The notes beneath the pieces were generated by a model. That model was given only the letters and a program-made list of their open reading frames with translations. It was not told where the DNA came from and did no database searches. Below, piece by piece: positions 1 through 64,000 of a stretch of 64,000 nt of DNA; the stretch's first letter is position 1; the number at the start of each line of letters is the position of its first letter. The translations under genes were made by a program, and so were the position numbers. Location of the stretch: the NCBI GenBank assembly GCA_964539105.1, contig CAZIFI010000007.1, positions 2,883 through 66,882 of the forward strand, read 5' to 3'. Origin of the DNA: an uncultured Anaerolineales bacterium. GTDB lineage: Bacteria > Chloroflexota > Anaerolineae > Anaerolineales > UBA11858.

Positions 1-138
1 CCCTTCTTACAGAATGTATTTGACACGGTACCTCTGACCTGGACGCAGTGGCGGTGGATCCTCCCCCTCCTGTTTGTACCCGCGATTGTGGCCGAAGTGA
101 CAAAACTCGTGTTCTCTCCGGAACGAGATTCGAAGTAG
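1..138 (+). CDS. C-terminal fragment of a P-type cation-transporting ATPase (start lies outside the window)
   Basis: Frame 1 reads PFLQNVFDTVPLTWTQWRWILPLLFVPAIVAEVTKLVFSPERDSK*. This resembles the last TM helix and C-terminus of P-type ATPases. A strong hairpin terminator follows. The ORF is absent from the ORF track because it has no start codon in the window. Confidence 0.45.
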   Translation, partial: PFLQNVFDTVPLTWTQWRWILPLLFVPAIVAEVTKLVFSPERDSK

Positions 139-184
139 GACAAGGACCGTCCGAGAGTTCATTCAAAAACCCCTTAACAGGTTC

Positions 185-217
185 AAAACAGCCCTCTCCC
201 GGGAGAGGGCTGTTTTT
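185..217. terminator. Bidirectional rho-independent terminator
   Basis: AAAACAGCCCTCTCCC/GGGAGAGGGCTGTTTTT is a perfect 12-bp palindromic stem flanked by an A-run and a T-run. It lies between convergent genes. Confidence 0.7.
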
Positions 218-266
218 GGTTGTTGGGCACAGGGGCTTCTTGATCCAGTATGGAGCCCCACCCATT

Positions 267-2159
267 TTATGTGTAGAGGACGTAGCGGTCTAGGAACTGT
301 TCGACTTTTTGATAAAAATCCTGGATCGTCTCCGGCTTCCGGAAGCCATGGCCTTCTTCCGGATAGAGATGATATTCATGGGGTACGCCGTTTTCTTTCA
401 AAGCCTGAACGATGGCTTCTGCCTGATCCTGGGATACGACTTTATCTTCTCCACCCTGGAAGATGGCGACGGCATCCTGAATTTTGTGGGCCTTGAAGAG
501 GGGAGATCGCTCCCGGTAAAGTTCCGCTTTCTGAGGGAGGGGGCCCAGCAGCGAGTCCGAATAGTGTTGCTCAAATTTATGGGTGTCGGCAACAAGGGTG
601 AACTGGTTGGCGATGCCGTACAAGGAAATACCCGCCCGGAACACGCCTGGATAGTCCACCAGTGTTTTCAGGGCAGTATACCCTCCTGCGCTGCTTCCCA
701 TGATTACCAGTTTTTCTTCGTTGACTTTCTTTTCTGCTGCTAGATGGCGGGCCCCGCTGACCGCGTCCCGGACATCATACACACCCCATTTACTCCGCAG
801 GGCGTTGCGGTAGGCACGGCCATAACCGGTGCTGCCGCGGTAATTGGGCTGCAGCACGGCATATCCCCGGCTGGTAAAGTATTGCACTTCAGGTTGGAAA
901 CTCGCCACCCGCTGGCTGGTAGGTCCACCGTGGATCAGCACGATCAGGGGGGGCTGACCGGGAAGTGACTGATCTGTGCTGCGGGGTGGGTAATATAGAC
1001 CATGAACGTCTTCGCCATCCATCCCCTGCCATGTGATGTGCTGAGGAGTTGAGTAAACATTACGGGGGATCTCTTCTGAAGTGGCGCGCCGGAGGACAGT
1101 AGCTTGTTTTCCCGGCTGGAAGGAGAGAATCCGCGGCGGGGTGGAACCGCCGGATGCAATGCAGGCCAACTGGCTATCCACAGGGGAAACAGCAATCTGT
1201 TCGAACCAGGTGTACTGCGGGTTGATATCCAGTCTGGTGCATTCTGCGCTCGAGATCTCGATTTGCTGTATGCTTCCCATGCCATTCTGGTTGCGAATGA
1301 TGTACACACAGGCACCGTCAGCGCTGAAAGCAAAAGTGCGCATTTCCTGCTGCCAGGCGGGCTTTCCATGTTCTGCTGGCGTGTCTGTCAGCTGGCGGTG
1401 TTCGTGGGATTCGAGGTCATATATATAGAGCTGCCACCAGCCGGATTGATCCGAGACATAGGCCAGATACCGGCCCCGGGGTGAAAATTCAGGTTGGAAG
1501 GTGGCGGTGTTCTCGTCTCCGGCAATGGTTTGTACCTTGCCGAGGCAGGGTTTATCTGGATTGGTTAGATCCAGTTCCGCCAGGGATAAGGTTGTCCCAT
1601 CCCAGGGCATGTGGGGATGATTCCAGCTGATCCAGGCCACATGGGACATTTCCGGATGCCAGCGGGGATGCATATAAAAATCATCCCCAAAGACCAGCTT
1701 TCTCGGCCAGTTGTCTCCGTCTGTATCCACCAGGGCCAGACAATCATCATTTTCATAATGATGAATATAAAGGAGGGACTGACCATCGGGTGATACCCGC
1801 GGGGAGGAGATGGCTCCATATTCCGGTGTGAGAGGTTGTGCCAAGCCGGAGGATAGTTTCTGTTTGTAGATGCGCTTGGAATCCTCTTCCACGAAGAAGA
1901 CATGCTCTTCATCCACGGCAAACGAACCGCCGCCGTACCCGACGCCGCCCCCGGCTGAAAGAGCCGTGTTCAAGATGCGGGATGCCTGGCCGGAACCGGG
2001 CTGTACGATAAGACGTCCTTTTCCTTGAAACCGTTCCCGCCACACAAGCGCCCCTGTGCTGTTCCACATCAGATCACTGAAGCTCATCCCCTGGCTGAGG
2101 GTTTTGCCGGTGATGGGGCTGGACCATTGTCCATAAGATTTTTGACTGATTTGGGTCAT
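267..2159 (-). CDS. S9 family serine peptidase (prolyl oligopeptidase / acylaminoacyl-peptidase type) with an N-terminal beta-propeller
   Basis: C-terminal alpha/beta-hydrolase motifs HGGPTSQ, GSSAGGY (nucleophile elbow GxSxGG) and EGHGF, with a propeller-like N-terminal half. Start moved to the internal ATG (MTQISQKSYGQW), which is preceded by GGAGA and avoids overlap with rnhB. Confidence 0.85.
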   Translation of the reverse strand: MTQISQKSYGQWSSPITGKTLSQGMSFSDLMWNSTGALVWRERFQGKGRLIVQPGSGQASRILNTALSAGGGVGYGGGSFAVDEEHVFFVEEDSKRIYKQKLSSGLAQPLTPEYGAISSPRVSPDGQSLLYIHHYENDDCLALVDTDGDNWPRKLVFGDDFYMHPRWHPEMSHVAWISWNHPHMPWDGTTLSLAELDLTNPDKPCLGKVQTIAGDENTATFQPEFSPRGRYLAYVSDQSGWWQLYIYDLESHEHRQLTDTPAEHGKPAWQQEMRTFAFSADGACVYIIRNQNGMGSIQQIEISSAECTRLDINPQYTWFEQIAVSPVDSQLACIASGGSTPPRILSFQPGKQATVLRRATSEEIPRNVYSTPQHITWQGMDGEDVHGLYYPPRSTDQSLPGQPPLIVLIHGGPTSQRVASFQPEVQYFTSRGYAVLQPNYRGSTGYGRAYRNALRSKWGVYDVRDAVSGARHLAAEKKVNEEKLVIMGSSAGGYTALKTLVDYPGVFRAGISLYGIANQFTLVADTHKFEQHYSDSLLGPLPQKAELYRERSPLFKAHKIQDAVAIFQGGEDKVVSQDQAEAIVQALKENGVPHEYHLYPEEGHGFRKPETIQDFYQKVEQFLDRYVLYT

Positions 2160-2220
2160 AGCTGTCTCCGGTGAGTGAGGGTCGAACCTAATGATTGACG
2201 CGAGATCCGGTTGTGAGTGG

Positions 2221-2907
2221 CTAGGATAAGCGAGGTTGATGATTTCCCGCGGAATGCACACTCAGGTTTCGCATCGGGGCAAACGACAATCGGTGAATGG
2301 GCGTCGGCCCCAGTTCATGGATGGCAGCGCGGTGATTCTGGGTGCCGTAGCCCTTGTTAGCGCTCAATTCATATCCCGGATAGGTTTGGGCCAGCTCAAC
2401 CAGGTGTGCATCCCGGATTGTTTTGGCGAGAATGGAGGCAGAAGCAATGCTCAAAGAACGGGCATCCCCCTTAACAAGCCAGGTTTGCGGGATGGGGTTA
2501 TCCGGGAGATAGAGATAGTCCAATAATAAATGCTGCGGTGAGGGCAGGATATTTTGTAAGGCTCGTTCAGCAGCCAGACGAACCGCAGGAAGGATTCCGT
2601 ACCGGTCGATTTCCTGGGGGGATGAAAAACCCACTCCCCATGCCAGAACTTCCTGGATGAGGGTGGTTTTTACCTCTTCTCGTCGGACAGGCGTCAGCTG
2701 TTTGGAATCCCGAACCTCCCCCAGTCTATCAAGACATGTCGGGTCCGGAGGAAGTAGTACGGCACCCGCAGCGACAGGTCCGGCCAGGGCTCCCCGGCCT
2801 GCCTCATCGATGCCCACCACAAATTGTATATCATTATTCCACAAGGAGGATTCAAACTGAAGATCAGGACAGGGTGGAATGAGACCAGGGTCAATTGTGG
2901 GGGTCAT
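2221..2907 (-). CDS. rnhB: Ribonuclease HII
   Basis: Signature GIDEAGRGALAGPVAAGAV plus KGDARSLSIASASILAK. The start was chosen at MTPTIDPG. Earlier in-frame starts would overlap the upstream GT2 gene more deeply. Confidence 0.9.
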   Translation of the reverse strand: MTPTIDPGLIPPCPDLQFESSLWNNDIQFVVGIDEAGRGALAGPVAAGAVLLPPDPTCLDRLGEVRDSKQLTPVRREEVKTTLIQEVLAWGVGFSSPQEIDRYGILPAVRLAAERALQNILPSPQHLLLDYLYLPDNPIPQTWLVKGDARSLSIASASILAKTIRDAHLVELAQTYPGYELSANKGYGTQNHRAAIHELGPTPIHRLSFAPMRNLSVHSAGNHQPRLS

Positions 2908-3622
2908 AGATTCCTTGTTGCTTATTTCGCCGGATTGTGAGGACATCCAACAGCATTCGAATCGCATCTCTGACCGCGTGAACTTTGCTTTCCTCGTCAA
3001 AATACCATGGGATGGGAACTTCTTTTATCTTATACCCACGCAACCGGGCAATGGTCAGGACTTCAATATCAAAGGACCAGCCAGGCAGGGTGGTGTGAGA
3101 GAAGAGATCTTCAGCGATGGGTGCCCGGAAGCACTTGAACCCGCATTGGGTGTCATGTAACCCGGGGAGAACTAGAAGCCGGATAAAGAAATTCATCAAC
3201 CTCCCTCCCAGATGCCGGTAATAGGGTTCATTGTAGCGGACAGATTCCGGCGCTTCCCGGGTGGCGATGGCTACATCAACATCATCTATTTGGGGCGGGA
3301 TAAACCGATTTAATTCCTGAATAGGCATGGAAAGGTCGGCGTCACACATAAAGCGGTATTCTCCCCGTCCGGATAACATACCCTTGCGGACCGCAGCGCC
3401 TTTGCCAGGTTGACTTTCATGGAGGCTGTGGATGATGTCCCATTCCTGGGCGTAATCCGCGATGATGTGTGGGGTGCGGTCAGTGCTGGCGTTGTCTACG
3501 ACGAGTATTTCCGCTGGATAAGATTGCTGGTGGAGAAATTCGAGGACCTGATCCAACGTGGCAGGGAGACGGTTCTCCTCATTGTATGCGGGAATGATCA
3601 GAGATAAAAAGGGTGTATCCAC
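2891..3622 (-). CDS. Family 2 glycosyltransferase (polyprenyl-phosphate sugar transferase-like)
   Basis: N-terminus LSLIIPAYNEENRL, VVDNASTDRT and a DAD-type motif (CDADLS) typical of the GT-A fold of GT2 enzymes. Confidence 0.85.
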   Translation of the reverse strand: MDTPFLSLIIPAYNEENRLPATLDQVLEFLHQQSYPAEILVVDNASTDRTPHIIADYAQEWDIIHSLHESQPGKGAAVRKGMLSGRGEYRFMCDADLSMPIQELNRFIPPQIDDVDVAIATREAPESVRYNEPYYRHLGGRLMNFFIRLLVLPGLHDTQCGFKCFRAPIAEDLFSHTTLPGWSFDIEVLTIARLRGYKIKEVPIPWYFDEESKVHAVRDAIRMLLDVLTIRRNKQQGIYDPHN

Positions 3623-3646
3623 GTTGAAGCCTGTCTGGAAGATGTC

Positions 3647-4459
3647 CTACACGGTGAGGATGATCAACGTAATTAGTGCGATCAGAACAATAATCACCAG
3701 GATAAGAAGGATTCCGATTATGATCCACTCTCGTTGATCGAAATTCACGGAAGCGATGAGGCTGTTGAGCGTTTGTTCCAGTTGTGTTTCTTGAGCCTCT
3801 GGCTGGGGTGATGCCTCTTCCTGTGGTTTGCTTGGTTTACTTTCCCCTTTTGGTAAACGGGGATGGGTCAAAAGCTTGACGACGTTTTTAAAATCCAGGT
3901 CGCTGAAAGCGGGTTTGGCAATGGCGATTTGACGGGCGAAATTTTTGATACCGTCAGCGCGCAAAACCTTGACGATGGGCGAGATGGATTCGACATGGGT
4001 TTCAGGGGAGATGAATATTAACGCCCCTTTTAGATTGGGTGCTTTAAATTTGTGCTTTTTGAGATATCCCTCAACGGTTTTTTGATATACCCAGGTTTCC
4101 CGGATGAGGTTATTGGGTGCGGTTTGATATTCTTCGCCCCTGCCCATGACCTCCCATTTTTTACCTTCTGCCCGGTAATATCCACTTTTGTTTTTGGGGT
4201 TGATGACAGTGATTCCCGCCGGTGCCAGGAGGATGAGGGGAATGGGCGTACCAATTCTGGGGAGATTGACGTTTCTCAACAGGACACATTCATCACTCAG
4301 CACATCGTCCAGAGCGGAAATCAACTCTTCCTGGCTTCTGCGCGATTGATACCAGGAAAAACCGTGCTTGAGGATGGCCTGAAAGGGCTTCAGGGCAGAA
4401 AGGATGGGGGAGTCGGATTGGTAGGGCGTGAGATCTATTGTTTTCATAGGGTTCATCAA
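3647..4459 (-). CDS. Hypothetical protein with a degenerate NERD-like domain and a C-terminal TM anchor
   Basis: PLILLAPAGITVINPKNKSGYY resembles the NERD core (EIDhlvi..GifviE.Kn.sG) but lacks the acidic residues. C-terminal hydrophobic helix WIIIGILLILVIIVLIALITLIIL. Confidence 0.5.
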   Translation of the reverse strand: MMNPMKTIDLTPYQSDSPILSALKPFQAILKHGFSWYQSRRSQEELISALDDVLSDECVLLRNVNLPRIGTPIPLILLAPAGITVINPKNKSGYYRAEGKKWEVMGRGEEYQTAPNNLIRETWVYQKTVEGYLKKHKFKAPNLKGALIFISPETHVESISPIVKVLRADGIKNFARQIAIAKPAFSDLDFKNVVKLLTHPRLPKGESKPSKPQEEASPQPEAQETQLEQTLNSLIASVNFDQREWIIIGILLILVIIVLIALITLIILTV

Positions 4460-4560
4460 GCCGTTTTTTTGGATTTACCAGGATTATACCAGTCAAACGC
4501 GTTAAAATCCAAAACCAGGCATTTCACTGCGCCTGGTCAATTTCCCTTTATAGACTGGTT

Positions 4561-4887
4561 CTATAGGACGGGAACATCCTCCAGGTGGTCGTGATCGGTC
4601 TCTGCCCCCTCGGTGAGTATGACAAGATTGCCGCTGCGGTCCTCAGTGATGACCTTTTTCTGGGTGTTAAAGGTATTGCCCTGATACTGCGTTCTTTGCC
4701 CGGTGAAGAACAGTTCACCCGCCTCCAGTCTGTCTATGAGCTGCTCTCTGTCCAGAAGCAGACGGTCGGAGTATGCGTATCCCCGGCGCTCATGGAAGCG
4801 GACCCAGTCAATGGATTTGTCCTCGTTATATTTTACGGCTTCGATCACACCATCAATTTTACGTCGGAACATAAGTCTGGTTAGCAT
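4561..4887 (-). CDS. Hypothetical small protein (108 aa)
   Basis: ORF only. It lies directly downstream of tRNA-Pro on the same strand. The start codon is uncertain because the GAGGA abuts the ATG. No recognised motif. Confidence 0.4.
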   Translation of the reverse strand: MLTRLMFRRKIDGVIEAVKYNEDKSIDWVRFHERRGYAYSDRLLLDREQLIDRLEAGELFFTGQRTQYQGNTFNTQKKVITEDRSGNLVILTEGAETDHDHLEDVPVL

Positions 4888-4913
4888 TCCTCATCAGGGT
4901 TATTTGTGTGCAG

Positions 4914-4986
4914 TCGGGGTGGACGGACTTGAACCGTCGACCTCCGCGTCCCAAACGCGGCGCGCTGCCCTCTGCGCCACACCCCG
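4914..4986 (-). tRNA. tRNA-Pro (anticodon TGG)
   Basis: The reverse complement folds as a cloverleaf: acceptor CGGGGTG/CACCCCG, D stem GCGC/GCGC, anticodon stem CCGCG/CGCGG with loop TTTGGGA, T arm GACGG-TTCAAGT-CCGTC, discriminator A. No CCA is encoded. Confidence 0.9.
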
Positions 4987-5043
4987 GAATATCCACCTTG
5001 CTTCAAGCAGTATAATCTTAATGAAGGGTACCGTCAAGGACAG

Positions 5044-5838
5044 GTGATTCTGGCCATGGATCAGGCAGGTAAGATCGAAATGACTTCATTGGTTGATGTC
5101 CACCAGGAATTATTTTTGGATGATATCCCTTTTTGGGTGGACCTGACCACAAACCGCCAGGAGGTTCTTGAGCTGGGATGCGGAGGGGGCCGGGTGCTCA
5201 TCCCCCTGGCTGAAGCGGGTAGAAATGTGTGGGGTGTAGACCTTGATTTGGCTCGCTTAAAAAGTGTCAAGTCCAAGCTTGACGATCATTCCAAGCCGTT
5301 TCAAAAACAGGTCCATGTGTGGGTGATGGACATGACCATGCTCCGTGTCCGAAAACTGTTTCATGCTGTTTTGTCTCCCTGTAATACGTTAAGCCTCTTT
5401 ACGCCCGAAGAGAGGAAGACCATCATCCGGCGGAGTGCGGACCTTCTCCATAGTGGGGGCATCTTTGCTGTCAGCCTCCCCAATCCCCATCATATAAAAG
5501 CTATCCGGGATCAGGGTCTGGCTCCTGAGGATAATCGAGAACCTGTGCTAGAAGACACCTTTACTCATCCCAGCACGGGTAATCCGGTTCAGGTCAGCAG
5601 CCAGCTGTCACGCCATCCGTCAGGTTTGAAATGGACCTGGATTTATGACCATCTCTATCCAGATGGGCGCGTCGTGCGCGATCAACATGCCCAAATACAT
5701 GTCTATTCTTCTGTGGATGAATATCAGGCCATGTTTAATAAGGGAGGATTTTCGGTCCACCTCTACGGAGGTTTTGAGAGAACCCCGTTTTCTCCCAGCA
5801 GCCCCTATTTGATTGTTGTGGGTCAAAAAAGGGGATGA
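5044..5838 (+). CDS. Class I SAM-dependent methyltransferase
   Basis: Motif I VLELGCGGGRV followed by VWGVDLD (acidic loop). The start may instead be the ATG at 5056 (MDQAGK). Confidence 0.8.
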   Translation: MILAMDQAGKIEMTSLVDVHQELFLDDIPFWVDLTTNRQEVLELGCGGGRVLIPLAEAGRNVWGVDLDLARLKSVKSKLDDHSKPFQKQVHVWVMDMTMLRVRKLFHAVLSPCNTLSLFTPEERKTIIRRSADLLHSGGIFAVSLPNPHHIKAIRDQGLAPEDNREPVLEDTFTHPSTGNPVQVSSQLSRHPSGLKWTWIYDHLYPDGRVVRDQHAQIHVYSSVDEYQAMFNKGGFSVHLYGGFERTPFSPSSPYLIVVGQKRG

Positions 5839-6008
5839 GTTTGCAGCATCCCGCCGGCTGTAGGCCTTTCTTCCCTCCTGTTAACACAACACAAATAGTT
5901 TGTTTGTGCCCCTCATATACTTTGTTTGCATTCTTCTAATAGCAGTCCTTTATCATTATTCATGATGAAGGATAAAAGTAAAGTTATGCGTTTCAAGCAG
6001 GAGAAACT

Positions 6009-6404
6009 ATGACCATGTATATCAAACCTTATCGCTCTCGTCGGTATCAGATTAAGCGTTCCCAGGAAGCCATTGAAAGAGATGTACATGTCCCTCTCAA
6101 TGTCAAATATGTGGATGACAGGTATGAAGTGGAGATGATTGTTCCGGGTTTGTCACCCGACGATCTGGAAATCGAAATCATCAAGAACAAAATAGACATC
6201 CGGGGTGAGTTCAAACGTGCTGAGGAGGATGTCGAATATTTGCGGCAGGAAATCCCCTCTGGTTCCTTCCGTCGCGTCATCAACCTGTCCAAGATGTTGG
6301 ATGTGGAAAGCTCGGAAGCCAAGCTTGAGGATGGCATTCTTTCCCTTCAGGTTCCTGTTGCGGAAGAAGCTCTGCCGAGGACAATCAAGGTTAATCCAAA
6401 TTAA
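6009..6404 (+). CDS. Hsp20/alpha-crystallin family small heat-shock protein
   Basis: Alpha-crystallin domain pattern: DVHVPLNV..D.YEVEMIVPGLSPDDLEIEI, GSFRRVINL, LEDGILSLQVP. GGAGAAAC lies upstream of the ATG. Confidence 0.9.
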   Translation: MTMYIKPYRSRRYQIKRSQEAIERDVHVPLNVKYVDDRYEVEMIVPGLSPDDLEIEIIKNKIDIRGEFKRAEEDVEYLRQEIPSGSFRRVINLSKMLDVESSEAKLEDGILSLQVPVAEEALPRTIKVNPN

Positions 6405-6434
6405 TCGTTTCAAATGTCGGATTATGCAGGGAAG

Positions 6435-6464
6435 AGGCCGGGTGAATGCCCGGCCTTTCTTCTT
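6435..6464 (+). terminator. Rho-independent terminator after hsp20
   Basis: AGGCCGGG-tgaatg-CCCGGCCT followed by TTCTTCTT. Confidence 0.6.
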
Positions 6465-6537
6465 GGCCCATGCGCTCCGATAATCATTGTTTCCCTGTCT
6501 TGATGCAGGAGATGAAACCCGTTTAATCTAATTTTCC

Positions 6538-6564
6538 TTGACTTGACCAACTGTAGAGTATAAT
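6538..6564 (+). promoter_or_regulatory. Sigma-70-like promoter upstream of the 6603 gene
   Basis: TTGACT (6538-6543) and a perfect TATAAT (6559-6564). The spacer is only 15 nt, so the -35 assignment is uncertain. Confidence 0.4.
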
Positions 6565-6602
6565 GCATACGAACATATTGACGATGGATGAGGAGGAAGC
6601 AC

Positions 6603-7343
6603 ATGAGTAAAGATAATAAAAAAACGACTGACGAAGGTCAACAAGAAAATCTAGATAATGAGATCCAGCCGTCCCCGGAGGGAAGTCAGGAGCCGGCTAC
6701 GGATAATGGGTCGGAAGAAAGTTTCCCGGATCAGGAGCTAAAGGTTGAAAGCCAGGCTGTAGAGGAAGAACCGGCACCTGGGGAAGAGCCAGAGAAAAAA
6801 AGGCCCAGCAAAATTGGCCGTTTCTTCCGAAAACTGCTTATCTGGCTGGTTGTGATAGGTATTGCTTTCGGTGCGGGTATAGGAACCTTCTACTACCTTC
6901 GCTTCCAGCCCATGCAGGAACGCCTGGAACAGCAGTCCCAGGAAATCCAGAACGCTGAGGGTGAAATATCAACCCTGGAGGGTGAGATAGAGCGCTTGTC
7001 CGGTTTTGAGGAGCGCAACCAGGAATTGCAAGATGAAATTGACCGGACCCGGCTGCACATCACGCTGCTCAGTGCCCGTTCTTCTGTGTCGGATGCATTA
7101 TTAGCACTGTCTGAAGACAATCTAGCGGAAGCAAAGCTGGAATTGGATAAAGTCGATACGACCCTGGACAAGCTGGAAACCATGCTAAATGAGGATCAGG
7201 TAGAGGTAGTGAAGAATATGCAGCAGCGTCATGAGCTGATCATGGAAGAGCTGGAACGGGATACCTTCTCAGCCCGCTCTGATCTGGAAGTGCTGTCATC
7301 CAAACTGGGGTCACTGGAAAATACGCTCTTTGCTACGCCGTAA
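6603..7343 (+). CDS. Hypothetical membrane-anchored coiled-coil protein
   Basis: Acidic, low-complexity N-terminus, one TM helix (LLIWLVVIGIAFGAGIGTFYYL), then a heptad-rich, E/L/Q-rich segment. The start was taken at the ATG preceded by AGGAGGAAG; the track start at 6588 contains that SD. Confidence 0.65.
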   Translation: MSKDNKKTTDEGQQENLDNEIQPSPEGSQEPATDNGSEESFPDQELKVESQAVEEEPAPGEEPEKKRPSKIGRFFRKLLIWLVVIGIAFGAGIGTFYYLRFQPMQERLEQQSQEIQNAEGEISTLEGEIERLSGFEERNQELQDEIDRTRLHITLLSARSSVSDALLALSEDNLAEAKLELDKVDTTLDKLETMLNEDQVEVVKNMQQRHELIMEELERDTFSARSDLEVLSSKLGSLENTLFATP

Positions 7344-7373
7344 TCCTGATCGCTGAACATGGATGATTGGAGA

Positions 7374-7405
7374 CAAAAAAGCCTCCCAGACGGGAGGCTT
7401 TTTTG
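7374..7405. terminator. Bidirectional rho-independent terminator
   Basis: AAAAAAGCCTCCC-agac-GGGAGGCTTTTTT between convergent genes. Confidence 0.75.
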
Positions 7406-7418
7406 TGTGTATCGGACG

Positions 7419-8627
7419 CTAGGGCTGCGGTGTACTGGACGGAGTGGTCAGCGGGGTGGCCGTGGAACCAAGGTCCTGGGCTTCCTCCGCAGTTTGCGGC
7501 ATGCCGTGTTTCACCCATTCTTCGAAGATTCGAATGTAGTCTTCTTTCATCAGCCGGGTGGGGGGCATTTGTGCTGAGATCTCTTCCCCTGTTTCCGGAT
7601 CGATGATGGCATTGCCGTTGATGGTCTGGATCAGATAGCTGTTCATATCCCCGGCGATAACGTTTTTGTCCGCATGATCCCCGGAGTGAAGAATATCCTC
7701 ATAGGTGCCCATCAGGTAATTATTATTTTCTTTGCCTTCGCGATGGCACGAGACACAGAAGCGTTTCGAAATCTTCGAGATGTGTTCCTCATAGGAAGGC
7801 ACCTGACCGCTTTCCAGGTTTAGGATGGCTCCGGCGGCAGCCGCGTCCTCCGGGATCTCCACCCGGTCATCCCAGGTGTAGCGCATGAAGGTCACCATGG
7901 CGTCAATTTCAGCCTTCTTGAGGGGGCCACCATAAGCCACACCGTAGGGAGGCATTCCCAGATCCTGCTGCCCGTAATTGATGATGTTAGCCAGGGTTTC
8001 ATCGGTCCGGGTATACATTTCATCCTGACTGCTGATGGATTTCAAGACCGTCCCCTCCAGTCCTTCCACTCCCTGAATTTCCCCTCCCTTCCCTTCGGGA
8101 CCGTGGCATTCCACACATTGGATGGAATACAAATCCTGACCGAGGATGACTTTTTCCTGGATGGTGGTCGCCACCTGGCTTTCTTCCTGCTCTGGCTTGG
8201 TGAGCACCGCGCGGAATGTCAAACCTACCATGGCCAACACCACGACGCCCATCACTGAGATTTCGGCCTTGCGCTTTTTCCAATGGCGGAATCGATCATT
8301 GTCGATGAAAGGGATGGCAAAGAGAATGATGACAGCCAGGAAGGGGATAAGCGCGGTTCCCACCCACTCTATTTTTCCGGGTACAAATTTCAAAAATTCA
8401 AACAGGAAGAGAAAGTACCATTCCGGGCGGGGGATGTAGGAGGTGTCGCTGGGATCTGCTTTGGGTTCTGCCGGGACACCCACATAGATGGCCAGCCCAA
8501 TTAACAGCAGAAATATGCCAAAGGACATCAGGATGTCTTTGTAAATGATGTTGGGCCAAAATTTGACCCCTTTATGTTTCGCGGTTTCGTATATGTCTTG
8601 GATTTTCTTCTTGTGTTCTTCTTTCAC
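7419..8627 (-). CDS. qcrC: Cytochrome bc-complex subunit IV (cytochrome b C-terminal part) fused to a dihaem c-type cytochrome
   Basis: The N-terminal TM region contains PEWYFLFLFEFLK (the PEWY motif of cyt b / subunit IV). The C-terminal half carries two CxxCH motifs (CVECH, CVSCH). Confidence 0.85.
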   Translation of the reverse strand: MKEEHKKKIQDIYETAKHKGVKFWPNIIYKDILMSFGIFLLLIGLAIYVGVPAEPKADPSDTSYIPRPEWYFLFLFEFLKFVPGKIEWVGTALIPFLAVIILFAIPFIDNDRFRHWKKRKAEISVMGVVVLAMVGLTFRAVLTKPEQEESQVATTIQEKVILGQDLYSIQCVECHGPEGKGGEIQGVEGLEGTVLKSISSQDEMYTRTDETLANIINYGQQDLGMPPYGVAYGGPLKKAEIDAMVTFMRYTWDDRVEIPEDAAAAGAILNLESGQVPSYEEHISKISKRFCVSCHREGKENNNYLMGTYEDILHSGDHADKNVIAGDMNSYLIQTINGNAIIDPETGEEISAQMPPTRLMKEDYIRIFEEWVKHGMPQTAEEAQDLGSTATPLTTPSSTPQP

Positions 8628-8652
8628 AGCAGGTTCCTTCCATCCAGATTAG

Positions 8653-9312
8653 TTAGTTTTCTTCGTCCGGAATATTCGAGATGCCCAATCTGACGACCAG
8701 ATAAAGGTGGATGCCCAGCGTGATCAGGATTACAGCAGGGATGATCCAGATATGCATGGAAAAGAAACGGGCCAGGGTCACCCCGCTCAAGGCCGATCCA
8801 CCCCGCAAGACGCGCATCATGAAATCACCCATGACGGGGATGGTGCCGGCAATTTCTGTGCCGACAGTGGTTGCCCAATATGCGCGCTGATTCCACGGCA
8901 GCAAATATCCTGTAAATCCCATTCCCACTGTCGCCAAGAGCAGAACCACGCCGGTAATCCAGGTGAATTCCCGGGGATATTTATAGGCCCCGTAAAAAAA
9001 GACCCGCAGCATATGTAGAAAAACGACCAGGATCAGCAGACTGGACCCCCAGTGGTGTACACCGCGGATCAGCCAACCGAACTGGACCTCGTTCATGATG
9101 TACTGTACACTGTCATAGGCTTGATCTGGGGAGGGCACATAATACACCGTGAGCATGATGCCCGTGACGGCTTGAACCAGGATCAAAAACAGGCTGGCGC
9201 TGCCCAGGGTATACCACCAGTTGACTTCAGGCACCTTGCGGTCCATCACCACATTATAGATGGAGGTAAGGCCCAGACGTTCATCCAGCCATCGAAAGAT
9301 AGAGTTTTCCAT
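8653..9312 (-). CDS. qcrB: Cytochrome b6-type subunit (N-terminal cytochrome b, four-helix haem-binding core)
   Basis: WWYTLGSASLFLILVQAVTGIML and IRGVHHWGSSLLILVVFLHMLRVFF (paired His ligands). The size is typical of split cytochrome b6. Confidence 0.9.
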   Translation of the reverse strand: MENSIFRWLDERLGLTSIYNVVMDRKVPEVNWWYTLGSASLFLILVQAVTGIMLTVYYVPSPDQAYDSVQYIMNEVQFGWLIRGVHHWGSSLLILVVFLHMLRVFFYGAYKYPREFTWITGVVLLLATVGMGFTGYLLPWNQRAYWATTVGTEIAGTIPVMGDFMMRVLRGGSALSGVTLARFFSMHIWIIPAVILITLGIHLYLVVRLGISNIPDEEN

Positions 9313-9314
9313 GC

Positions 9315-9812
9315 TTAGCCTTCCAGGAGGTGAATGTATAATGTCTCGTCTTCAAGTTTGATGTCCAGTTCGTCCAGCGGGCGCGGTGGCGGGCCGTGGA
9401 TCACGTTTCCCTTGATGTCGAAGGAAGCGTCATGGCAGGGACAGATATAGGCATTTTCATCCTCTTTCCAGGATACGCGGCAGCTGAGGTGGGTGCAGAC
9501 GTTGGAGAAGACCCTGACGTCATCTTCCTCCTCCCGCAACACATAAACTCCGTGGCTGTGGCTAGTCCTTTCCCAGCCATTTACCTGGGTGCGTACGAAT
9601 GAAAACAAGGTCGGTTTTCCAACGGGGTACTTTTCTAAAGGACCCACAGGGACCCAATCCTCTTGTGTGGTTTTTTTCAAAGCAGGGGTAATGAAATAAT
9701 TAATGAAAGGTAGACCGAGAACGGCACCCATGATCGTTCCCAGGAAGGAAAGCACCACTTTGACGAAACTGCGGCGGTCTAACTTTGATGGATCTGATCC
9801 TGCGCTCATCAT
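9315..9812 (-). CDS. qcrA: Rieske [2Fe-2S] subunit with a twin-arginine signal
   Basis: CTHLSCRV and CPCHDASF cluster-binding boxes, and an N-terminal DRRSFVKVV Tat-like motif. The start was placed at MMSAG after GAGGAG; the track ORF extends to 9869. Confidence 0.9.
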   Translation of the reverse strand: MMSAGSDPSKLDRRSFVKVVLSFLGTIMGAVLGLPFINYFITPALKKTTQEDWVPVGPLEKYPVGKPTLFSFVRTQVNGWERTSHSHGVYVLREEEDDVRVFSNVCTHLSCRVSWKEDENAYICPCHDASFDIKGNVIHGPPPRPLDELDIKLEDETLYIHLLEG

Positions 9813-9919
9813 TATCTCCTCATCACCGGGAATAGACAACAGGCCGGTATTGTGTTTTGGTGAAATCATTATAGATGAGAATGAGGCGGGGAGTTGATGA
9901 TAACAAGAACTAACAAAGC

Positions 9920-9933
9920 GTGAACTTTGTCAC
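9920..9933. promoter_or_regulatory. GTGA-N6-TCAC palindrome in the divergent qcr/sdh control region
   Basis: GTGAACTTTGTCAC is read directly from the sequence. It has the same half-site architecture as CRP/FNR-family operators (TGTGA-N6-TCACA). Confidence 0.3.
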
Positions 9934-10054
9934 TTTTCTCTCCCAGATCGAGAGTGACATAATTGATACATGGGAATGATGGATAAATTCCCGGGTTTCC
10001 ATTATGATTAAAGACCAATAATCTGGATAAGTCCAAATCCAGGAGGAGGCGTCT

Positions 10055-10441
10055 ATGGCGCTCAATAAGGGTGTCGGGTTTTTCGAGGGGCTGCGGTATA
10101 AAGGTGCGGGTCCCATGCTGGCCTGGATTTTACACCGCATCTCCGGATTAGGGATGGTCGTTTTTGTGTCCTTGCATGTGTTGGCCTCCTTCATGACCCA
10201 GCAGATGGGCAGCGATTTGGGGATCACGATCAACATTATTTACGAATCGCTGTATTTCCAGCTCTTTATCTACTTCTGTGTTATCTTTCATGCTGTAAAT
10301 GGGCTGCGGATCGTGGTTCTGGATACTTGGCCCAAGTATATCCGCTATCAGCGGGAATCTACCTGGCTAGAATGGTTTATCATTCTGCCCATCTATGGGC
10401 TGACTGCGTTTATCATGATCCAACGAACGCTTGCGGGTTGA
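10055..10441 (+). CDS. sdhC: Succinate dehydrogenase cytochrome b subunit
   Basis: 128-aa protein with three TM helices and conserved His residues (ILHRISG, SLHVLAS). It lies immediately upstream of sdhD/A/B. Confidence 0.8.
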   Translation: MALNKGVGFFEGLRYKGAGPMLAWILHRISGLGMVVFVSLHVLASFMTQQMGSDLGITINIIYESLYFQLFIYFCVIFHAVNGLRIVVLDTWPKYIRYQRESTWLEWFIILPIYGLTAFIMIQRTLAG

Positions 10442-10458
10442 GGAGAGAGGAGGAATCT

Positions 10459-10881
10459 ATGCGGTCCAAAAAAGTAGTTAAACCTGGCTGGAATCTGGAA
10501 TATGTGATGTGGATCTTTACCCGCTTGTCTGGTGTTTCCATCGCGTTATTAGCAGCCATTGCCATGGCTGCTGCTTTGTTTATGGGCGCGCGCACACAGA
10601 TGGATCTGGAAGCATTAATGCGTTGGACGTTTTTCCCGAATGTAAACCATGTCATTAACACGGAAGTCCCCAATGTGACCGAGGTGTGGGCCAATGGATT
10701 CTGGCAAATCATGCAGATTCTGATCGTGTTTTTTGGTGTGACCCACGGGTTCAACGGATTGCGTGTTGTTATAGAAGATTACATCAAGCCCGGATTCTGG
10801 CATGTCGTGATCCGCTCTGTGATATTTCTGGCCTGGGTGTTTATGATGCTGGTCGCAGTGTATGTTGTCTTCAGCTCCTAA
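10459..10881 (+). CDS. sdhD: Succinate dehydrogenase hydrophobic membrane anchor subunit
   Basis: Polytopic small protein between sdhC and sdhA. The start was taken at ATG 10459, preceded by GGAGG. The track ORF (10327) overlaps sdhC. Confidence 0.75.
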   Translation: MRSKKVVKPGWNLEYVMWIFTRLSGVSIALLAAIAMAAALFMGARTQMDLEALMRWTFFPNVNHVINTEVPNVTEVWANGFWQIMQILIVFFGVTHGFNGLRVVIEDYIKPGFWHVVIRSVIFLAWVFMMLVAVYVVFSS

Positions 10882-10906
10882 TAATGTTTAAGGGAGGAGA
10901 GTGTTC

Positions 10907-12700
10907 ATGCATAACCATCAATATGAAGTTGTCGTTGTAGGAGCCGGGGGAGCAGGTCTGACAGCGGCCTTGTATGCATCAAAGTCCGCCAATACGGCAG
11001 TGATCAGTAAACTTTACCCCACCCGCTCTCACACTGGAACAGCCCAGGGTGGAATCGGGGCAGCTTTAGGTAACACCGAGGAAGACCATGCCGAGTGGCA
11101 TGCCTTTGATACTGTCAAAGGCAGTGACTACCTCGGTGATCAGGAAGCGATTGAATTTATGGCCTCAGAAGCCATCCAGGCTGTTTATGAGTTGGAACAT
11201 ATGGGTCTCCCGTTCAGCCGGAATGAGGATGGCACCATTGCCCAGCGTCGTTTTGGGGGTCATACGAACAATGAAACCGGAAAGCCGGTGCAGCGCGCCT
11301 GTTATGCCGCGGACCGTACGGGACATATGATCTTACAAACCCTCTACCAGCAAAGCATAAAAAACAACGTGAAATTTTTTGATGAGTTTCACGTTATTGA
11401 CCTTCTGGTGCAGGATGGGAAAGCTGTGGGCGTCGTTGCCCTGGAACTGGCTACTGGCGAATTACATATCTTTCATGCCAAATCTGTGATTTTCGCCACG
11501 GGTGGTCACGGACGGGTGTGGGAGATCACCTCCAACGCGTACTCTTACACGGGAGACGGAATTGCCATCACCCTGCGGCACGGTATTCCCGCAGAAGACA
11601 TGGAATTTTTCCAGTTTCATCCCACGGGGATCTACCGTATGGGCATACTGATTACGGAAGGGGTTCGGGGGGAAGGTGGGGTACTGTTGAACGATGAAGG
11701 GGAGCGTTTCATGGAACGCTACGCTCCCACTGTCAAAGACCTGGCATCGCGTGATGTGATCAGCCGCGCCATGTATTTAGAGATGAAGGAAGGCCGGGGG
11801 ATTGACGGCAAGCGCTACCTTAACCTGGATGTCAGGCCGGAAATTGTCAATAAATATGCTGAAGAGGACGGCCGCAAGGATATAGATGGAAACCCGTACC
11901 GCGTGACGGGAGAGGACATCCTGGAAAAACTGCCGGATATTATTGACTTCTGTGAGACGTATCTGGGGGTCAACCCGGTCACTGAGCCCATGCCGGTGCA
12001 GCCCACCGCCCATTACGCCATGGGCGGCATCCCCACCAACAAATTCGGCGAAGTTGTCATTGATGAAGAAAACACCGTCATGCCGGGGTTATATGCGGCA
12101 GGGGAGGTGGCTTGTGTCTCCGTTCACGGCGCAAACCGGCTGGGAACGAATGCGCTGTTGGATCTGGTTGTGTTTGGGAAATATTCCGGGATCAAAGCTG
12201 CAGAGTATGCCAATCAAGTCAGTTTTGAAACCCTGCCTGCCAACCCGGCGGAATTTACCCTGCAGCAGTTGAATGAGATCAAATCGGGTGGGGACGGCTC
12301 AGAGCGGATGTTCGACATCGCGAAAGAGATGAAAGAGGTCATGTTTGACCACGTGGGTGTTTTCCGGGTGGAAGAAGGCATGCAGCAGGCGGTGGAAAAA
12401 ATCCGGGAGCTGAAAGAACGTTTCAAAAACATTGACATCGATGACAAGAGTGATGCCTTCAACATGAATTTGTTGGAAGCCTGGGAGCTGTCTAACTTAT
12501 TGGATATGGCTGAAGTCACGGCGGTCTCAGCTCTGGAACGCAAGGAAAGCCGTGGGGCCCACTCCCGGGATGATTACAAAGAACGCGATGACGATCAGTG
12601 GTTGAAGCACACCCTGGCCTGGTTGGAACATGACGGCGTGAGGCTGGGTTACAAACCGGTTAATATTACGAATTATAAGCCGAAAGAGCGATCGTACTAG
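10907..12700 (+). CDS. sdhA: Succinate dehydrogenase / fumarate reductase flavoprotein subunit
   Basis: [17 protein letters not shown] fold, [10 protein letters not shown] (covalent-FAD His region), and HPTG...RGEGG and HYAMGG motifs. Confidence 0.95.
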
Positions 12701-12715
12701 CCAAGAGAGGGAATC

Positions 12716-13420
12716 ATGGAAATCACGTTAAAGATCTTTCGATATAACCCAGAGGACGACAAAAAAGGATATTTTGACACCTTTACCCTCGAGGCTGAAC
12801 CCACCGATCGCATACTGGACCTTTTAGAACGCATCAAGGGTACCATGGACGGCACTCTGGCATACCGCCGCTCTTGTGCTCACGGTGTGTGCGGCTCCGA
12901 TGCCATACGCATCAATGGCGTGAACCGGTTGGCATGCAAGGTGTTGGTGCAGGATCTGAAAAAGAAAAAGGTCACTATCGAACCTATCTTGGGTCTGGCC
13001 ATCGAAAAAGACCTCATCGTGGACATGGAACCGTTCTTTGATCACTACCGCAGCGTGCTTCCTTATTTTGTGAACGATGATCCTCCTCCCAGCAAGGAGC
13101 GTTTGCAAAGCCCTGAAGATCGGGCACGCTTTGATGACACCACAAAATGCATCCTGTGCGCGGCATGCACCACCTCCTGTCCTTCCTTCTGGGTCAATGA
13201 AGCGTATGTGGGACCGGCGGCCATCGTCACCGCTCATCGTTTTATTTATGACAGCCGGGACCAGGCCGCGGAAGAACGCCTGGAAATACTCAATGACCAG
13301 TTCGGTGTTTACCGCTGTCATACGATTTTCAACTGCACAGATGCCTGTCCGCGTGACATCGAAGTTACCCAGGCCATCGGGGAAGTTAAAAAATCAATCG
13401 CAACCGGAAAGGTTGAATAA
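12716..13420 (+). CDS. sdhB: Succinate dehydrogenase iron-sulfur subunit
   Basis: Cys clusters CAHGVCGSDA, CILCAACTTSCP and CHTIFNCTDACP for 2Fe-2S, 4Fe-4S and 3Fe-4S centres. Confidence 0.95.
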   Translation: MEITLKIFRYNPEDDKKGYFDTFTLEAEPTDRILDLLERIKGTMDGTLAYRRSCAHGVCGSDAIRINGVNRLACKVLVQDLKKKKVTIEPILGLAIEKDLIVDMEPFFDHYRSVLPYFVNDDPPPSKERLQSPEDRARFDDTTKCILCAACTTSCPSFWVNEAYVGPAAIVTAHRFIYDSRDQAAEERLEILNDQFGVYRCHTIFNCTDACPRDIEVTQAIGEVKKSIATGKVE

Positions 13421-13435
13421 GGTAAACGAAAGTAT

Positions 13436-13480
13436 AAAAAAAGACTCCCGGGGTTTCTAAACGCCGGGAGTCTTTGATTT
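13436..13480. terminator. Bidirectional rho-independent terminator
   Basis: AAAAAAAGACTCCCGG-(12 nt)-CCGGGAGTCTTTGATTT between convergent sdhB and the CBS gene. Confidence 0.7.
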
Positions 13481-13493
13481 AATGGTTCCGTTT

Positions 13494-13934
13494 TTACGGC
13501 TTCTGGGTGATGTAAAACTCGAGCTGGTTGATGCGCACCTGCTGGTTGCTTATGATTTGTTTAACGACATCGCCTATAGATATGATGCCAATCATCGTGC
13601 CCTCTTCCATCACAGGAAGGTGACGGATGTGGTTTTCCGTCATGAGGGACAGGCATTCCCGGGCTGTATGGGTGGGATTTACTCCCAGGACATCCTCTGT
13701 CATGATTTCTTTGACTTCGACCTCCTTGGGAGATTTCCCGTGCAGGGTAATTTTCCGGGCATAATCCCTTTCAGAGAAGATGCCTACCAGGGTATCGTCC
13801 TGGACGACGGGCATGGCACCTATATTTTTGTCTGCCATTTTTTCCAGAGCCTGATAAACGGTAGCCCCGGGTTCGATCGTCCATAAAGCATCGATCTCTT
13901 TCCCTTTTAGAATTTCCCTTACAGTCGCTTCCAT
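13494..13934 (-). CDS. CBS domain pair protein
   Basis: Two CBS repeats (GAMPVVQDDTLVGIFSERD and RHLPVMEEGTMIGIISIGD). Confidence 0.85.
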   Translation of the reverse strand: MEATVREILKGKEIDALWTIEPGATVYQALEKMADKNIGAMPVVQDDTLVGIFSERDYARKITLHGKSPKEVEVKEIMTEDVLGVNPTHTARECLSLMTENHIRHLPVMEEGTMIGIISIGDVVKQIISNQQVRINQLEFYITQKP

Positions 13935-14030
13935 GGCTGTTCTCCTTTGAAACCATTAAGATCGCATTTTATGTTCCCGCCTGTGGGCTTTAGTGTATCA
14001 TATCTCAGGGAAATGGCAGGACGGTGAAAG

Positions 14031-14414
14031 CTATTTCCGGTAGCGTTTGGTAAACTCACGACCGAAGGGAAAGAGAGCCAGCGGGATGAGCTTGAGATGC
14101 TGTTTTCCAAAGGGGATTCCGATGATGGTGACCATCAGAATCAGGCCGTTGACCAGGTGGGCGACGGCGATTTCCCACCCGAAGAGTACCAGCCAGATCA
14201 AATTGAAAATGGTGTTTGCCGGGCTGTGGCCCCGCGGTTTGAGAACGATCTCTTCTCCAAAGGGGGTCAGGGTGGCCACCCCAATTTTGTAAGCCTGGAT
14301 GCCAAATGGGATACCAACAATGGTCAGGCACAGGACGGTGCCGCCGATAAAATATCCCAGCCCGGCTAAAAATCCGCCGAAAATAAACCAGATCACGTTC
14401 CCGATAAAGTTCAT
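14031..14414 (-). CDS. yccF: YccF-family inner membrane protein
   Basis: Duplicated motif GNVIWFIFGG...VGIPFGIQ and NLIWLVLFGWE...IGIPFGKQ, characteristic of the YccF domain. Confidence 0.85.
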   Translation of the reverse strand: MNFIGNVIWFIFGGFLAGLGYFIGGTVLCLTIVGIPFGIQAYKIGVATLTPFGEEIVLKPRGHSPANTIFNLIWLVLFGWEIAVAHLVNGLILMVTIIGIPFGKQHLKLIPLALFPFGREFTKRYRK

Positions 14415-14516
14415 TTTATCTCCTCCTTTCTGTATGGGTTCTATTAACAGTATACGGGATAGGTCCTGCTTTTGTTGCGCTGATTTGATAAAAAGAACGC
14501 AAATATCTATATGATG

Positions 14517-15647
14517 TTAAAAAAGAGAAAACTGGTCTTGTAAAGCGAGTTTGAGATCCTTATAAACCATCGCTCCGGTATTTTTTAAAGATGCCACTTT
14601 TTGAGGATCGGTAGCGATTCCTACTGCGGTTATGTCTACCGGGATGGCGTTCTGCTCCAGCACTCGTCCGGCGGCAAACACGCTTTCAATACCGGCCGCG
14701 GTGTCTTCGTAGATATAGATCTCACTCCCTGTGAACGGATCCCACATGGCTTCCCCTTCTTTTTCGGAGGCCAGAGAAGCAGCTGCCTGCAGGGCCTTGA
14801 CGGTGGGCACACCCGCAGCGGCCAGCAGAGCTGAGAGGGCGTGAACAGGCCCCGGTTTCCGAAAGCGGTGTACCGGTTGGTCCCGTTGTGTGGCGATCCA
14901 TAACATCTCCCCGTATCCGATGAGGGGCAGTTCATGCAGACCAACCAGCTTGGCACCGATCTCAGCCTCGGGTGTCCCAAATAGATCCCCCGGAGGGATA
15001 GAAGGGCGGTTGGTGAGGATGCACCCGGCCCGGCCGCCGGATTTGAGCCAGGCCAGGCAGGCGGTTGTCTCTTCCCTGGTCAGATACGGTTGATCGAACT
15101 CAACCAGAAATCCGGGCAGGTCCATCTGGGGGGCATCAGGGTAAGTCTTGCGGTAGGTGTCACTGCCCAGTACCAGCTCCTGGAAGATACGGTAAGTGAT
15201 CGAAGCCGGATTGTGGGCTTTCTCCATGAGTTCCAGGATTTGTTTTTGATGTTGGCCGGCGAGTGCTTTTGTTAATATGTCTTTTGCAGCTTCCAGCGGG
15301 GACGCGGGAGTCGCAGGGTGGGATCGCAGCCTGTTGAGAAGTCCCACCCAATCAGGATCGGGGAGGGAGGGGTGGGTTCCCTCTTCGTTGTGAAGAGCTG
15401 TGGGCACGGGGTGATGGGGATCCATTTCCCAGCACAGCCTCATCATCCATGCCAGGCAAATGGCAGATGAGTCCCATTCGCTGGTGACACCGCACGCTTC
15501 TAAGGCGTATATATCCTCTTGGCTCAGGGCCGGATTTTCAAATCCCAAGTTTTTCCCCAGCAGTTCCACGGTCCTTTGCAGAGCCCGGTGATATCCGCGG
15601 GGCAGCAGCAGCACGCCGTCCATATCGAAAAGCAAAATGGTATCCAT
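14517..15647 (-). CDS. HAD-superfamily hydrolase with an unusually large cap insertion
   Basis: HAD motif I LLFDMDGVLL, motif II ILTNRPS, motif III RKPGP, motif IV YIYEDTAAGIES. Its ATG overlaps the hisE stop (TAATG). Confidence 0.8.
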   Translation of the reverse strand: MDTILLFDMDGVLLLPRGYHRALQRTVELLGKNLGFENPALSQEDIYALEACGVTSEWDSSAICLAWMMRLCWEMDPHHPVPTALHNEEGTHPSLPDPDWVGLLNRLRSHPATPASPLEAAKDILTKALAGQHQKQILELMEKAHNPASITYRIFQELVLGSDTYRKTYPDAPQMDLPGFLVEFDQPYLTREETTACLAWLKSGGRAGCILTNRPSIPPGDLFGTPEAEIGAKLVGLHELPLIGYGEMLWIATQRDQPVHRFRKPGPVHALSALLAAAGVPTVKALQAAASLASEKEGEAMWDPFTGSEIYIYEDTAAGIESVFAAGRVLEQNAIPVDITAVGIATDPQKVASLKNTGAMVYKDLKLALQDQFSLF

Positions 15648-15931
15648 TACGAACCCTGCTTGAGGTGGCGCTGCCGCAATTCTCTCTGCACCTCATCAAA
15701 GGAGATATCCTGGTAAGCCAGCAGCACCAGGGTGTGATACAGCAAGTCTGCCGTTTCTTCAATCACGCGTTGTTTTCCCTGTCCGGTGGCGGCCAGGATG
15801 ACCTCCATCGTCTCCTCGCCCACCTTTTTGAGGATGGAGTCCTGTCCTTCTTGCAATAGCTGTGCAGTATAGGAGCCCCGGGGTTGGTTTCGTTTTCTGT
15901 CCAGAATAATGTCGAATAATTCGTTGATCAT
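15647..15931 (-). CDS. hisE: Phosphoribosyl-ATP pyrophosphatase
   Basis: [13 protein letters not shown]...SYTAQLL..G...ILKKVGEE..E...A......[11 protein letters not shown] matches the HisE/MazG-like pattern. The ATG overlaps the hisI stop (ATGA). The track ORF extension to 16141 is out of context. Confidence 0.9.
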
Positions 15932-16284
15932 GAGGGGTGTCCTTCCTCTGTAGGTGGGATGGTTTCTTCCTTCAGCTGGCGGTAAAAACAAGAGGTGGCC
16001 CCGGTGTGGCAGGCAGGCCCGCTGGGTTTGACCTGCAGCAGCAAAGTATCCGCATCGCAATCCAACCGGATTTCCTGGACATGCATCACATTGCCCGAGG
16101 TGGCGCCCTTGTGCCACAGTTCCTGACGGCTCCGGCTCCAAAAATAAGCCTGGTTCGTTTCTTGTGTGTGCTGCAGGGCTTCCTCATTCATCCAGGCCAC
16201 CATTAAGACCTGCTTCGATTCAATATCCTGAACCACGGCCGGAATCAACCCTCGGTGATCATACTTCAACTGTAAATCTGTCAT
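15928..16284 (-). CDS. hisI: Phosphoribosyl-AMP cyclohydrolase
   Basis: [33 protein letters not shown] and DCDADTLL..V...GPACHTG motifs. Confidence 0.9.
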
Positions 16285-16294
16285 AACGAACTCC

Positions 16295-17812
16295 TTAGTG
16301 CCGAAAATGTCGGTTGCCGGTGAAGATCATCGCCATCCCTTGTTGATTGGCTTCTGCAATAACTTCTGTGTCGCGAATCGATCCGCCGGGCTGGATCACA
16401 GCGGTTACCCCTAATTCAGCAGCCAGGCGGATTCCGTCCGGAAAGGGAAAAAAGGCGTCACTTGCCAGGACGGATCCCTGGGCCCGATCCCCTGCGCGGT
16501 ACCCAGCCATGCGCACGCAATCCACCCGGTTGGGCTGTCCGCCGCTGATTCCCACCGTATATCGTTCCTGCCTATGGGCTTTTGCCAGCAAGACGGCATT
16601 GGACTTGACGTCCATCACCGCCTTCCAGGCAAATTGCAGAGCCGTTTTCTCCTGATCTGTGGGGTCCCGTTCTGAGACGATTTTCCAGCCAGAACTCACG
16701 CCCGGGTCCCCCCGATCAGGTGTCTGTTTCAAGAAGCCACCGGGGATGGAGCGGTATTCTGGGTCTGGAAAGGGTTGATCCTGCGAAGATTGAAGCAGGC
16801 GCAAACTCTCATTTTGGGACAGGCGCTGCAAAGCTTGCGGTGCAAAGTCCGGTGCCATGATACATTCCACGAACAGATCCCCTACCGCTTCCACAAAAGG
16901 TATGTGGATGGGGCGGTTGCTGGCGATCACGCTGCCAAAGGCTGAAGTAGGGTCGCTGGCCAGAGCCCGCGTGAACGCCTGGTGGACTTCCCGGGCCACC
17001 GCCACCCCGCACGGGCTGGTGTGTTTGATGATGGCGACAGCCGGCTGCTGGAAGCGATGTACGGTTCGCCAGGCGCCTTCCAGATCGAGCAGATTGTTGT
17101 AAGACAGCGGCTTACCGTGCAGGAGTGTGCTGTTGAAGGGGGCTCCTCCCGGTTTGCGGGCCAAAAAAGCTGCCTCCTGATGGGGGTTTTCCCCATAGCG
17201 CAGCGTCTGACCCGGATAAAGTGTGATGGCTGCAGCTTCTTGAACCTGGCTTAGGTCACGAAAGTATCTGGCAATGGCCTCATCGTAGGCTGTGGTGGTC
17301 ATGAAGGCTTTACGAGCCATCCTGAGGCGGAATTCTTCATTGTCCAGTACCTGCAGCGAGCGGGGATAGTCCTCTGGATCTGAAAGGACGGTAACGCGCC
17401 GGTAGTTCTTTGCAGCGGCCCGCAATAGTGCCACGCCCCCGATGTCGATGTGTTCCAGCACCTGCTCATGGCTGGCATCCTTTTTTTCAGCTGTTTCCTG
17501 GAAAGGGTACAGGTTGACCACAACCAGATCAATGTTCTTCCATCCCTGCTGTGCAAGCTTCTCCCGGGCGGATGCGGTATCCGGAGCGAGGATTCCGGCA
17601 TGGATGGCGGGGTGAAGGGTTTTTACCCGGCCTTCAAACAAAGGCGGCTGCCCGGTGAAATCTTGCACGGATTTGACGTTGATTCCAGCCTCTTCCAGGG
17701 CCCGGGCGGTCCCACCGCTGGCAATCAGCCCCCAGGCATCTTCCTGCAAAAGGCGGGCAAGCGAGATCAATCCCCGCTTATCCCATACCGACAACAAAGC
17801 GGTCTTCGTCAT
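16295..17812 (-). CDS. purH: Bifunctional AICAR transformylase / IMP cyclohydrolase
   Basis: N-terminal MGS-like ALLSVWDK.G...ASGGTA and KTLHP.IHAGIL, and C-terminal AICARFT motifs ([23 protein letters not shown]). Confidence 0.95.
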
Positions 17813-18609
17813 GCAATTTCCTCCCTGTTTTCGCGGGTGATATCGATCCCCACCGGCCGGATGGGGATGCCCTGTTCCATCAGGTGTCGTTTGACCTCAC
17901 CGATCGTCAGCACATCATCATGAAACAGGGAGGCAGCCAGGGCGGCATCTGCCCCTCCTGCAGTGACAGCCTGGGCAAAATGTTCTTTGGTTCCTGCCCC
18001 GCCGCTGGCGATCACCGGCACATCGACTACCCCGGTCACAGCGCGGATCAAATCCAGGTCGTACCCGTCCAGGGTTCCGTCACGGTCCATGCTGGTGAGG
18101 AGTATTTCACCTGCGCCTGCGTCCACGCCGCGCTGGGCCCAGTCCACGGCGTCCAGGCCTGTGGCCCGCCGTCCACCGTGGATGTAGACCTCCCAGGAGT
18201 GATCTTCACGCCGTTTGGCGTCAATGGCCAGCACCACACACTGGCTGCCAAATCGGCGGGCTCCTTCACTGAGAACATCCGGATTCTTGACGGCTGCGGA
18301 ATTGATGCTGATCTTATCCGCGCCGGCCCGCAGGATGGCTCGCATGTCCCCGGCGCTGCGGATCCCGCCGCCCACTGTAAGGGGCAAAAAAACCTGGTCT
18401 GCCACCTGGCGCACGATCCCGGCCACAGTATCCCGTTTTTCATGGCTGGCGGTGATATCCAGAAACACAAGTTCATCCGCGCCCATCCGGTCGTAAATCC
18501 GGGCTTGTTCGACCGGGTCGCCGGCATCACGGATGTTTACGAAATTGACGCCTTTCACCACCCGTCCCCGGTCTACATCTAAACAGGGGATGATGCGTTT
18601 GGCCAGCAT
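17809..18609 (-). CDS. hisF: Imidazole glycerol phosphate synthase, cyclase subunit
   Basis: [38 protein letters not shown] and SGGAG motifs. Confidence 0.95.
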
Positions 18610-19359
18610 TTATTGTCCTCCTTGAAATCGTTCCAGGGCCTGGGTCAGGTCGATGTGGCCTTCATACAGGGCCCGCCCGATGATCACGCCCTGCAGCCCG
18701 GCTTCCCGGGCGGATTGAATATCTTCCAGATTAGAAACGCCGCCTGCAGCGATGACATCCAGCCCGGTGTTTTTCTGAAAAATGAGGGCAGCACTGACAT
18801 TTAATCCGCGGTTCATGCCATCCCGGGTGATGTCAGTGTAAACAGCTCTTATCAAGCCCTTTTTGCGCAGCTGTTTCCCGAAGGCAATGGGAAGTAATGC
18901 TGTGCCTTCCGTCCAGCCCCGGACCTGAACGACGCCGTCCCGGGCGTCGATGCCGGCCACTATGTGTTTTTCCCCGAAGGATTGAACAGCCTTCTGAACG
19001 ATATCTGGGTTCCGGACTGCAGCTGTGCCCAGGATGGTCCGGCTGACGCCCAGAGACAGCAAGTGTTGAATGTCATCCAGGCTCCGGATTCCGCCTCCGA
19101 ACTGAACCCGGGCATCAGCGGAACGCGCTGCATCCAGGATTTCCTCCAGCGCCTGTTGATTGGGAGTGTCCTGTTCTTCAAATGCTCCGTCCAGGTTGAC
19201 AACATGCAGCCAGTGGGCCCCTTCTTCCAGCCAGCGGCGGGCGACCTTTCCGGGTTGGCGGTCATACATGGTTTCCCGGTCCGGGTCTCCCTGCTTTAAT
19301 CGCACAACCTGGCCGCGGCGGAGGTCGATTGCTGGATATATTGTGAACTCAGTCATCAT
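18610..19359 (-). CDS. hisA: ProFAR isomerase (1-(5-phosphoribosyl)-5-[(5-phosphoribosylamino)methylideneamino]imidazole-4-carboxamide isomerase)
   Basis: IYPAIDLRRGQVVRL.QGD, LHVVNLDGA, QFGGGIRS and AAGGVS motifs. Confidence 0.95.
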   Translation of the reverse strand: MMTEFTIYPAIDLRRGQVVRLKQGDPDRETMYDRQPGKVARRWLEEGAHWLHVVNLDGAFEEQDTPNQQALEEILDAARSADARVQFGGGIRSLDDIQHLLSLGVSRTILGTAAVRNPDIVQKAVQSFGEKHIVAGIDARDGVVQVRGWTEGTALLPIAFGKQLRKKGLIRAVYTDITRDGMNRGLNVSAALIFQKNTGLDVIAAGGVSNLEDIQSAREAGLQGVIIGRALYEGHIDLTQALERFQGGQ

Positions 19360-19383
19360 ATGAACTACCTCAATTTTCTATAT

Positions 19384-19989
19384 TTACAGTCGGACAAAAT
19401 TACTTAGCAGTTGCAGGCCGATGTGCTGGCTCTTTTCGGGATGAAATTGCACTCCGTAAATCTGCCCGCGCTGAACGATGGAGGCGTAGGGGTCACCATA
19501 TGTTGTGGTTGCCAGCACAATGTCTTCCTGTTCAGCGGCACAGTAATAGGTGTGGTTGAAATAGGCATAACTTTCCGGAGGAATATCTGTCAATAAGTCG
19601 TCTTTACGTGTGGCGTGAATCTGGTTCCACCCTGTATGGGGCACCGTCAAACCATGTTCGGGAAAGCGGACCACCCGCCCCGGAAGCAATCCTAACCCGG
19701 GATGCTCACCATGTTCCTCGCTGACCTCGAACAGCATTTGCATCCCGACACATATTCCCAGCAGTGGTACATCATTCTGCACGGCCTCGAGAAGGGGGGT
19801 TTTCAGGTCCCGGGCTTTCAGACCCTGCATGGCATCCGCGAACGCGCCCACGCCGGGCAGGACCAGCTTTTCTACCTTTTGGATGTGAGCCGGATCGTCC
19901 GTGAGTACAACATCCGCTCCGACGGTGGTGAGGGCTTTTTGTACGGAACGGAGATTGCCAACCCCGTGATCAATAAGAGCCATTCTCAT
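19384..19989 (-). CDS. hisH: Imidazole glycerol phosphate synthase, glutamine amidotransferase subunit
   Basis: Class I GATase motifs LPGVGAF, GICVGMQ (catalytic Cys) and FHPEKS. Confidence 0.95.
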   Translation of the reverse strand: MRMALIDHGVGNLRSVQKALTTVGADVVLTDDPAHIQKVEKLVLPGVGAFADAMQGLKARDLKTPLLEAVQNDVPLLGICVGMQMLFEVSEEHGEHPGLGLLPGRVVRFPEHGLTVPHTGWNQIHATRKDDLLTDIPPESYAYFNHTYYCAAEQEDIVLATTTYGDPYASIVQRGQIYGVQFHPEKSQHIGLQLLSNFVRL

Positions 19990-19998
19990 CCTGTCCTC

Positions 19999-20586
19999 CT
20001 ACAATGAGCCTTTTGTGCTGGGCACCGTGCCGCCGCGCCGTTTGTCGATCCGGCAGGCTTCATCCAGAGCCCGCCCCAGCGCTTTAAACAAGGCTTCCGC
20101 TTTGTGATGGTCATCCCTGCCGTACAACACCCGGGCGTGCAGGTTGCAGCGCGCGGTTACGGCGAAGGATTCCAGGACATGGGGGAAGAGGGTGGTGGCA
20201 ATACCGCCCACGCGGGGAGACTGCCATTCCACCTGGATGACACTGTACGGTCGGCCGGAAAAATCCAGGGCGATATGAGCCAGGGTTTCGTCCATGGGGA
20301 CAAAGCTGTCACCCATGCGGGTGATGCCTTTTCGATCTCCAAGGGCCTGGTCAAAGGCCTGACCCAGCGCCAGGGCACAGTCCTCGACAGTGTGATGTTC
20401 ATCAACCTCCAGATCCCCCCGGGCAGTGAGCTGCAGGTCAAACAGGCCGTGCAGGGCGACGTGGGACAGCATGTGATCGAAAAAACCCAGCCCGGTATCA
20501 ATCTGGGCCTTCCCGGAGCCATCCAGGTTGAGATGGAGATCAATTTCAGTTTCCTGTGTTGTGCGTTTGATGTTTGCTTTTCGCAT
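19999..20586 (-). CDS. hisB: Imidazoleglycerol-phosphate dehydratase (monofunctional, no phosphatase domain)
   Basis: RTTQETEI...[18 protein letters not shown] and G.D.HH..EA.FKA motifs. At 195 aa it is too short to include an N-terminal HAD domain. Confidence 0.95.
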
Positions 20587-20612
20587 CGTTACCTCGCTTG
20601 AAAGGGGGTGGG

Positions 20613-21710
20613 TTACAGGTCGTTCAGGGCCCGGAGTAAAGCAGCGGTGTCTGACGGGGTGCCGACGCTGATCCGGATGTGGTCATCCAGGGCCGGTTTA
20701 TCAAAATAGCGGATTAAGATTCCCTGCTGTGCCAGTCGTTCTTTGACCTGGCCTGCGTCTTTGTTGTCCACGCGGCACAGGACAAAATTGGCCTGGGATG
20801 GATAAGGCTCCAGCCAGCTGATTCCGGAAAGCTCTTCGTATAGCCTTTTGCGCTCGTCACGGATGGCCCGGGTTTGGGCCTCCAGCTCAGAGTGGTGAGC
20901 CAGCGTGGCGCGGGCTGCTGCCGCTCCAGCGGCGTTGACATTATAGGGCTGTTTGATCTTCCAGATGGCGGGTGTGATCCACCCGGGAAACACGCCATAT
21001 CCCACGCGCAGGCCGGCTAATCCACCCCACTTGCTGAAGGTGCGCAGCACAATCAGGTTATCATGCTGCCTGGTGTAGTCCATCAGGCTGGATCCGCGGG
21101 GGGCAAAATCAATATAGGCCTCATCGACCACCAGGAGCAGTGGGAGATCAAGCAGGCGCTCCAGCGAGGAGGGGGGGAGGACACCGCCATCGGGATTATT
21201 GGGGGATGCCACAAAGAGTACTTTGGGTGAATATTCACGGACGGCCTTTTCTACTTCTGGCATGTCGAAAGAAAAATCATCCTGGCGCGGGACAGACAGG
21301 ACCCGGCCGGCGTTGACATCCGTGTCAAAGGCATACATACTGAAAGTAGGAGGACAATTCAAGATCAGGTCCCCGGGGTTGAGGATGACGCGTAAGATGA
21401 GATCGATGAGCTCATCCGCCCCGGCTCCGGCCAGAATGCGATCCACGGGCAGATCATGGACTTCAGCGATGTCACGCCGCAAATAGCGTGCTTCAGGATC
21501 GGGATAGATGTGAATGTTTTCCAGATCCTTCAACGTCTCTTTGACTGCTGGCAGAGGTCCGTAGGGGTTTTCATTGGCATCTAACTTGATGAGGTCCTCT
21601 TCCGGAATCCCGAGCTGTTCCGAGAGCACATCGAAAGGATGGATGGGTTGATAAGGGGGCATGTCCTGGATGTGGCCCCGCAGCAGGGTATGAGGCTGAA
21701 AAGAAGTCAT
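20613..21710 (-). CDS. hisC: Histidinol-phosphate aminotransferase
   Basis: [16 protein letters not shown]-like [15 protein letters not shown] and [16 protein letters not shown] (PLP Lys). Confidence 0.95.
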
Positions 21711-23020
21711 GAGTCACTCCGGAAATCAGCGCTGGCCGCGTGAGCTGTAAGGGATTCTACCCGGGCAATTTGAGAAGCCAGCGGGCTCAGTTGGCGGGCG
21801 GTGTCTTGATCGAGGCCGATCAGGCTGCTTATTTTCACAAAATCCATCACGTTCAAAGGAGAAGCAAAGCGGGCGGTTCCCCCCGTAGGCATGATGTGGC
21901 TGGGACCTGCGACATAGTCTCCCAGGACTTCGAAAGAGTGGTCACCCAGGAAAAATCCGCCAGCGTTGTTGATCTTATCCGCCAGTGCAGCAGGGTCTTT
22001 GACAGCCAGGCACAGGTGCTCCGCGGCGTACTCATCCGCCAATTCAGCAGCGGTGTCCAGATCGGGAGTGATGACCGCACCCCCCTTATCTTCCAGCGAC
22101 TGGTTGATGATGTCTGCTCTGGTGAGGGTTTCCAGCTGGTGAGCCACCGCGCGCTGCACGGCTTGTGCCAGGTCCCGGGATGGGGTGAGGAGGATGGCGC
22201 TGGCCAGAACATCATGCTCGGCCTGGGCCAACAGGTCGCTGGCGACCCACTCAGGGTCCGCGCTCTCGTCAGCAATGACCATGGTCTCCGTGGGGCCGGC
22301 CAATCCGTCTAACCCCACAATGCCGTACACCTGCTGTTTGGCGATGGTCACGAACAGGTTTCCAGCGCCTACTATTTTATCCACCCGGGGGACGCTTTCC
22401 GTGCCAAACGCCATAGCGGCAATGGCTTGCGCTCCTCCGATTTGATAGACTTCGTCAATATCGCACAGGAAAGCGGAAGCCAGAATGCTGGGGTCAGGAT
22501 CCGGGGGGGTGGTGACAATAATCCGCTCCACCCCTGCTGCCTGGGCCGGGATGACGGACATCAGCAGAGAAGAGGGTAGGGGGGCGGTCCCACCCGGTAC
22601 ATAGACGCCCGCCCGCTCTACCGCGGTCACCCGCTGGCCGAGGATGCCGCCCATGTCGGAGGTGGTCCAGTCCGGCAGCGGCTGACGGCGGTGAAAATCG
22701 CGGATGCGGTCCGCGGCTGTCTCCAGGGCATCTTTTAATTCTGGTGATAAATCCTGATAGGCTTTCTGCAGTTCCTCCGCCGGGGTGAGGAAGGTCTCCA
22801 TGTCGGTGTTATCCAGGGTGAGGGACCACTTACGGAGCGCTTTGTCTCCCTCCTCGCGCACTGAGTTCATAATTTGGGTCACGGCTTGATAGGGGGTTAC
22901 GCCCGGACCGAAAATTTCCTCTACCCCCAGCCTGACCATTTCCGGCACTTCCTGGGTGTTAAGGGGTTGGCGGCGAAGGATCGACTTTTGTGCTTTTTCA
23001 ATGTCATATATCTTGAACAT
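21707..23020 (-). CDS. hisD: Histidinol dehydrogenase
   Basis: GVYVPGG.AP.PSS, IGGAQAIAA, QAEHD and GD...GP.H..PT motifs. The start was placed at MFKIYD (ATG at 23020 after AGGAG). The track extension to 23068 overlaps hisG. Confidence 0.93.
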   Translation of the reverse strand: MFKIYDIEKAQKSILRRQPLNTQEVPEMVRLGVEEIFGPGVTPYQAVTQIMNSVREEGDKALRKWSLTLDNTDMETFLTPAEELQKAYQDLSPELKDALETAADRIRDFHRRQPLPDWTTSDMGGILGQRVTAVERAGVYVPGGTAPLPSSLLMSVIPAQAAGVERIIVTTPPDPDPSILASAFLCDIDEVYQIGGAQAIAAMAFGTESVPRVDKIVGAGNLFVTIAKQQVYGIVGLDGLAGPTETMVIADESADPEWVASDLLAQAEHDVLASAILLTPSRDLAQAVQRAVAHQLETLTRADIINQSLEDKGGAVITPDLDTAAELADEYAAEHLCLAVKDPAALADKINNAGGFFLGDHSFEVLGDYVAGPSHIMPTGGTARFASPLNVMDFVKISSLIGLDQDTARQLSPLASQIARVESLTAHAASADFRSDS

Positions 23021-23039
23021 GGAACGACTCCTGAAAAGG

Positions 23040-24050
23040 TTATTGGTGAGCGCTGTCGAGGGCGTCAAGCATGGCTTTATAGGCGTCAGGTTCCTCTTCG
23101 AAGATATATTTCACCGAGGTCACCACCACGCCGCTTCCGCCGATTTCTCGCAATTCACTGATGGCCTGAGCGAGTTGGTCCTTACGGACCACGATATGGG
23201 CCGCAAACCAGTCTCCATCTTTGTCTGTCATCACGGGGGATATCGTCGGCCCCTGCAGCCCGCCGATCACTTTCTGGGTCTTCATTTTATCAGCGATGGC
23301 CCGGGGAGATTCCCCGCGCATGTTGGCAAACACGGCAACGTTGTTTTTGGCCCGCAGATGGGCGACGATGAACTCCAGTAGCTGCCGGGCGACATCCAGG
23401 GCCTCCGGTCTGTTTTGCAGTGAGGGCCGGTGGGCTACCAGACAGGCTTGGGAGGAGAGGATTTCACCATCCTGCAGGGCTTTGAGATGATTGGCGCGCA
23501 TGGTGGTACCCGTGGAGACCAGGTCCACAATCAGATCGGTATGGCCGATGACGGGAGCAATTTCCAGCGTGCCTTCTGCCGAGATGTAATCCACGCCTTC
23601 CAGGCCGAACTCCTGGAAAAAAGACTCCGTCAGGCGGGGGAATTTTGTGGCTACTCTGAGATTTTCTTCTTCCCGCTCCTGAAGGATTTCCAGGTCATCC
23701 ATGTGGTTGATATCCGTCCAGGCTTCAGGGACGATCACGTTCAGCGTGCACTGCCCGTAGCCCAGTTCCCGGTGCAAAGGAAGAATGTTTTTACCTACGC
23801 CGCCCTGCTCGCATACCATATCCCACCCGGTGATGCCAAAATCAACCGTGCCGTCATGCACGCTGACGGCGATATCACCTGCCCGCTGAAAAAGGACGGT
23901 CACACGCGGCAGGCTGGGAATGGATGCCTGAAATTGGCGGGGATTGGGTTTATAGACCCGGAGACCGGCTTTGGCCAGTAAATCAAGGGTATCATCCGCC
24001 AGCCGCCCCTTGCTGGGCAAGGCCAGCCGGATGTCATTACGATTGCTCAT
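23040..24050 (-). CDS. hisG: ATP phosphoribosyltransferase, long form with C-terminal regulatory domain
   Basis: LALPSKGRL, D.GITG.D, LV.TG.TM..N.L and the C-terminal ACT-like HisG_C region. AGGAGGAAG lies upstream of the ATG. Confidence 0.93.
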   Translation of the reverse strand: MSNRNDIRLALPSKGRLADDTLDLLAKAGLRVYKPNPRQFQASIPSLPRVTVLFQRAGDIAVSVHDGTVDFGITGWDMVCEQGGVGKNILPLHRELGYGQCTLNVIVPEAWTDINHMDDLEILQEREEENLRVATKFPRLTESFFQEFGLEGVDYISAEGTLEIAPVIGHTDLIVDLVSTGTTMRANHLKALQDGEILSSQACLVAHRPSLQNRPEALDVARQLLEFIVAHLRAKNNVAVFANMRGESPRAIADKMKTQKVIGGLQGPTISPVMTDKDGDWFAAHIVVRKDQLAQAISELREIGGSGVVVTSVKYIFEEEPDAYKAMLDALDSAHQ

Positions 24051-24076
24051 GGAACTTCCTCCTGTGTTTTCCCATT

Positions 24077-24110
24077 AAAAACAAAAAAGCGCCCTCCTCG
24101 CGGAGGACGC
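24077..24110 (-). terminator. Attenuator terminator immediately upstream of hisG
   Basis: Minus strand: GCGTCCTCC-GCGA-GGAGGGCGC (9-bp stem with one G-U pair, tetraloop) followed by TTTTTTGTTTTT. It lies 26 nt before the hisG ATG and 30 nt after the stop of the His-rich mini-ORF. Confidence 0.8.
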
Positions 24111-24140
24111 TGTGGATAATCTCGTTTGGTTGCAAGTACC

Positions 24141-24221
24141 CTACTTAAGCACGTCCTGACCGGTCGGAGCCGCCGGCAAAGTGTGATGATGGTGATGGTG
24201 TAAGGACGTGTAGCTGTTCAT
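24141..24221 (-). CDS. His-operon leader peptide (hisL-like), 26 codons with six consecutive His codons
   Basis: Minus strand, base by base: ATG AAC AGC TAC ACG TCC TTA CAC CAT CAC CAT CAT CAC ACT TTG CCG GCG GCT CCG ACC GGT CAG GAC GTG CTT AAG TAG = MNSYTSLHHHHHHTLPAAPTGQDVLK*. It is too short for the ORF track. Confidence 0.75.
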   Translation of the reverse strand: MNSYTSLHHHHHHTLPAAPTGQDVLK

Positions 24222-24231
24222 ATCTGCGGCG

Positions 24232-24260
24232 ATTGTAGCATGGCCTCCCGTGGCTGTAAA
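24232..24260 (-). promoter_or_regulatory. Near-consensus sigma-70 promoter of the his operon
   Basis: Minus strand: TTTACA (24260-24255), 17-nt spacer, TGC-TACAAT (extended -10, 24240-24232). Only 10 nt separate the -10 from the leader ATG. Confidence 0.65.
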
Positions 24261-24289
24261 GAGGGTTTCTTAAATATCTGATGAGAGGG

Positions 24290-25360
24290 TCAATTGGAGT
24301 ACCGCGCCCGATCGAAATCTTGAGCTGGCGGGTCATTTGTTGAAGATATTCCTGATATGACAGGTTCCCTCGGGGCGCGGATCGATACCACCCAGGCCCA
24401 GAGGAAAAATCCGGCTCCCAGCAGCGTCTGGATGAAGGAAAGTATCTCGTATAAACCCCGAAGGGCGGCAAGCGGGGGATGGTAGATCCCGGCTAACCCG
24501 TAAATTAAGCAGGCGCCCGCTGGTAGGGTCAGCAGGGGTAGGGTCTGGTGCCAGCTGACTCTGCCTTTCAAGGCTGTCAGCAGGCTGGTCCGGCCCGGAT
24601 TGCGTCTGCGGCTGATTTCCAGGGGAATCAGGACCAGGATGACCAGGGCCAGCAGCTTAAAGATTGCCAGGGGCAGGATCACAAAAACCTGGCTGATAAA
24701 GACCAGCAGGGTCAGGACCGCTAAAATCCCGAGCTCCCAGCTGTTGAGCTGGAATGAGCTCGCCCAGAAACCCACTCCGAGCAGCCAGTGAGCGGCCATC
24801 AGCATCCCGGTGAAGACCAGGGTGTAAACCAGGAAATCAGGGAATGGCCACGCTCCGGGGACCCACTGCTCCCCCTCTGCAAGCAGCCCTTGGAATTCCT
24901 GGACCGCTTCGGGAAGCCGGTAAGGCAGGGCCCACAATCCCCAGAATACTCCCAGGGCCAATCCGCCTCCCAGCAGGGTTTTCCAGCGCGATTCGATCAG
25001 GCAGGTCCGGATCCAGTAAATGCCGATCACCACACTCAATAAGCCGTGCCAGCCGATAAAATAGGCCGGCATCACGGGATCCAGCAGGCCGGCTTCATAA
25101 ATGACGGTTGTCAGCACCCCTTCCACGAGGAAACCGTATAGGGATCCAATCAGCACCACACCAGGTAAGGAAGCGACGCGAAAGAGGTCAATCAACCAGA
25201 GTGAAAAGGCTACGGGAAGGGCGTAAAAGAAGATCAGCTCCAGGATCGGGTATCCGCCGATGTACCAAAATATTTTTTCGGAAAAGAACACGATCACAGC
25301 TGTGCAGAGCAGCAGGAAGACGAAGTGCCGGAGGCTTTTAGGAAGATGATTGATTTTCAT
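24290..25360 (-). CDS. Polytopic membrane protein of unknown function (paralog of 26530..27579)
   Basis: About 9-10 predicted TM helices. Shares FFSE/FFAE, G(S/M)L(Y/F)G(F/L)xE(G/A)xLT and WH motifs with the other protein. Confidence 0.7.
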   Translation of the reverse strand: MKINHLPKSLRHFVFLLLCTAVIVFFSEKIFWYIGGYPILELIFFYALPVAFSLWLIDLFRVASLPGVVLIGSLYGFLVEGVLTTVIYEAGLLDPVMPAYFIGWHGLLSVVIGIYWIRTCLIESRWKTLLGGGLALGVFWGLWALPYRLPEAVQEFQGLLAEGEQWVPGAWPFPDFLVYTLVFTGMLMAAHWLLGVGFWASSFQLNSWELGILAVLTLLVFISQVFVILPLAIFKLLALVILVLIPLEISRRRNPGRTSLLTALKGRVSWHQTLPLLTLPAGACLIYGLAGIYHPPLAALRGLYEILSFIQTLLGAGFFLWAWVVSIRAPREPVISGISSTNDPPAQDFDRARYSN

Positions 25361-25421
25361 ATAGGTTATCTCCGCCTGTAGTGTCTAATGTTTGATGTCA
25401 AAAGAGAACCCTTCCCGGGAT

Positions 25422-26594
25422 TCACCAGCCCCGGGCAGCTGCTTCCTGGAGGAAGGCTTCATAGCCAGGTTTGTCCTCCCCGTCCCCGGGATAGGTGCGC
25501 AGCCCCAGGGTGCGTAAAAATTCCCCGAAGGCCCGGCTGGAGAGGCCGTAATACTGTGTTAGCTTCTTCACGGAGGATCCGGGTAAATCCGAAAGCCAGG
25601 AGTAGGAGAGCAAGGTGATTTGCTCTGCGTGGTCGTCCCAGGCTGAGAACATGTGCCGGATGAATTCGGCCTGCTTTTGGGGGCTGCTCTCGTTGGCTTC
25701 TGCAGTCGGGTACCCGATTTCCGTGATGTGAATTTCCCGCTCTGGATAGGCTTCGACCAGACGCTGAAAATCCGATTGGATCACTGCCGGTTTCCTGACG
25801 GAGAAATCCCCCTGCAGCGGGTAGTACGTGGTCATGATCACGTCGCTGGATCGATTGAGCGATCGGGCGAATTCGGCGGAGGGTCCAAGCAGCCCTTCGA
25901 ACTGGACCTTGGTGCCGACCGGAACCCCGGGCCACAAGGAGCGGGCGTGGTCCGCCCCGGCGGCGTAAAAGGTCTGATATGCCCCCCAGGCGTCGGGATC
26001 TGCGCCCAGCACGCCGTCAATCTCGTTGCCAATGGCCAGCGATGTCAGCTCCAGGGCGGGGATCTGCGTGGCGATATAATCCAGCAGATCCTGAAAACGC
26101 TCAATCACCTGGGGGTGATCGAGGGGCTTCCCCTGCAGATCCCGCGGCAGGCGGATTTCCGTGGTATCCAGCACCGCGATCACCAGCGACAGGCGCAGTC
26201 CCTGGGCCGGGTAGTAGTCATTGGCGATAGCCAGCCAGTTGGGCTTAGGCTCATACACCCCGGGTGCGGGTTCCAGTTCATCCCAGAACACAGAAAGGCG
26301 GGTGGATTCTACCCCCAGCTGGCGGGCGTGTTCGACGGCCTGATCGTAATCGCCGTTCTGGGAGGGGTTGACATCCAGCTCCAGGGTCCTCTCACCCTTG
26401 GAAAGGGCCTCTTGCCTGATTACGGTATCCTGTTCGGGTGAGATGGTAGCGCTTACCTCCTCCCCGGATCCACCGCAGGCCAGGACAGACAGCAGCAGGG
26501 CGGAGAGAAATAGGAAATATCGAGGTGTCTTAGGCAAAGGTTTCCTTTTTCGAAGCGGAAGGTTTTTGAATGGTGAGCCGGACGGCTTTGGCAA
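25422..26594 (-). CDS. Secreted lipoprotein, clan GH-A-like (TIM-barrel) glycoside hydrolase
   Basis: Lipobox LLSVLAC-GG. LAIGNEIDG (candidate acid/base NE) and HITEIGYP (candidate nucleophile E) have the spacing typical of GH5-like enzymes. The start is uncertain because the ORF overlaps the upstream gene by 65 nt. Confidence 0.65.
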   Translation of the reverse strand: MPKPSGSPFKNLPLRKRKPLPKTPRYFLFLSALLLSVLACGGSGEEVSATISPEQDTVIRQEALSKGERTLELDVNPSQNGDYDQAVEHARQLGVESTRLSVFWDELEPAPGVYEPKPNWLAIANDYYPAQGLRLSLVIAVLDTTEIRLPRDLQGKPLDHPQVIERFQDLLDYIATQIPALELTSLAIGNEIDGVLGADPDAWGAYQTFYAAGADHARSLWPGVPVGTKVQFEGLLGPSAEFARSLNRSSDVIMTTYYPLQGDFSVRKPAVIQSDFQRLVEAYPEREIHITEIGYPTAEANESSPQKQAEFIRHMFSAWDDHAEQITLLSYSWLSDLPGSSVKKLTQYYGLSSRAFGEFLRTLGLRTYPGDGEDKPGYEAFLQEAAARGW

Positions 26595-27579
26595 ACATGA
26601 TCAGGCTGAAGAGGATGCCCCCGAACCAGAAAATCAGAGCCATAGGTTCGGCGACGGGAGCCAGAAGCAGTTTCCCGCTGACCGCTGCCACAGGGAAGAT
26701 CCCGGCCAATACCAGCCAGAATCGATCCGGTAAATTCTCCGGAACAGGAGTCCGGGGCACATTTCGCAGTTTTGATCCTGGTTTCAGACTCTGCCAGAGC
26801 AGGAAGAAGGAAAGAGCATACAGCAGCCAGATCAGGCCCTGTCCGATCAACCCGGGGATGGCTTCCGGGCGCATCACGGCGCCCATGATCAGGTAGAGCA
26901 GGGCGGTGGGGATGAGCAGTTGACGAAACTCCTTTTTACCCGGCAGCAGCTCACCCATGGTGTAGGATTGTTCCCGGGTGGCCCGGAGCCAGACTAGGAC
27001 CAGGCCGATCAAGACCGCGGTGGTGGAAAGGCCGGAGAGCAGCGACTGGTTGACGGAGGGTGAATTGATGCTCTGGAAGAACCCGCCGAAGATCACCAGG
27101 CCGACCAGTCCCCGGCGGCTGTTAAGCAGCCGGCCCACGGCGCCGGGAAGGCTCTGGCTGAGCGCCCAGGAGCGGGTGAGCAGCTTTTCCGCGATCAGCA
27201 GGGGAATGATGAAGGAGAACCAGGCATGCCACCAGAGCACCAGCACCAGGGTTTCAATGGGGGCCACGCCGCCGATGAGCAGGGCTTCCTCCCAGGTGGG
27301 CGCCCAGAGAATTTTGGTCAGGTAAGCTTCGTACAGTCCAAAGAGCATCCCGGCGAAGATCAGGCTGGGAAAGCGCGGCCGCGGCGTCCGGTAAACCAGA
27401 TGGGCGAGGACCAGGATGTGCAGGCCGTAAAGCGGGACCACCACCAGCAGGCCCCAGGCATGGAAGAAAGGGAACATGTCAGCACCGGAAAAGACCTCGG
27501 CAAAGAAGGTGGAGAAAGCGGCCAGGATCAGCCAGAAAAGGGCTTTATGCTTCCAGGGAATGGGATGTGTCTCTTGCAT
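26530..27579 (-). CDS. Polytopic membrane protein of unknown function (paralog of 24290..25360)
   Basis: About 9-10 TM helices, with shared motifs as above. It is the first gene after the putative ECF-type promoter copy B. Confidence 0.7.
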   Translation of the reverse strand: MQETHPIPWKHKALFWLILAAFSTFFAEVFSGADMFPFFHAWGLLVVVPLYGLHILVLAHLVYRTPRPRFPSLIFAGMLFGLYEAYLTKILWAPTWEEALLIGGVAPIETLVLVLWWHAWFSFIIPLLIAEKLLTRSWALSQSLPGAVGRLLNSRRGLVGLVIFGGFFQSINSPSVNQSLLSGLSTTAVLIGLVLVWLRATREQSYTMGELLPGKKEFRQLLIPTALLYLIMGAVMRPEAIPGLIGQGLIWLLYALSFFLLWQSLKPGSKLRNVPRTPVPENLPDRFWLVLAGIFPVAAVSGKLLLAPVAEPMALIFWFGGILFSLIMFAKAVRLTIQKPSASKKETFA

Positions 27580-27663
27580 TGGGGTACCTTGACGTTCTCC
27601 TCCCTGGGGTTGGCTGGATCCATTACAGGGAGAAAGTAAAATGGTTGGCTTGTGTTCTATGTA

Positions 27664-27694
27664 GTACTACCTGAATATGTGGAAAAAGTTGCAC
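27664..27694 (-). promoter_or_regulatory. Putative ECF-sigma-dependent promoter (copy B)
   Basis: Minus strand: GTGCAACTTTTTC (27694-27682), 11 nt, GTAGTAC (27670-27664). The 13-mer is identical to the one upstream of the ECF sigma gene. Confidence 0.5.
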
Positions 27695-27716
27695 TCAGGG
27701 ATAAAAATGTCCCTGG

Positions 27717-27749
27717 AATAAAAAACCCAGCCTTGTAATCCAAGGCTGG
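27717..27749 (-). terminator. Rho-independent terminator of the sigma/anti-sigma/membrane operon
   Basis: Minus strand: CCCAGCCTTG-gatta-CAAGGCTGGG followed by TTTTTATT. Confidence 0.75.
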
Positions 27750-27777
27750 GGGTAGAGTGGAGGTGCGGAAATACGGG

Positions 27778-28266
27778 TTATTCTTCGGATTCCGAACCTT
27801 GTTTGGGTGGGAAGAAGGAAAGGATAGCAGCGCCGAAGCCTCGGAAGGTGAGATAGGGAAAAAGTAGGAACCAACCAATGACCGGGGTCAGGCTGGCCAA
27901 TATGACCACTGTGCTTCCCCAGATGAGTTGGAGAGGGGCATTTTTTGCAGGGAGCAGGCGGGTGCCTACCAGCTGGGCTAAAGCGCCTAATCCCATAATC
28001 AACCCCACCAGGAACACGCCGCTGATAGCAAAGGAGAGGATGAAGAACGGGCTGAATGTATCACCGACAGCCAGGGATCCAAGGGTAAGTGCCGAGGCGA
28101 ATAATGTGTTGACCAGGCCCAACCAAAATGAGCGTCTGGGTTGCGTCTGGACTGTGATTTGAATCCGTTCCATGCGTTGGGGAAAAAGCAGGCGCATGGT
28201 CAAAAAGAGGGCTAATATTGTCACTGCAGAAAACAGAATGAGGAGTAAAAGGGCAAGTGTTTCCAT
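27778..28266 (-). CDS. Small polytopic membrane protein, co-operonic with sigma/anti-sigma
   Basis: 162-aa protein with 4-5 hydrophobic helices. No recognised motif. Confidence 0.6.
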   Translation of the reverse strand: METLALLLLILFSAVTILALFLTMRLLFPQRMERIQITVQTQPRRSFWLGLVNTLFASALTLGSLAVGDTFSPFFILSFAISGVFLVGLIMGLGALAQLVGTRLLPAKNAPLQLIWGSTVVILASLTPVIGWFLLFPYLTFRGFGAAILSFFPPKQGSESEE

Positions 28267-28295
28267 GGTGTATCTCCCGTTTTTAAGGTAGGATT

Positions 28296-28898
28296 TTACA
28301 GGTTGAGCTCTCTTCGGAGGAGCAGGGTATTTCCGAGGATACCCAGCAGGGCAGCGGTCAGAAATACAGCCCAGAGGGGTTTGAAATGGTAGGCTGGAGC
28401 TGAAAGATGGGAATATACGCTTATCATTTGGTCAAATAAGGCTTGTAAACCCTGCAGCTGCGCCTGGATGTCAGCTGCCATGCCCAGCAGGTTGGCTTGG
28501 AGAATCACAACCCAGTTTATGAGAGAGATTTTCATCCCTTGAAAGAGGGGGAGGGCGAGGAGGATGGGAAGGGATAAGGCCAGCAGGACGACGGCTGCAG
28601 CAGCCTGGGCTGCGGTAATCCAGGGCAGGGCTGAGAAAACATCTTTCTCCGCTCTCAGCGATCGCAGGACTTGTGGGGCGAGGTCAACGCCCAGGGGAAG
28701 GTCAGGCAGTTCCTTTAACGTCATAAACGTGGATTGGAGTTCCTGCAGCCGCTCCTGACAGCTGTTGCACGATTCAAGGTGCTTCTTCACAGTCGTGTGC
28801 TCCATGGCTGTAAGTTCTCCGTCTAAATGGGCGTGGAGCATGTTTTCTTGGAGGTGATCGTCTTTCAGATGTGATCCTTTAATGTTATTTGCCTTCAT
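28296..28898 (-). CDS. Anti-sigma factor (zf-HC2 type) with TM segments
   Basis: N-terminal H-x3-C-x2-C zinc motif (HLESCNSCQERL), followed by TM helices. Overlaps the sigma gene by 14 nt. Confidence 0.8.
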   Translation of the reverse strand: MKANNIKGSHLKDDHLQENMLHAHLDGELTAMEHTTVKKHLESCNSCQERLQELQSTFMTLKELPDLPLGVDLAPQVLRSLRAEKDVFSALPWITAAQAAAAVVLLALSLPILLALPLFQGMKISLINWVVILQANLLGMAADIQAQLQGLQALFDQMISVYSHLSAPAYHFKPLWAVFLTAALLGILGNTLLLRRELNL

Positions 28899-29439
28899 AT
28901 TTCCTCAGCAGTTCTGATAATTTGTTCCGGGCGCGGTACAGATGACTGCGCACGGTGTTGAGGGGGATCTCGAGCTCATCCGCTATTTCCTGGTAAGAAA
29001 GGTCCTGAAAGTGACGCAGCTCGATGGCCACCCGGTGGTGTGGGGGCAGCTGCCACAGGGCCTGATAAATCTTTTCCTGGCGCTCATTCTTGATCAGCCA
29101 CGCCTCGGGTGTCTTTCCTCCCCCGCTTTTGGGGATGTCGTGTTCGTCCAGCAAAGGCATACTGGGCGGTTGGGATTGGTTCAAATGGTTGTAGCATAAG
29201 TTGGCTGCTACCGTCCGGACCCAGGGGCCAAAAGGACGCTCCATGTCGAAGCTGTCCAGGTGGTGATAAGCGCGGAGAAAGGTGTCCTGGGTGAGGTCCT
29301 CGGCATCACGGCGGTTCCCCAGGATACGGAAGCACACGCTGAAAACCGAGGATTGATATTCTCGAACCAGGTCGCCGTAAGCCTCAAGGTCACCCTGCAG
29401 CGTGTCCTGTATGTGGTCGCGATCTGATGATTCGGCCAT
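28885..29439 (-). CDS. ECF (group 4) RNA polymerase sigma factor
   Basis: Region 2 (YGDLVREYQSSVFSVCFRILGNRRDAEDLTQDTFLRAY) and region 4 (LSYQEIADELEIPLNTVRSHLYRARNKL). Confidence 0.9.
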   Translation of the reverse strand: MAESSDRDHIQDTLQGDLEAYGDLVREYQSSVFSVCFRILGNRRDAEDLTQDTFLRAYHHLDSFDMERPFGPWVRTVAANLCYNHLNQSQPPSMPLLDEHDIPKSGGGKTPEAWLIKNERQEKIYQALWQLPPHHRVAIELRHFQDLSYQEIADELEIPLNTVRSHLYRARNKLSELLRKYEGK

Positions 29440-29448
29440 GTCTGTATT

Positions 29449-29480
29449 GTATTACAGGAAGAGGGGTGAAAAAGTTGCAC
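29449..29480 (-). promoter_or_regulatory. Putative autoregulatory ECF-type promoter (copy A)
   Basis: Minus strand: GTGCAACTTTTTC (29480-29468), 12 nt, GTAATAC (29455-29449). Only 9 nt lie between this -10-like box and the sigma ATG. Confidence 0.5.
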
Positions 29481-29551
29481 CTGCGGGGGTGATTATGCAT
29501 TCCTTGTCCCCCTGTTGGGAGGGTGCTATAATTTTGATGAATTCCGTTTTT

Positions 29552-29626
29552 GCCCCGGTGGCTCAATCTGGATAGAGCAAGGCTCTCCTAAAGCCTAGGT
29601 TGTGGGTTCGAATCCCGCCCGGGGCA
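29552..29626 (+). tRNA. tRNA-Arg (anticodon CCT)
   Basis: Acceptor GCCCCGG/CCGGGGC, D arm GCTC-AATCTGGATA-GAGC, anticodon arm AGGCT-CTCCTAA-AGCCT, T arm GTGGG-TTCGAAT-CCCGC, discriminator A. Confidence 0.9.
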
Positions 29627-29637
29627 CTTATATTTGT

Positions 29638-29665
29638 CCCCTGATCAATCAGGGGGTTTATGTTT
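29638..29665 (+). terminator. Hairpin terminator after tRNA-Arg
   Basis: CCCCTGAT-ca-ATCAGGGG followed by GTTTATGTTT. Confidence 0.55.
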
Positions 29666-29694
29666 GGAATCCCCAGCCGTGTTAGGCTAATCCC

Positions 29695-30333
29695 ATGTTT
29701 AGATCTATAAACTGGAAGACATTTCCACGAGACTTTTTGATCACCCAGGCCGGTTTCGCTATCTTCGGCGTGGCCATTGCCCTCATCATTCAGGCCGATC
29801 TGGGCACCGGGGCCTGGGCAGTCTTGATCGTGGCCCTGGCAGAACGGGTGGGGACATCTCCGGGGATGATGGTAATCCTGACCGGGTTGATTGCTCTGGC
29901 AGGTGCCATGCTCCTGGGGGAGCAGATTGGTTGGGGAACGGTGGGCAATATGCTCTTCATTGGACCCTGGTTGGACCTGTTTTTGCTCATTATTCCCAGA
30001 GTGGAGGATCATCTCCCGGTCCAAATTGCCATGCTGCTGGCCTGTGTGGCTCTGATCGGGATGGCCAGCGCCATATACATCGGCGTGGATGCCGGCGCCG
30101 GGCCGCGGGACAGCCTGATGCTGGCCGTCAGCCGCACCATGGGTTGGAGCGTGCGCCGTTCCCGGGCCACGATTGAGTTCGTAGTCTTGACCGTCGGATG
30201 GCTTCTGGGCGGTCCGGTGGGGGTGGGCACAGTGGTCTTCACCCTGCTGGTGGGTCCCTCGGTGCAGCTCGGCTTCCGCCTCCTGAACGTACAGCCCCAC
30301 AGCCCCCGGGTGGATGCTGTTGTTTCAGATTGA
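29695..30333 (+). CDS. YczE-like membrane protein
   Basis: GVAIALIIQADLGTGAWAVL...G.SPG resembles the YczE/YitT-type pattern (ADLGvGpWd). Protein has 5-6 TM helices. Confidence 0.6.
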   Translation: MFRSINWKTFPRDFLITQAGFAIFGVAIALIIQADLGTGAWAVLIVALAERVGTSPGMMVILTGLIALAGAMLLGEQIGWGTVGNMLFIGPWLDLFLLIIPRVEDHLPVQIAMLLACVALIGMASAIYIGVDAGAGPRDSLMLAVSRTMGWSVRRSRATIEFVVLTVGWLLGGPVGVGTVVFTLLVGPSVQLGFRLLNVQPHSPRVDAVVSD

Positions 30334-30440
30334 CGGTGAGCGGCAAGGGTTGATTCGGCGGTCCATACGGGTTGAAATTTCCTTTTGATTGGATACGAGA
30401 CAATTGATATCATCCTATATTTGTTATTACGAGGTAAGCG

Positions 30441-30923
30441 ATGAGTGAAGCGACAACCTATACCGTGAAAGAAGCACACCTTCATTTTGCGCGGCAAATC
30501 AACGGCAAGGTGTGGGAACTATTGGGGATGTCTGGACGCAGTCCTGAACAGGATATGGAGATGGTCCATGCCGCCCATGCTTCTCTGCACCACTGGCTGC
30601 AGATCGGTAACGCCGCCCATCACCAGCGGGGAGAATGGTTAATAGCCCGGGTGTACATCGTTCTGGAAAACCCGTACGCTGCCCTGCGGCATGCCCGGCG
30701 CTGTTTGAAATTGACGACCCAGAATCCGGAAGAAATGGAAGATTTTGATGTGGCTTATGCCCATGAGGCCTTGGCCCGGGCTTCAGCCCTTTCCGGCGAT
30801 ACAGACGCTGCCCGGGACTACCGTACGCAGGCCAGGCGGGCGGGTGATGCCATTGAGGTAGAGGAGGATCGCAGACTCTTTCTAGCTGATTTTGAAGGGG
30901 GGGATTGGTATGGTGTGGGGTGA
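30441..30923 (+). CDS. Hypothetical helical protein (160 aa)
   Basis: Clean ORF with coding-like composition. No recognised motif. Confidence 0.55.
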   Translation: MSEATTYTVKEAHLHFARQINGKVWELLGMSGRSPEQDMEMVHAAHASLHHWLQIGNAAHHQRGEWLIARVYIVLENPYAALRHARRCLKLTTQNPEEMEDFDVAYAHEALARASALSGDTDAARDYRTQARRAGDAIEVEEDRRLFLADFEGGDWYGVG

Positions 30924-31278
30924 CAGAAAACATGTCTCTATAGGGGAATAAAGGATGCTTAAACGACCTGTCCACGTAACAGATGTTCCAAGGATTGCCA
31001 GGATCCATGTCACTTCCTGACAGGCAGCCATGGCTTCCATATTGCTGATGGTGGAGAGCCGGGCTCAGGCGGTGCTGGCGGCCCAGGAAGGGGGAATTAC
31101 CCGCGGGGGATGATCAGGGGCATAAAAACGGGACGCATGTCCCAGGACGGGGCCCGGGTATTCGGGACACCGGTCTCATGACAATCTATCCAACGAAACA
31201 TATACTCACCTTTGTCAACACACAGCATGTCGGGTTATGGCCTGATTAGCTGTGTTCGCTTTCAACAAAGGAGAGTGT

Positions 31279-31941
31279 ATGAAAAAAACCTTTGCAGTTT
31301 TATACGGATATGTTTGTTACGTCATAGCCCTGGGTACGATCCTGTATCTGATTGGTTTCGTGGGCGATTTTCTGGTTCCGAAATCGATTTCCAGCGGGCA
31401 GAGCGGCCCAGTAAGGTGGGCTGTTCTGGTGGATCTGGCGTTGCTGCTGGTTTTCTCACTGCAGCACAGAGGGATGGCCCGGGCCGGGTTTAAATCATGG
31501 CTTTCTGACGTGTTGCCCCGCCCCTTTCAACGTAGCACCTATATCCTGGCTGCCAGTTTAACCCTGGTTGCCACGGTGATTTTCTGGCAGCCGCTGCCAG
31601 GGGTTGTGTGGCATGTGGATAAAACCTGGGCCCAAATAATATTGTGGTTGCTGTATGGCCTGGGCTGGGTAACGGTCTTCGTTTCTGCCCGCCTGATCAA
31701 CAGCGGCCATTTCTTTGGTGTGCAGCAGATGAAAGATTTCGCCCAGGATCAACCCCAGAGATCCCCGGAATTTCAGACCCCGGGGTTTTATCAATACATC
31801 CGCCACCCCTTAATGCTTGGTTTTCTAATTGCCTTCTGGGCGACCCCGCACATGACACTGGGTCATCTGCTGTTCGCAAGCACAGTTACTCTTTACATTT
31901 TCTTTGCGGTGCAGCTTGAAGAGCGGGATTTGATCCGCTAG
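31279..31941 (+). CDS. ICMT/PEMT-like membrane methyltransferase (MddA/NnrU-related), truncated by an in-frame TAG
   Basis: RHPLMLGFLIAFWATP...LEERDLIR then TAG. The next 38 in-frame codons begin FGERYRRYRERVP, which completes the family motif EExxLxxxFGxxYxxY. Start at ATG 31279 after AAGGAGAG. Confidence 0.7.
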   Translation: MKKTFAVLYGYVCYVIALGTILYLIGFVGDFLVPKSISSGQSGPVRWAVLVDLALLLVFSLQHRGMARAGFKSWLSDVLPRPFQRSTYILAASLTLVATVIFWQPLPGVVWHVDKTWAQIILWLLYGLGWVTVFVSARLINSGHFFGVQQMKDFAQDQPQRSPEFQTPGFYQYIRHPLMLGFLIAFWATPHMTLGHLLFASTVTLYIFFAVQLEERDLIR

Positions 31942-32091
31942 TTTGGCGAACGCTACCGCAGGTACCGGGAACGGGTGCCGAGATTTGTGCCCCGTATCTC
32001 CCCGGGTAGGAAACCTCAAAGCAATGCGGAGGGCAGGAAAGTAACGGATCAATAATTTGAAGAAGTTGGAATTCTTATTCAGGAGGATAGG

Positions 32092-32721
32092 ATGGAAAAG
32101 ATCAAAGATCAGGAAATTACATTCAAAATGGATGTCGCAAAGCGTCAGGCGCCGCTCAAAAAACGTTATCGAGAGCGTCCTCATGAGGCGCTGATCACGG
32201 ATTATGCCCGTACGGTGATGGATGAGGATAAAGATGCCCTTCACGGACGCCTGAATCTGGGTCGATCTGTGGGAGGTGCACAGATCGCGGCAGATTATGC
32301 TGACCAGGATGATACAGAATATGGCGTGGAATGGCCCACGGGAATCCACCGCGCGGTGGGCGGAGATCATGATTTGCCCAATCCGGGCAATATCCTGTCC
32401 GCGGCGCTGGCCATCTGTTTCGATTCCACGTTACGGATGATCGCCAATATTCTGAAAGTAGAATTGGAGCATCTCTCCGTTACTGTTTCATCCACAGCCG
32501 ATGTGCGGGGGACGCTGGTGGTGGACCGGGATGTCCCCGTTGAGTTTCAAGAAATGACTCTGCATGTCGACCTCAAAACAGCGGAAGGGACACCTCCCAG
32601 GTTGGTCGCCAGGCTTTTGAAAGGTGCAGAATACAGCTGTGTAAATTTACAAACTTTGCGCAAGGGGGTCCCCGTTGAAATGGAGTTCGATGTGGACCAG
32701 GGGGATGTCTTCGACCACTAA
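32092..32721 (+). CDS. OsmC/Ohr family protein
   Basis: GGDHDLPNPGNILSAALAICFDSTLRMIA and a second Cys at EYSCVNLQT, the two-Cys layout of OsmC-like peroxidases. Confidence 0.75.
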   Translation: MEKIKDQEITFKMDVAKRQAPLKKRYRERPHEALITDYARTVMDEDKDALHGRLNLGRSVGGAQIAADYADQDDTEYGVEWPTGIHRAVGGDHDLPNPGNILSAALAICFDSTLRMIANILKVELEHLSVTVSSTADVRGTLVVDRDVPVEFQEMTLHVDLKTAEGTPPRLVARLLKGAEYSCVNLQTLRKGVPVEMEFDVDQGDVFDH

Positions 32722-32993
32722 AGGCTGGTCATCAACAAGCATGTTGTCATAGATCGCCTCCTGAGGTGATCTGGTCGTGTGCCAGGCGGGTAACCGGCAG
32801 GCAATGGACTGTATGGTAACTGGGTTCACGAATGAAAAATTCAGCGGGAAATGAGGCTGTCAGGTGCTACAATTAACGGTGGCACGGGACAGCCTCCTGC
32901 TCGTTTATCGGTCATGCGGGGCTGTCTGCCAGATTAGTCTGTTCAGTGATTGAAAGGACCCGCTTTGTAGCGGGAAGGAGGGAAGCGGAAATC

Positions 32994-33767
32994 ATGGAAT
33001 ATGTCAATATTTATGACTTAAGCATACCCAAACTGGGTATCGGAACCTGGAAAATGAGCGGAAGAGGATGCCGGCGTAGTGTGCGCAGTGCGCTGGAGAT
33101 GGGCTACCGGCATATTGATACGGCAGAATTTTATCGTAATGAAGAACAAGTGGGTCAGGCTGTGAAAGAATCCGGTGTGCCAAGGGAAGAGATTTTCCTG
33201 ACCACCAAAGCCTGGAACAACCATTTTGGTCGGGAATCCGTGCAGCAGGCCTGCGAACAGAGCCTGCAGCGCCTGGGGATGGATTATATTGACCTGTACT
33301 TAATGCACCATCCCTCCGACTCGGTTCCGCTGGAAGAAACCCTGGCTGGAATGGATCAACTGGTAGATGATGGCAAGACGCGCTTCATCGGTGTCAGCAA
33401 TTTCGGGGTACCCCGCCTGGACCGGTCCCGGAAAGTTGCCTCTCATCCCATCTTTACCAACCAGATTGAATATCATCCATTCCGGCAGCAGAAGGATGTC
33501 CTGACGTACTGTCAGGATCACGGGGTGCTGCTTACGGCCTACAGCCCGCTGGACCGCGGCGGTGTGACCCGAAATAAAACCCTGCAGCGCATCGGTGACA
33601 GGTACGGCAAAAGTGCCGCTCAGGTAACCCTGCGGTGGCTCATTCAGCAAAAAAACATGATCACCATCCCGAAAGCATCATCCCAAGAACACCAGCGTTC
33701 CAATCTGGATCTCTTTGATTTTGAGTTGTCTGACCAGGAGATGCGAAAAATCAACGATCTGGGATAA
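32994..33767 (+). CDS. Aldo/keto reductase
   Basis: LGIGTW, GYRHIDTAEFYRNE, FLTTKAW, YIDLYLMH and AYSPL motifs. ATG 32994 follows GGAAGGAGGG. Confidence 0.9.
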   Translation: MEYVNIYDLSIPKLGIGTWKMSGRGCRRSVRSALEMGYRHIDTAEFYRNEEQVGQAVKESGVPREEIFLTTKAWNNHFGRESVQQACEQSLQRLGMDYIDLYLMHHPSDSVPLEETLAGMDQLVDDGKTRFIGVSNFGVPRLDRSRKVASHPIFTNQIEYHPFRQQKDVLTYCQDHGVLLTAYSPLDRGGVTRNKTLQRIGDRYGKSAAQVTLRWLIQQKNMITIPKASSQEHQRSNLDLFDFELSDQEMRKINDLG

Positions 33768-33827
33768 GTTTGATCTTCCTCCTGATTGAGATCTAATCAA
33801 ATTTAAAGGTGGATGAGGAAGGAAAAC

Positions 33828-34166
33828 ATGGCATTCTATATCGTGAAGGCAGAGCCGGTTGAAGAGCGCCTGAATGAATTGCGGGAGTGGCTGAACAGCG
33901 GGGATATTTCAAATATGGATCCCTTTGGAAGGACCCTGCAGCATTCCCTGGAAAACGCGCGCATTATGGAAGATGGCAGAGCAGTGTGGGAGGAGGAGGA
34001 CTACTGCCACCCGCCGCTGGACATGGAGCGCAAGGCGGTCCTGGATAAATATTTTACTGATATCCAGGTTGAAGCGGTGGACCGTGGTGAAGGTTGGGAG
34101 AGGATCGAAAACCTTCCCTCCCTGTGGGAGGCCGGGGTTGAATCTGAAGCGGAATCGAATGGGTAA
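33828..34166 (+). CDS. Hypothetical acidic protein (about 113 aa)
   Basis: ORF with GAGGAAGGA upstream of the second ATG. No recognised motif. Confidence 0.5.
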   Translation: MAFYIVKAEPVEERLNELREWLNSGDISNMDPFGRTLQHSLENARIMEDGRAVWEEEDYCHPPLDMERKAVLDKYFTDIQVEAVDRGEGWERIENLPSLWEAGVESEAESNG

Positions 34167-34193
34167 GCTGGGAAGTAAAGGGAGGCCTGTCCC

Positions 34194-34982
34194 GTGAGGT
34201 TCTTTCATCTGTCTGATTTGCACATCGGACAATCGAAAAACGATCAAAAGGTGGGGGTGATCACGCGCTGGATCATTGATCATGCCTCGCAGCATCAAGC
34301 CCGTCTGGTTTTGATCACCGGTGACGTGGTGGATTCCGGGTTCAAATGGCAGTATCAAAAAGCCCAGCAGCATGTGGAGCGTCTGCGTCAGGCTGGGTTC
34401 CGGGTGCTTGTCGTCCCTGGAAATCATGATTATGGACCGCTGGGGATTGCCGAAAGCCGAAGAAGCGCGCAGCATTTCAAACGCTACCTGACCGGGGGGC
34501 GGGAGTTTCCCTCGCTGGAGGTGGTTGATCGACAGGTCTTCATTTTGCTCGATTCCATGCAGCAAGAATTGGAAGATGTAGAAATATGGGGCGCGGAAGG
34601 TGAGCTGGGAGACAGTCAGTTACAAGAAGTAAAATTGATGCTTGATGATCTGGAGGGAGATCCCGCGGTGGACCATGTCATCGTCGCTCTCCATCATCAT
34701 CCCTTTGAATATAAAAACTTTCATGAACTGCGTGATGCAGAAAAGCTAATGGAGGTGGTCGCCAATCCAGGTGTATCCTCAATCCGGGTTCAGTGCTTAT
34801 TATTCGGCCATAAACATGTGGCGATGCGCTTTGATCATCCTCCTCTGGATATGGAAACCAGGTACGGTTTGGGTTTGATCTTCGCTGCGGGTTCTACCGT
34901 GGAACGGGACCGGTCTGGCCGGATGACGCTGCCCGTGATTGATTTAAAGCAGATGGGCATTAAACGCTGGAAAATACAGTAA
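34194..34982 (+). CDS. Calcineurin-like metallophosphoesterase
   Basis: HLSDLHIG, ITGDVVD, VPGNHD, ALHHHP and GHKH motifs. GTG start. Confidence 0.85.
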   Translation: MRFFHLSDLHIGQSKNDQKVGVITRWIIDHASQHQARLVLITGDVVDSGFKWQYQKAQQHVERLRQAGFRVLVVPGNHDYGPLGIAESRRSAQHFKRYLTGGREFPSLEVVDRQVFILLDSMQQELEDVEIWGAEGELGDSQLQEVKLMLDDLEGDPAVDHVIVALHHHPFEYKNFHELRDAEKLMEVVANPGVSSIRVQCLLFGHKHVAMRFDHPPLDMETRYGLGLIFAAGSTVERDRSGRMTLPVIDLKQMGIKRWKIQ

Positions 34983-35007
34983 CACACTGGGTTTCCCCGA
35001 ACAGATT

Positions 35008-36078
35008 ATGCAGAGGAGGGTATTGTTCAACATGGCGGTGTTGCAATCTATCTTCTGGCGGGCTGATCAGATGCGGCTGCGGGCCTTTTGGCGCATCATC
35101 ATCCACGCCGGTCTGCTGATGGTGCTCCTGATCATCCCGGAAACCATTGCCGGAACGATTGCCTTCGGGTTGATTATCTCCCGGGGGGATTTCACGCTTG
35201 ATCAACTGGGAGATCCAACGGTTGTGCAATCGGTCGTTGTGGGACAGCCTGCTGCCATCATGATCCTGTATGCGGGCTTCATCCCCGTTTTGATTTTCAG
35301 TATCTGGCTTGCCGCGAGATTCCTGGATCGACGCCCCTTTCGGGATTTCGGGTTTCGTTTCAACCGCTCGTGGTGGATAGATCTGGGTTTCGGGGTTGCC
35401 CTGGGGGCAGCCCTGATGGGACTTATCTTTCTGTGGGAATGGCTGGCAGGCTGGGTATATGTGGAGGATACCCTGGTGACCCGAAATCCTGAAGCTCCAT
35501 TCTGGTCCACCCTCATCCCTCCCATGCTGACTTATGCGGGGGTAGGGGTTTCTGAAGAGCTGCTCAGCAGGGGATATCATCTCAAAAATCTGGCAGAGGG
35601 GTTTTATGGCCTGTCTGTCAAACCCCGGGCTGCTGTCCTGATTGCAGCGGTGATATCTTCTTTGATGTTCGGCGGCCTGCATGTTTTGAATCCCCACGCA
35701 TCCCTGATCAGCACCCTGAACATCAGCCTGGCAGGCCTGCTTCTGGCAGCCGGATATGTTTTGACAGGTGAATTAGCCCTGCCCATCGGCCTCCATTTTT
35801 CATGGAATTTCTTTCAGGGCAACGTATTTGGGTTCCCTGTCAGCGGTGCAAGTCTCCGTTCAGCGGCATTTCTTGAAATCAGACAAATGGGACCCCGGAT
35901 GTGGACGGGTGGGAGATTCGGCCCCGAGGCGGGGCTTGTGGGGGTGGCAGCCATGGTGCTGGGTGTCGTTATGATCGTGGTATGGGAGCGTTTTCGCCGC
36001 GGGAAGGTGTCTTTGAATATCCATCTTGCCTTTCCACCCTGCAGCGAAAGAGGCGGGAAATGGTCTGCTGATGACTGA
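35008..36078 (+). CDS. CPBP (CAAX) family intramembrane glutamic protease
   Basis: EELLSRGY (motif 1), FGGLH (motif 2) and HFSWNF (motif 3) in a polytopic protein. Confidence 0.85.
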   Translation: MQRRVLFNMAVLQSIFWRADQMRLRAFWRIIIHAGLLMVLLIIPETIAGTIAFGLIISRGDFTLDQLGDPTVVQSVVVGQPAAIMILYAGFIPVLIFSIWLAARFLDRRPFRDFGFRFNRSWWIDLGFGVALGAALMGLIFLWEWLAGWVYVEDTLVTRNPEAPFWSTLIPPMLTYAGVGVSEELLSRGYHLKNLAEGFYGLSVKPRAAVLIAAVISSLMFGGLHVLNPHASLISTLNISLAGLLLAAGYVLTGELALPIGLHFSWNFFQGNVFGFPVSGASLRSAAFLEIRQMGPRMWTGGRFGPEAGLVGVAAMVLGVVMIVVWERFRRGKVSLNIHLAFPPCSERGGKWSADD

Positions 36079-36586
36079 AGAAAAGATCCCCCCTGAAGTC
36101 GAGGTCGTTCCTGCCCGGGTTCAGCAAAAACAGGTCATGGAAAACCTGTTCCAATATTACTTGCATGACTTCAGCCAGTATGTAGATCTGGAATTGGATG
36201 ATCAGGGCCGCTTTGAGGATTCCCATCTGCCTGATTACTGGCAGGAAGAAAACCGCTACCCTTTTTTCATTACAGCAAAGGGAAACATCGCCGGATTTAT
36301 TCTCGTGACCCGTGAATCTAAGGGGGACGGACGGCGGGCGTACGATATTTCGGAATTCTTTGTTCTGCGGGGATACCGCCGGCAGGGCGTTGGCAAACAG
36401 GCTGCCTGCAAGATCTGGGGCCGTTTTCCGGGGAGCTGGCAGGTGCGGGTCATGCGCCGAAATCAACCTGCTGTGGCTTTCTGGGGTGCGGTAATCCGTG
36501 GTTATGCGGGAGATCGCGCCAGCCGGCAAATCCTATCCCGCGGGGGATATGACTGGTTTGTGTATCATTTTGAGAATTCAGCGTAA
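36071..36586 (+). CDS. GNAT family N-acetyltransferase
   Basis: Acetyl-CoA motif A: LRGYRRQGVGKQAA. The ATG at 36071 overlaps the CPBP stop by 8 nt. Confidence 0.8.
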   Translation: MTEEKIPPEVEVVPARVQQKQVMENLFQYYLHDFSQYVDLELDDQGRFEDSHLPDYWQEENRYPFFITAKGNIAGFILVTRESKGDGRRAYDISEFFVLRGYRRQGVGKQAACKIWGRFPGSWQVRVMRRNQPAVAFWGAVIRGYAGDRASRQILSRGGYDWFVYHFENSA

Positions 36587-36886
36587 TCTGTTTCCGGCGG
36601 GGTATGTCGTCCCACCCTATCCATCTTACTTTTCGTTTTTTTGTTTGAGCTTGCCGCGTTGTTTGGTCGAGTTTGAAGAAAGAGAAAGCGGAGGTTCTGG
36701 CAGCGCCCATCTTTTTGTGGCCCAAAAATGGCATGAGTAAAGGCCGCTTTTACAGCAGCCTGGAGGTTATCTTCCTCATGGTGAGGGATTACAACACAGA
36801 TTATTTCCCGTTGGCTCCTCTCGCCAGGGGGTGTATAATCGCATCATGTTATAGTAGAAGGTAAATCTGACATACAAGGGGAAATC

Positions 36887-37636
36887 ATGCTCGTTGATAT
36901 TAATCTGGGAATGATCATCATCGCTGCCTCCATCACTGCAGTGGCTACCGGTCTGGGTGCATTGCCTTTCTTATTTTTCCGGAAGGTCAGCCACTGGTGG
37001 TTGAGCATATTTCATGCTGCTGCGGGCGGATTGATGCTGGGTGCCAGCCATAGTTTGATCCAGGAGGGGACCAACCTGCATCCCGGATTAACGTTATTGG
37101 GCATCCTGCTGGGACTGGGGTTGATCATTGCGGCCAATGAATACATCCACAGGCGGGGCGAAGTCGATGTGGCTGAGTTAGCCGGCGCTGACGCCCGGAA
37201 AGCTCTCCTCATGCTGGGGGTGATGACAGCCCATTCCTTTGCTGAAGGTATCGGTGTGGGGGTATCCTATGGAGGAGGGGATAAATTAGGTCTGTTTGTC
37301 ACAGCGGCCATCGCCATCCATAATATCCCGGAAGGACTGGCCATCAGCCTGATCCTCATTCCGCGCGGGACACCGCTCTGGAAATCATCCGCATGGAGTA
37401 TCTTTACCAGTCTTCCTCAGCCCCTGATGGCCATCCCTGCCTTTTTGTTTGTGTTGATTTTTAAGCCTTTCTTGCCTGTCGGATTGGGTCTCGCCGCGGG
37501 AGCAATGATCTGGATGGTGTTCGCGGAATTGATCCCGGATGCCCTGGAAGACGCGTCTGGGCAGGCAGTGGGGATTTCTGTTACCCTGGCTTTTACGGCA
37601 TTGTTGATGTTTCAGGAGCTGGTTATTCGATTATAA
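36887..37636 (+). CDS. ZIP family metal (Zn/Fe) transporter
   Basis: HSFAEGIGVG and IAIHNIPEGLAIS signature helices. Confidence 0.88.
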   Translation: MLVDINLGMIIIAASITAVATGLGALPFLFFRKVSHWWLSIFHAAAGGLMLGASHSLIQEGTNLHPGLTLLGILLGLGLIIAANEYIHRRGEVDVAELAGADARKALLMLGVMTAHSFAEGIGVGVSYGGGDKLGLFVTAAIAIHNIPEGLAISLILIPRGTPLWKSSAWSIFTSLPQPLMAIPAFLFVLIFKPFLPVGLGLAAGAMIWMVFAELIPDALEDASGQAVGISVTLAFTALLMFQELVIRL

Positions 37637-37867
37637 ACCCATGGGTATCTAATAGTGGCACGCTGTACTGTGCCTCTATGGCCGGATGGGTTCGGAGTAA
37701 ATCCTGGATAAGGGTATGATCATGCCACTCTCTGTATACGTATTCAGGATATTAATGATCAGAATGCAGCCCGGAGTGCCAAGTTTCTGGGGGGAGGATG
37801 ATAACCATTAGAGTCTGAGCTGGAGCGGTGTAGAGGCAAAGGTTTAATTTCAGTATAAGGATGGATT

Positions 37868-38527
37868 ATGATGAAAACGATACAGTGGGTGTGGCGGGTC
37901 ATGGTTTTATTGGTTCTGATTGTTTTGGGTGTTTTATTGATCTTCACCATCCAGAAAAGCATCCAAACCGAACTTGAGCCGTTGCGGGATGTACAGCATG
38001 GTCTGGCCACCCAGGTGTCTGGTGTGCTGTATCCCACGCCGACGATCATCCCCGATCCAGTGACCATCATTCATGAGATTCGTTCTCTGGCTCGTTTAGA
38101 AACTATCAAGTTCAGCTTGGAAAAAATCATCACTGCGGAGACCAGACAGGGGGCTTTCGAATTTTTCCTGGGGGATGAATTAATATTTGTCGCTCATGGA
38201 GAGGTAATTGCCGGGGTTGATCTAAACAAACTGGAAGCGGAGGATCTTAAAGTAAAGAATGGTGTTTTGTACGTCACGCTGCCGGAGCCGGAAGTCTTTG
38301 CCACGATTCTCGACAACGAACAATCCTATGTCTACGATCGAGATAAAGGTTTATTTACCAAGGGAGATGTGGACCTGGAAACGGAAGCCCGCCGGGCTGC
38401 TGAACGGGAGATCTACGAAAGCGCTGTGGAGGATGATATCCTTGACCTGGCGGGACTGAATGCTGAAAATTTTTTGGCCAGGCTATTCCGCGATCTGGGT
38501 TATCCTGAGGTCATCTTCGAACAGTGA
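37868..38527 (+). CDS. DUF4230-like membrane-anchored protein
   Basis: N-terminal TM helix, then the ARLETIKF...FVAHGEVIAGVDL pattern that I associate with DUF4230. Not verified. Confidence 0.55.
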   Translation: MMKTIQWVWRVMVLLVLIVLGVLLIFTIQKSIQTELEPLRDVQHGLATQVSGVLYPTPTIIPDPVTIIHEIRSLARLETIKFSLEKIITAETRQGAFEFFLGDELIFVAHGEVIAGVDLNKLEAEDLKVKNGVLYVTLPEPEVFATILDNEQSYVYDRDKGLFTKGDVDLETEARRAAEREIYESAVEDDILDLAGLNAENFLARLFRDLGYPEVIFEQ

Positions 38528-38637
38528 GTGTCTTCATTGAACGGGTGGCTGGTTCTTAATCACTATTAATTTTGGGTGAAAAGCAATGGTGATACGATCG
38601 ACATTAATCCAAACTTGTATGAATGGGAGGATATTTT

Positions 38638-39414
38638 ATGTCCCAGTCTCCATTTTCACTCAAAAGAATTTCTCTGGTCTTAATGACCATTGCTTTGCTG
38701 GCGGCAGGCTGTGCCCAGGCCAATGACGGAATGGCCTCATTACCGGATGATGGCCCGCCTATTCCGGTGTCCCGGGAAGCCGCGGTGCGCTTTGCACAGA
38801 AAACGTTAGCTGGCGCGAATGGGACAGGTGATGGCGGAACGATCCGTTTCACCGTTACGCAGGAGGAGGTGACTTCCGCCTTAGCCATTGGAGCTCGCTG
38901 GGTGTCCTATTCCCAGGGTGGACCACTGTTTGAAGGGGTCCCGGGTTTGGAAGGCGTTTTAGATGGGCAAGAGGTAGAAAAACTGCTTGAATCCCAGGGA
39001 TCTGACGGGCTGCAAGGGAGTGAGATACCTCCCGGCATCATTAACTTGCTTGAAAACTTACAGCCGGAGGATGGAGGGGGGATCAACCTCCCTGATATTC
39101 GCTTGAAACTGGAAGAACCCCAGGTTTACTTTAAAGGGGACGGCAGGATTATTCTTCGCGGCAATGGCCGCCTGCTGCGATGGAGACTTCCAGTCCGAAT
39201 GGTGATCGCTCCCAGTGCCGCCCAGGGCGAACTCATCTTCGACTTTGTAGAAGGTCAGATTGGCAAATTACCAATGCCGAAATTCCTGTTTGATCCTTTG
39301 GGCGACCTCCTGGCCCGGGTCCTCCTGTCAGGACGAAAATTCGCCCGGATCTCCGAATTATCCGTCCGGGAAGGTGCCTTGACATTTTCTGGACGGTTGA
39401 GCCTGGAACAATGA
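38638..39414 (+). CDS. Hypothetical lipoprotein
   Basis: Signal peptide with lipobox LLAAGC. ATG 38638 follows GGGAGG. Confidence 0.6.
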   Translation: MSQSPFSLKRISLVLMTIALLAAGCAQANDGMASLPDDGPPIPVSREAAVRFAQKTLAGANGTGDGGTIRFTVTQEEVTSALAIGARWVSYSQGGPLFEGVPGLEGVLDGQEVEKLLESQGSDGLQGSEIPPGIINLLENLQPEDGGGINLPDIRLKLEEPQVYFKGDGRIILRGNGRLLRWRLPVRMVIAPSAAQGELIFDFVEGQIGKLPMPKFLFDPLGDLLARVLLSGRKFARISELSVREGALTFSGRLSLEQ

Positions 39415-39582
39415 ATTAACCCCGTTGAGGCTTTCATCCTTTGGCTGCAATCTCTGTATTCAGCGCTGGCCTTCAGGGCTGGTTGGCCTGAACTTTTTCC
39501 TCCTCACCCATTGACACAGGGATGGATCGTTCTATGATACACAAAGGAATTGTGGAATGACATCCATTCATTGAGGAGATCT

Positions 39583-40773
39583 ATGAGGGTTGACGAAGAA
39601 CGTTTTGGATCCCGGTATTATTTTGCAGCGTTTTTCGTCTTAGGGTTGATCACTGCTTCTTTGGGACCATCCTTACCTTCTTTTTCAAGGGGGACAAACA
39701 GTACGCTGCAGGAACTGGGGGTGCTTTTTCCAGTCCGGGCAGGGGCTTACCTGTTCGGGGCATGGTTGACAGGTCACTTAATTGACAAAACCCGGGGACA
39801 CGTATTGTTGGTTTCCGGAATGCTGTTAATGGGGATAACTACTTTTTTCATCCCGGAGATACACCGGATTTGGGTTTTATTGGTGGCCATGGTATTCATG
39901 GGGTGGGGCATGGGGATTCTGGATGTAAGCGGGAATACTCTCTTGATGTGGCAAGCGCTTGAGGATCCCGGGTCTGCCATGAATGCCCTGCATTTTTTCT
40001 ATGGTCTGGGTTCGTTTCTATCTCCACTGATCCTGGCTGGAGCGATGCAGTACACGAATGGGATTAAAGCCGGATATTTTATTTATGGCATTGTTTTAAT
40101 ACCGCTTCTGTTTCCCATCCTGCGGGCAAACAGTCCCCAACCGCCCCGGGAGGAAGCACCAGAGCATGCATCGCGTTTGCCTGTGGCGAATAGGCGAGCT
40201 TTGGTTCTGATCGCGGTTTTCTTTTTTCTGTATGTGGGTGTTGAAGTAGGTTTCGGGGGCTGGATAGCTGCTTATGGTTTGAAATCCCGATTGACCACGG
40301 AAGTGACCGGGGCTGTCTTGACCTCAGCCTATTGGGGCGCCTTCAATGCATCCCGGCTGGTGAGTGTACCCCTGGCCGCCCGCTGGAAACCAAAGTCTAT
40401 CCTTGTCATGGATTTATCAGGAGGCTTGCTCAGCCTCGCCGTAATTCTCCTGTGGCCCACATCACCGGTCGCCCTGTGGGTGGGTGCGCTGGGTTTAGGC
40501 TGGTCCCTGGCATCCGTTTTTCCAACCATGCTCACATTCGCAAACCAGCACCTGGCTCTCAAGGGGCGGAATACAAGCTGGTTTTTTGTCAGTGCCGGAT
40601 TGGGTGCCATGGCGACTCCCTGGGGGTTAAGCCGTTTTGTCGAAGGGGGAAGCCCGATCCGCCTCATGCAGGTGATCTTTATCGAACTGCTGTTGACATT
40701 CCTGCTCTTCGGTGTCTATTTCTACCGGAAAAGACGGGATGGGTTGGTCACGGAATCCGGCATTCAGGGGTAA
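39583..40773 (+). CDS. MFS transporter
   Basis: About 12 TM helices and a GHLIDKTRGH loop (MFS motif A-like). ATG 39583 follows GAGGAG. Confidence 0.8.
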   Translation: MRVDEERFGSRYYFAAFFVLGLITASLGPSLPSFSRGTNSTLQELGVLFPVRAGAYLFGAWLTGHLIDKTRGHVLLVSGMLLMGITTFFIPEIHRIWVLLVAMVFMGWGMGILDVSGNTLLMWQALEDPGSAMNALHFFYGLGSFLSPLILAGAMQYTNGIKAGYFIYGIVLIPLLFPILRANSPQPPREEAPEHASRLPVANRRALVLIAVFFFLYVGVEVGFGGWIAAYGLKSRLTTEVTGAVLTSAYWGAFNASRLVSVPLAARWKPKSILVMDLSGGLLSLAVILLWPTSPVALWVGALGLGWSLASVFPTMLTFANQHLALKGRNTSWFFVSAGLGAMATPWGLSRFVEGGSPIRLMQVIFIELLLTFLLFGVYFYRKRRDGLVTESGIQG

Positions 40774-40901
40774 ATGGAGACAAGTGGTACATAATATGCA
40801 TTGAAATATTCAGACAATTGTTTAGAATAAAAATATGATTTCGGGATCAACTCCTCGGGGTTGATCTGAGGCTGGTTTTGTTAAGGAATTAATCGCTGAA
40901 A

Positions 40902-42521
40902 ATGACTGCTGATCTCCCGATAGAAGTTGAAGAGGTATCCTTTCGGTATCGAGATCGAGAAGAGCTCGCTATTCAGGATATCTCCTTTGGAGTGAAAAAG
41001 GGAGAAATATTTCTCATTGCGGGAGCCAGTGGCTGCGGTAAAACCACCTTAATCCGGTCCATCAATGGCCTGATCCCGCGGAGCTATAAGGGTGAGTTGA
41101 CGGGGGAGATACGCATCCACGGCGAGGATCCACAGGAGTGGCCCTTATCTAAAATCTCACAGCAGGTAGCCACGGTCTTGCAGGATCCGGAACGGCAGAT
41201 CCTGGGTACAAAAGTCCTTAACGAAGTGGCGTTTGGTCTTGAAAACTTGGGATTACCGCGACAGGAAATCTATACCCGGATTGACAGGGCTCTGGAACAG
41301 CTCAGCATTCTCCATTTGCGGGATCGGGAGACCTTTAATTTATCGGGCGGCGAGAAACAAAAGGTTGCCCTGGCGGGTGTGTTGGCCATGGAGCCCAGCA
41401 TCCTTCTCCTGGATGAGCCCCTGGCCAGCCTGGATCCAGTCAGCGCCCGGGAGACGTTGATAGCGGTACGCGAGCTTGCGGATCAAGGAATGTCCATCCT
41501 GATGGTGGAACACCGTGTGGAAGATGTCCTGGGGATCGATCCTGACCGGGTCTTGTTTATGCATGATGGCAAGATCCGTTACCTCGGCGACCCTGACGGG
41601 TTAATTAAGGTAGTAGACTATCATGAAGTAAAACTGCCGGCTGAATTGGTCATCAAGCGGGCTGCGCAGGATCCCCCTCCACCGTTGTTGGATGTCCTCC
41701 CCGGCATTGAGGGCCGGGAGGAGGCGTTAGAACCCCTGGTCCGCTTTGAGAATGTCAGTTTTCATTATGAAAAGGAAACCGAGGTCCTGCATGACATCAA
41801 TCTCACCATTAATCAGGGCGATGTGATTGCCGTGCTGGGTCCCAATGGAGCCGGGAAGACAACTTTTGTCAAACATGCCATAGGTTTGTTAGAGCCGGTA
41901 AACGGTGAGGTGCTGGTAGAAGGAGTGAGTACGAAAAAGGCCTCCGTGGCGCAAATTGCCCAGACTTTGGGTTATGTATTCCAAAGTCCAAGCCATATGT
42001 TATTTGCTCCCACCGTGTACAAGGAATTATCGTTCGGCCCCAGGAACCTTGCTCACAGTGAAGAGGAGATTGAAAAGGAGGTGAAAGAAGCCCTACAAAT
42101 CGTAAACCTGGAGGATATGGAGGAAGATCCTCCCCTGTCGCTGTCCTTCGGCCAACAAAAACGGGTCAGCATCGCTGCCATCCTGGCCATGCGTTCCAGA
42201 ATTCTGGTCATGGATGAACCTAATGCCGGGCAGGACTATCAAAATTATATGAACTTTATGGATTCCATCTTACAAATGCCCGGATTTGAATCGATCCTGT
42301 TTGTCACCCATGATGTCGATCTGGCACTGATCTATGCTAACCGCATCATCCTGGTGGCGGATGGATCCATTCAGGCAGATGGGTCCCCTCAAGAAGTGCT
42401 GGGGGATGTGAATCTGCTGCGATCGTGCAATCTGATCCCCACCTCGCTGCTGAAAGCAAATTTAGAGAGGTCAGCGGAAGTGGATCACTTCATGCGGGCT
42501 GAAGCGTTAGCGCACGTGTAA
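40902..42521 (+). CDS. ECF transporter fused tandem ATPase (EcfA-EcfA')
   Basis: Two complete ABC cassettes: GASGCGKTT/LSGGEKQ/LLLDEP and GPNGAGKTT/LSFGQQKR/LVMDEP. Confidence 0.9.
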   Translation: MTADLPIEVEEVSFRYRDREELAIQDISFGVKKGEIFLIAGASGCGKTTLIRSINGLIPRSYKGELTGEIRIHGEDPQEWPLSKISQQVATVLQDPERQILGTKVLNEVAFGLENLGLPRQEIYTRIDRALEQLSILHLRDRETFNLSGGEKQKVALAGVLAMEPSILLLDEPLASLDPVSARETLIAVRELADQGMSILMVEHRVEDVLGIDPDRVLFMHDGKIRYLGDPDGLIKVVDYHEVKLPAELVIKRAAQDPPPPLLDVLPGIEGREEALEPLVRFENVSFHYEKETEVLHDINLTINQGDVIAVLGPNGAGKTTFVKHAIGLLEPVNGEVLVEGVSTKKASVAQIAQTLGYVFQSPSHMLFAPTVYKELSFGPRNLAHSEEEIEKEVKEALQIVNLEDMEEDPPLSLSFGQQKRVSIAAILAMRSRILVMDEPNAGQDYQNYMNFMDSILQMPGFESILFVTHDVDLALIYANRIILVADGSIQADGSPQEVLGDVNLLRSCNLIPTSLLKANLERSAEVDHFMRAEALAHV

Positions 42522-42595
42522 CACGTGTAAATAGATTTCCTCCAACCCCATCAGTATAGGTTCAACAGTATTCGTTTAGCCATAAGGAGAGTAAC

Positions 42596-43534
42596 ATGGA
42601 TAATAGGCTACAGTCGATTTTCTGGACCCTTGTCGCTGTTCTCGTTGTCTTCCTGCTGTTGATCTACGTAGGGGGCAGTGTGCTGGGCGTAGAGAGGTTG
42701 CAGACGGGGGAAAATCCTGTCCTGCGCTTTGTGTTTGTGATCATCGGTCTTTTGTTGACCCTCCTGGTCTATTACCTGACCCGGGATGATGAAGCCTGGC
42801 AGGTAGGTACACGGGAGGTGGTGTGGATGGCTATTGGCGCAGCGCTGTACGCCGTGTTCTCGTGGCTTTTCAATGGGACGGTTTTTTTGGTTCCTTCTAT
42901 CAGTCAGGTCTCCCTGCGGCCGGCGGTTGCCATTCCCATGTTCTTCGGGTATGCCTTTGGCCCTGTAGTGGGGTTCTTCTCCGGCGCAGTGGGCAACATG
43001 TTCGGTGACGCCTTGACCGGTTTTGGGCTCTCTCCCCAGTGGAGTGTGGGCAACGGGTTAATTGGCTTTGTTGCGGGTATGGCCATGCTGTATAAGGACA
43101 AGAAGCGGAGCATGAATTCGGCCATGTGGATCAGCGGCGTCCTGGCCTTGATTTCTGTTGTGCTGTTTGTCCTCAACCGCAACCAATCGAACATGATGTT
43201 CTTTGCCCCGGATGAAGGCATCTTTGGCGATGCCACCATCTCTCTGTTCGCCGGGATTTCCATTGTCGTCGGCTTCCTGCTGGTGCTGATTGTGCGCTTT
43301 GCCTTCGGCGAGAACATCGACATTGCCGCGGCTGTGACCTGGAGCATGCTGGGCAACATTGTGGGCATCGGGTTTGCTGCCCTGTCTGATATCTGGATCA
43401 ACGGATTCTCGCCTGAAGCCGCGATTGTGGGTGAGTTCCTGCCTGCAGCCGGTCCGAATTTGATCTTTGCCGCCATCCTCGTCCCACTTCTGGTGACAGC
43501 GTATGATGCTGTCCAGACCCAATCCGGCCGCTAA
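42596..43534 (+). CDS. ECF transporter substrate-specific (S) component, unusually long
   Basis: LRPAVAIPMFFGYAFGPVVGFFSGAVGNMFGD and WSVGNGLIGFVAG match the S-component core. Two extra N-terminal helices bring it to 312 aa. Confidence 0.7.
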   Translation: MDNRLQSIFWTLVAVLVVFLLLIYVGGSVLGVERLQTGENPVLRFVFVIIGLLLTLLVYYLTRDDEAWQVGTREVVWMAIGAALYAVFSWLFNGTVFLVPSISQVSLRPAVAIPMFFGYAFGPVVGFFSGAVGNMFGDALTGFGLSPQWSVGNGLIGFVAGMAMLYKDKKRSMNSAMWISGVLALISVVLFVLNRNQSNMMFFAPDEGIFGDATISLFAGISIVVGFLLVLIVRFAFGENIDIAAAVTWSMLGNIVGIGFAALSDIWINGFSPEAAIVGEFLPAAGPNLIFAAILVPLLVTAYDAVQTQSGR

Positions 43535-43598
43535 CTAAAGACGACATCACTCAGGGGCCGGTTAGCCGGTCCCTGAGACTGTTTCTGGTAAGGAACGT

Positions 43599-44471
43599 AT
43601 GCTTGTATCCTGGCGCTATAAAGACCGAAAATCTCTCATCCAGTGGTTTGATCCCCGGGCCTGGATCATCTTTTACGGCTGTTTTCTGGCTACCACCCTT
43701 TTCTTCTGGGATGTGCGGTTCCTGGCCCCTTTAATGTTGATTTCTCTGGTGTCCTTGTTGACATCCGGGGTGACCTGGAGTGAAATGCGCCGGGCGTTCA
43801 TCTTCATCATCGGCTTTGTTTTCATTTTTGCAGTTCTTACCTTTTTGACCGGCCGGGGTGGTGTAGAAGTTTACGAGGAAGAACACCTGGTAAGGGAGTA
43901 TGCCGCTCCCTTTACCATCCTGGGCTGGCGGCCGACGTTGAAAGTCACTGTGGAGCGATTGTTTTTTGCGGTCAGCCAGTTTGTGCGGGTATTCAGCATC
44001 GCGGTGATGACCATCCTTATCCCTTATACCTTGAATCCGGCCCTGTACGGGGTCACCTTCCGGGGGTTGGGACTGCCGGATAAGATCGCTTACGCCATGG
44101 ATTTGACCATGCGCTTTATTCCCACCTTCGGCCGCGATTTTCAATTGACGATGGACGCCCAGCGAGCGCGGGGATATGAATTGGATAAAATCGAAGGGGG
44201 ATTAATTGCCCAGGTCCGTAAATTGGCCCCGATCATTGTGCCGGTGACGATCCATGCCATCATTTCCAGTGAAGACATCATTGATGCCATGGACCTGCGG
44301 GCCTTCGGCGTAGGGCCGCGCACCTGGCTTCAGAAACTGGAGTATGAATTAAAAGATAGAATTCTGATCTGGTTTGGTGTGGCTCTTCTGGTCACTGCGA
44401 TTGTGATCCTTTTCCTGGGATATGGCTCGTTCTGGGTTCCAGAGGTCCTTATCCAGCGCTGGGCACAATAG
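43599..44471 (+). CDS. ECF transporter transmembrane (T) component (EcfT/CbiQ family)
   Basis: Polytopic protein with conserved coupling motifs: A.D.R.F..TM.AQRARG... (ARG motif) and AMDLRAF. Confidence 0.85.
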   Translation: MLVSWRYKDRKSLIQWFDPRAWIIFYGCFLATTLFFWDVRFLAPLMLISLVSLLTSGVTWSEMRRAFIFIIGFVFIFAVLTFLTGRGGVEVYEEEHLVREYAAPFTILGWRPTLKVTVERLFFAVSQFVRVFSIAVMTILIPYTLNPALYGVTFRGLGLPDKIAYAMDLTMRFIPTFGRDFQLTMDAQRARGYELDKIEGGLIAQVRKLAPIIVPVTIHAIISSEDIIDAMDLRAFGVGPRTWLQKLEYELKDRILIWFGVALLVTAIVILFLGYGSFWVPEVLIQRWAQ

Positions 44472-44512
44472 GGGGATACATCACGGGGTGCCGTCCTTTT
44501 TTATACCGCCGG

Positions 44513-45130
44513 TTATGATCCACCCGAAAATGAATCTAATGATTTCGCCAGCTCTTCCGCTTCCTGGAATTCCTCCGGGGTATTAAGGTTCCAGAAGGTG
44601 TGTTCAGAGGGGGCAAGGGACCGGGTTTCCTGTGGAGATAGAATCTGCACATCTGCCTGGTCGTGCCAGGAGATCATCCGCCATTGATCTTGGTCTATCG
44701 CTTCCCGAACAAGGGGCAGACATGTTTTTGCGCGATAAACCGCATGCATGGGTTCCGGTCCGTAATCTGTGCTGGGGAGGACAGCGTCCGCATCGGAGTC
44801 TTTAAGCGTTTCATATAGATGACGCATCAATGAAGAGCTGGCAAAGGGCATATCACAGGCCACCAGGGCCATGTAGGGATAAGAAGCGATGCTCAGTGCT
44901 GTGTAGAGTCCCCCCAGAGCACCACGGTCAGGGATGATGTCTGTGTGGAGCGGGACATCCAGGTACCGGTAATTATCTGGATCGTTGGTGATGATCAGAA
45001 GTTCGTCACCGAGGGGGGAAAACCTGTCCTGAATATGCTCGATTAATGGTTTGTTCAAGAACTCCAGCAGGGCTTTATCCTCCCCCATACGGGATGATTC
45101 TCCACCGGATTGAATGATTATGGATAGCAT
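44513..45130 (-). CDS. mobA: Molybdenum cofactor guanylyltransferase
   Basis: IIQSGGESSRMGEDKALL N-terminal nucleotide-binding motif and VACDMPF. Confidence 0.85.
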   Translation of the reverse strand: MLSIIIQSGGESSRMGEDKALLEFLNKPLIEHIQDRFSPLGDELLIITNDPDNYRYLDVPLHTDIIPDRGALGGLYTALSIASYPYMALVACDMPFASSSLMRHLYETLKDSDADAVLPSTDYGPEPMHAVYRAKTCLPLVREAIDQDQWRMISWHDQADVQILSPQETRSLAPSEHTFWNLNTPEEFQEAEELAKSLDSFSGGS

Positions 45131-45204
45131 ACCCAGATTATAATAAATATGTGTATATATTGATTTAGGGCAAGATTAGTTTTTTGAATTATGGGGAGGA
45201 CAAT

Positions 45205-46314
45205 ATGGTGACCCTGGCTGAAAACCTGGACCAAAAGACTGGAAAGGGTGACCTGTATGAAAAGTTGGAGGGGGACATGATTGGCTGCCATGCCTGTGCT
45301 CACCGCTGTACCATTCGACCCGGCAAGCGCGGTATCTGTAAGGTGCGCTTCAATCAGGATGGGGAGCTGAAGGTTCCGATGGGGTATGTCACTTCCCTCC
45401 AGGTGGACCCTGTTGAAAAGAAACCCTTCTATCATCTTATGGCCGGCACAGATGCGCTGACGTTTGGGATGTTGGGATGCAATTTCCATTGCAGTTACTG
45501 CCAGAATTGGCTGTCCTCTCAAGCTGTGAGGGATCCGGATGCGGAACATGCCGGACGCTATATCCGTGAGATATCGAGCGGAGAAATTGTGCAGCACGGT
45601 CAGCGCCAGGGAGCCCGGGTTGTTGCCTCTTCTTACAACGAACCCTTGATCACGTCCGAATGGTCGTATGAGATCTTTTCCCTGGCGAAAGAGCACGGGA
45701 TGAAAGCGGTGTATGTCTCCAATGGGTATGCCACCCCTGAAGTGCTTGAATATCTCAACCCGGTGTTAGCTGGTTTTAAAGTAGACCTGAAAACCATGCG
45801 TGATGATTATTACCGCAGTTTGGGCGGTCAGCTTGAGCCTGTACTGGAAAGCATTGAGCTGGCCCATAATCTGGGTTTGTGGGTGGAGGTTGTAACGCTG
45901 ATTATCCCTGACTACAATGACAGCAGTTCTGAATTGAAGGAGATCGCGGGGTTCATCCGTTCCATTTCTCCGGACATTCCCTGGCACGTGACCGCTTTTC
46001 ACCCGGACTATCAAATGGGGGGCGCGTCAAGAACGCCTCCAGAGTCGATACTCCGGGCTGCGGAGATTGGGCGGGAGCAGGGCCTTCTTTATGTTTATGC
46101 TGGCAATCTCCCCGGCCAGGTAGAGAACTTCGAGGATACCCATTGTCACGAATGCGGGGAAGCCATTATCCAGCGCAGCGGGTATGTGATCCGGAAATAC
46201 CGCATTACAGCCCAGGGTACATGCCCTGAGTGCGGGACGGACATTCCCGGCTTGTGGACGGATGATCCAGAGACGGTCAACCTGTTGGGATCAGGCTTTC
46301 CACGCAAGATCTAA
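45205..46314 (+). CDS. AmmeMemoRadiSam-system-type radical SAM enzyme
   Basis: N-terminal Cys cluster CHACAHRC...GICKVR, the radical SAM box GCNFHCSYCQNW, and a C-terminal CHECG...CPECG zinc ribbon. ATG 45205 follows GGGGAGG. Confidence 0.8.
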   Translation: MVTLAENLDQKTGKGDLYEKLEGDMIGCHACAHRCTIRPGKRGICKVRFNQDGELKVPMGYVTSLQVDPVEKKPFYHLMAGTDALTFGMLGCNFHCSYCQNWLSSQAVRDPDAEHAGRYIREISSGEIVQHGQRQGARVVASSYNEPLITSEWSYEIFSLAKEHGMKAVYVSNGYATPEVLEYLNPVLAGFKVDLKTMRDDYYRSLGGQLEPVLESIELAHNLGLWVEVVTLIIPDYNDSSSELKEIAGFIRSISPDIPWHVTAFHPDYQMGGASRTPPESILRAAEIGREQGLLYVYAGNLPGQVENFEDTHCHECGEAIIQRSGYVIRKYRITAQGTCPECGTDIPGLWTDDPETVNLLGSGFPRKI

Positions 46315-46317
46315 AGG

Positions 46318-47325
46318 CTACTCTCGGGTGATCCGGGCCCGAACGACAAAACGGTCGTCTCCTCCGAAGTGGTACTTATAATTTTCATCACCGCGCATGA
46401 AATCAAATGAGGCACGTCCTGCTGAGATTGCCCATTGAATGAGATATCCCAGCAGTACCCAGCCAGGGGAAATGTTTTCAAACATGGGATTCAACCCTGA
46501 ATTGTAGACCCAGATCCGATTATTAAAATCAAAATTCAGATATCCGGCGGCTTTCTTGCCTCCCACTGTCAAGAAAGAAAGCTGCGCCCACCCTTCTTGA
46601 AAGGCGCGGCGAACGGTTTTTTTCAGGTGAGATTCCATGACATCTGTCAGGAATTCTGCTTTTTCTGGATGATGGGCCATCAGTTCCAGAAAAGCGTCCA
46701 GTTCCCCTTCAAGATGGGAGGGGTCGTCCACAAAGTACCAGTCAACGGGCAAAAAATATCCTTCAGCCCGCCTGATCTTACGCTCGATCTCATGCCGATA
46801 TTTGCTATCCAGACCCTCTAAGTAGGCGTTCCAACTCTCCGGGAGCCTGAGGCACGGAGCAGGTTGCAGCACGTCCTTCTGAAACTCCCAACCTTTGTTG
46901 TGGGCGCAGGTTTGGAGGAGGGAAAGGGAGGGGGAATCCTGGACCAGGTTGTAAAGCTCCAGTGTTTCCCAGGCCGCGGATTGTTCATCCAGAAATTCAA
47001 ACACTGTGTGCAGGAAGGGCTCCAGCCGGTCAGCCGGGGCAATAAAATCCAGATAATCTGCGATTTCATGGGTACCGATGAACAATAACTTGTTTCGATG
47101 GAGGAACAGAGGGGCGATTCCCTGGGGTTGACCTGACGGGTGCTCGACAAACAAGACAAATAAGTCTCCCTGGTCCCATTCTCCCCCACCCAGGGTCTGC
47201 CACCAGCTTGAAACGAACTCATGGCGTAAAAATGGCACACGACTTGCACTGTTTTCTAGCAAGCGATTCCAATCTTCTTCCAACGCCTGGAGTTGATCGA
47301 GATTGTTGATGAGGGTCACATTCAT
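46318..47325 (-). CDS. CelD/BioF2-like GNAT acetyltransferase
   Basis: Length and pattern (LEEDWNRLL...PFLRHEF...WW; C-terminal FDFMRGDE.YK) match the cellulose-biosynthesis CelD-like acetyltransferase family. Start taken at MNVTLI. Confidence 0.65.
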   Translation of the reverse strand: MNVTLINNLDQLQALEEDWNRLLENSASRVPFLRHEFVSSWWQTLGGGEWDQGDLFVLFVEHPSGQPQGIAPLFLHRNKLLFIGTHEIADYLDFIAPADRLEPFLHTVFEFLDEQSAAWETLELYNLVQDSPSLSLLQTCAHNKGWEFQKDVLQPAPCLRLPESWNAYLEGLDSKYRHEIERKIRRAEGYFLPVDWYFVDDPSHLEGELDAFLELMAHHPEKAEFLTDVMESHLKKTVRRAFQEGWAQLSFLTVGGKKAAGYLNFDFNNRIWVYNSGLNPMFENISPGWVLLGYLIQWAISAGRASFDFMRGDENYKYHFGGDDRFVVRARITRE

Positions 47326-47417
47326 AGTTATGTCCGATGTTTGACGGAGTAATCCGGACTTCATTTTACCAGTATAATAATAATCACAAGTTTATTTATA
47401 TAAAGAGTTAACGCATT

Positions 47418-49700
47418 ATGGCAAAGTCGCTTGATTTGAGGATATTACCGATCTCTCAGGAGGATGGGCAGCAAACAGAGATGCCCGGATTGCAGGTTTC
47501 CAGCCCCCCGCGAGGGGCAGCCCGCAGGCGGTCTGAGGAGCAGCTCATCCTGCACCTGAGTATAGCGGGGAATGCTCCCCTTACGCCCACCAACTGCAAG
47601 CAGGTTCTCAATAAACTATCACAGGTCTTTTACGAGGCGGAGGGATCCACAACGTCCGCATTGAGGGAAGTGGCGGAGGTCCTCAACCAGTACCTGCACG
47701 ATCGCAATCTGAGAGGATCTTCGAGGGGCATACGGGGTGTCGGCCTCCTGACCCAGGTGGTGCTGCGTTCAAATAAGGTCATATTGGCTCAGAGCGGCGG
47801 ATCACATGTGTTCTTTATCAGCCCGGAGGATGTCAAAGAACTACATGATACCGATCTGGCTGGACCGGGTTTAGGGGCGGGGCGGGTACCTAAAGTCCGT
47901 TATTACCAGGAGGTGTTATCGCCCGATGATATCATGCTTGTTGCCCCCCAAATTCCGGCTCCCTGGTCAGACACCACCATAAAAAATCTGTCCCGCATGT
48001 CCCTGAAAAGTGTTTACCACCGCTTGACTTTTCGGGTGGAAGATGATCTCAATGCCATTCTTTTCTTCCCTGAGAAAGGCCCGGGAAATGTCAAGGTCTT
48101 GAAGCCCGTCTTCGGTGAGAAGGAATTACCCAGGCAGCCAGAGCCGGATCCGGAGAGGAAAATCAAAGATGACAGTCCCCCTTGGGATCCATCCATCTCT
48201 GAGCCTGATCAACCACCTCCTGCCGGGGAAGAACCCATTGCAGAAAAGGTGCCTGAGCAAACCCCGCTTGACGATCAACCGGCCCAGATGGCGAAAGTAG
48301 AGCAGGTGGAAAGCGCTGAAGATCCTTCTCCGGTCCATGAGGAGCAGCAGCCATCAACCAGGTGGCTGAAACAGATTCTGGATGCACCGGTGTGGTCATT
48401 TTTAGGGACCATGTCCCGTTCTGTGGGAAGCGGATTGCAAGCTTTGTGGAATAATTTTATGACCTTGCTGGGCAGAATGCTCCCGGATGAACGATATCTT
48501 GATTTCCCGGGGTGGGTATTGGGAGTGATCGCCGTATTTGTCCCTCTATTGATCGTAGCATTCGGAAGTGTGATGTATATCCAGCGCGGGAGGAATACGC
48601 TGTATGAAAGTTCATATGGGGAAGCGCAGCAGTTATTCGAGACGGCACAGGACCTTGAAGACACCGAGGAGGAATATCAAACTTTATCCCGGGCTTACGA
48701 AAAACTTGAGCAGGCCCGCGGGTACCGGGAAACGGAAGAGGTAGTCTCCCTATACAGGCAGGTACGCTCTGAGCTTGATGAATGGGATCGCATCACGCGC
48801 CTGGATTATGAACCCCTCTTCAGTCATGGCCTGGGTGCGGATGTAAAAATTTCGGAAATTGTGGTCACAACCTGGAATGATCTTTACATGTTGAACGAAA
48901 GGGATGGGACAGTAATCTGGGCTCAATCCAATGCTGACGGATATGAAATCAAAGATGATTTTCATTGTGGACCCATCACAGGGCATAAAACGGTAGGACC
49001 CCTGGTGGATATTGTGCCCCTGTCAGCCAAGCAGGAAGATGAGGCAACCATCCTGGGGATTGATCAAACGCACACCATGATTTTCTGTTATCCGAACGCG
49101 GATGAACCCCCGGTTATGTTTGAAGACACATCTTATACGCTGGAGCGGGGGCCGGTCGAGGCCATGACCATTTCCGCAAATTCACCTGAGAATCTGTTTA
49201 TTCTCGACCCGGAAAAACGGGCTATCTGGATCGAATTTCAAAGTCAGAATTATCATGAAGGATCCGAATATTTTGGAGCGACGGATTCACCAACCATGGA
49301 TGACGCTGTTGACCTGGCAACCAACGGGAGCGAATTGTATATTCTGCATGCGGATGGCTATGTCACCCGCTGCGTGACAGAAAGCCCGACGGCTGATCCG
49401 CAGTGCACCACTCCTTTTGAGTTTTCGGATCCGCGGGCTGGCCGTGTTTCGGGTCCGTTCATGACCGGTGCCCAGTTCACATCGCTAAAGTTCAAAGGGT
49501 CCCCCGGTATGGCGATCTACATGTTGGATCCGACCCACCAATCTCTGTATCGCTTCAGCACCCAGCTGGAGTACCAACGACAATTCCGGTCGGCAGATGA
49601 TGAAATCAGCGGTGATGTGACAGCGTTCACGGTGACCATGAGTGACAGGATCTACCTGGCTGCTGGGAATCAGGTCTACACCGCTCAACTCATCCCCTGA
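47418..49700 (+). CDS. Large single-pass membrane protein: degenerate PP2C-like N-domain, Pro/Glu-rich linker, TM helix, helical region, repeat (propeller-like) C-domain
   Basis: See findings. TM helix FPGWVLGVIAVFVPLLIVAFGSVMYI. The C-terminus shows a recurring (D/N/E)L(Y/F)(M/I)L...W/Y blade-like pattern, 5 or more times. Confidence 0.7.
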   Translation: MAKSLDLRILPISQEDGQQTEMPGLQVSSPPRGAARRRSEEQLILHLSIAGNAPLTPTNCKQVLNKLSQVFYEAEGSTTSALREVAEVLNQYLHDRNLRGSSRGIRGVGLLTQVVLRSNKVILAQSGGSHVFFISPEDVKELHDTDLAGPGLGAGRVPKVRYYQEVLSPDDIMLVAPQIPAPWSDTTIKNLSRMSLKSVYHRLTFRVEDDLNAILFFPEKGPGNVKVLKPVFGEKELPRQPEPDPERKIKDDSPPWDPSISEPDQPPPAGEEPIAEKVPEQTPLDDQPAQMAKVEQVESAEDPSPVHEEQQPSTRWLKQILDAPVWSFLGTMSRSVGSGLQALWNNFMTLLGRMLPDERYLDFPGWVLGVIAVFVPLLIVAFGSVMYIQRGRNTLYESSYGEAQQLFETAQDLEDTEEEYQTLSRAYEKLEQARGYRETEEVVSLYRQVRSELDEWDRITRLDYEPLFSHGLGADVKISEIVVTTWNDLYMLNERDGTVIWAQSNADGYEIKDDFHCGPITGHKTVGPLVDIVPLSAKQEDEATILGIDQTHTMIFCYPNADEPPVMFEDTSYTLERGPVEAMTISANSPENLFILDPEKRAIWIEFQSQNYHEGSEYFGATDSPTMDDAVDLATNGSELYILHADGYVTRCVTESPTADPQCTTPFEFSDPRAGRVSGPFMTGAQFTSLKFKGSPGMAIYMLDPTHQSLYRFSTQLEYQRQFRSADDEISGDVTAFTVTMSDRIYLAAGNQVYTAQLIP

Positions 49701-49715
49701 GTTTACGACATCTAA

Positions 49716-49753
49716 GAAAAAAAGGGCTGCCCGCTTCCGGGCAGCCCTTTTTA
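49716..49753. terminator. Bidirectional rho-independent terminator
   Basis: AAAAAAAGGGCTGCCCG-cttc-CGGGCAGCCCTTTTT between convergent genes. Confidence 0.8.
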
Positions 49754-49772
49754 GTTTGCCGGGGAGGAAAAA

Positions 49773-50603
49773 TCAGGTCAAGAACAGGTCTTCGCCTGCG
49801 CCTTGAATGGCAATAATCGTGATGTTGTCGTGACCTCCTCGCTGATTAGCAAGATCCACAAGCTTGTGGAGAGCCTGGTCCTTATCGGGCGTCTTTTCCA
49901 TCACTGCCCGTATTTCCTGGTCTAGGACGAGTGAAGTCAACCCATCACTGCACAGCAGAATCAAGTCTCCCGGAATGAGCGGCAACCCCTGGTTGGCTTC
50001 AGCCTGTTCAGGGGATTCGGAATCTGTGAGGAACATGCGCAAATCGGGTTGAATGGGATCCGAAGAGCCCAGATAACTCCGGATCAGATTTCGACGGGGA
50101 TGCTTTTGGGCTTCCTGCTGGCTGATGACACCGTTCTCGATCGCTTCCTGGACCCAGGTGTGATCGACAGTCAACTGCCGGATGCGTCCATCCCGGATGA
50201 GATAAATCCTGGAATCTCCCATGGATGCGATATACAGGTGGCCGTCAATCACCAGGGCGCAGGCGATGGTAGACCCCATTCCTTTCTTTGTTTCATCGTA
50301 TTCGGCTACGGAGGTTATGGCATGGTTGGCTTCCAACATGGCGCTTTTCAGGGTCCAAAGGGGTTGTGTCAGGTCTCCTTCTTGGATGACTGACAGGATG
50401 GCTTTTACGGCCATGTCCGAGGCAATCTCGCCAGCCTTTTGTCCTCCCACACCATCTGCGACGATCGCAACCAGGACCTGGGAATCTGTATCCTCAGAAT
50501 CAAAGGAGGATATTTCATAGCGGTCTTCGTTGATCTTACCGCTCTGTCCTGGATCTGTGATCCCGTAGACGTCGAGATAATCTTCTCGTGAATTCAAATT
50601 CAA
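49773..50603 (-). CDS. PP2C-family Ser/Thr protein phosphatase
   Basis: TDPGQSGKINEDRY, VADGVGG, MGSTI, GDSRIYL, LCSDGL and GGHDNIT motifs. TTG start overlapping the upstream stop (TTGA). A second TTG two codons downstream is equally possible. Confidence 0.9.
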   Translation of the reverse strand: MNLNSREDYLDVYGITDPGQSGKINEDRYEISSFDSEDTDSQVLVAIVADGVGGQKAGEIASDMAVKAILSVIQEGDLTQPLWTLKSAMLEANHAITSVAEYDETKKGMGSTIACALVIDGHLYIASMGDSRIYLIRDGRIRQLTVDHTWVQEAIENGVISQQEAQKHPRRNLIRSYLGSSDPIQPDLRMFLTDSESPEQAEANQGLPLIPGDLILLCSDGLTSLVLDQEIRAVMEKTPDKDQALHKLVDLANQRGGHDNITIIAIQGAGEDLFLT

Positions 50604-52489
50604 TTCTCCTCTGTGACGACGACTTCTTTGCGGGCGTCCGGGTGGGCGCTGATAAACACATATCCTAATCTGCCAAAATGAATGATATCACCGTGCTGGA
50701 TGGGAACTTCAACTTCCCGTGGGAGTTGCTGAAAGTTGACCCATGTTCCTGCCGCCGAACCTTGATCTGAAAGGAGGCATTCATGCGCTGAGTTTGCAGA
50801 AATCACTGCATGCTGCGGAGCGACAGTGCTGTGGTCCAGCAAGATGGTTACCTGCTCCGGATTACTGCCCACATGGATCGTGTTCATCGAAACCTGAAAG
50901 GGTCGGGGATGATGGCGTTTCGCTTCTTCATTATACGGTTCAAGGGTGCCGGCTGGATCGTTTCCCGTTGTAGCGTTCTCGGCCTGTGTCTTGCGAGTGG
51001 TGCGCTTTCCGGTCCTGATCAACCGAAAAGGATTATTCAATTTATTGCGGTTGTGATTGATCTCCTTAGCGGTAGATGCTGCCGGCAGGATGGAAGCGGG
51101 TTGGATGACACCCCTTGTGACCAGAATGAATAGTACCAGAGCTGAGATCAGGATGCCAGCCAAACTAAGGAACCCCAATGTGTTTTGTTGAAAAATATTA
51201 CCGATAGTGGGCTCAGGTTTATCAACGGAGATTTCTACCGGAGTTTGCAGGCTGGTCTGACTCAATCCTAATTGATCTTCAGCCTGAATGCTTAGATACA
51301 CCGTTTGATCACTGCCATACTGCCGTAAATCCCATTTGAATTGGTCATAGGGAGGGGAGGTATTGATCACAGCGGGTTCACCGTTTACAAGCAGAACCGT
51401 CTTCTGCATGGATCGGGGATGACCGTCCGGGAACTCAATAATGGCTTCGACGACAAGCTCCTCCGGTTGATACTCCGTAACTGAGGTTGTTTCCTCTTCC
51501 GGCCGGGGGTTTTCGCGTTTAACAGTGCGGGGTGGGGGAACCAGGATCGGATTGGGCGGGGTGATGTCAATTTTCAGGTCCCTGGCAGCCGTGATTGTCC
51601 CCTGTGGGGTTTCGACAGATACTTGCAGCTGGTGGGGACCGGAGGATTTGATATTAGAGGAATATTGGATGCGGTATGTGCCGCGCAGGCGCTGCAGCAG
51701 GTGTTTGATATCAGGTAGATTTTCCGGACCCGAAAATGTGATTGCGCTGCCCCCTGTTTCTTGAGCCATAGTGGTCAATGCTTCCGCACCGGAAGAGGTA
51801 AAAAATTCTGGGGCGGAGATCAACCAGGTGAATATCCGGACATCCGCACCGCTGGCCCGGGAGGTAATATTCTGGAGGACAGCGATGTCCTGGTCTGTCG
51901 GCGGGGGCGTCAGGAAAAGCACAACCGGTTTCATCCCGTGCTCTTGAGTGGTGTCCAGGGCAATATCAACTGCCCGCGTCAGCACATTTAGGTTCGTGGT
52001 CGTCTCTTTCCCCCGGGGTTGATAGTTTTCGATCGCTTCCAGAATGGTGTCTTTTTCCGTATGCGTGCTTTCTAAACCGTCATTGGAGATGACGCTGAGA
52101 TCATCCGAGCCGGGCTGTGCACTATCCGCAAGCCACCCTTTGATGTGCTGGGAGAGATATCCCCAGCGGGACTGGCCGCTTATGTCCTGAATGGCAAACG
52201 GAGGCCCCATGTTGATGGCAAGCACAAATTGCACACCCGGGCTTCTTTCCTCTACAGCCTTCAGGGGCCGCTGCTCTCCGTTTTCAGAAATGGAGATGTC
52301 TTTCCGGGATAAACCCGTGATAAAGGTGTCATCCTGGTCATATACATCAAGGTGGGTTGTGATCAAGGGAAATTGGTCATAATCAGGCTGGGCCAGGTAT
52401 GCTTGCCCACCTGATTGTGCTGCAATAGGGATGACCCAGGAAAGGATCAATGTTAGGATGATAATGCCCCGAAAACCTGAACGTTTCAT
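50600..52489 (-). CDS. Single-pass membrane protein: extracytoplasmic vWA-like domain plus cytoplasmic C-terminal FHA domain
   Basis: Signal/TM at the N-terminus and a mid-protein TM helix (LGFLSLAGILISALVLFILV). C-terminal FHA pattern: IHVGSNPEQVTILLDHSTVAPQHA...SAAGTWVN...HGDIIHFG. Confidence 0.8.
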   Translation of the reverse strand: MKRSGFRGIIILTLILSWVIPIAAQSGGQAYLAQPDYDQFPLITTHLDVYDQDDTFITGLSRKDISISENGEQRPLKAVEERSPGVQFVLAINMGPPFAIQDISGQSRWGYLSQHIKGWLADSAQPGSDDLSVISNDGLESTHTEKDTILEAIENYQPRGKETTTNLNVLTRAVDIALDTTQEHGMKPVVLFLTPPPTDQDIAVLQNITSRASGADVRIFTWLISAPEFFTSSGAEALTTMAQETGGSAITFSGPENLPDIKHLLQRLRGTYRIQYSSNIKSSGPHQLQVSVETPQGTITAARDLKIDITPPNPILVPPPRTVKRENPRPEEETTSVTEYQPEELVVEAIIEFPDGHPRSMQKTVLLVNGEPAVINTSPPYDQFKWDLRQYGSDQTVYLSIQAEDQLGLSQTSLQTPVEISVDKPEPTIGNIFQQNTLGFLSLAGILISALVLFILVTRGVIQPASILPAASTAKEINHNRNKLNNPFRLIRTGKRTTRKTQAENATTGNDPAGTLEPYNEEAKRHHPRPFQVSMNTIHVGSNPEQVTILLDHSTVAPQHAVISANSAHECLLSDQGSAAGTWVNFQQLPREVEVPIQHGDIIHFGRLGYVFISAHPDARKEVVVTEEN

Positions 52490-52691
52490 AGTTGTGATTT
52501 ACAAGTTTGTTTGTTCTTGGCATTGTACCGCACGTGTTTCTCTGTCTAACTTACTAATTTATTAAGTAGTCTGGGTTGGATTCGCGGATCTTAGATAATT
52601 CTTGTTTTTTTGATGTATATGATAAAATTTGTGGGAACCGGAACAACGAGCGAGACCTCAATTCAGGTACGTTAGAACATCAGAAACCATT

Positions 52692-53363
52692 ATGTATGAG
52701 TTCATTTTAGCATCAATATCTCCCCGCCGACAGAAACTGTTTGGTCTTGTTCAGACCCCGTTTCTTGTCAAACCTGCCGATGTGGATGAAACGCAAAAGG
52801 CCGGGGAGAGTCCGGAGGAATATGTCCTGCGATTGGCACAAACAAAGGCCCGGGATGTGGGACAGGATATAGCGGAGGTTCCCTCCCGGGAGATGCTCAT
52901 CATCGCTGCGGACACCACTGTTGCACATCAGGGTGAGATCCTGGGAAAGCCTGCTAACCCCGATGAAGCCCGGGACATGCTGCTGCAGTTACAGGATCAA
53001 CAACATCATGTCTATTCCGGGCTGGTCGTCTATCATCCCGCCGAGGATCGCATGCTGTCTGAGGTAGTTGAAACACAAGTGACTCTGCGGGCATTTGATG
53101 AGGAAGAGTTGGAGGCATATATAGATAGCGGGGATCCCTTTGACAAAGCAGGAGCGTATGCCATTCAAAATGATGAGTTTCAACCTGTCCGCTCCTATGA
53201 GGGCTGTTATGCCAATGTCATGGGTCTACCCCTCTGCCAGTTAGAAAAAATGCTGCAATCCATTGGTGTTTCTCTCAGCGGAAATGTGCCGGTTCAATGC
53301 CAGGAACAATACAATTTTAGTTGTCCTATTCCAGAAAAGCTGCTTCACCGGGAGCAGTTCTAA
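52692..53363 (+). CDS. maf: Maf-like nucleoside triphosphate pyrophosphatase / septum formation protein
   Basis: ILASISPRRQKL, IIAADTVV-like IIAADTTV, DKAGAYAIQ. Start taken at MYEFILAS. Confidence 0.88.
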   Translation: MYEFILASISPRRQKLFGLVQTPFLVKPADVDETQKAGESPEEYVLRLAQTKARDVGQDIAEVPSREMLIIAADTTVAHQGEILGKPANPDEARDMLLQLQDQQHHVYSGLVVYHPAEDRMLSEVVETQVTLRAFDEEELEAYIDSGDPFDKAGAYAIQNDEFQPVRSYEGCYANVMGLPLCQLEKMLQSIGVSLSGNVPVQCQEQYNFSCPIPEKLLHREQF

Positions 53364-53382
53364 TCATCAGGTTTGAGATCCT

Positions 53383-55629
53383 ATGAAAAAGCGTCTTTTC
53401 ATTTTGTTGTCACTCCTCTTATTGGTGGGCTGCAGAAGTTCTACGACAGAAACCCCGCTGTCTACCACAATTACACCCACCCCTCTGGCGTCGCCAGAGG
53501 TGAAAACGACTCAGACCCCATCCGTGGAAGGCACCGCTCAAGCTTTCTTGGACGCCTGGCAGGAAGAGGATTATCAGGCCATGTACGCATTGTTGGCTCC
53601 GGAGAGTAAAACGGAGATCAGCGAGAGTGAGTTCCGTGACCTTTACCATGAAGTTGCGGTCGAATTGGCTTTGGAAGATATCGAGTATGAAATACTGTCC
53701 ACATACACGGATCCCCGGACAGCCCAGGTTGCATTTAATGTGCAGTACAACAGCCGTTTGATCGACGGCCTGGAGCGGGAAATCATCATGGATCTATCCC
53801 TGGTCGAAGGGCTGTGGAAAGTCAAGTGGGCAAAAACCATTATCTTCCCTGAGCTTCAGGGGGATAACAAGTTGACCATGTATCGCAGTGTACCAGCAAG
53901 GGGTAATATTTATGACCGGGGTGGGAGCGTGCTGGTAGCCCCGGCAGAGGCGATATCCCTGGGCCTTACGCCTTCCCAGATCAGGCCCAAAGAAGAAGAA
54001 GATCTGTTGAATGAGCTGGAAAGAGCAATAGGCCGCCCAGCGGAGAGCATTAAAGCGGAATATGCCGACCTTTCTAAAGAGTGGAAGGGATATATTCCGT
54101 TAGGCTCGGTGGCGCTGGATAAGGTCCAATCCCGTTTGGGTGCTTTACAGGGTTTTACCTCTGGAGGCTTGTTGATGCGGAGCTTTCAAGGGCGGTTCTA
54201 TTTCGAACAGGGGGCTTCTCCCCAGGCGATCGGGTATGTGCGCTGGATCCAGAAAGAAGAATTAGATCAGTATAAGCGGCAGGGCTACTCAGTGGATGAG
54301 AAGGTGGGTGCCCAGGGTATCGAAAAGTGGGGGGAGCCCTATTTGAGCGGAACACGGGGAGGGACCTTATATATTGAGGATGCGGAAGGAAACATAGTTA
54401 CCCAGCTCGCAATGTCCGAAGCGCAGGCTGCGGATGAGATCTATACCACCTTCCAGAAGGAGTTCCAAACTGAGGTTCAGGACGCGTTATACGGCTTCAA
54501 TGGAGCGATCGTCGTCCTGGAGATGGATACGGGACGGGTTCTGGCCATGGCGTCCAACCCGAGTTTTGACCCCAATGCGTTCAACTCCGATAACTTCAAT
54601 TCCAGCTACCAGCTGCAGGACTATTACAATCCAACTCAAAAGTCACCCTTCCTGAACCGGGCCACGCAGGGCTTGTATCCCCTGGGATCCGTGTTCAAAA
54701 TCATAACCATGGCTGCTGGTCTGGAAAGCGGAGATTATACAGCCTCAACCAGGTATGACTGCGGTTATCATTTCGATGAACTGGATGGGGTGCGGTTGAA
54801 CGATTGGACCTGGGAACATTATCAAGAAGATAAAGCCTTAAATCGGGACAGTCTGACCCAGCCCAGCGGAGAATTAGACCTGATCGGGGGATTGTACCGG
54901 TCCTGTAACCCTTACTTCTGGCATATTGGTCTGGATTTGTTCAATCAGGGAAAAACACGAGCCATTGCAGATATGGCGAAGGACTTCGGCCTGGGATCCC
55001 CCACGGGAATTGAGTTTGTGGAAGAAGAGGCCGGGAACATCCCCGTCCCGGAGACGGAAATCGATGCCACCAATCTGGCCATCGGCCAGGGGAAAACCCA
55101 GGTCACCCCGCTTCAGGTGGCCCAGTTTATCGCTGCCCTGGGGAATGGGGGAACGCTGTATCGCCCCCAGATCGTGGAGAGCATCCGGTCTTCCGGGGGA
55201 GATGAAGTGCGGGGGTTTGAACCCGAAGTAGTTGGTCAGTTACCGATCAGCGAGGAGACGTTATCCACGCTCCGGAGAGGCATGCGGCAGGTCGTAGACA
55301 AGGGTCCACCAAAAGCAGGTACGGCCTATTATCGCTTCCGCGGCTTAACGGATCAGATCCCGGTCCTGGGCAAAACAGGGACGTCTGAATCGGGGTCCGG
55401 CGAGTCTCACGCCTGGTTTGCGGGCTATACTGACGTGCAGAATGAAAACAAACCGGATATCGCCGTGGTCGTCATCGCCGAAAATTCAGGAGAAGGCTCC
55501 GAGGTCGCCGCGCCCATTTTCCGGCGGGTAGTTGAACATTATTTCAACCAATATCCCAGATTGTATCCCTGGGAATCTGATTACGGGGTATGGGCCACAC
55601 CGGAACCTGAGGACAACGGTGATGAGTAA
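53383..55629 (+). CDS. Class B penicillin-binding protein (PBP2-type transpeptidase) with an N-terminal NTF2-like lipoprotein domain
   Basis: Lipobox LLLVGC. Transpeptidase motifs GSVFK (SxxK), SCN (SxN) and KTGTS (KTG). Confidence 0.88.
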   Translation: MKKRLFILLSLLLLVGCRSSTTETPLSTTITPTPLASPEVKTTQTPSVEGTAQAFLDAWQEEDYQAMYALLAPESKTEISESEFRDLYHEVAVELALEDIEYEILSTYTDPRTAQVAFNVQYNSRLIDGLEREIIMDLSLVEGLWKVKWAKTIIFPELQGDNKLTMYRSVPARGNIYDRGGSVLVAPAEAISLGLTPSQIRPKEEEDLLNELERAIGRPAESIKAEYADLSKEWKGYIPLGSVALDKVQSRLGALQGFTSGGLLMRSFQGRFYFEQGASPQAIGYVRWIQKEELDQYKRQGYSVDEKVGAQGIEKWGEPYLSGTRGGTLYIEDAEGNIVTQLAMSEAQAADEIYTTFQKEFQTEVQDALYGFNGAIVVLEMDTGRVLAMASNPSFDPNAFNSDNFNSSYQLQDYYNPTQKSPFLNRATQGLYPLGSVFKIITMAAGLESGDYTASTRYDCGYHFDELDGVRLNDWTWEHYQEDKALNRDSLTQPSGELDLIGGLYRSCNPYFWHIGLDLFNQGKTRAIADMAKDFGLGSPTGIEFVEEEAGNIPVPETEIDATNLAIGQGKTQVTPLQVAQFIAALGNGGTLYRPQIVESIRSSGGDEVRGFEPEVVGQLPISEETLSTLRRGMRQVVDKGPPKAGTAYYRFRGLTDQIPVLGKTGTSESGSGESHAWFAGYTDVQNENKPDIAVVVIAENSGEGSEVAAPIFRRVVEHYFNQYPRLYPWESDYGVWATPEPEDNGDE

Positions 55630-55643
55630 GGAGAAAAAAACAC

Positions 55644-56573
55644 ATGACGGATGAAACCTGCCGCGGTCGAGTTATTAAAGCACAGTCGGGGTTCTTTTCC
55701 GTGTCGTGCAGCGGGACAATGTACCGCTGCAGGATCCGGGGACGTTTAAAGCAAGGCCGGAAGATGGGGGATATTGTCGCTGTGGGAGATTGGGTCCAGA
55801 TATCCATTATCAATGATGACGAAGGGATGATTGAGGAGGTGGAAGAGCGGCGCAATATGATCTACCGTATGGACCCCCGCCCTCAGGGAGAATACCAGCA
55901 GGTCATTATCGCCAATGTCGACCAGGCTGTATTTGTCTTTTCCTGTGCTGAGCCGGAACCCAAACTGCGGATGCTGGACCGTTTTCTGGTCATCGCGGAA
56001 CAGGAAATGATCCCGGTTCTGATCCTGGCAAACAAAGTCGATTTGACCGGTCGTGAAAAGGCCCAGGAGTACTTTCTGCGTTATGAGAAAATCGGTTATC
56101 CCGTTCTGTACACATCCGCAGAAGAGGGAGAAGAGATTAGTGAACTGCACGACCGCCTGGTGGGAAAGCTGTCTGTCCTGGCAGGCCCTTCCGGAGCCGG
56201 GAAGACCAGTCTTTTAAATGCCATTCAACCCGGGCTGGGGCTGGCAGTCCGCGAGGTGAGTACAGCGACCCAGAAAGGGAAGCATACCACGGTGGTCAGA
56301 AAACTTGTGCCGTTAGATGATGGAGGGTATGTGGCTGATACCCCTGGATTGAAAGCGCTGGATTTATGGGATGTTGAACCAGAAGAGGTGGATGGGTATT
56401 TTCCGGATTTGAAAGCCCAGGTACCTCACTGCCGATTCAGTGATTGTACCCATCTACATGAGCCAGGATGTGCGGTGCAGGAAGCGATTAAAGAGGGGGA
56501 TATACACATCGAACGGTATCAGTCCTATCTCCGTATGCGTAAGGTGGAAGAAGACAAAATTCCATGGCTGTAA
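55644..56573 (+). CDS. rsgA: Ribosome small-subunit-dependent GTPase A
   Basis: Circularly permuted GTPase motifs NKVDL, GPSGAGKTSL and DTPG, plus a C-terminal zinc cluster CRFSDCTHLHEPGC. Confidence 0.92.
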   Translation: MTDETCRGRVIKAQSGFFSVSCSGTMYRCRIRGRLKQGRKMGDIVAVGDWVQISIINDDEGMIEEVEERRNMIYRMDPRPQGEYQQVIIANVDQAVFVFSCAEPEPKLRMLDRFLVIAEQEMIPVLILANKVDLTGREKAQEYFLRYEKIGYPVLYTSAEEGEEISELHDRLVGKLSVLAGPSGAGKTSLLNAIQPGLGLAVREVSTATQKGKHTTVVRKLVPLDDGGYVADTPGLKALDLWDVEPEEVDGYFPDLKAQVPHCRFSDCTHLHEPGCAVQEAIKEGDIHIERYQSYLRMRKVEEDKIPWL

Positions 56574-58465
56574 ACAAAAGCTGGGGCTTTGTGTTGGCTG
56601 CAGGTGTTCTATTCCTGTTCACCGGATGTGGTGTGGAACAGGAGCCTCCCCTGGAAATCCCTTCCCGTCCTTCTCCTACAGCGACCACCCGGGCACCGGT
56701 AGTCACCCCCCGGCCCGCCCGGGTATTGTCAGTCTGTGTGGGCCAGGAACCCCAGTCCCTGTTTTTATATGACAGCGGTTCCCGTGCTGCTAAAGCTGTC
56801 CGGCAGGCGCTCTTTGATGGACCCTTTGATGAGGTTGATTTTCAATATATCCCGGTCATTTTGGACCGGGTCCCCACCCTGGATAACGGCGATGTCGTTT
56901 TGGATCAGGTCCAGGTGCAGCCCGGGGAGCGGATCGTGGACGGCTCAGGGAACCGCACCTATCTGGCGGAGGGAGAAGTATACCGGCCGGCCGGATGTTA
57001 TTCGACGGAGTGTGAAGAAGTCTACCCCGGGCAGGAACCAATCCTGATGGATCAGGTAACCATCCAATTTCAGATCACGTCCGGTGTGCAGTGGTCCGAC
57101 GGAGCAGGCCTCCAGGGGGATGACAGTGTGTTTTCGTTTCGCGTCGCTCAGGACCTGTACGGGGAGTTCGGACCCGCCAAGCTCCGGTACGCGCAGGATT
57201 ATGTACAGACCGGTCGGAATCGTGTGGAATGGCGCGGCGTTCCTGGCTACCAGGGGATTACATCGTATGCGGATTATTTCTTTACCCCGCTGCCCCGCCA
57301 CCGCTGGCAGGATCTGGACCCCTCCCACATCAGGCGCGACCAGCGCGCCAGAAAGGAACCTCTGGGGTGGGGTCCATATGTCATCCAGGAATGGTTGTCG
57401 GGGGATCACCTCACATTGACTGCCAATGAACGTTATTTTCGACGCACAGCCAGTTTTCCTTATTATGACCACATTGTATTTCGTTTTTTTGAAGATGTAT
57501 CCGGTGTGCTGGATGCATTCCGGGCCCGGGAATGTGAAATCGCAGTGGGGGTGCCCGGGTTGGTGCAGGAGATCCCTGTCCTGCAGGAAGGTGAGTTGCT
57601 GGAGTCCTGGAATGTGGTTCATTTATACGGGGGAGCGTGGAATCAGATCCTGTTTGGGATTCAATCATTGGAGGAAGAAACCAGTCTGTTGCGGGATAAA
57701 ATTGTCAGGCAGGCCTTCGCCACTTGCATCAACCGCCGGGATATAATTGCCCGGCTTCCGGAAGCGCCCGGCATTGCTGACAGTTTTTATCCACCCCGGC
57801 ACCCAGCTTTTGAGTCAAATCTCCCCAGGTACCGGTATGACCCGGACGCCGCGGCGCGATTGCTGGAAGAGGCAGGCTGGCAGGATGAGGATGGCGATGC
57901 TGCCACGGCGCGCACAGCGCGGGGTGTAGAGGGAGTGGCGGATGGGACACCCTTACAGGTCAACCTGCTGGCTTCTCGCTCCGAAAGAGCCGGGACGATT
58001 GCCAGGTTGATCCAGGATGATCTGGCACGCTGCGGCGTTGATGTGAAGATCACATTGCTGCCTGCGGAAGAGCTGCTGGCAGCTGGCCCGGAAGGACCCA
58101 TTTTTGGCCGTGACTTCGAAATGGCCCACTTTGCCTGGACCCCCGCAAACTACCGTCTGTGCTCCTTATTTTTGAGCACTGAGATCCCGGGTCCCTACCC
58201 GGATTTTCAGAAAGGTTGGGGTGGTGGCAATGCATCCGGATATGTAAACGAGGAATTTGACGCGGCCTGCCGGATTGCCAATACCCTGCTGCCTGAAATG
58301 GAAGGCCGCCAGGAAGCTGTGCGGCGAGCCCAGGTCATTTTTGCGGAGGAAGTACCCGCGCTGCCGCTGTATTTCAGCCGGGATGTGATGCTTGTCGACA
58401 ATGCCTTGAGAGGCATGGAAGACGGTTTCTTTTCTCCCTTGTGGAATGTGGAGTCCCTGCCTTGA
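56564..58465 (+). CDS. ABC transporter substrate-binding lipoprotein, family 5 (peptide/nickel type)
   Basis: Lipobox LFTGC. Length and pattern (WSDG...DD..F; GPY....W) are typical of SBP_bac_5. Overlaps rsgA by 10 nt. Confidence 0.75.
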   Translation: MAVNKSWGFVLAAGVLFLFTGCGVEQEPPLEIPSRPSPTATTRAPVVTPRPARVLSVCVGQEPQSLFLYDSGSRAAKAVRQALFDGPFDEVDFQYIPVILDRVPTLDNGDVVLDQVQVQPGERIVDGSGNRTYLAEGEVYRPAGCYSTECEEVYPGQEPILMDQVTIQFQITSGVQWSDGAGLQGDDSVFSFRVAQDLYGEFGPAKLRYAQDYVQTGRNRVEWRGVPGYQGITSYADYFFTPLPRHRWQDLDPSHIRRDQRARKEPLGWGPYVIQEWLSGDHLTLTANERYFRRTASFPYYDHIVFRFFEDVSGVLDAFRARECEIAVGVPGLVQEIPVLQEGELLESWNVVHLYGGAWNQILFGIQSLEEETSLLRDKIVRQAFATCINRRDIIARLPEAPGIADSFYPPRHPAFESNLPRYRYDPDAAARLLEEAGWQDEDGDAATARTARGVEGVADGTPLQVNLLASRSERAGTIARLIQDDLARCGVDVKITLLPAEELLAAGPEGPIFGRDFEMAHFAWTPANYRLCSLFLSTEIPGPYPDFQKGWGGGNASGYVNEEFDAACRIANTLLPEMEGRQEAVRRAQVIFAEEVPALPLYFSRDVMLVDNALRGMEDGFFSPLWNVESLP

Positions 58466-58992
58466 TGATGCCTGGCGTGGGAAGGTTCGTTTCCGGGCCG
58501 GTTTCTGGTTTTGCGTAACGCTGAAGGCGTGTGACCTGCTTTTTTTGTCCGGTTGTGCTTTCATCATCTGGGATGACTTCACCCCCCATGGGTGTACTCG
58601 ACCAGATAAATGATATCCTTTATTTGGTTGTTGCCCCATTATCACGGATTTTTAATGATTAATTGGGCTATAATCGACAATAGATCTTGAAAGCGAATGC
58701 ATTTTTATGGTAAACTAATCAACACTAAAGCGTTTCTACTTTGCGGATGCCAACCGTAGATTGCATGATCTCATTTGTGATTATCAATAGAAACAATAAC
58801 AGCTTGCGACATGACCCATCCGTTTCGACATAACTCTTGCTATGAAAGTGCAGATTTAGGAGTAACTAAATCATTCAACCTAACCACAAGGAGGTGAGGC
58901 TCACTCGTTGATTGAGGAATAAGGACATATGCGCTAACCTCGTATATGTTCCCCCCTAGCAGAAACTTACGTTCTTAGGAGGAGTAAGAAAT

Positions 58993-61086
58993 ATGTATAA
59001 AAGGTTATTAACAATATTTGGCCTGTTGCTCGTGGCCAGCCTTGCATTGGCTGCCTGCCAGCCCGCGGCCCCGGAGACGGTGGTGGAAACTGTCGTCGTT
59101 GAGAAAGAGGGTGAGACGGTTGTGGAAACGGTCGTTGTTACCCCTGAAGTGGAAGAAGGGGAAGAAGGCGTCGCTGGCGAATGCTGCGACAACTACAGCA
59201 TCGGCATCTTTGAGGAGCCGGTTTCCCTGAATTACTGGAACTATTTGGGCCCCGGCAGCTCAGTGTGGACGCAGTACGTGCTGGCCGGAAATCAGCCTTC
59301 CCTTTTTGGTTTGGCTGATAAGACCTTCCAGTTTGTTCCCTCGTTGGCAACGGACATCCCTGAGCCGGTCGAGAACGATGACGGCACCTGGACCATCACG
59401 GTTGAAATGATGGAAGGCCCGACCTGGAGCGATGGCGAGCCGATCACAGCCCAGGACTACGTCTTCACATTTGAAGCCTGTAAAGACCTTAAGCTGACCC
59501 AGAACTGGCCCAATCAGTGCCAGCCCGCTGGCCTAGAGGCTGATGTCGAAGCGCTGGATGACTACACCCTAGAGTTCACCTTCCTCAACCAGGACCCCTC
59601 CTTGGGCAACTGGCAGGCCGGTCTTGCTTTGGCTCCCATCATGCCCGAGCACTACTGGGCTGATGCGGTTGGCGAGGCCTTCAGCTTTGTAGAGGAAGCG
59701 GAAGAGCCGGAGATGGAACGACCGGATGACTGCAACGTGGAAGGCGAAGAACCGGCAGATCAGGAAGCCTGTGATGCATGGGCCGCGTACGATGAAGCGT
59801 TCGCCAATGCTCGCCGGACCCTGTATGAAGCAGATGCAAGCACAGCACCTTCCGGTGGTGCGCTCACCACGGATCAGTGGGAAGCGGGCGCATTCGTACA
59901 GCGCTCCGCTCGCGATGACTACTTCTTCGAGGGCACGGAGATCGTCGAGTACACGGACGACACCTGGGTGCAGATTCTGCCCGACGGCACTGAGCGCCAG
60001 TACTACGGTGATGCCGAAGGTGACGAGAAGCTGCGCTACACGGGCGGCCCTTACAGTGACAGTGTGATCCACTCCATCTATGGTTCCCAGGATGCGGCTT
60101 TCCTGGCGCTGTCCAACGGCGAAGTTGACTATGTGCTCAACCCGCTGGGCCTGTCCCGCGGCTTGAAAGAAAGAGCAACGCAGGGTGAAATTGTCACATC
60201 CTACACCAATGCGGACTACGGCATGTTCTACATTGCCTTCAACTTCAACAAGGCACCCATGAATGACCCGGCATTCCGCCATGCCTTTGACATCATCATC
60301 GACAAGGAGTTCGTGGTCAATCAGGTGCTGGCCGGTGTGGTCTTCCCTATGTACTCCACCATGCCGCCCGGGAACGAGTTCTTCTACAATCCTGACGTAC
60401 CAACCCCCTATAAGGACCTCAGCCGCGAAGAACGCGTCAACCAGGCTGTCCAGGTCTTGAAGGATGCCGGTTGGTCCTGGGAGACCGAACCGGCCTGGAA
60501 CGCTGACACAAACGATGTCGATCCCGGCACGGGCATCACCATGCCTAATGGCGAACCGATGCCTGAATTGGTTATCCTCGGTCCTGGACCCGCTTACGAC
60601 CCCATTCGCGCCACCTTCAACCAGTGGATCTCCGAGTGGGCCCGCGAGCTGGGTATGCCGGTTGAGTCCGAACTGACCGGCTTCAACACCATCCTCGGAC
60701 CTGTATTTGTCGATGCCAATTATGACATGTACATCCTGGGCTGGAGCCTGGGCAACCCGGCCTTCCCCGACTACTACGAGTCCTTCTGGCACAGCCGCAA
60801 CTGCACGGCTGAAACGGGCAACTACAATACCCCGTGCTACAAGGACGAAGAGTACGATGCCCTGGTGGATGAATTCATGAGCACAGCGGACATTGAGCAC
60901 GCTCAGGAATTGGTCTACGAAATGCAGGTCAAGCTGGCCGAAGATCGACCTTACATCCCGTTGTTCTACAAGCAGACAACGGACCTCGCAGCTCGGCGCG
61001 TGGATTATCCCTACACCGAGACGCTGGGTGGGCTAGAGTTCCAGGCTGGTATGCAGTCTGATGCTAAGGTTCTGATATCAAAGTAA
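58993..61086 (+). CDS. ABC transporter substrate-binding lipoprotein, family 5, with an E/T/V-rich tether
   Basis: Lipobox LALAAC and TWSDGEPITAQDYVFTF (SBP_bac_5 signature region). AGGAGGAG lies upstream of the ATG. Confidence 0.85.
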   Translation: MYKRLLTIFGLLLVASLALAACQPAAPETVVETVVVEKEGETVVETVVVTPEVEEGEEGVAGECCDNYSIGIFEEPVSLNYWNYLGPGSSVWTQYVLAGNQPSLFGLADKTFQFVPSLATDIPEPVENDDGTWTITVEMMEGPTWSDGEPITAQDYVFTFEACKDLKLTQNWPNQCQPAGLEADVEALDDYTLEFTFLNQDPSLGNWQAGLALAPIMPEHYWADAVGEAFSFVEEAEEPEMERPDDCNVEGEEPADQEACDAWAAYDEAFANARRTLYEADASTAPSGGALTTDQWEAGAFVQRSARDDYFFEGTEIVEYTDDTWVQILPDGTERQYYGDAEGDEKLRYTGGPYSDSVIHSIYGSQDAAFLALSNGEVDYVLNPLGLSRGLKERATQGEIVTSYTNADYGMFYIAFNFNKAPMNDPAFRHAFDIIIDKEFVVNQVLAGVVFPMYSTMPPGNEFFYNPDVPTPYKDLSREERVNQAVQVLKDAGWSWETEPAWNADTNDVDPGTGITMPNGEPMPELVILGPGPAYDPIRATFNQWISEWARELGMPVESELTGFNTILGPVFVDANYDMYILGWSLGNPAFPDYYESFWHSRNCTAETGNYNTPCYKDEEYDALVDEFMSTADIEHAQELVYEMQVKLAEDRPYIPLFYKQTTDLAARRVDYPYTETLGGLEFQAGMQSDAKVLISK
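59074..59139 (+). repeat. Imperfect 27-nt direct repeat (39-nt period) encoding ETVVETVVV twice
   Basis: gagacggtggtggaaactgtcgtcgtt (59074-59100) versus gagacggttgtggaaacggtcgttgtt (59113-59139). Confidence 0.8.
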
Positions 61087-61124
61087 ACCAGATATCGGGT
61101 TGACCGGTAACTGAGTTTATGGCG

Positions 61125-61155
61125 AGAGAGCGGGTAGATTGATTACCCGCTCTCT
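61125..61155 (+). other. Stable intra-operon hairpin between the SBP and permease genes
   Basis: AGAGAGCGGGTA-gattgat-TACCCGCTCTCT, a perfect 12-bp stem with no clean U-tract after it. Confidence 0.6.
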
Positions 61156-61277
61156 TAACTTCACCAGTATAGTAAAGGGTCCCAGGATGTTTTGCGGAGT
61201 CCTTTTTTCGCTTGTGTGGTACACTTGCAAAGAAAACGGGAGTCCAGAGGACATCTTAATTGCAAGGAGCACCTGTT

Positions 61278-62441
61278 ATGTGGAAGTATTTAGGCAAGAG
61301 ATTGATACAGATAATTATTACACTGCTTCTGTTTCAGATTGTGACGTATGTCTTAATGGACGCGCAGCCCGGGGACATCGCTGATCTGCTGACCATGAAT
61401 CCTGACATCCCTCCCAGCGAAAGAGAACGACTGCGAAGGGATCTCGGGTTGGATAAGCCACCCCTGGAACGAGCTGTGACCTATATCAGCAACTTTTACA
61501 AAGGGGATCTGGGGATATCCTTTTCCCAATATCCACGTCCGGTGACGGAAATTATTTTTGAACGCCTGCCCCGCACCCTGGTTTTGTTCTTGACGGCATC
61601 CATTGTCTCATTCTGGACGGGATTTTCTACCGGCAAAGTTCTGGCATGGAAGCGAGGGGGATTTATCGAATATTCGTCGACGCTGATTGGAGTGGTCCTG
61701 TACACGGTGTTTACGCCGTGGTTTGCCTTGATGATGATCTGGATTTTTTCTGTCCAGCTGGGGTGGTTGCCAGGAGGAAAATTCCTGGATCCTATCAAGT
61801 GGCTTAATTCACCGGAGACGGTGACTGCCAATGTGATCTTTGGACGCATGATCCTGACAGCCACCATCGCTGCTGTTGTGATGGTAATTGGCTTATGGCT
61901 TTCCTCCCGACTTCCCCGCAAGGTGAGGCCTCTTGGACGTTGGACCAGTGTCATCGTTCCCTATGCGGCGGCCGTGCTGTACTGGGTGGTTGGAACGGGT
62001 GGTCTGGGGGTGTATGCCTGGGATATCCTATCCCATCTGGTATTGCCCGTCTTGACGGTGACCCTGATTGCCTACGGCGGTAATATGCTGCTGACCAGGA
62101 CCAGCATGTTAGAAACCATGCGGGAGGACTATATCTTGACGGCCAAGGCCAAGGGCCTTCCTGAAAAAGTTGTCCGTGATAAACACGCAGCCCGCAATGC
62201 CCTCCTCCCGGTGTGGACAGGGTTGGTGTTCAGCATCGGGGCATCCGTCAGCGGTGGTATCATCACGGAAACGATATTTTCCTGGCCCGGGATCGGTTTG
62301 ACGCTGCTTAATTCGGTTCAGGTCGAAGATATTCCTCTGGCCATGGGTGCGCTGCAGGTCACCGGTGTGTTGACCCTGGTCAGCCACCTGGTCGCTGATA
62401 TTGGTTACGCCTTTCTGGATCCCCGGATCCGATATGACTAG
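61278..62441 (+). CDS. ABC transporter permease (DppB/OppB type)
   Basis: Conserved N-terminus YLGKRLIQIIITLL and the EAA-loop region (REDYILTAKAKGL....V..KHA.RNAL). ATG follows AAGGAG. Confidence 0.88.
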   Translation: MWKYLGKRLIQIIITLLLFQIVTYVLMDAQPGDIADLLTMNPDIPPSERERLRRDLGLDKPPLERAVTYISNFYKGDLGISFSQYPRPVTEIIFERLPRTLVLFLTASIVSFWTGFSTGKVLAWKRGGFIEYSSTLIGVVLYTVFTPWFALMMIWIFSVQLGWLPGGKFLDPIKWLNSPETVTANVIFGRMILTATIAAVVMVIGLWLSSRLPRKVRPLGRWTSVIVPYAAAVLYWVVGTGGLGVYAWDILSHLVLPVLTVTLIAYGGNMLLTRTSMLETMREDYILTAKAKGLPEKVVRDKHAARNALLPVWTGLVFSIGASVSGGIITETIFSWPGIGLTLLNSVQVEDIPLAMGALQVTGVLTLVSHLVADIGYAFLDPRIRYD

Positions 62442-62470
62442 CGGGTTGATGAATCTGAAGGAGTTGTAAG

Positions 62471-63421
62471 ATGAGTGCTGTAAGCCCAACACAAGATCGT
62501 GCCATAGAACCCCTATGGCGTGTGAGGTTAAAGTTATTCTTGAAAGGCCTGAAAGAAAACTGGTCCCTTTACGCTCAAAATCCGATTGGTTTAATAGGAT
62601 TAGGGATTATTCTTTTCTTTGGATTGATTGCCCTGGCCCATCCCATCCTGATCAATACAGTATGGCAGCCGTCCGTGTATGACCCGGTGAATGGCTTTGA
62701 TATCAATATCGCCTTTCATCCTGCTCCCCCCTCAGCGAGACACCTACTGGGGACGGACCCCACAGGTCGGGATGTGCTCAGCCAATTGATGTATAGTGCT
62801 CGGTTTGAATTTGCTCTTGGTCTCATTTCAGCGATTGTTACGGTATTGATAGCCACGACCATTGGAGCGGTGGCAGCGTATTATGAAGGGATCATCGATA
62901 TGCTGCTCATGCGGCTGGTGGATCTGGTAATCATGGTGCCCTATTTGGCTATCCTTATCGTCATCAGCGCATTGATGGAAGTGGGGATGATACAATTGGC
63001 TTTGTTTATCGGCATTTTATCCGGCTTTGGCGGGACGTCCATTGTCATTAAATCCCAGGCATTAACGGTGAAGGTGAAACCCTTTATTGAAGCTGCCCGT
63101 ATCTCAGGCGGTGGAGATTTCCACATTATCTTCAACCATATGGTGCCCAATCTCTTGCCCATATCCCTGCTTTATATGATGTTTGTTGTCACTGGGGCTA
63201 TCTTTTCTGAGGCCGTTCTCTCCTTTTTTGGGTTGACGGAAATTCAGATGAGCTGGGGATTGATGATCAACACCACCCAGGTCTTTGGTTACCTGCTCAG
63301 GTTTGATACCTGGTGGCTGTTGTTTCCAGCCAGTCTATCCATCACATTATTGGCCTCTGCCTTTTATCTGGTGGGTCGGGCGCTGGATGAAATTGTCAAT
63401 CCGCGCTTGCGGGCCCGGTAG
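62471..63421 (+). CDS. ABC transporter permease (DppC/OppC type)
   Basis: HLLGTDPTGRDVLSQL motif and the EAA-loop region (FIEAARISGG). Confidence 0.88.
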   Translation: MSAVSPTQDRAIEPLWRVRLKLFLKGLKENWSLYAQNPIGLIGLGIILFFGLIALAHPILINTVWQPSVYDPVNGFDINIAFHPAPPSARHLLGTDPTGRDVLSQLMYSARFEFALGLISAIVTVLIATTIGAVAAYYEGIIDMLLMRLVDLVIMVPYLAILIVISALMEVGMIQLALFIGILSGFGGTSIVIKSQALTVKVKPFIEAARISGGGDFHIIFNHMVPNLLPISLLYMMFVVTGAIFSEAVLSFFGLTEIQMSWGLMINTTQVFGYLLRFDTWWLLFPASLSITLLASAFYLVGRALDEIVNPRLRAR

Positions 63422-63447
63422 AGCAGAAAATGAATAGGAGAAAAATT

Positions 63448-64000
63448 GTGTCGAATAACGAAAACGTGCTGGAAGTCAATGACCTTGTGATGCACTACAC
63501 TACCCAGAAAGGGCCGGTGTATGCAGTGGATAACGTTACCTTTCATGTGGGCAAGGGTGAATCAATTGGCCTGGTGGGAGAATCCGGATGCGGAAAGACC
63601 TCCATCGCCATCTCTTTGTTGAAGCTGCTGTCAAATAATGGAAAGATCTTGGGCGGAGAAATCAAAATTAATGGTGAAGACGTCGTCCCACTCAACAACA
63701 AAGAGATGAACAGGGTTCGCTGGCGGGATATTTCCATGGTATTCCAGGCAGCGATGAACTCCCTCAACCCGGTCTACACGGTTGAGGAACAGATCCTGGA
63801 AGCCATGCGCGAGCATATGCCCCACATGAGCGACCAGGAAATGTCGCAGAAGATTGACCAACTTTTTGATCTGGTGGGCATGGACCCGGAATTAAAGTCG
63901 CAGTATCCACACCAGTACAGCGGTGGCATGCGGCAGCGGGCTGTGATCGTGATGGCGCTGTCATGTGATCCGGATATTATCATCGCTGATGAGCCAACCA
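63448..64000 (+). CDS. ABC transporter ATP-binding protein (DppD/OppD type), 5' part; continues beyond the window
   Basis: GTG at 63448 after AGGAG (an in-frame ATG also exists at 63430). LEVNDL, Walker A GESGCGKT, Q-loop MVFQ, signature SGGMRQR and the start of Walker B IIIADEPT. Absent from the ORF track because no stop codon falls in the window. Confidence 0.85.
   Translation, partial: MSNNENVLEVNDLVMHYTTQKGPVYAVDNVTFHVGKGESIGLVGESGCGKTSIAISLLKLLSNNGKILGGEIKINGEDVVPLNNKEMNRVRWRDISMVFQAAMNSLNPVYTVEEQILEAMREHMPHMSDQEMSQKIDQLFDLVGMDPELKSQYPHQYSGGMRQRAVIVMALSCDPDIIIADEPT

Follow-up and report, generated by a model that had tools for sequence, protein, structure and literature searches.

To our knowledge, histidinol-phosphate phosphatase (HolPase) catalyses the one non-conserved step of histidine biosynthesis, which is also the gap that automated pathway reconstruction most often still leaves open. 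GapMind 2026 lists the step as missing from 20% of prototrophic genomes (10.1101/2024.10.14.618325), and the enzyme is unknown in ~32% of histidine-producing organisms in a KEGG survey (PMC10804674). HAD enzymes serve as HolPase in three lineages, namely HisB-N, the related archaeal proteins toHisN and nmHisN, and PA0335 (PMC10804674). HisB-N is the GmhB-related 'DDDD' HAD phosphatase of the gammaproteobacterial bifunctional HisB. The archaeal enzymes, toHisN (TON_0887) from Thermococcus onnurineus and nmHisN (Nmar_1556) from Nitrosopumilus maritimus, are monofunctional HAD HolPases, and nmHisN was found as an uncharacterised HAD gene within a his cluster and then confirmed in vitro (PMC10804674); its kcat/KM for histidinol phosphate is about 1.1e4 M-1 s-1. 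Chloroflexi do not figure among the groups from which their family was described, namely Thaumarchaeota, Bathyarchaeota, Euryarchaeota, Thermococcales and a few delta-proteobacteria (PMC10804674). The third enzyme, paHisN (PA0335, Pseudomonas aeruginosa), is phosphoserine-phosphatase-like and was recruited to the HolPase step, its specificity being set by the acidic and aromatic residues D16, D18 and Y47 (PMC10804674). PHP-type HolPases (HisJ/HisK) adopt a (beta/alpha)7 barrel. The IMPase-type HisN has been reported in Chloroflexi for the class Chloroflexia, with no mention of Anaerolineae (PMC5516325).

Here we analysed the window, a stretch of 64,000 nucleotides from an uncultured Anaerolineales bacterium, which contains a his operon in the order hisG-D-C-B-H-A-F-purH-hisI-hisE-HAD on the minus strand, with intergenic gaps of -29 to +26 nt. 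A first-pass annotation had claimed that this operon encodes every step of the histidine pathway except histidinol-phosphate phosphatase, and NCBIfam searches bear this out. The genes hisC, hisD and hisG occupy 20613..24050 (TIGR01141, TIGR00069, and TIGR00070 plus TIGR03455), with hisG in its long form carrying a C-terminal regulatory domain. They are followed by hisF, hisA, hisH and hisB (17809..20586; NCBIfam equivalogs), hisI (phosphoribosyl-AMP cyclohydrolase; 15928..16284; NF000768, E 1e-49) and hisE (phosphoribosyl-ATP diphosphatase, 94 aa; 15647..15931; TIGR03188, E 2e-31). As had been proposed, the 195-aa HisB is a dehydratase only, its alignment to the bifunctional HisB model being confined to the dehydratase half (positions 167-355), and profile searches found neither a PHP-type nor an IMPase-type gene in the operon; a Pfam search of 20 further ORFs of the window also returned neither. 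A calcineurin-like phosphoesterase (34194..34982) and a PP2C phosphatase (49773..50603) elsewhere in the window were considered as the missing enzyme and rejected, as neither represents a known HolPase class or is linked to his genes. The operon also has an embedded purH (AICAR formyltransferase/IMP cyclohydrolase; 16295..17812; NF002049, E 4e-182), which is absent from the first-pass annotation.

The gene that follows hisE, at 14517..15647, is an ORF of 376 aa with an ATG start and a TAA stop; the earlier annotation had given the ORF correctly without stating that it lies on the minus strand. On the evidence of the ORF, its homologues and an AF2 model it encodes a HAD-fold protein, a candidate histidinol-phosphate phosphatase. 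A pseudogene or chance ORF is ruled out by its conservation and by the confident AF2 model, and its composition (GC 0.56, GC3 0.61) resembles that of the rest of the operon. The reported overlap of its ATG with the hisE stop codon was confirmed as TAATG at 15645..15649 (minus strand). No GGAGG-like Shine-Dalgarno sequence was found in the 20 nt upstream of its start, unlike for most other genes of the operon. Judged from this overlap and the lack of a Shine-Dalgarno sequence of its own, the HAD gene is predicted to be translationally coupled to hisE. Its description as the last gene of the operon is probable only: a YccF-family gene lies 102 nt downstream on the same strand, and the scan showed no terminator-like site in this gap. 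The three sequencing runs listed as containing the locus are microbial-mat metagenomes, probably of DNA, with no RNA run among them.

All four HAD motifs that had been read from the sequence are present, and their positions on the minus strand were checked. Motif I, DMDGV (residues 8-12; 15612..15626), contains the putative nucleophile D8 and general acid/base D10; motif II, ILTNRPS (residues 210-216; 15000..15020), contains T212; motif III, RKPGP (residues 263-267; 14847..14861), contains K264; and motif IV, YEDTAAG (residues 313-319; 14691..14711), contains E314 and D315. The protein has the features that define the HAD superfamily, namely a DxD in motif I, a Thr/Ser in motif II, a Lys/Arg in motif III and an acidic motif IV. 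In an alignment of 32 homologues, seven residues do not vary (D8, D10, T212, R214, P215, K264 and P265), and E314/D315 are kept in at least 90% of the sequences. D8, D10, K264 and P265 are also invariant in 29 locus-derived sequences, where the sole exception to the acidic pair of motif IV is a D-D in L023. Since the catalytic residues are invariant or near-invariant across the 32 homologues, these motifs represent a conserved active site and no chance match, and the protein is predicted to be a DxD-type HAD enzyme with its catalytic residues intact.

When the HAD protein was compared with Pfam and NCBIfam, no curated model reached its cut-off, and the protein therefore has no name to inherit; PF00702 gave an E of 0.075, under the Pfam cut-off. 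The family to which it belongs comprises 792 clusters at 50% identity, is unannotated and comes from Anaerolineae/Chloroflexota assemblies. Among the 170 matches listed, all homologues are ~377 aa long. Named members carry 'hypothetical' or generic HAD labels, and JGI names some homologues phosphoglycolate phosphatase-like or beta-phosphoglucomutase-like. Of the curated models, TIGR01548 scored best; this NCBIfam 'hypothetical equivalog' (HAD-SF-IA-hyp1) belongs to HAD subfamily IA and has no function assigned. It matched 24 of the 32 members (best E 3.8e-7) over motif I, the cap and motif II, and it scored 18.8 bits (E 9e-4) with the window protein, against a cut-off of 140.2. This model is 197 positions long, and its cap must therefore be much smaller than that of the window protein. 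TIGR02009 (beta-phosphoglucomutase-type) was matched by 15 of the 32 members, and the core of the protein resembles this group.

These weak matches, along with others to TIGR01990, could indicate that the HAD protein is a beta-phosphoglucomutase-like phosphomutase or another HAD-type transferase and no simple phosphatase. Its signatures in motifs I and IV (DxDGV...YH, EDxxxG), which we take to resemble those of beta-phosphoglucomutase, would fit the same explanation. We nevertheless consider a mutase highly improbable: the matches to this group fall far under the cut-offs (best E 0.005), neither histidine biosynthesis nor its surroundings include a mutase step, and the cap exceeds that of beta-phosphoglucomutase more than twofold in size and has another set of conserved residues.

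An insert of about 190 aa between motifs I and II had been noted in the first-pass annotation, and in the AF2 model (mean pLDDT 93.5) it forms about ten helices. This insert (residues 14-205; 15033..15608, minus strand), defined from AF2 secondary structure and conservation, is modelled as the all-helical C1 cap that characterises HAD subfamily I, and the alternating strand-helix elements of the model form a Rossmannoid core. The cap is about twice the size usual for HAD subfamily IA, and its conserved residues are Y19, E50, G53, E57, W58, Q156, E157, G161, Y169 and D185. The top Foldseek matches of the model were 1QYI and 2PKE, both of HAD fold. The only significant one (E 5e-11; TM-score 0.70 in both directions; RMSD 5 Å) was 1QYI, an orphan structure of the S. 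aureus hypothetical protein Q8NW41 (NESG target ZR25), with 380 residues against the 376 of the HAD protein. As this match is full-length, the large cap is shared along with the core, and the cap motifs SxWD (GitSEWD / GLNSNWD) and QExxLGS are common to 1QYI and the window family. At the sequence level, 1QYI and the HAD protein are 17% identical, with a marginal profile E of 0.054. A 137-aa fragment of the 1QYI cap matched no Pfam family and gave an hhalign probability of 4%, which leaves structure as the basis of the link to 1QYI. To judge from the model, the giant C1 cap would be of a kind otherwise recorded only in this orphan protein. A sequence search of PDB chains with the single HAD protein returned only matches to a His-tag/thrombin-site linker (LVPRGSH against LLPRGYH), which were discarded as spurious. 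A literature search on Anaerolineae/Chloroflexi HolPase, TIGR01548 and 1QYI/ZR25 found nothing on the HAD family of the window.

We then compared the HAD protein with the described HolPases. The suggestion that it could be a new HAD lineage apart from HisB-N stands as far as HisB-N is concerned, but several other HAD-type HolPases are already known (PMC10804674). The window protein and HisB-N both belong to the HAD superfamily and are encoded in his operons, and the same DxD chemistry and reaction are proposed for the two. However, HisB-N is capless, with a Zn-binding CxH/CxC loop and a fusion to the dehydratase (PMC9798254), whereas the window protein stands alone and has a 190-aa helical cap. 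The HisB-N model TIGR01656 gave no match to the window protein at E < 1 and was matched by only 2 of the 32 family members, at E 0.02 or weaker.

Like the window protein, nmHisN and toHisN are stand-alone HAD proteins encoded in his clusters, and the same gene-context logic led to them. They also share a single large all-helical C1 insert, with nine predicted helices in nmHisN and seven in toHisN (PMC10804674) compared with about ten in the window protein, a likeness that concerns architecture only. For the archaeal enzymes, the imidazole is proposed to be bound by acidic residues of the cap and a Tyr in its first helix (PMC10804674); in the window protein, the invariant Y19 is on the first cap helix and E50 and E57 follow ~31-38 residues later. 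The archaeal fingerprint Y24-D25-K/R56-D/E64, compared from its published description, is not obvious in the window protein, and the residue after Y19 is H, R or N in the locus sequences, not D (Y19-H20 in the window). A Y19-H20-like pair is also found in beta-phosphoglucomutase-type HAD-IA enzymes.

The candidate resembles paHisN in being a monofunctional HAD protein; paHisN has two small inserts (PMC10804674), in contrast to the one large insert of the window protein, and phosphoserine-phosphatase (SerB)-type models did not match the window family. Neither Pfam nor NCBIfam yielded a PHP match at E < 1 or an IMPase-family match, and the Rossmannoid fold predicted for the window protein differs from the PHP barrel and from the IMPase fold. 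We could identify no set of residues in the HAD family of the window that marks specificity for histidinol phosphate. Specificity is hard to predict from sequence among HAD enzymes, for which a 65% mis-annotation rate has been cited (PMC10804674).

The first-pass annotation had made its proposal depend on whether the HAD gene is linked to hisE in relatives. Among 33 informative loci drawn from genome and metagenome collections, the HAD gene lies directly after hisE in 25, and tblastn matches to hisE and HAD in the relatives checked are mostly within ~30 nt of each other. Within the window's clade the informative members are his-linked without exception, and the linkage extends to members of only 29-31% identity (e.g. 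L014, L015, L029 and L031). In the complete operons (L002, L004, L014, L015, L019, L027, L029 and L035) the HAD gene is the sole phosphatase-like gene, the only other extra genes being purH and a glyoxalase-fold ORF. The operon gaps of L003, L004, L008 and L031 contain no convincing ORF for a second phosphatase; the hisH-hisF gap of L026 and L032 was dismissed as a site for one, as it contains a glyoxalase-fold ORF. The HAD gene is outside any his cluster in the other 8 informative loci (L013 and L037 being partial matches), where its neighbours, read by eye, are varied and include a DegV-like gene, an aminotransferase, CorA and a P-type ATPase. The association of the HAD gene with his genes is thus strong, but not universal.

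Since operon 3' ends are common insertion points, and some family members sit elsewhere in the genome, the HAD gene could be a passenger that entered the operon at its 3' end in some ancestor and has since been kept by inertia. This explanation deserves very little weight, as the adjacency to hisE holds across deep divergence and across the differing operon orders hisB-H-A-F and hisB-A-H-F, the catalytic and cap residues are strictly conserved, and the gene has an operon-like composition and a start codon that would depend on translation of hisE.

The eight loci without his linkage would also fit a HAD phosphatase that acts on another substrate, with histidinol phosphate hydrolysed by an unlinked enzyme. 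Such a phosphatase could be ancillary, clearing a toxic or dead-end phosphorylated by-product, e.g. AICAR/ZMP or a sugar phosphate, or it could be a general housekeeping HAD-IA enzyme of the phosphoglycolate or sugar-phosphate type. The AICAR-handling purH shares an operon with the HAD gene both in the window and in its closest relatives, and stands at the same operon position in L001, L019 and L035, while the weak matches to generic HAD-IA and beta-phosphoglucomutase-type models and the JGI names of some homologues would suit a housekeeping role. However, in operons without purH (L002, L004, L014, L015, L027 and L029) the HAD gene still stands behind hisE, so that its presence does not depend on purH; retention of the coupling to hisE across lineages of ~30% identity would be surprising for a housekeeping phosphatase; and the operons examined offer no other candidate for the missing step. 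We regard a different substrate as unlikely, though deserving of consideration.

Because the HAD gene directly follows hisE in most related Anaerolineae genomes, it is the best candidate for the apparently missing pathway enzyme, and because HAD enzymes already serve this step in three other lineages, a further HAD-type HolPase is the best explanation of the data. We conclude that the product of the HAD gene is most likely the enzyme that serves this Anaerolineae bacterium as histidinol-phosphate phosphatase (EC 3.1.3.15).

Upstream of hisG, a promoter/terminator scan and reading by eye delineated an operon leader at 24078..24260 (minus strand). It comprises a promoter-like site (24260..24232), an ORF for a leader peptide (24221..24141) that reads MNSYTSLHHHHHHTLPAAPTGQDVLK up to its stop codon, and a terminator hairpin (24111..24088) followed by a T tract, all on the minus strand. 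The leader ORF contains six consecutive His codons (HHHHHH) ahead of the terminator, the arrangement of a His-leader-peptide attenuator; such histidine-specific control of the operon would favour a HolPase role for the HAD gene. His-rich leader ORFs, with 4 His codons in a row, also precede hisG in L002, L004, L019 and L035, in which a G+C hairpin and T tract were read by eye from the sequences. An Rfam scan of the window returned no His_leader and no T-box, only two tRNAs, and we found no description of a His-leader-peptide attenuator in Chloroflexota in the literature searched.

By analogy with DxD-type HAD phosphatases, D8 of the candidate HolPase would attack the phosphate of L-histidinol phosphate to form an aspartyl-phosphate intermediate, and D10 would act as the general acid/base. 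T212 and K264 would hold the phosphoryl group, and Mg2+ would be bound by E314 and D315 together with D8. The large helical cap would close over the active site, where the invariant aromatic and acidic residues Y19, E50, E57, W58, Q156/E157, Y169, D185 and possibly E227/E229 may provide the binding site for the substrate's imidazole ring and protonated amine. The HAD gene would be translated through its coupling to hisE, and it probably shares the transcript of the entire operon, controlled by the His-leader-peptide attenuator; we propose that the HAD protein is therefore made only when histidine is scarce. It is plausible on balance, though we hold this broader reading with less assurance than the enzymatic assignment itself, that the family represents an independently recruited HAD HolPase lineage of the class Anaerolineae, with a giant, ~ten-helix, 1QYI-like C1 cap, coupling to hisE and control by His attenuation.

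Anaerolineae occur in abundance in sediments, microbial mats, wastewater sludge and digesters; for the most part they are represented by metagenome assemblies alone. A HolPase step that is missing from such assemblies carries the risk of a wrong call of histidine auxotrophy, and a verified family-specific marker would correct these predictions. If verified, the candidate would extend the record of HAD enzymes being recruited time and again to this one reaction. If our assignment is true, it would provide the first functional lead for the 1QYI-type large-cap HAD fold and would close the last gap in the histidine pathway for a whole bacterial class.

Upstream of the HAD gene, and likewise on the minus strand, NCBIfam models identified hisG (long form), hisD, hisC, hisB, hisH, hisA, hisF, purH, hisI and hisE, separated by gaps of -29 to +26 nt. 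HisB, 195 aa long, aligned with the bifunctional HisB model over the dehydratase half only. As HisB is a dehydratase only and the remaining genes account for other steps, the operon encodes every step of the histidine pathway except the histidinol-phosphate phosphatase (HolPase), the gap that the first-pass annotation had proposed the HAD gene to fill. The longest hisD ORF (21707–23068, minus strand) has a TTG start and overlaps hisG by 29 nt; its extra ~16–60 N-terminal residues fall outside hisD models and relatives, with matches beginning at residue 17 by tblastn versus residue 63 with NCBIfam, and the gene probably starts instead at the ATG of codon 17 (MFKIYDIEK...). The purH gene (AICAR formyltransferase/IMP cyclohydrolase; 16295–17812, minus strand) lies between hisF and hisI and overlaps hisF by 4 nt, a placement consistent with reuse of the AICAR that HisHF releases. 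Among related loci from genome and metagenome collections, purH was found in the his operons of the closer relatives only (L001, L019 and L035, and at a different position in L036); those of L002, L004, L014, L015, L027 and L029 are without it.

The HAD gene (14517–15647, minus strand) is an ORF of 376 aa in which we located all four catalytic motifs that had been claimed for it: DMDGV (residues 8–12), ILTNRPS (210–216), RKPGP (263–267) and YEDTAAG (313–319). The reported overlap of its start with the hisE stop, TAATG, is also present in the sequence, so that the first-pass description of the gene held in respect of its ORF, motifs, overlap and operon gap. A GGAGG-type ribosome-binding site precedes most other genes of the operon, and none was found in the 20 nt before the HAD gene ATG. 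Given this and the TAATG overlap, it is reasonable to infer that the HAD gene is initiated by coupling to hisE translation. Its GC and GC3 resemble those of the neighbouring genes. A YccF-family inner-membrane protein (PF03733; 13494–14414, minus strand) is encoded 102 nt 3' of the HAD gene, followed by a CBS-pair protein gene, and in L019 the HAD gene is likewise followed by YccF (11240–11614; 80% identity). Since no terminator-like site was found between the HAD gene and yccF, the operon transcript may extend past the HAD gene.

Two respiratory gene clusters adjoin the his region (7419–13420): one encoding Rieske, cytochrome b and a cytochrome b(C-terminal)-cytochrome c fusion (7419–9869, minus strand), and one encoding the flavoprotein and Fe-S subunits of succinate dehydrogenase/fumarate reductase (10901–13420, plus strand), preceded by two small ORFs that look like putative membrane subunits (10055–10881). 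From these clusters, this member of the Anaerolineae, which comes from a microbial-mat metagenome, appears to respire and not to live strictly by fermentation.

At the other end of the operon, putative leader elements occupy 24078–24260 (minus strand) upstream of the hisG ATG at 24050. A promoter-like site (24260–24232; TTTACA-17-TACAAT, second hexamer preceded by TG) is followed by a 26-codon leader ORF (24221–24141; MNSYTSLHHHHHHTLPAAPTGQDVLK) with six consecutive His codons, and by a G+C-rich hairpin of 10 bp with a T tract (24111–24088) ~40 nt before hisG. The minimum-free-energy fold pairs the segment immediately 5' of the His codons with the end segment of the leader ORF. By eye, that end segment could pair instead with the terminator's 5' arm; the predicted arrangement is the classical 1:2/2:3/3:4 attenuator layout. 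With such a His-codon leader and layout, the operon would be expected to respond to histidyl-tRNA supply, as presumably would its last gene. Because the leader ATG lies ~10 nt past the -10 box, translation of the leader ORF may take place on an mRNA that is leaderless or almost so. Upstream of hisG in L002, L004, L019 and L035, a script detected leader ORFs in which four or more His codons occur in a row, each followed by a G+C-rich hairpin and T tract recognised by eye, and H-x-H-type leaders were seen by eye upstream of hisG in L014 and L015. The Rfam His_leader model did not detect the window's leader, and the literature found places such attenuators in Proteobacteria and a small number of Firmicutes, not in Chloroflexi (PMC9413887).

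The main evidence on the role of the HAD gene is its genomic context in relatives. One scan of species-representative genomes and one of metagenome contigs yielded 38 loci, on which the window's His proteins were placed by tblastn; 33 were informative, extending far enough upstream to be assessed. The HAD gene is immediately preceded by hisE, on the same strand, in 25 of the 33, and in the his-linked loci the gap between the hisE and HAD tblastn matches is mostly <30 nt. The linkage is kept whether the gene order is hisB-H-A-F or hisB-A-H-F, and with or without purH. As it persists in relatives, the absence of the HAD gene from their his operons, named at first pass as grounds for rejecting the proposal, is clearly not what we found, and we consider it highly improbable that the gene is a passenger. 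In the complete operons recovered no gene but this one is phosphatase-like, and the other insertions found were limited to purH and, between hisH and hisF, a ~150-aa glyoxalase/VOC-fold protein (PF00903, E 1e-8; L026 279–737, L032 1274–1753).

In a neighbour-joining tree of 28 near-full-length locus sequences and the window protein, the latter fell within a clade with an FDMDGV signature (~377 aa), every informative member of which is his-linked. A more divergent FDLDGVLI group (~394 aa) is mixed: it holds linked members (L008, L010, L014, L015, L029 and L031) together with two sub-clades (L009/L030/L012 and L011/L016/L017) that account for six of the eight unlinked loci. L013 and L037, the remaining two, match only in part and were left out of the tree. 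Because catalytic and cap residues are essentially alike in linked and unlinked members, the unlinked genes appear to be copies that have moved elsewhere and not to encode another enzyme. L016 (7847–12123) and L017 (6659–12500) share a neighbourhood in which, by eye, aminotransferase/KBL-like and DegV-like genes precede the family member and a CorA-like gene comes after it; the gene that follows in L009 and L012 is P-type-ATPase-like. The his-linked homologue of L014 (~8671–9846) is interrupted in frame by a stop at codon 14 (MNLWLFDLDGVLI*PAGY), a position occupied by His in its closest relatives, L015 and L029; a sequencing error is the probable explanation, a recent pseudogene a possible one.

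The HAD protein is unrecognised by curated libraries: its sole Pfam match was PF00702 (E 0.075), and its NCBIfam match to TIGR01548 scored 18.8 bits, where the cut-off is 140.2. When 5.8 billion proteins were searched, 170 homologues were returned; among the matches listed, these are ~370–440 aa long, bear 'hypothetical' or generic HAD labels and, where organisms are named, come from Anaerolineales or Chloroflexi. With a profile, 792 clusters were matched among 1.84 billion cluster representatives at an E-value of 1e-3 or better, and 465 when the limit was set at 1e-30. Aligning 32 diverse members showed no variation at the catalytic residues D8, D10, T212 and K264 and almost none at E314/D315; also invariant are Y19, E50, G53, E57, W58, T151, Q156, E157, G161, Y169 and D185 in the cap, the insert between motifs I and II, and P226, E227 and E229 in the loop between motifs II and III. 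That the HAD protein is a mutase seems to us very doubtful.

AlphaFold2 gave a confident model (pLDDT 93.5, pTM 0.90) with a Rossmannoid core and roughly ten helices in residues ~14–205, of which ~80–125 have the lowest conservation and model confidence. The cap thus modelled appears to combine a normal subfamily-IA helical bundle with an extra helical sub-domain. Foldseek found one significant match in the PDB, 1QYI (E 5e-11, TM-score 0.70), a similarly long S. aureus protein from structural genomics whose function is unknown; by sequence its similarity to the HAD family is marginal (E 0.054), with cap motifs SxWD and QExxLGS in common.

Known HolPases span three superfamilies: HAD (HisB-N, the related archaeal toHisN/nmHisN, and the PA0335 type), PHP (HisJ/HisK) and IMPase (HisN) (PMC5516325; PMC9798254; PMC10804674). 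Since the relevant models were unmatched and the architecture differs, the HAD protein is distinct from HisB-N, as first suggested, and the PHP, IMPase and PA0335 types were likewise excluded. Like the HAD protein, nmHisN/toHisN have a single large helical cap and are encoded inside a his cluster; however, their Y-D-K/R-D/E fingerprint, compared by published description, is not evident in the HAD protein, and Chloroflexi are not among the phyla named in the published survey (PMC10804674). IMPase-type HisN is reported as general for the class Chloroflexia, not Anaerolineae (PMC5516325), and our searches found no literature link between Anaerolineae and a HolPase. The main rival explanation, that the HAD protein is a phosphatase acting on another, ancillary substrate, we regard as unlikely. 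The HolPase reading is well supported by conserved context and is the best available explanation; we therefore predict that the HAD protein is probably the organism's HolPase. If confirmed, it would represent another HAD recruitment to this step, not a new category, and its moderate interest would lie in filling a known gap in annotation across an entire bacterial class that is mostly uncultured.

Follow-up and report, generated by a model that had tools for sequence, protein, structure and literature searches.

The histidine operon considered here occupies the minus strand of a 64-kb window (the whole stretch of DNA analysed, 64,000 nucleotides) from a Chloroflexota genome of Anaerolineales-like character, in line with the phylum guessed in an earlier reading of the sequence without database searches (hereafter the sequence-only reading). 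The putatively regulated operon (15647-24050) comprises hisG-hisD-hisC-hisB-hisH-hisA-hisF, a purH-like gene and hisE (PRA-PH), as assigned by NCBIfam and Pfam matches, which also bear out the earlier identification of its first gene as hisG. The hisG ATG lies at 24050 and is preceded by a Shine-Dalgarno (SD) sequence, AGGAGG, at 24058-24063. The promoter, leader ORF and RNA segments described below are on the same strand.

Upstream of hisG lies a leader ORF of 26 codons plus a stop codon (MNSYTSLHHHHHHTLPAAPTGQDVLK; 24141-24221), beginning with ATG at 24221 and ending with TAG at 24143-24141, 90 nt before the hisG ATG. Its codons 8-13 are six consecutive His codons (CAC CAT CAC CAT CAT CAC; 24183-24200), which represent the putative sensor and form the sole run of five or more His codons on the two strands of the window (128 kb). 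Both the ORF and its His codons had been recognized in the sequence-only reading, as had an out-of-frame ORF of 108 aa (24145-24471), which is indeed present.

Segment 1 (CACGTCCT, RNA CACGUCCU; 24203-24210), immediately 5' of the His codons, provides the 5' strand of a candidate anti-antiterminator. Its partner is segment 2 (AGGACGTG, RNA AGGACGUG; 24150-24157), which may alternatively pair, as AGGACGU, with segment 3. The sequences and coordinates previously given for segments 1 and 2 hold, but segment 2 corresponds to codons 22-24 (Q-D-V) rather than to codons 21-23; the leader UAG lies 7 nt beyond it. In the folds, the 1:2 helix encloses an inner hairpin (GCCGG-N9-CCGGU; 24159-24177), and segment 3 (GCGUCCU; 24104-24110) forms the base of the 5' arm of a GC-rich, 10-bp terminator hairpin, GCGTCCTCC-GCGA-GGAGGGCGC (RNA 5' arm GCGUCCUCC; 24089-24110; -19.8 kcal/mol), which constitutes the 3:4 pairing. 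The hairpin is followed by a U-tract (TTTTTTGTTTTT; 24077-24088) that ends 26 nt 5' of the hisG ATG, as had been described.

A promoter scan placed a -35 hexamer, TTTACA, at 24255-24260 and, after 17 nt, an extended -10 element, TGCTACAAT, at 24232-24240, with the leader ATG 10 nt further on, which reproduces the promoter proposed earlier. In a 10-kb scan, this promoter was among the two best sigma-70-like matches, agreeing at 10 of 12 hexamer positions and carrying the extended TG. Its geometry predicts a transcription start at A24225 or G24224 (24224-24225), which would leave a 5' UTR of 3-4 nt with no SD sequence.

Scanning of positions 23000-25500 against Rfam at E <= 10 revealed no RF00514 (the proteobacterial His_leader family), no T-box (RF00230), and no riboswitch or other leader family, consistent with the earlier suggestion that the element may be an independently evolved instance, and the whole window at gathering thresholds yielded two tRNAs only, with no leader, T-box or riboswitch family. 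A scan of the window for other units composed of a promoter, a short ORF and a terminator, specific for other amino acids, returned nothing convincing.

Conservation of the leader and its promoter

Among 79 species genomes of Chloroflexota, mostly from Anaerolineae, whose HisG proteins are 59-89% identical, 77 have a match to a profile of the leader family directly 5' of hisG. Across loci, the leader ORFs have 20-41 codons with 3-8 His, and a GC-rich hairpin with a U-tract begins 19-49 nt 3' of the leader stop. The conserved mini-ORF with a His run that the sequence-only reading had proposed to look for at orthologous hisG loci is thus present, and the element appears, from this distribution, to be the standard his-operon control in at least 77 species-level Chloroflexota genomes. 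When the profile was built without the window's clade, it still recovered the window element from end to end (E = 1.2e-15). The +/-3 kb flanks of 80 loci contained no second copy of the element, the extra minus-strand matches there representing palindromic terminators only. The next-best match of the family profile in the window (9797-9856; E = 0.004, 11.8 bits) lacks a His run and was treated as chance. A different arrangement was observed at a Roseiflexaceae locus (L044), where a His-rich ORF led by an SD sequence overlaps the hisG start and no terminator is present.

It could be argued that the promoter-like site, the run of His codons and the terminator stand together merely by chance, since promoter-like and terminator-like sites were not rarer in the 10-kb scan than in shuffled sequence. 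This explanation is effectively refuted by the conservation of the element in nearly all of the genomes compared, by the leave-clade-out recovery of the window element and by the singularity of its His-codon run.

The promoter is shared as well. A spacing of 10 nt between promoter and ATG was found in 58 of 74 loci, these 58 being the loci chosen by a TAnnnT hexamer 10 nt 5' of the ATG. Within this set, the -35 region has the consensus cCTTGaC at the same position as in the window, the middle positions of the -10 hexamer are conserved (A in 52/58 and A in 57/58), and the upstream TG is frequent (T in 42/58, G in 43/58). Position -4 is C in 44 loci and position -3 is a purine in 57. None of the 58 loci has an SD-like tetramer before the leader ATG, as is also the case for the window leader. 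The leader ORF is therefore predicted to start nearly leaderless, approximately 3 nt from the 5' end of the predicted transcript, a feature on which the sequence-only reading, like the missing SD sequence, was silent. In the strict sense, a transcript with a 5' UTR of 3-4 nt still has a leader, and a published estimate puts leaderless genes at a low frequency in Chloroflexi (PMC3160421), so that leaderless-type initiation of the leader ORF is a tentative assignment.

Reading frame and alternative pairings

Translation of the leader ORF is indirectly supported by the behaviour of its reading frame. With the ATG defined by promoter spacing alone, the frame that it opens continues without a stop into the (CAY)n run in 48/48 loci; codon 2 is mostly AAN. 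Outside the His run the peptide is not conserved, all three frames being used for its C-terminal portion. The conserved block 3' of the run, CYGGNCRGG, to which segment 2 belongs, occurs in frames 0, 1 and 2 in 6, 14 and 23 loci, respectively, which implies that it is constrained as RNA. The leader stop falls within 7-14 nt 3' of this block in 36 of 43 loci.

These observations bear on the possibility that the product of the ORF is itself functional as a small His-rich peptide that binds, for instance, a metal, with the hairpin acting as a constitutive partial terminator and no sensing involved. His-rich peptides can bind metals, and the frame conservation suggests translation; conversely, the lack of conservation outside the His run, the position of the element strictly 5' of hisG, and the mutually exclusive, covarying pairings described below, which would be left unexplained, make this possibility very improbable.

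The pairings differ in how they are preserved. Among 74 sequences, the terminator helix reaches 96.8% pairing, and each of its 6 pairs shows compensatory double changes; the inner CCGG...CCGG helix reaches 84.9%, with U-A/A-U replacing G-C. The 1:2 helix is 62% paired in a single fixed register, with U-A in 27 and A-U in 13 sequences at one pair, and the comparative support for the candidate anti-antiterminator is weaker than that for the terminator. RNAalifold on a MAFFT alignment recovered the terminator alone and missed the 1:2 helix. Because the register shifts between clades, the 1:2 and 2:3 pairings were assessed locus by locus from duplex energies, and further by counting pairs, by shuffling and by a permutation across loci. 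Compensatory 2:3 pairs were found between clades, with CCGACCGGG:UCCGGUCGG versus CCAACCGGG:UCCGGUUGG, together with CCGGUUGGGG:CCCCAACCGG and UCGGUCAGG:CCUGAUCGG. Shuffle controls across loci gave mean z values of -2.1 (1:2) and -1.9 (2:3), and more than 50% of loci reached p <= 0.05; for the window, z was -2.4 for 1:2, and 2:3 reached only p = 0.06. Exchanging each locus's own partner for a foreign one matched the observed pairing in 0/5000 permutations for 1:2 and likewise 0/5000 for 2:3, with the proviso that the phylogenetic relatedness of the loci makes both the permutation and the binomial p-values suggest more independence than there is. Taken across the family, the compensatory changes, shuffles and permutations support all three pairings of the sequence-only reading. 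Since neither the terminator nor segment 2 varies within the window's own clade (the window and L001-L005), there is no covariation for the window's own 2:3 register. Segment 3 also differs in place: the window uses the base of the terminator 5' arm, most family members the top of that arm plus the loop.

A further explanation invokes a trans-acting factor, either an RNA-binding protein or uncharged tRNA-His, that would read the CCGG-N9-CCGGnCAGGAC motif and select between terminator and antiterminator, leaving the His ORF secondary or untranslated. The unusually strong, class-wide and frame-independent conservation of segment 2 and the inner hairpin, the leader ATG without an SD sequence, and the occurrence of T-boxes in Chloroflexi (PMC3766115) all speak for it. 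Yet neither a T-box nor any other Rfam family was detected here even at the permissive threshold; an in-frame His run at every locus of the frame test and a stop kept just 3' of segment 2 would be needless if the ORF were untranslated; and the conservation of segment 2 is already explained by its dual pairing with segments 1 and 3. Such a factor-based mechanism is consequently considered unlikely.

Folding behaviour and the proposed switch

The 1:2 / 2:3 / 3:4 geometry proposed earlier works in folds of the truncated nascent transcript with the ribosome footprint masked, which were compared by pairing probability. In the ribosome-free nascent ensemble of the window, the probability of the 1:2 helix is 0.96, and this helix is also present in the unconstrained minimum-free-energy structure. 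With the ribosomal A site on His codons 8-12, the 2:3 helix forms with a probability of 0.86-0.90, compared with 0.00 when the ribosome is absent or has arrived at the stop codon. Across the family, the stalled-ribosome mask leads to capture of the 5' arm in 61 of 74 loci. The E. coli hisL leader, included as a positive control, showed the same pattern in masked and truncated folds.

The supposition that the 2:3 pairing could compete with the terminator was borne out in these co-transcriptional folds and failed at equilibrium, where in full-length folds of the window the 7-bp 2:3 helix lost to the terminator (-19.8 kcal/mol) whichever mask was applied, which means that the switch must be kinetic. 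The terminator likewise always wins at equilibrium in E. coli hisL. As this experimentally established his attenuator behaves in the same way, equilibrium dominance of the terminator is not a refutation, and equilibrium masked folds were dropped as a criterion.

Several features by which attenuators are recognized are found together in the window: a short ORF with tandem cognate codons (six His) ahead of the his operon, an intrinsic terminator between this ORF and hisG, and, in silico, an antiterminator that would exclude the terminator and form with a ribosome on the regulatory codons, together with a 1:2 anti-antiterminator predicted to form before a ribosome arrives or once it has moved on. 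The element is probably a transcription attenuator of the ribosome-mediated, leader-peptide type controlling the his operon, in which charged tRNA-His would be sensed through the speed of His-codon translation; this assignment, drawn from sequence comparison and modelled folds, is held with good confidence. Transcription would begin approximately 3-4 nt 5' of the leader AUG, the start being placed by promoter geometry, and a ribosome would presumably load at the nearly leaderless 5' end. When His-tRNA is plentiful, the ribosome would reach the UAG and mask segment 2, allowing the terminator (24110-24089) and U-tract to stop transcription before hisG. If no ribosome is present, segment 1 would pair with segment 2 around the inner CCGG hairpin, and termination would again be expected. 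When His-tRNA is scarce, stalling on codons 8-13 would mask both segment 1 and the first part of the inner hairpin, and the freed segment 2 (AGGACGU) could capture GCGUCCU before the 3' arm is synthesized, leading to read-through into hisGDCBHAF.

The mini-ORF might instead act through hisG translation or Rho, by unmasking of the ribosome-binding site, reinitiation or polarity, with the intrinsic terminator playing no part. Amino-acid-sensing leaderless short ORFs that unmask a downstream ribosome-binding site by stalling are known (bioRxiv 10.1101/834739), and the Roseiflexaceae ORF, overlapping the hisG start with no terminator, would suit this arrangement. In the window, however, the hisG SD sequence (24063-24058) is unpaired with leader structures in every fold made, the leader stop is too far from the hisG ATG for coupling, and the canonical GC-rich hairpin with its U-tract is conserved and covarying in the family, so that this route is regarded as quite unlikely and transcription attenuation at the terminator is preferred.

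Relation to known attenuators

The leader shares with enterobacterial hisL a short ORF with His codons before hisG (seven His in E. coli and six in the window), an intrinsic terminator with mutually exclusive anti-antiterminator, antiterminator and terminator pairings, and, in masked and truncated folds, a terminator 5' arm that is free without a ribosome and captured with a ribosome on the His codons. In contrast, there is no sequence or covariance-model similarity between the two (RF00514 does not match at E <= 10). hisL possesses a 5' UTR, whereas the window ORF has no SD sequence and starts roughly 3 nt after the predicted 5' end. Segment 1 of the window is located upstream of the His codons, which places these codons inside the 1:2 helix and not ahead of it, and the structure consists of three helices plus an inner hairpin instead of the A:B / C:D / E:F arrangement. 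In most Chloroflexota relatives, moreover, the antiterminator pairs with the terminator loop. The element very likely represents a version of the classic ribosome-mediated his attenuator that is undescribed and arose independently, which would entail no new regulatory principle. No description of a Chloroflexi his leader was found in full-text searches, with subscription-only work (for example, Russian-language comparative attenuator surveys) lying outside their reach.

Leader-peptide attenuation is best known from Proteobacteria and has been predicted in some Firmicutes and Actinobacteria; the present family would extend it to Chloroflexota and, if the interpretation is correct, would be the first ribosome-mediated transcription attenuator documented for this phylum. 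The earlier statement that his attenuators of this type occur mainly in Proteobacteria is only roughly right, as candidates have been predicted in three Firmicutes lineages, namely the Bacillus cereus group, Peptostreptococcaceae and Erysipelotrichales (Ashniev et al. 2022, PMC9413887). Those candidates resemble the present family in being non-proteobacterial, found by comparative genomics and without an RF00514 match, and in having tandem His codons (3-5) as well as hairpins for termination and antitermination. They differ, as far as their descriptions set them apart, in belonging to another phylum and in being confined each to a narrow lineage, whereas the Chloroflexota family covers at least 77 genomes.

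With respect to the predicted initiation, parallels are provided by actinobacterial sensor ORFs that are leaderless, including the C. glutamicum ilvBNC attenuator (PMC11857589) and the mycobacterial poly-Cys short ORFs (bioRxiv 10.1101/834739). There, as is predicted here, the sensor ORF is read from the very 5' end without an SD sequence, and stalling at tandem codons remodels the downstream RNA. Those systems, however, belong to another phylum and sense Ile/Leu/Val or Cys, the mycobacterial one acts on ribosome-binding-site accessibility and not on a terminator, and the 5' end in the window is a predicted one, about 3 nt before the AUG. The near-leaderless predicted start of the sensor ORF raises the testable question of how RNA polymerase becomes coupled to the first ribosome; if the proposed reading holds, the leader would offer a natural case of a pioneer ribosome loading on the first nucleotides of the nascent RNA to achieve this coupling.

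On a broader scale, the balance of evidence tilts slightly towards a class-wide, independent family of His attenuators in Anaerolineae and neighbouring Chloroflexota, characterized by a nearly leaderless sensor ORF and an antiterminator that typically invades the terminator loop. The resulting attenuator alignment is unusually rich, with covariation in both terminator and antiterminator and an antiterminator register that has shifted between clades, and may be useful for studying the evolution of such switches. Its deposition as a new RNA family is possible, after which the mini-ORF would no longer be missed by automated annotation. The leader element is also carried by an Anaerolinea thermophila MAG (L062), which points to a cultured relative usable for experiments.

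Architecture of the leader upstream of hisG

The elements from which the sequence-only reading had built a ribosome-mediated His attenuator, namely promoter, mini-ORF, His codons, segments, hairpin, U-tract, and hisG ATG, were all present on the minus strand on direct reading. The -35 hexamer TTTACA (24260-24255) lies 17 nt from the extended -10 element TGCTACAAT (24240-24232), from which a 10-nt spacer (CGCCGCAGAT) leads to the ATG (24221) of a 26-codon leader ORF, MNSYTSLHHHHHHTLPAAPTGQDVLK, which is also found in the ORF listing and ends with TAG at 24143-24141. This ORF carries the His codons CAC CAT CAC CAT CAT CAC (24200-24183), as well as segment 1 (CACGTCCT, 24210-24203) and its perfect complement, segment 2 (AGGACGTG, 24157-24150), which occupies codons 22-24 rather than codons 21-23 as originally assigned. 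The terminator hairpin GCGTCCTCC-GCGA-GGAGGGCGC (24110-24089) is followed directly by the U-tract TTTTTTGTTTTT (24088-24077), and hisG starts at the ATG at 24050. Consensus scans independently recovered both the promoter (10 of 12 hexamer matches plus TG) and the terminator (10 pairs, seven of them G-C), and the leader's His run is the only one of at least five codons on either strand of the whole window.

These features are likely best explained by classical ribosome-mediated transcription attenuation responsive to charged tRNA-His. The His codons lie between segment 1 and an inner hairpin, and a ribosome stalled on them would thereby take away both partners of segment 2. The Chloroflexota leader would operate in the same manner as the enterobacterial his attenuator, yet differs from it in the predicted initiation of the leader ORF, in the placement of segment 1 relative to the His codons, and in the part of the terminator with which the antiterminator pairs. 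Nor is it a member of the Rfam His_leader family: no His_leader, T-box, or other cis-regulatory model matched at the leader, even at E <= 10, and two tRNAs (Pro, Arg) were the sole Rfam matches at gathering thresholds in the whole window. A non-proteobacterial his attenuator is not new in itself, since three Firmicutes lineages already have predicted leader-peptide his attenuators (PMC9413887). Broad surveys list RF00514 alone for histidine, essentially in γ-proteobacteria, and T-boxes for Chloroflexi (PMC3766115). Full-text searches of the open literature turned up no account of a his leader from Chloroflexi. The leader is well supported computationally.

Initiation of the leader ORF was analyzed in the 58 loci with a 10-nt spacing between the -10 element and the ATG. 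Position -4 is C in 44 and position -3 a purine in 57 of them, while no SD-like tetramer occurs between the -10 element and the ATG in any. Start sites are typically marked by a pyrimidine/purine pair 7-8 nt past the -10 hexamer, so promoter geometry predicts a transcript 5' end approximately 3 nt before the leader AUG (A24225 or G24224 in the window). This predicted near-leaderless character of the sensor ORF was not noted in the sequence-only reading. The hisG gene carries a strong AGGAGG, indicating that SD-led initiation is in use in this organism. For the few Chloroflexi genomes with detected leaderless genes, their share was estimated at only ~5% (PMC3160421). Known actinobacterial examples of leaderless sensor ORFs are the poly-Cys short ORFs of mycobacteria (bioRxiv 10.1101/834739) and the ilvBNC attenuator of C. 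glutamicum (PMC11857589).

Conservation, reading frame, and covariation across Chloroflexota

For comparison, hisG loci were taken from species-representative genomes, all of them Chloroflexota (80 loci; HisG 59-89% identical to the window protein). A His-run mini-ORF precedes hisG in most of them. Of the 79 loci with upstream sequence, 77 have an element-profile match directly 5' of hisG; only L044 (Roseiflexaceae) and L073 lack one. When the window's own clade was left out of the profile, it still matched the whole element in the window (24223-24080, E = 1.2e-15), with nothing else convincing across the 64 kb. A chance origin of the element is very unlikely. A second, weak match to the segment-1 to segment-2 part (9797-9856, plus strand; E = 0.004, 11.8 bits) has no His run and is probably due to chance. 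Architecture is uniform: the promoter reads cCTTGaC, 17 nt, TGcTAcAAT, 58 of 74 loci have 10 nt between the -10 element and the ATG (range 7-11), and the ORF, 20-41 codons long (median 26), contains 3-8 His. A GC-rich hairpin with U-tract begins 19-49 nt past the leader stop, and hisG follows 14-270 nt beyond it; control of translation or by Rho in place of intrinsic termination is considered improbable.

Of the two unmatched loci, L073 (2700-3000) retains a GC-rich terminator and, close to the promoter, a short ORF (MMKPNEVRRLHAHARM...) with just an H-A-H motif, and may represent a degenerate or diverged attenuator. The Roseiflexaceae MAG locus (L044:2833-3000) is organized differently. Its SD-led ORF (AAGGAGGAAGT-ATG) opens MHHLHHGHHHLHHGHHAHY, 11 of the first 17 codons encoding His, and extends across the GTG start of hisG in another reading frame; no intrinsic terminator occurs upstream of hisG. 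It may be a His sensor of the translational-coupling type in class Chloroflexia.

With the ATG set solely by promoter spacing and the (CAY)n run solely by sequence, the run is in frame and stop-free from the ATG in 48/48 loci, against one-third expected by chance, which on this comparative evidence appears to be the signature of a translated sensor. The block CYGGNCRGG after the run falls in frames 0, 1, and 2 in 6, 14, and 23 loci, respectively, so that one nucleotide block is read as different peptide tails (TGQDVLK, DRSGLL, GRTVLR). Its occurrence in all three frames indicates constraint as RNA, not protein; a functional His-rich peptide is very unlikely. The leader stop lies 7-14 nt past the block in 36/43 loci, so close that a ribosome terminating there could cover the block. 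A trans-acting factor that reads this block is likewise very unlikely.

Compensatory change, which the attenuator model led one to expect, was seen in the terminator, 1:2, and 2:3. The terminator is the one helix recovered by RNAalifold; all six pairs show compensatory double changes (e.g., G-C:40 versus C-G:27), and 96.8% of cells are paired. The inner CCGG-N9-CCGG hairpin is paired in 84.9% of cells, with G-C to U-A changes. The 1:2 helix is mostly GUCCUGC:GCAGGAC, the window's clade having CACGUCC:GGACGUG in a shifted register; a single fixed register pairs 62% of cells, with one position U-A:27 versus A-U:13. Sliding the partners by 1-3 columns reduces whole-structure pairing from 80% to 42-54%. 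Segment 3 combines the top of the terminator 5' arm and the loop in 51 of 75 sequences, at times extending into the first 3'-arm bases, and this accounts for the conservation of these terminator loops as GGUC or UGACC. Compensatory 2:3 sets include CCGACCGGG:UCCGGUCGG (L009, L018) versus CCAACCGGG:UCCGGUUGG (L025), CCGGUUGGGG:CCCCAACCGG (L056), UCGGUCAGG:CCUGAUCGG (L058, L076), and CCAUACCGGG:UCCGGUAUGG (L041), and in the window's clade segment 3 is GCGUCCU at the arm base, with AGGACGU as partner. Composition-matched shuffles gave mean z of -2.1 (1:2) and -1.9 (2:3), with 55% and 52% of loci individually at p <= 0.05, and own partners were more stable than other-locus partners for 2:3 (-18.7 versus -16.0 kcal/mol) and 1:2 (-17.4 versus -13.5 kcal/mol), 0/5000 permutations reaching the observed value in either case; relatedness of the loci inflates these p-values, although the direction is clear.

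One sub-clade (L039, L040, L047, L051, L061, L064, L066, L067, L069, L072, L075; peptides ...LHHH(H)x..PLPDRRAG) carries CCUGC, the partner of GCAGG, immediately downstream rather than upstream of the His codons, indicating that the family has rewired which segment the stalled ribosome masks. Its antiterminator is CUGACCGG:(C/U)CGGUCAG, via terminator arm and loop.

Predicted switching in folded transcripts

The unconstrained window fold contains 1:2, the inner hairpin, and the terminator, and with ribosome masks the full-length leader forms the terminator every time. The proposed competition of 2:3 with the terminator therefore fails at equilibrium, whereas 2:3 does form in a truncated transcript with a stalled ribosome. 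The E. coli K-12 hisL leader, folded identically as a positive control, behaves alike: the full-length terminator always wins, and the 5' arm is captured only when the transcript is truncated and the ribosome is on the His codons. Failure at equilibrium is thus no refutation, and the state to consider is the nascent transcript in which the terminator 3' arm has yet to be made. In this ensemble, P(1:2) and P(2:3) are 0.96 and 0.00 without a ribosome, 0.00-0.06 and 0.86-0.90 with the A site on His codons 8-12, 0.39 and 0.55 on His codon 13, and both 0.00 on the stop codon. Across the family, the 5' arm pairs with the post-His region under the stalled-ribosome mask in 61/74 loci, and 1:2 forms without a ribosome in 52/74.

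Operon context

Downstream of the leader, the minus strand encodes hisG (long form, 336 aa), hisD, hisC, and hisB, followed by hisH, hisA, hisF, a purH-like AICARFT/IMPCHase gene, and a PRA-PH (hisE) gene. The nearest relatives of the window HisG come from Chloroflexota/Anaerolineales MAGs, bearing out the earlier guess of Chloroflexota. The purH-like gene (MGS domain plus AICARFT/IMPCHase; 16295-17812, minus) lies between hisF and hisE; as AICAR is the HisHF by-product, purine recycling would be co-transcribed with histidine biosynthesis under the His attenuator. The longest hisD ORF (21707-23068, minus) has a TTG start and overlaps the hisG end by 29 nt, and since its HisD domain begins only at residue 63, the gene probably starts at a codon further downstream. 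The his promoter is directly preceded by three consecutive ORFs of 356, 390, and 349 aa (24290-27579, minus) with no NCBIfam/Pfam match at the thresholds used, the first ending just 30 nt from the -35 box. A strong intrinsic-terminator-like hairpin (27726-27750, minus; 10 pairs, then TTTTTTATT) sits directly 3' of a 162-aa ORF at 27778-28266.

Follow-up and report, generated by a model that had tools for sequence, protein, structure and literature searches.

A conserved two-block motif points to a pair of ECF-type promoters flanking a sigma/anti-sigma operon in an uncultured Anaerolineales bacterium

Introduction

The closest described relatives of the system reported here are SigW-RsiW of Bacillus subtilis, RpoE-RseA of Escherichia coli and the ZAS anti-sigma factors RsrA, ChrR and RslA. 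SigW recognizes the consensus TGAAAC-N16-CGTA, the -10 element of RpoE promoters reads TCAAA, and both RsrA and ChrR are soluble proteins. The general hallmarks of ECF promoters are an AAC -35 element and a CGT-type -10 element (PMC8103513), and spacers of 16-18 bp are used in ECF promoter models (PMC7776599).

Here we describe an ECF locus in a 64,000-nucleotide stretch of DNA (the whole stretch analysed, hereafter the window) from an uncultured member of the Anaerolineales. The locus resembles SigW-RsiW in that SigW is both the nearest solved structure to the window sigma factor (5wuq, 1.2e-28) and its best NCBIfam model, the sigma gene and an anti-sigma gene share one operon with a predicted promoter of their own in front, the anti-sigma combines an N-terminal zinc-finger domain with a membrane anchor, and the -10 element contains GTA about 16-17 nt after the -35 hexamer. 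However, the sigma factor scores below the SigW equivalog cutoffs (NCBIfam NF007223, 131 versus 209 bits; TIGR02948, 119.8 versus 243.1 bits) and is SigW-like, not a SigW orthologue. The promoter elements read GCAAC where SigW has GAAAC, and TGTA or GGTA where SigW has CGTA. The anti-sigma has two transmembrane (TM) helices and a short loop, whereas RsiW has one TM helix and a larger extracytoplasmic domain; the operon contains a third conserved gene, for a 4-TM protein; the predicted targets (AF_0692, GH-A lipoprotein, DUF1800 and DUF1501 proteins) are unrelated to the SigW regulon; and the host belongs to a different phylum, the Chloroflexota.

With RpoE-RseA the locus shares a homologous sigma factor (1or7, E = 1.3e-22), an anti-sigma in the membrane, probable autoregulation of the sigma gene and an output that appears to be envelope-directed. 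It differs in having no RseB or RseC homologues, an anti-sigma of the ZAS type, other target genes and a GTA-based -10 element. The ZAS proteins RsrA, ChrR and RslA share with the window anti-sigma the HxxxCxxC signature and a zf-HC2 domain scoring above cutoff, and the NCBIfam models for RsrA and ChrR give weak matches; in contrast to the soluble RsrA and ChrR, the window protein is predicted to be membrane-embedded, and its scores are far below the cutoffs of these two models. The window -35 element, TGCAACTTTTT, resembles both the SigW box, ATTGAAACCTTT, and the GGAACTT-like box of RpoE, in which AAC is followed by TT (PMC8103513). The main text of the ECF reclassification paper names no Chloroflexi ECF group (PMC7826278), and a literature search for Anaerolinea with ECF, or for DUF1800/DUF1501 with ECF, returned nothing specific.

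Results

Gene content of the two operons

All features described below lie on the minus strand unless stated otherwise. The ECF sigma gene (28885..29439) encodes a 184-aa protein with the Pfam domains Sigma70_r2 (residues 24-89, 2.9e-19) and Sigma70_r4_2 (residues 122-174, 1.5e-17) and no match to region 3 or region 1; its score of 115.5 bits against the sigma70-ECF model TIGR02937 (cutoff 42.9) places it in that family. The sigma gene overlaps by 14 nt with the anti-sigma gene (28296..28898; 200 aa), and the pairing is kept in all relatives. The anti-sigma carries an N-terminal zf-HC2/ZAS domain (Pfam zf-HC2, 1.3e-07; 32 bits, cutoff 22.2) with an H-x3-C-x2-C motif, HLESCNSC, that is kept in L097, L099, L089 and L100, and by domain and motif the protein fits the putatively zinc-binding ZAS class I. 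Hydropathy predicts two TM helices in this protein, separated by a loop of about 55 aa. The third gene (27778..28266) encodes a 162-aa protein with about four TM helices (hydropathy) and no known family, and always follows the sigma and anti-sigma genes in relatives. The operon is closed by an intrinsic terminator (27716..27750), consisting of a 10-bp stem and a T-run.

The operon that follows has three genes. The product of the first (26530..27579) has 349 aa and is a polytopic membrane protein, assigned by precomputed Pfam matches to the AF_0692 family (PF27245), with at least 7 TM helices by hydropathy; wherever the sequence of a relative extends far enough, this gene lies 3' of the sigma module. 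The second (25422..26537) encodes a 371-aa lipoprotein (lipobox LAC), which had been labelled a GH lipoprotein from its sequence. It gave no match against the local Pfam library, and a precomputed PF07745 match exists for only a few of its homologues. The label nevertheless holds by predicted fold and conserved residues. The AlphaFold2 model (pLDDT 92.8, pTM 0.86) has a clan GH-A (beta/alpha)8 fold, and Foldseek aligns it with GH5_18 exo-mannosidases, PslG and GH53 galactanase (E about 1e-13) and, taken together with GH1, at probability 1.0, E 7e-14 to 1e-10 and TM ~0.6. In this model, G170-N171-E172 directly follow strand 164-169 and E273 lies in strand 269-274. Across 42 homologues, N171, E172 and E273 do not vary, and G170 is likewise invariant. 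These residues correspond to the Asn-Glu acid/base pair after strand 4 and the Glu nucleophile in strand 7, and the protein is predicted to be a hydrolase. The third gene (24290..25360) codes for a membrane protein of 356 aa, to which hydropathy assigns about 9 TM helices and which belongs to no known family; L097 and L112 have homologues in this operon. A terminator-like hairpin with a T-run stands 180 nt past this gene and before hisG (24088..24111); whether it marks the operon end is uncertain because a sigma-70-like promoter (24260-24232) stands upstream of it.

In relatives this second operon is longer, comprising a 4-TM paralogue, DUF1800, AF_0692, the GH-A lipoprotein (in some lineages) and DUF1501. 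The 162-aa protein of the sigma operon is a paralogue of the product of the first gene of this ancestral operon (30% identity, E 2e-12). As judged from gene comparison, the window operon is a trimmed version of the conserved one.

A two-block motif precedes both operons

The first-pass annotation had proposed that an identical 13-nt motif precedes the sigma gene and the next operon, and both copies were found at the stated positions. The first, GTGCAACTTTTTC-N12-GTAATAC (29480-29449), ends 9 nt 5' of the sigma ATG (29439). It consists of the 13-mer at 29468-29480, which we interpret as an extended -35 box with the core GCAAC at 29474-29478, a 12-nt spacer and GTAATAC at 29449-29455, within a -10 region CTGTAATAC (29449..29457) that is followed by a start region AATACAGAC (29440..29448). 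The second copy, GTGCAACTTTTTC-N11-GTAGTAC (27694-27664), has its 13-mer at 27682-27694, an 11-nt spacer and GTAGTAC at 27664-27670, within a -10 region AGGTAGTAC (27664..27672) whose GTA lies 17 nt after GCAAC. This copy is directly 3' of the sigma-operon terminator hairpin (27750-27726 plus T-run) and 84 nt 5' of the ATG of the AF_0692 gene (27579), in agreement with the distance of about 85 nt given earlier. We refer to the two sites as P1 and P2; with the trimming of the second operon, P2 now abuts the AF_0692 gene.

The exact 13-mer repeat is not significant by itself: the window contains 166 repeated 13-mer pairs, where Markov-1 shuffles give about 99. Taken with both of its blocks, the motif is significant. 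When a position weight matrix is derived from other genomes alone, leaving out the window and its 92% relative, P1 (33.2 bits) and P2 (20.2 bits) rank first and second in the 128 kb of strand scanned, and the best scores in 30 shuffles had a mean of 8.9 and a maximum of 13.7. Allowing up to two mismatches, the 13-mer has one further match in the window (62163-62175), which we rejected as a third copy because it lies in coding-like sequence with no GTA at the right distance and no -10 box. Two regular-expression matches, at 13400 on the plus strand (at the end of an ORF) and at 20147 on the minus strand, have low matrix scores and were set aside as chance.

At larger scale, the strict motif occurs at two places only across the entire MAG of the 92% relative, both in this locus, so that the dispersed repeat that had been named as a possible refutation was looked for and not seen there. 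In 596 Gb of sequence, 19 stretches match the strict pattern, comprising the homologous Anaerolineales sites and, elsewhere, about 8 loci that are independent of them; a uniform-composition estimate predicts about 9 matches by chance. The motif is kept in 6 MAGs of Poribacteria, which was rejected as the same system, since the genes downstream encode CBM9/DUF5916 and DUF5694 proteins and not an ECF sigma factor. An Rfam search of both intergenic regions matched no family except the tRNA.

Conservation of P1 and P2

We compared the regions upstream of 12 orthologous sigma genes (52-92% sigma identity). The results showed that the motif is the sole conserved block in these regions. Only GCAAC, CTGTA-TA and the start region (..AG..ATG) are invariant; the TT after GCAAC is nearly so, and the flanks and the spacer vary. 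The distance from GCAAC to GTA is 18 nt at P1 of the window and 17-18 nt in all orthologues, consistent with the suggested architecture of an AAC-containing -35 and a short -10 element. The same footprint is present at P1 of L112, so that the motif is found directly 5' of the sigma gene in 13 loci, and AATAyAGAC-ATG is kept at P1 in orthologues with 55-92% sigma identity. From the geometry of ECF -10 elements, transcription from P1 is expected to start at the A near 29443; the leader would then be only about 4 nt, without a Shine-Dalgarno sequence before the ATG.

The two-block motif also occurs after the sigma-operon terminator and before the next operon in 8-9 further lineages. TGCAACTT is kept at this place in L097, L099, L102/L112, L107, L109, L110, L111 and L008, and P2 of L007 reads GCGAC-N18-GTAC. 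In relatives, a hairpin and T-run equivalent to the window terminator stand 5' of P2, and in their P2 sites GTA-TA(C) is followed about 10 nt later by (Y)AGA. We infer that transcription from P2 in the window starts at the A near 27658, within TACATAGAAC; the leader would then measure about 79 nt. The clade of L083, L085 and L089 (75-77% sigma identity) keeps the gene order, with AF_0692 behind the sigma operon, but has nothing resembling P2 (matrix scores of -4 to -13 at best), indicating that the wiring can be lost. In L086, where the gene behind the sigma operon is truncated, the best score is -14. The 92% relative, with an intergenic identity of 94%, is too close to inform on P2.

A regular-expression search (GCAAC-N17/18-GTA) identified a possible third promoter, GCGCAAC-N18-GTATAC..ATAGAAC (14446..14478), about 30 nt 5' of yccF (14031-14414) and a CBS-domain gene (13494-13934). 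In 5 relatives, xxAAC-N17-CGTATATAAT stands 5' of yccF, which there directly follows the module. The P1/P2 matrix gives the yccF sites -3.6 to +3.7 bits, and the poor fit of the window site (-2.2 bits) makes its membership in the regulon uncertain.

Promoter class and the sigma factor that reads it

Together, the sites define the consensus tGCAACTT(tt) at -35, a distance of 17-18 nt and (c)tGTAsTAc at -10 (tGCAACTT-N15/16-cTGTAsTAc), with (Y)AGA about 10 nt further, at the expected start. AAC within GCAAC is invariant across the P1 orthologues, and the -10 element reads TGTA ((C/T)TGTA) or GGTA in place of the textbook CGT, so that GT is kept and C is not. The divergent tRNA-Arg gene has a canonical TTGaCa-17-TGnTATAAT promoter, which sets P1 and P2 clearly apart as another promoter class. 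On the basis of these comparisons, P1 and P2 are probably promoters that RNA polymerase recognizes when it carries the SigW/RpoE-like ECF sigma factor encoded next to them. The two-promoter ECF regulon put forward in the first-pass annotation is supported wherever sequence comparison can test it, and two promoters should be taken as a minimum, the genome-wide scan having covered the strict pattern.

P1 could instead be mainly a promoter of the housekeeping sigma factor, with TACAAT (29445-29450) as its -10 box; GCAAC would then have another role, for example as the binding site of a regulator. A -10 box 6 nt before an ATG is the classic leaderless geometry, and TACAAT, a good housekeeping -10 box, is kept at exactly this distance in most P1 sites, which would place +1 at the A of the ATG and make the sigma mRNA truly leaderless. 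However, there is no TTGACA-like box 16-18 nt upstream of it and no TGn extension, a scan for sigma-70 promoters is negative for this strand at this place, and GCAAC is invariant, at a fixed distance of 17-18 nt from GTA. Two further comparisons also disfavor this explanation: P1 of L005 has GTAGTAAGGTAT in place of TACAAT and still keeps GCAAC-N18-GTA, and P2 has GCAAC and GTAsTAC but no TAnnnT hexamer that is kept across lineages. We therefore regard a mainly housekeeping P1 as unlikely, although the two modes of recognition could coexist, with TACAAT giving basal transcription.

Recognition of the motif by a different ECF sigma factor, encoded elsewhere in the genome, would make the adjacency incidental or a case of cross-regulation. 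ECF paralogues with overlapping specificity are common, and the nearby yccF sites have a related but distinct consensus, AAC-N17-CGTATA. The motif, however, stands directly 5' of the sigma gene in every orthologue examined and is re-used directly 3' of its operon, and the window encodes no ECF paralogue, which leaves this possibility quite improbable. Finally, a chance recurrence, recent local duplication or dispersed repeat without promoter function, for which the abundance of exact 13-mer repeats in the window might speak, is extremely improbable given the matrix scores above the shuffled maximum, the two strict copies in the relative's MAG, the Rfam result and the retention of both sites across genomes whose surrounding intergenic DNA has diverged.

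In L004, L006 and L007 the -35 core reads GCGAC, and its co-variation with the sigma-4 recognition helix is suggestive but not clean, L005 combining the variant helix with GCAAC.

Discussion

With the adjacent ECF sigma factor as the reader of P1 and P2, the locus would operate as follows. By analogy with described systems, the membrane ZAS anti-sigma would hold the sigma factor in the unstressed cell. A signal from the envelope or membrane, possibly sensed together with the co-transcribed 4-TM protein, would free the sigma factor, either by regulated proteolysis or by zinc/thiol chemistry. The free sigma factor would then fire P1, giving an mRNA almost without a leader and positive autoregulation of the sigma/anti-sigma/4-TM operon. 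It would also fire P2, immediately past the terminator of this first operon, and thereby drive expression of the AF_0692 membrane protein, the clan GH-A lipoprotein and the 9-TM protein.

A conserved ECF promoter pair is an ordinary type of bacterial circuit, found here in an unstudied bacterial group, and the understanding of ECF systems is unchanged by it. The analysis supplies a ready-to-test consensus and a minimal regulon for an ECF sigma factor that is conserved across uncultured Anaerolineales, and ties five families of unknown function (4-TM, AF_0692, DUF1800, DUF1501 and the new GH-A lipoprotein family) to one putative envelope-signalling switch. It aids genome annotation and might yield an orthogonal sigma/promoter pair for synthetic biology. 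A broader interpretation, which we consider possible but doubtful, treats the motif as the signature promoter of an ECF module that spans the Anaerolineales and has so far gone undescribed. The conserved output of this module would be an extracytoplasmic machine for glycan or envelope remodelling, composed of the 4-TM, DUF1800, AF_0692, GH-A lipoprotein and DUF1501 proteins. The sigma mRNA, essentially leaderless and with an invariant AGAC-AUG start, would bring translational control into the autoregulatory loop as well. If true, the DUF1800/DUF1501 pair, which is widespread, would thereby gain its first regulatory handle.

None of the RNA runs searched for the window locus, L099 and L102 matched; the locus matched only in DNA metagenomes from microbial mats. 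Among the matches listed, related loci in metagenomes were mostly distant ECFs (30-39% identity), and those designated L003-L008 were useful.

Two copies of the motif in the window and their counterparts in other genomes

The first-pass annotation described an identical 13-nt motif upstream of an ECF sigma gene and of the next operon, and reading the minus strand confirmed it. The copy before the sigma gene (28885-29439, minus strand), termed P1, reads GTGCAACTTTTTC-ACCCCTCTTCCT-GTAATAC-AATACAGAC-ATG (29480-29437), and the copy before the next operon, termed P2, reads GTGCAACTTTTTC-CACATATTCAG-GTAGTAC (27694-27664, minus strand). Both have the ECF-type architecture ascribed to them, with an AAC -35 box followed, 17-18 nt on, by a short -10 box that contains GT. 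The 13-mer has two exact copies in the window; the sole further match at two or fewer mismatches, at 62163, was rejected because no -10 box accompanies it and the sequence around it looks coding. Since the window holds 166 pairs of repeated 13-mers against about 99 expected, the repeat by itself is weak proof, and the case rests on context and on comparison across genomes.

As an independent test, we trained a two-block matrix on other genomes only: its 15 P1 and P2 sites come neither from the window nor from the nearest genome to it, the Anaerolineales MAG GSL_GB14_7 (92% sigma identity). On both strands of the window, P1 ranked first (33.2 bits) and P2 second (20.2 bits), and the next match scored 8.0; when the window was shuffled 30 times, the top score had a mean of 8.9 and never exceeded 13.7. 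A scan of the kind suggested as a check was run with the strict pattern GTGCAACTTTTTC-N10-13-GTARTAC over 185,579 species genomes and returned 19 stretches, compared with about 9 expected by chance from a uniform-composition estimate. Six are homologous Anaerolineales sites, six come from a single homologous locus in Poribacteria, ahead of a CBM9/DUF5916 gene, and seven are scattered over six loci. In the whole MAG of the 92% relative, P1 and P2 are the only strict matches, 1786 nt apart as in the window. The motif is not a dispersed repeat, as both strict copies in that MAG lie at this locus.

The Poribacteria sites (L090, 2366-2396, and matching sites in the loci L092, L093, L101, L104 and L106) read GTGCAACTTTTTC-N11-GTAGTAC and score 31.3 bits on the Anaerolineales matrix. 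They precede two genes, the first for a secreted CBM9/DUF5916 protein and the second for a DUF5694 protein, with no adjacent ECF sigma gene. The sites may reflect an ECF specificity that is related but belongs to another phylum, or a chance match fixed in one lineage.

Conservation of P1

Conservation before orthologous sigma genes, likewise put forward as a check, was examined in an alignment of 12 upstream regions from orthologues of 52-92% identity. GCAAC, CTGTA-TA and an ..A-AG..ATG block are invariant and the TT after GCAAC is nearly so, while the 12-13 nt between the boxes and all sequence upstream of GCAAC vary freely. The spacing from GCAAC to GTA is 17 or 18 nt throughout; in a distant branch (loci L004, L006 and L007) GCGAC or GCGAT replaces GCAAC with the spacing unchanged. 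Judged from this alignment, P1 is a phylogenetic footprint.

Conservation of P2 and the history of its operon

In relatives at 55-60% identity, the operon of sigma, anti-sigma and 4-TM genes is closed by a hairpin and T-run, and within about 15-30 nt after it stands TGCAACTT..-N..-TGTAsTAc. P2-type sites were found in L107, L109, L110, L111, L099, L102/L112 and L008, and L007 carries GCGAC-N18-GTAC. The P2 operon is longer in relatives, with genes for a 4-TM paralogue, DUF1800, AF_0692 and DUF1501 proteins and, in some lineages, the GH-A lipoprotein and 9-TM proteins. This paralogue is 30% identical (E 2e-12) to the third gene product of the sigma operon. In L099 only a decayed stub of it remains between P2 and AF_0692, and this stub marks an intermediate stage of the deletion; in the window lineage both the paralogue and DUF1800 are gone altogether, and P2 consequently adjoins AF_0692. 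The stub (about 2230-2400, reverse orientation) is a short ORF starting MADMYLIFGSL, similar to the 168-aa paralogue that is the first gene of the P2 operon in other genomes.

In the clade of 75-77% sigma identity (L083, L085, L089) gene order is kept and no P2-like site was found, which indicates that the wiring can be lost or replaced. None was found in L086 either, where the gene after the sigma operon is cut off. Before the AF_0692 gene of L083 (3266-3441) and L085 (1833-2010) lies another block, GACTATACGAA(A/G)(G/C)AAT, which may be a replacement promoter or regulatory site. Past the 4-TM gene of L006, a metagenome contig, are several tandem GC-rich units of about 130 nt (..GGACTTCCCGGAAGTC.., about 2700-3164).

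Genes of the two operons

The closest solved structure to the sigma gene product is B. subtilis SigW (1.2e-28), followed by AlgU and RpoE; SigW is also its top NCBIfam model, at a score below the equivalog cutoff. All genes that follow are on the minus strand. The anti-sigma gene (28296-28898) shares 14 nt with the sigma gene and encodes a zf-HC2 (ZAS) protein with HLESCNSC and two TM helices. It is followed by the gene of a 162-aa protein with four TM helices (27778-28266), a strong intrinsic terminator (27750-27726), P2, and genes for an AF_0692-family polytopic membrane protein (26530-27579), a clan GH-A lipoprotein (25422-26537) and a protein with about nine TM helices (24290-25360). The label "GH lipoprotein" given at first pass holds, because the lipoprotein is confidently predicted as a GH-A TIM barrel (pLDDT 92.8), matches GH5_18 exo-mannosidases, PslG and GH53 galactanase in Foldseek (E about 1e-13), and has invariant residues N171-E172 and E273. 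The locus is also present in microbial-mat metagenomes.

The stretch that separates the last P2 gene from hisG contains a promoter of sigma-70-like type, TTTACA-17-TACAAT with TG (24260-24232, minus strand), followed by a strong hairpin and T-run (24111-24088, minus strand), which could be the terminator of the P2 operon or a leader/attenuator of the his genes.

A putative two-promoter ECF circuit

ECF hallmarks (PMC8103513) are an AAC -35 box, a CGT-type -10 box, co-transcription with an anti-sigma gene and autoregulation, and ECF promoters normally have spacers of 16-18 bp (PMC7776599). The locus has an AAC -35, a short -10 at 17-18 nt that keeps the GT of CGT but not its C, an overlapping anti-sigma gene and the motif before the sigma gene, an anatomy that most likely represents a classic autoregulated ECF circuit. 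The two-promoter reading of the first-pass annotation finds support in sequence comparison. In such a circuit the membrane ZAS anti-sigma would sequester the sigma factor until an envelope signal frees it, and the holoenzyme would then fire P1 as feedback and P2 as output.

If G-T-A occupies -12 to -10, transcription would start at the A of the conserved (Y)AGA, near 29443 at P1 and 27658 at P2, and the P1 leader would be about 4 nt, without a Shine-Dalgarno sequence. Members of the GCGAC branch would have a longer leader, with AAGGA in it. A housekeeping promoter with a truly leaderless start is a live alternative or addition at P1, where TACAAT stands exactly 6 nt ahead of the ATG. However, this hexamer has neither a -35 box nor a TGn extension, and P2 contains nothing similar. 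The motif could also be read by a different ECF paralogue encoded outside the window, which itself holds none.

The proposed circuit would be similar in working to SigW-RsiW and RpoE-RseA, and the SigW -35 box ATTGAAACCTTT (cited in PMC8103513) parallels the extended -35 TGCAACTTTTT of the window. However, the sigma factor is not a SigW equivalog, and the system differs from both in its other -35 and -10 letters, its two-TM anti-sigma, its conserved 4-TM partner and its target genes. A literature search found no paper on this sigma system.

Other promoter-like sites

About 30 nt upstream of yccF (14031-14414, minus strand), which is paired with a CBS-domain gene (13494-13934, minus strand), lies an ECF-like GCGCAAC-N18-GTATAC..ATAGAAC (14446-14478, minus strand), which matches the loose pattern GCAAC-N17/18-GTA at 14478-14453. 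In five relatives yccF directly follows the sigma module, with xxAAC-N17-CGTATATAAT upstream. The yccF sites have a separate consensus of their own, TATAAT included, and score poorly on the P1/P2 matrix; the site could belong to the regulon as its third member, answer to another ECF sigma factor, or be a housekeeping promoter.

Upstream of the sigma gene and in the opposite direction is tRNA-Arg(CCT) (29504-29627, plus strand), whose canonical promoter, TTGTCC-17-TGcTATAAT, is separated from the -35 box of P1 by only about 25 bp. No such divergent tRNA promoter was seen upstream of the sigma gene in L110, L111 and L005. The back-to-back layout and both promoters are kept in most relatives examined (L097, L083, L085, L086, L107, L109, L112 and L003), and L099 retains the upstream tRNA at a greater distance.
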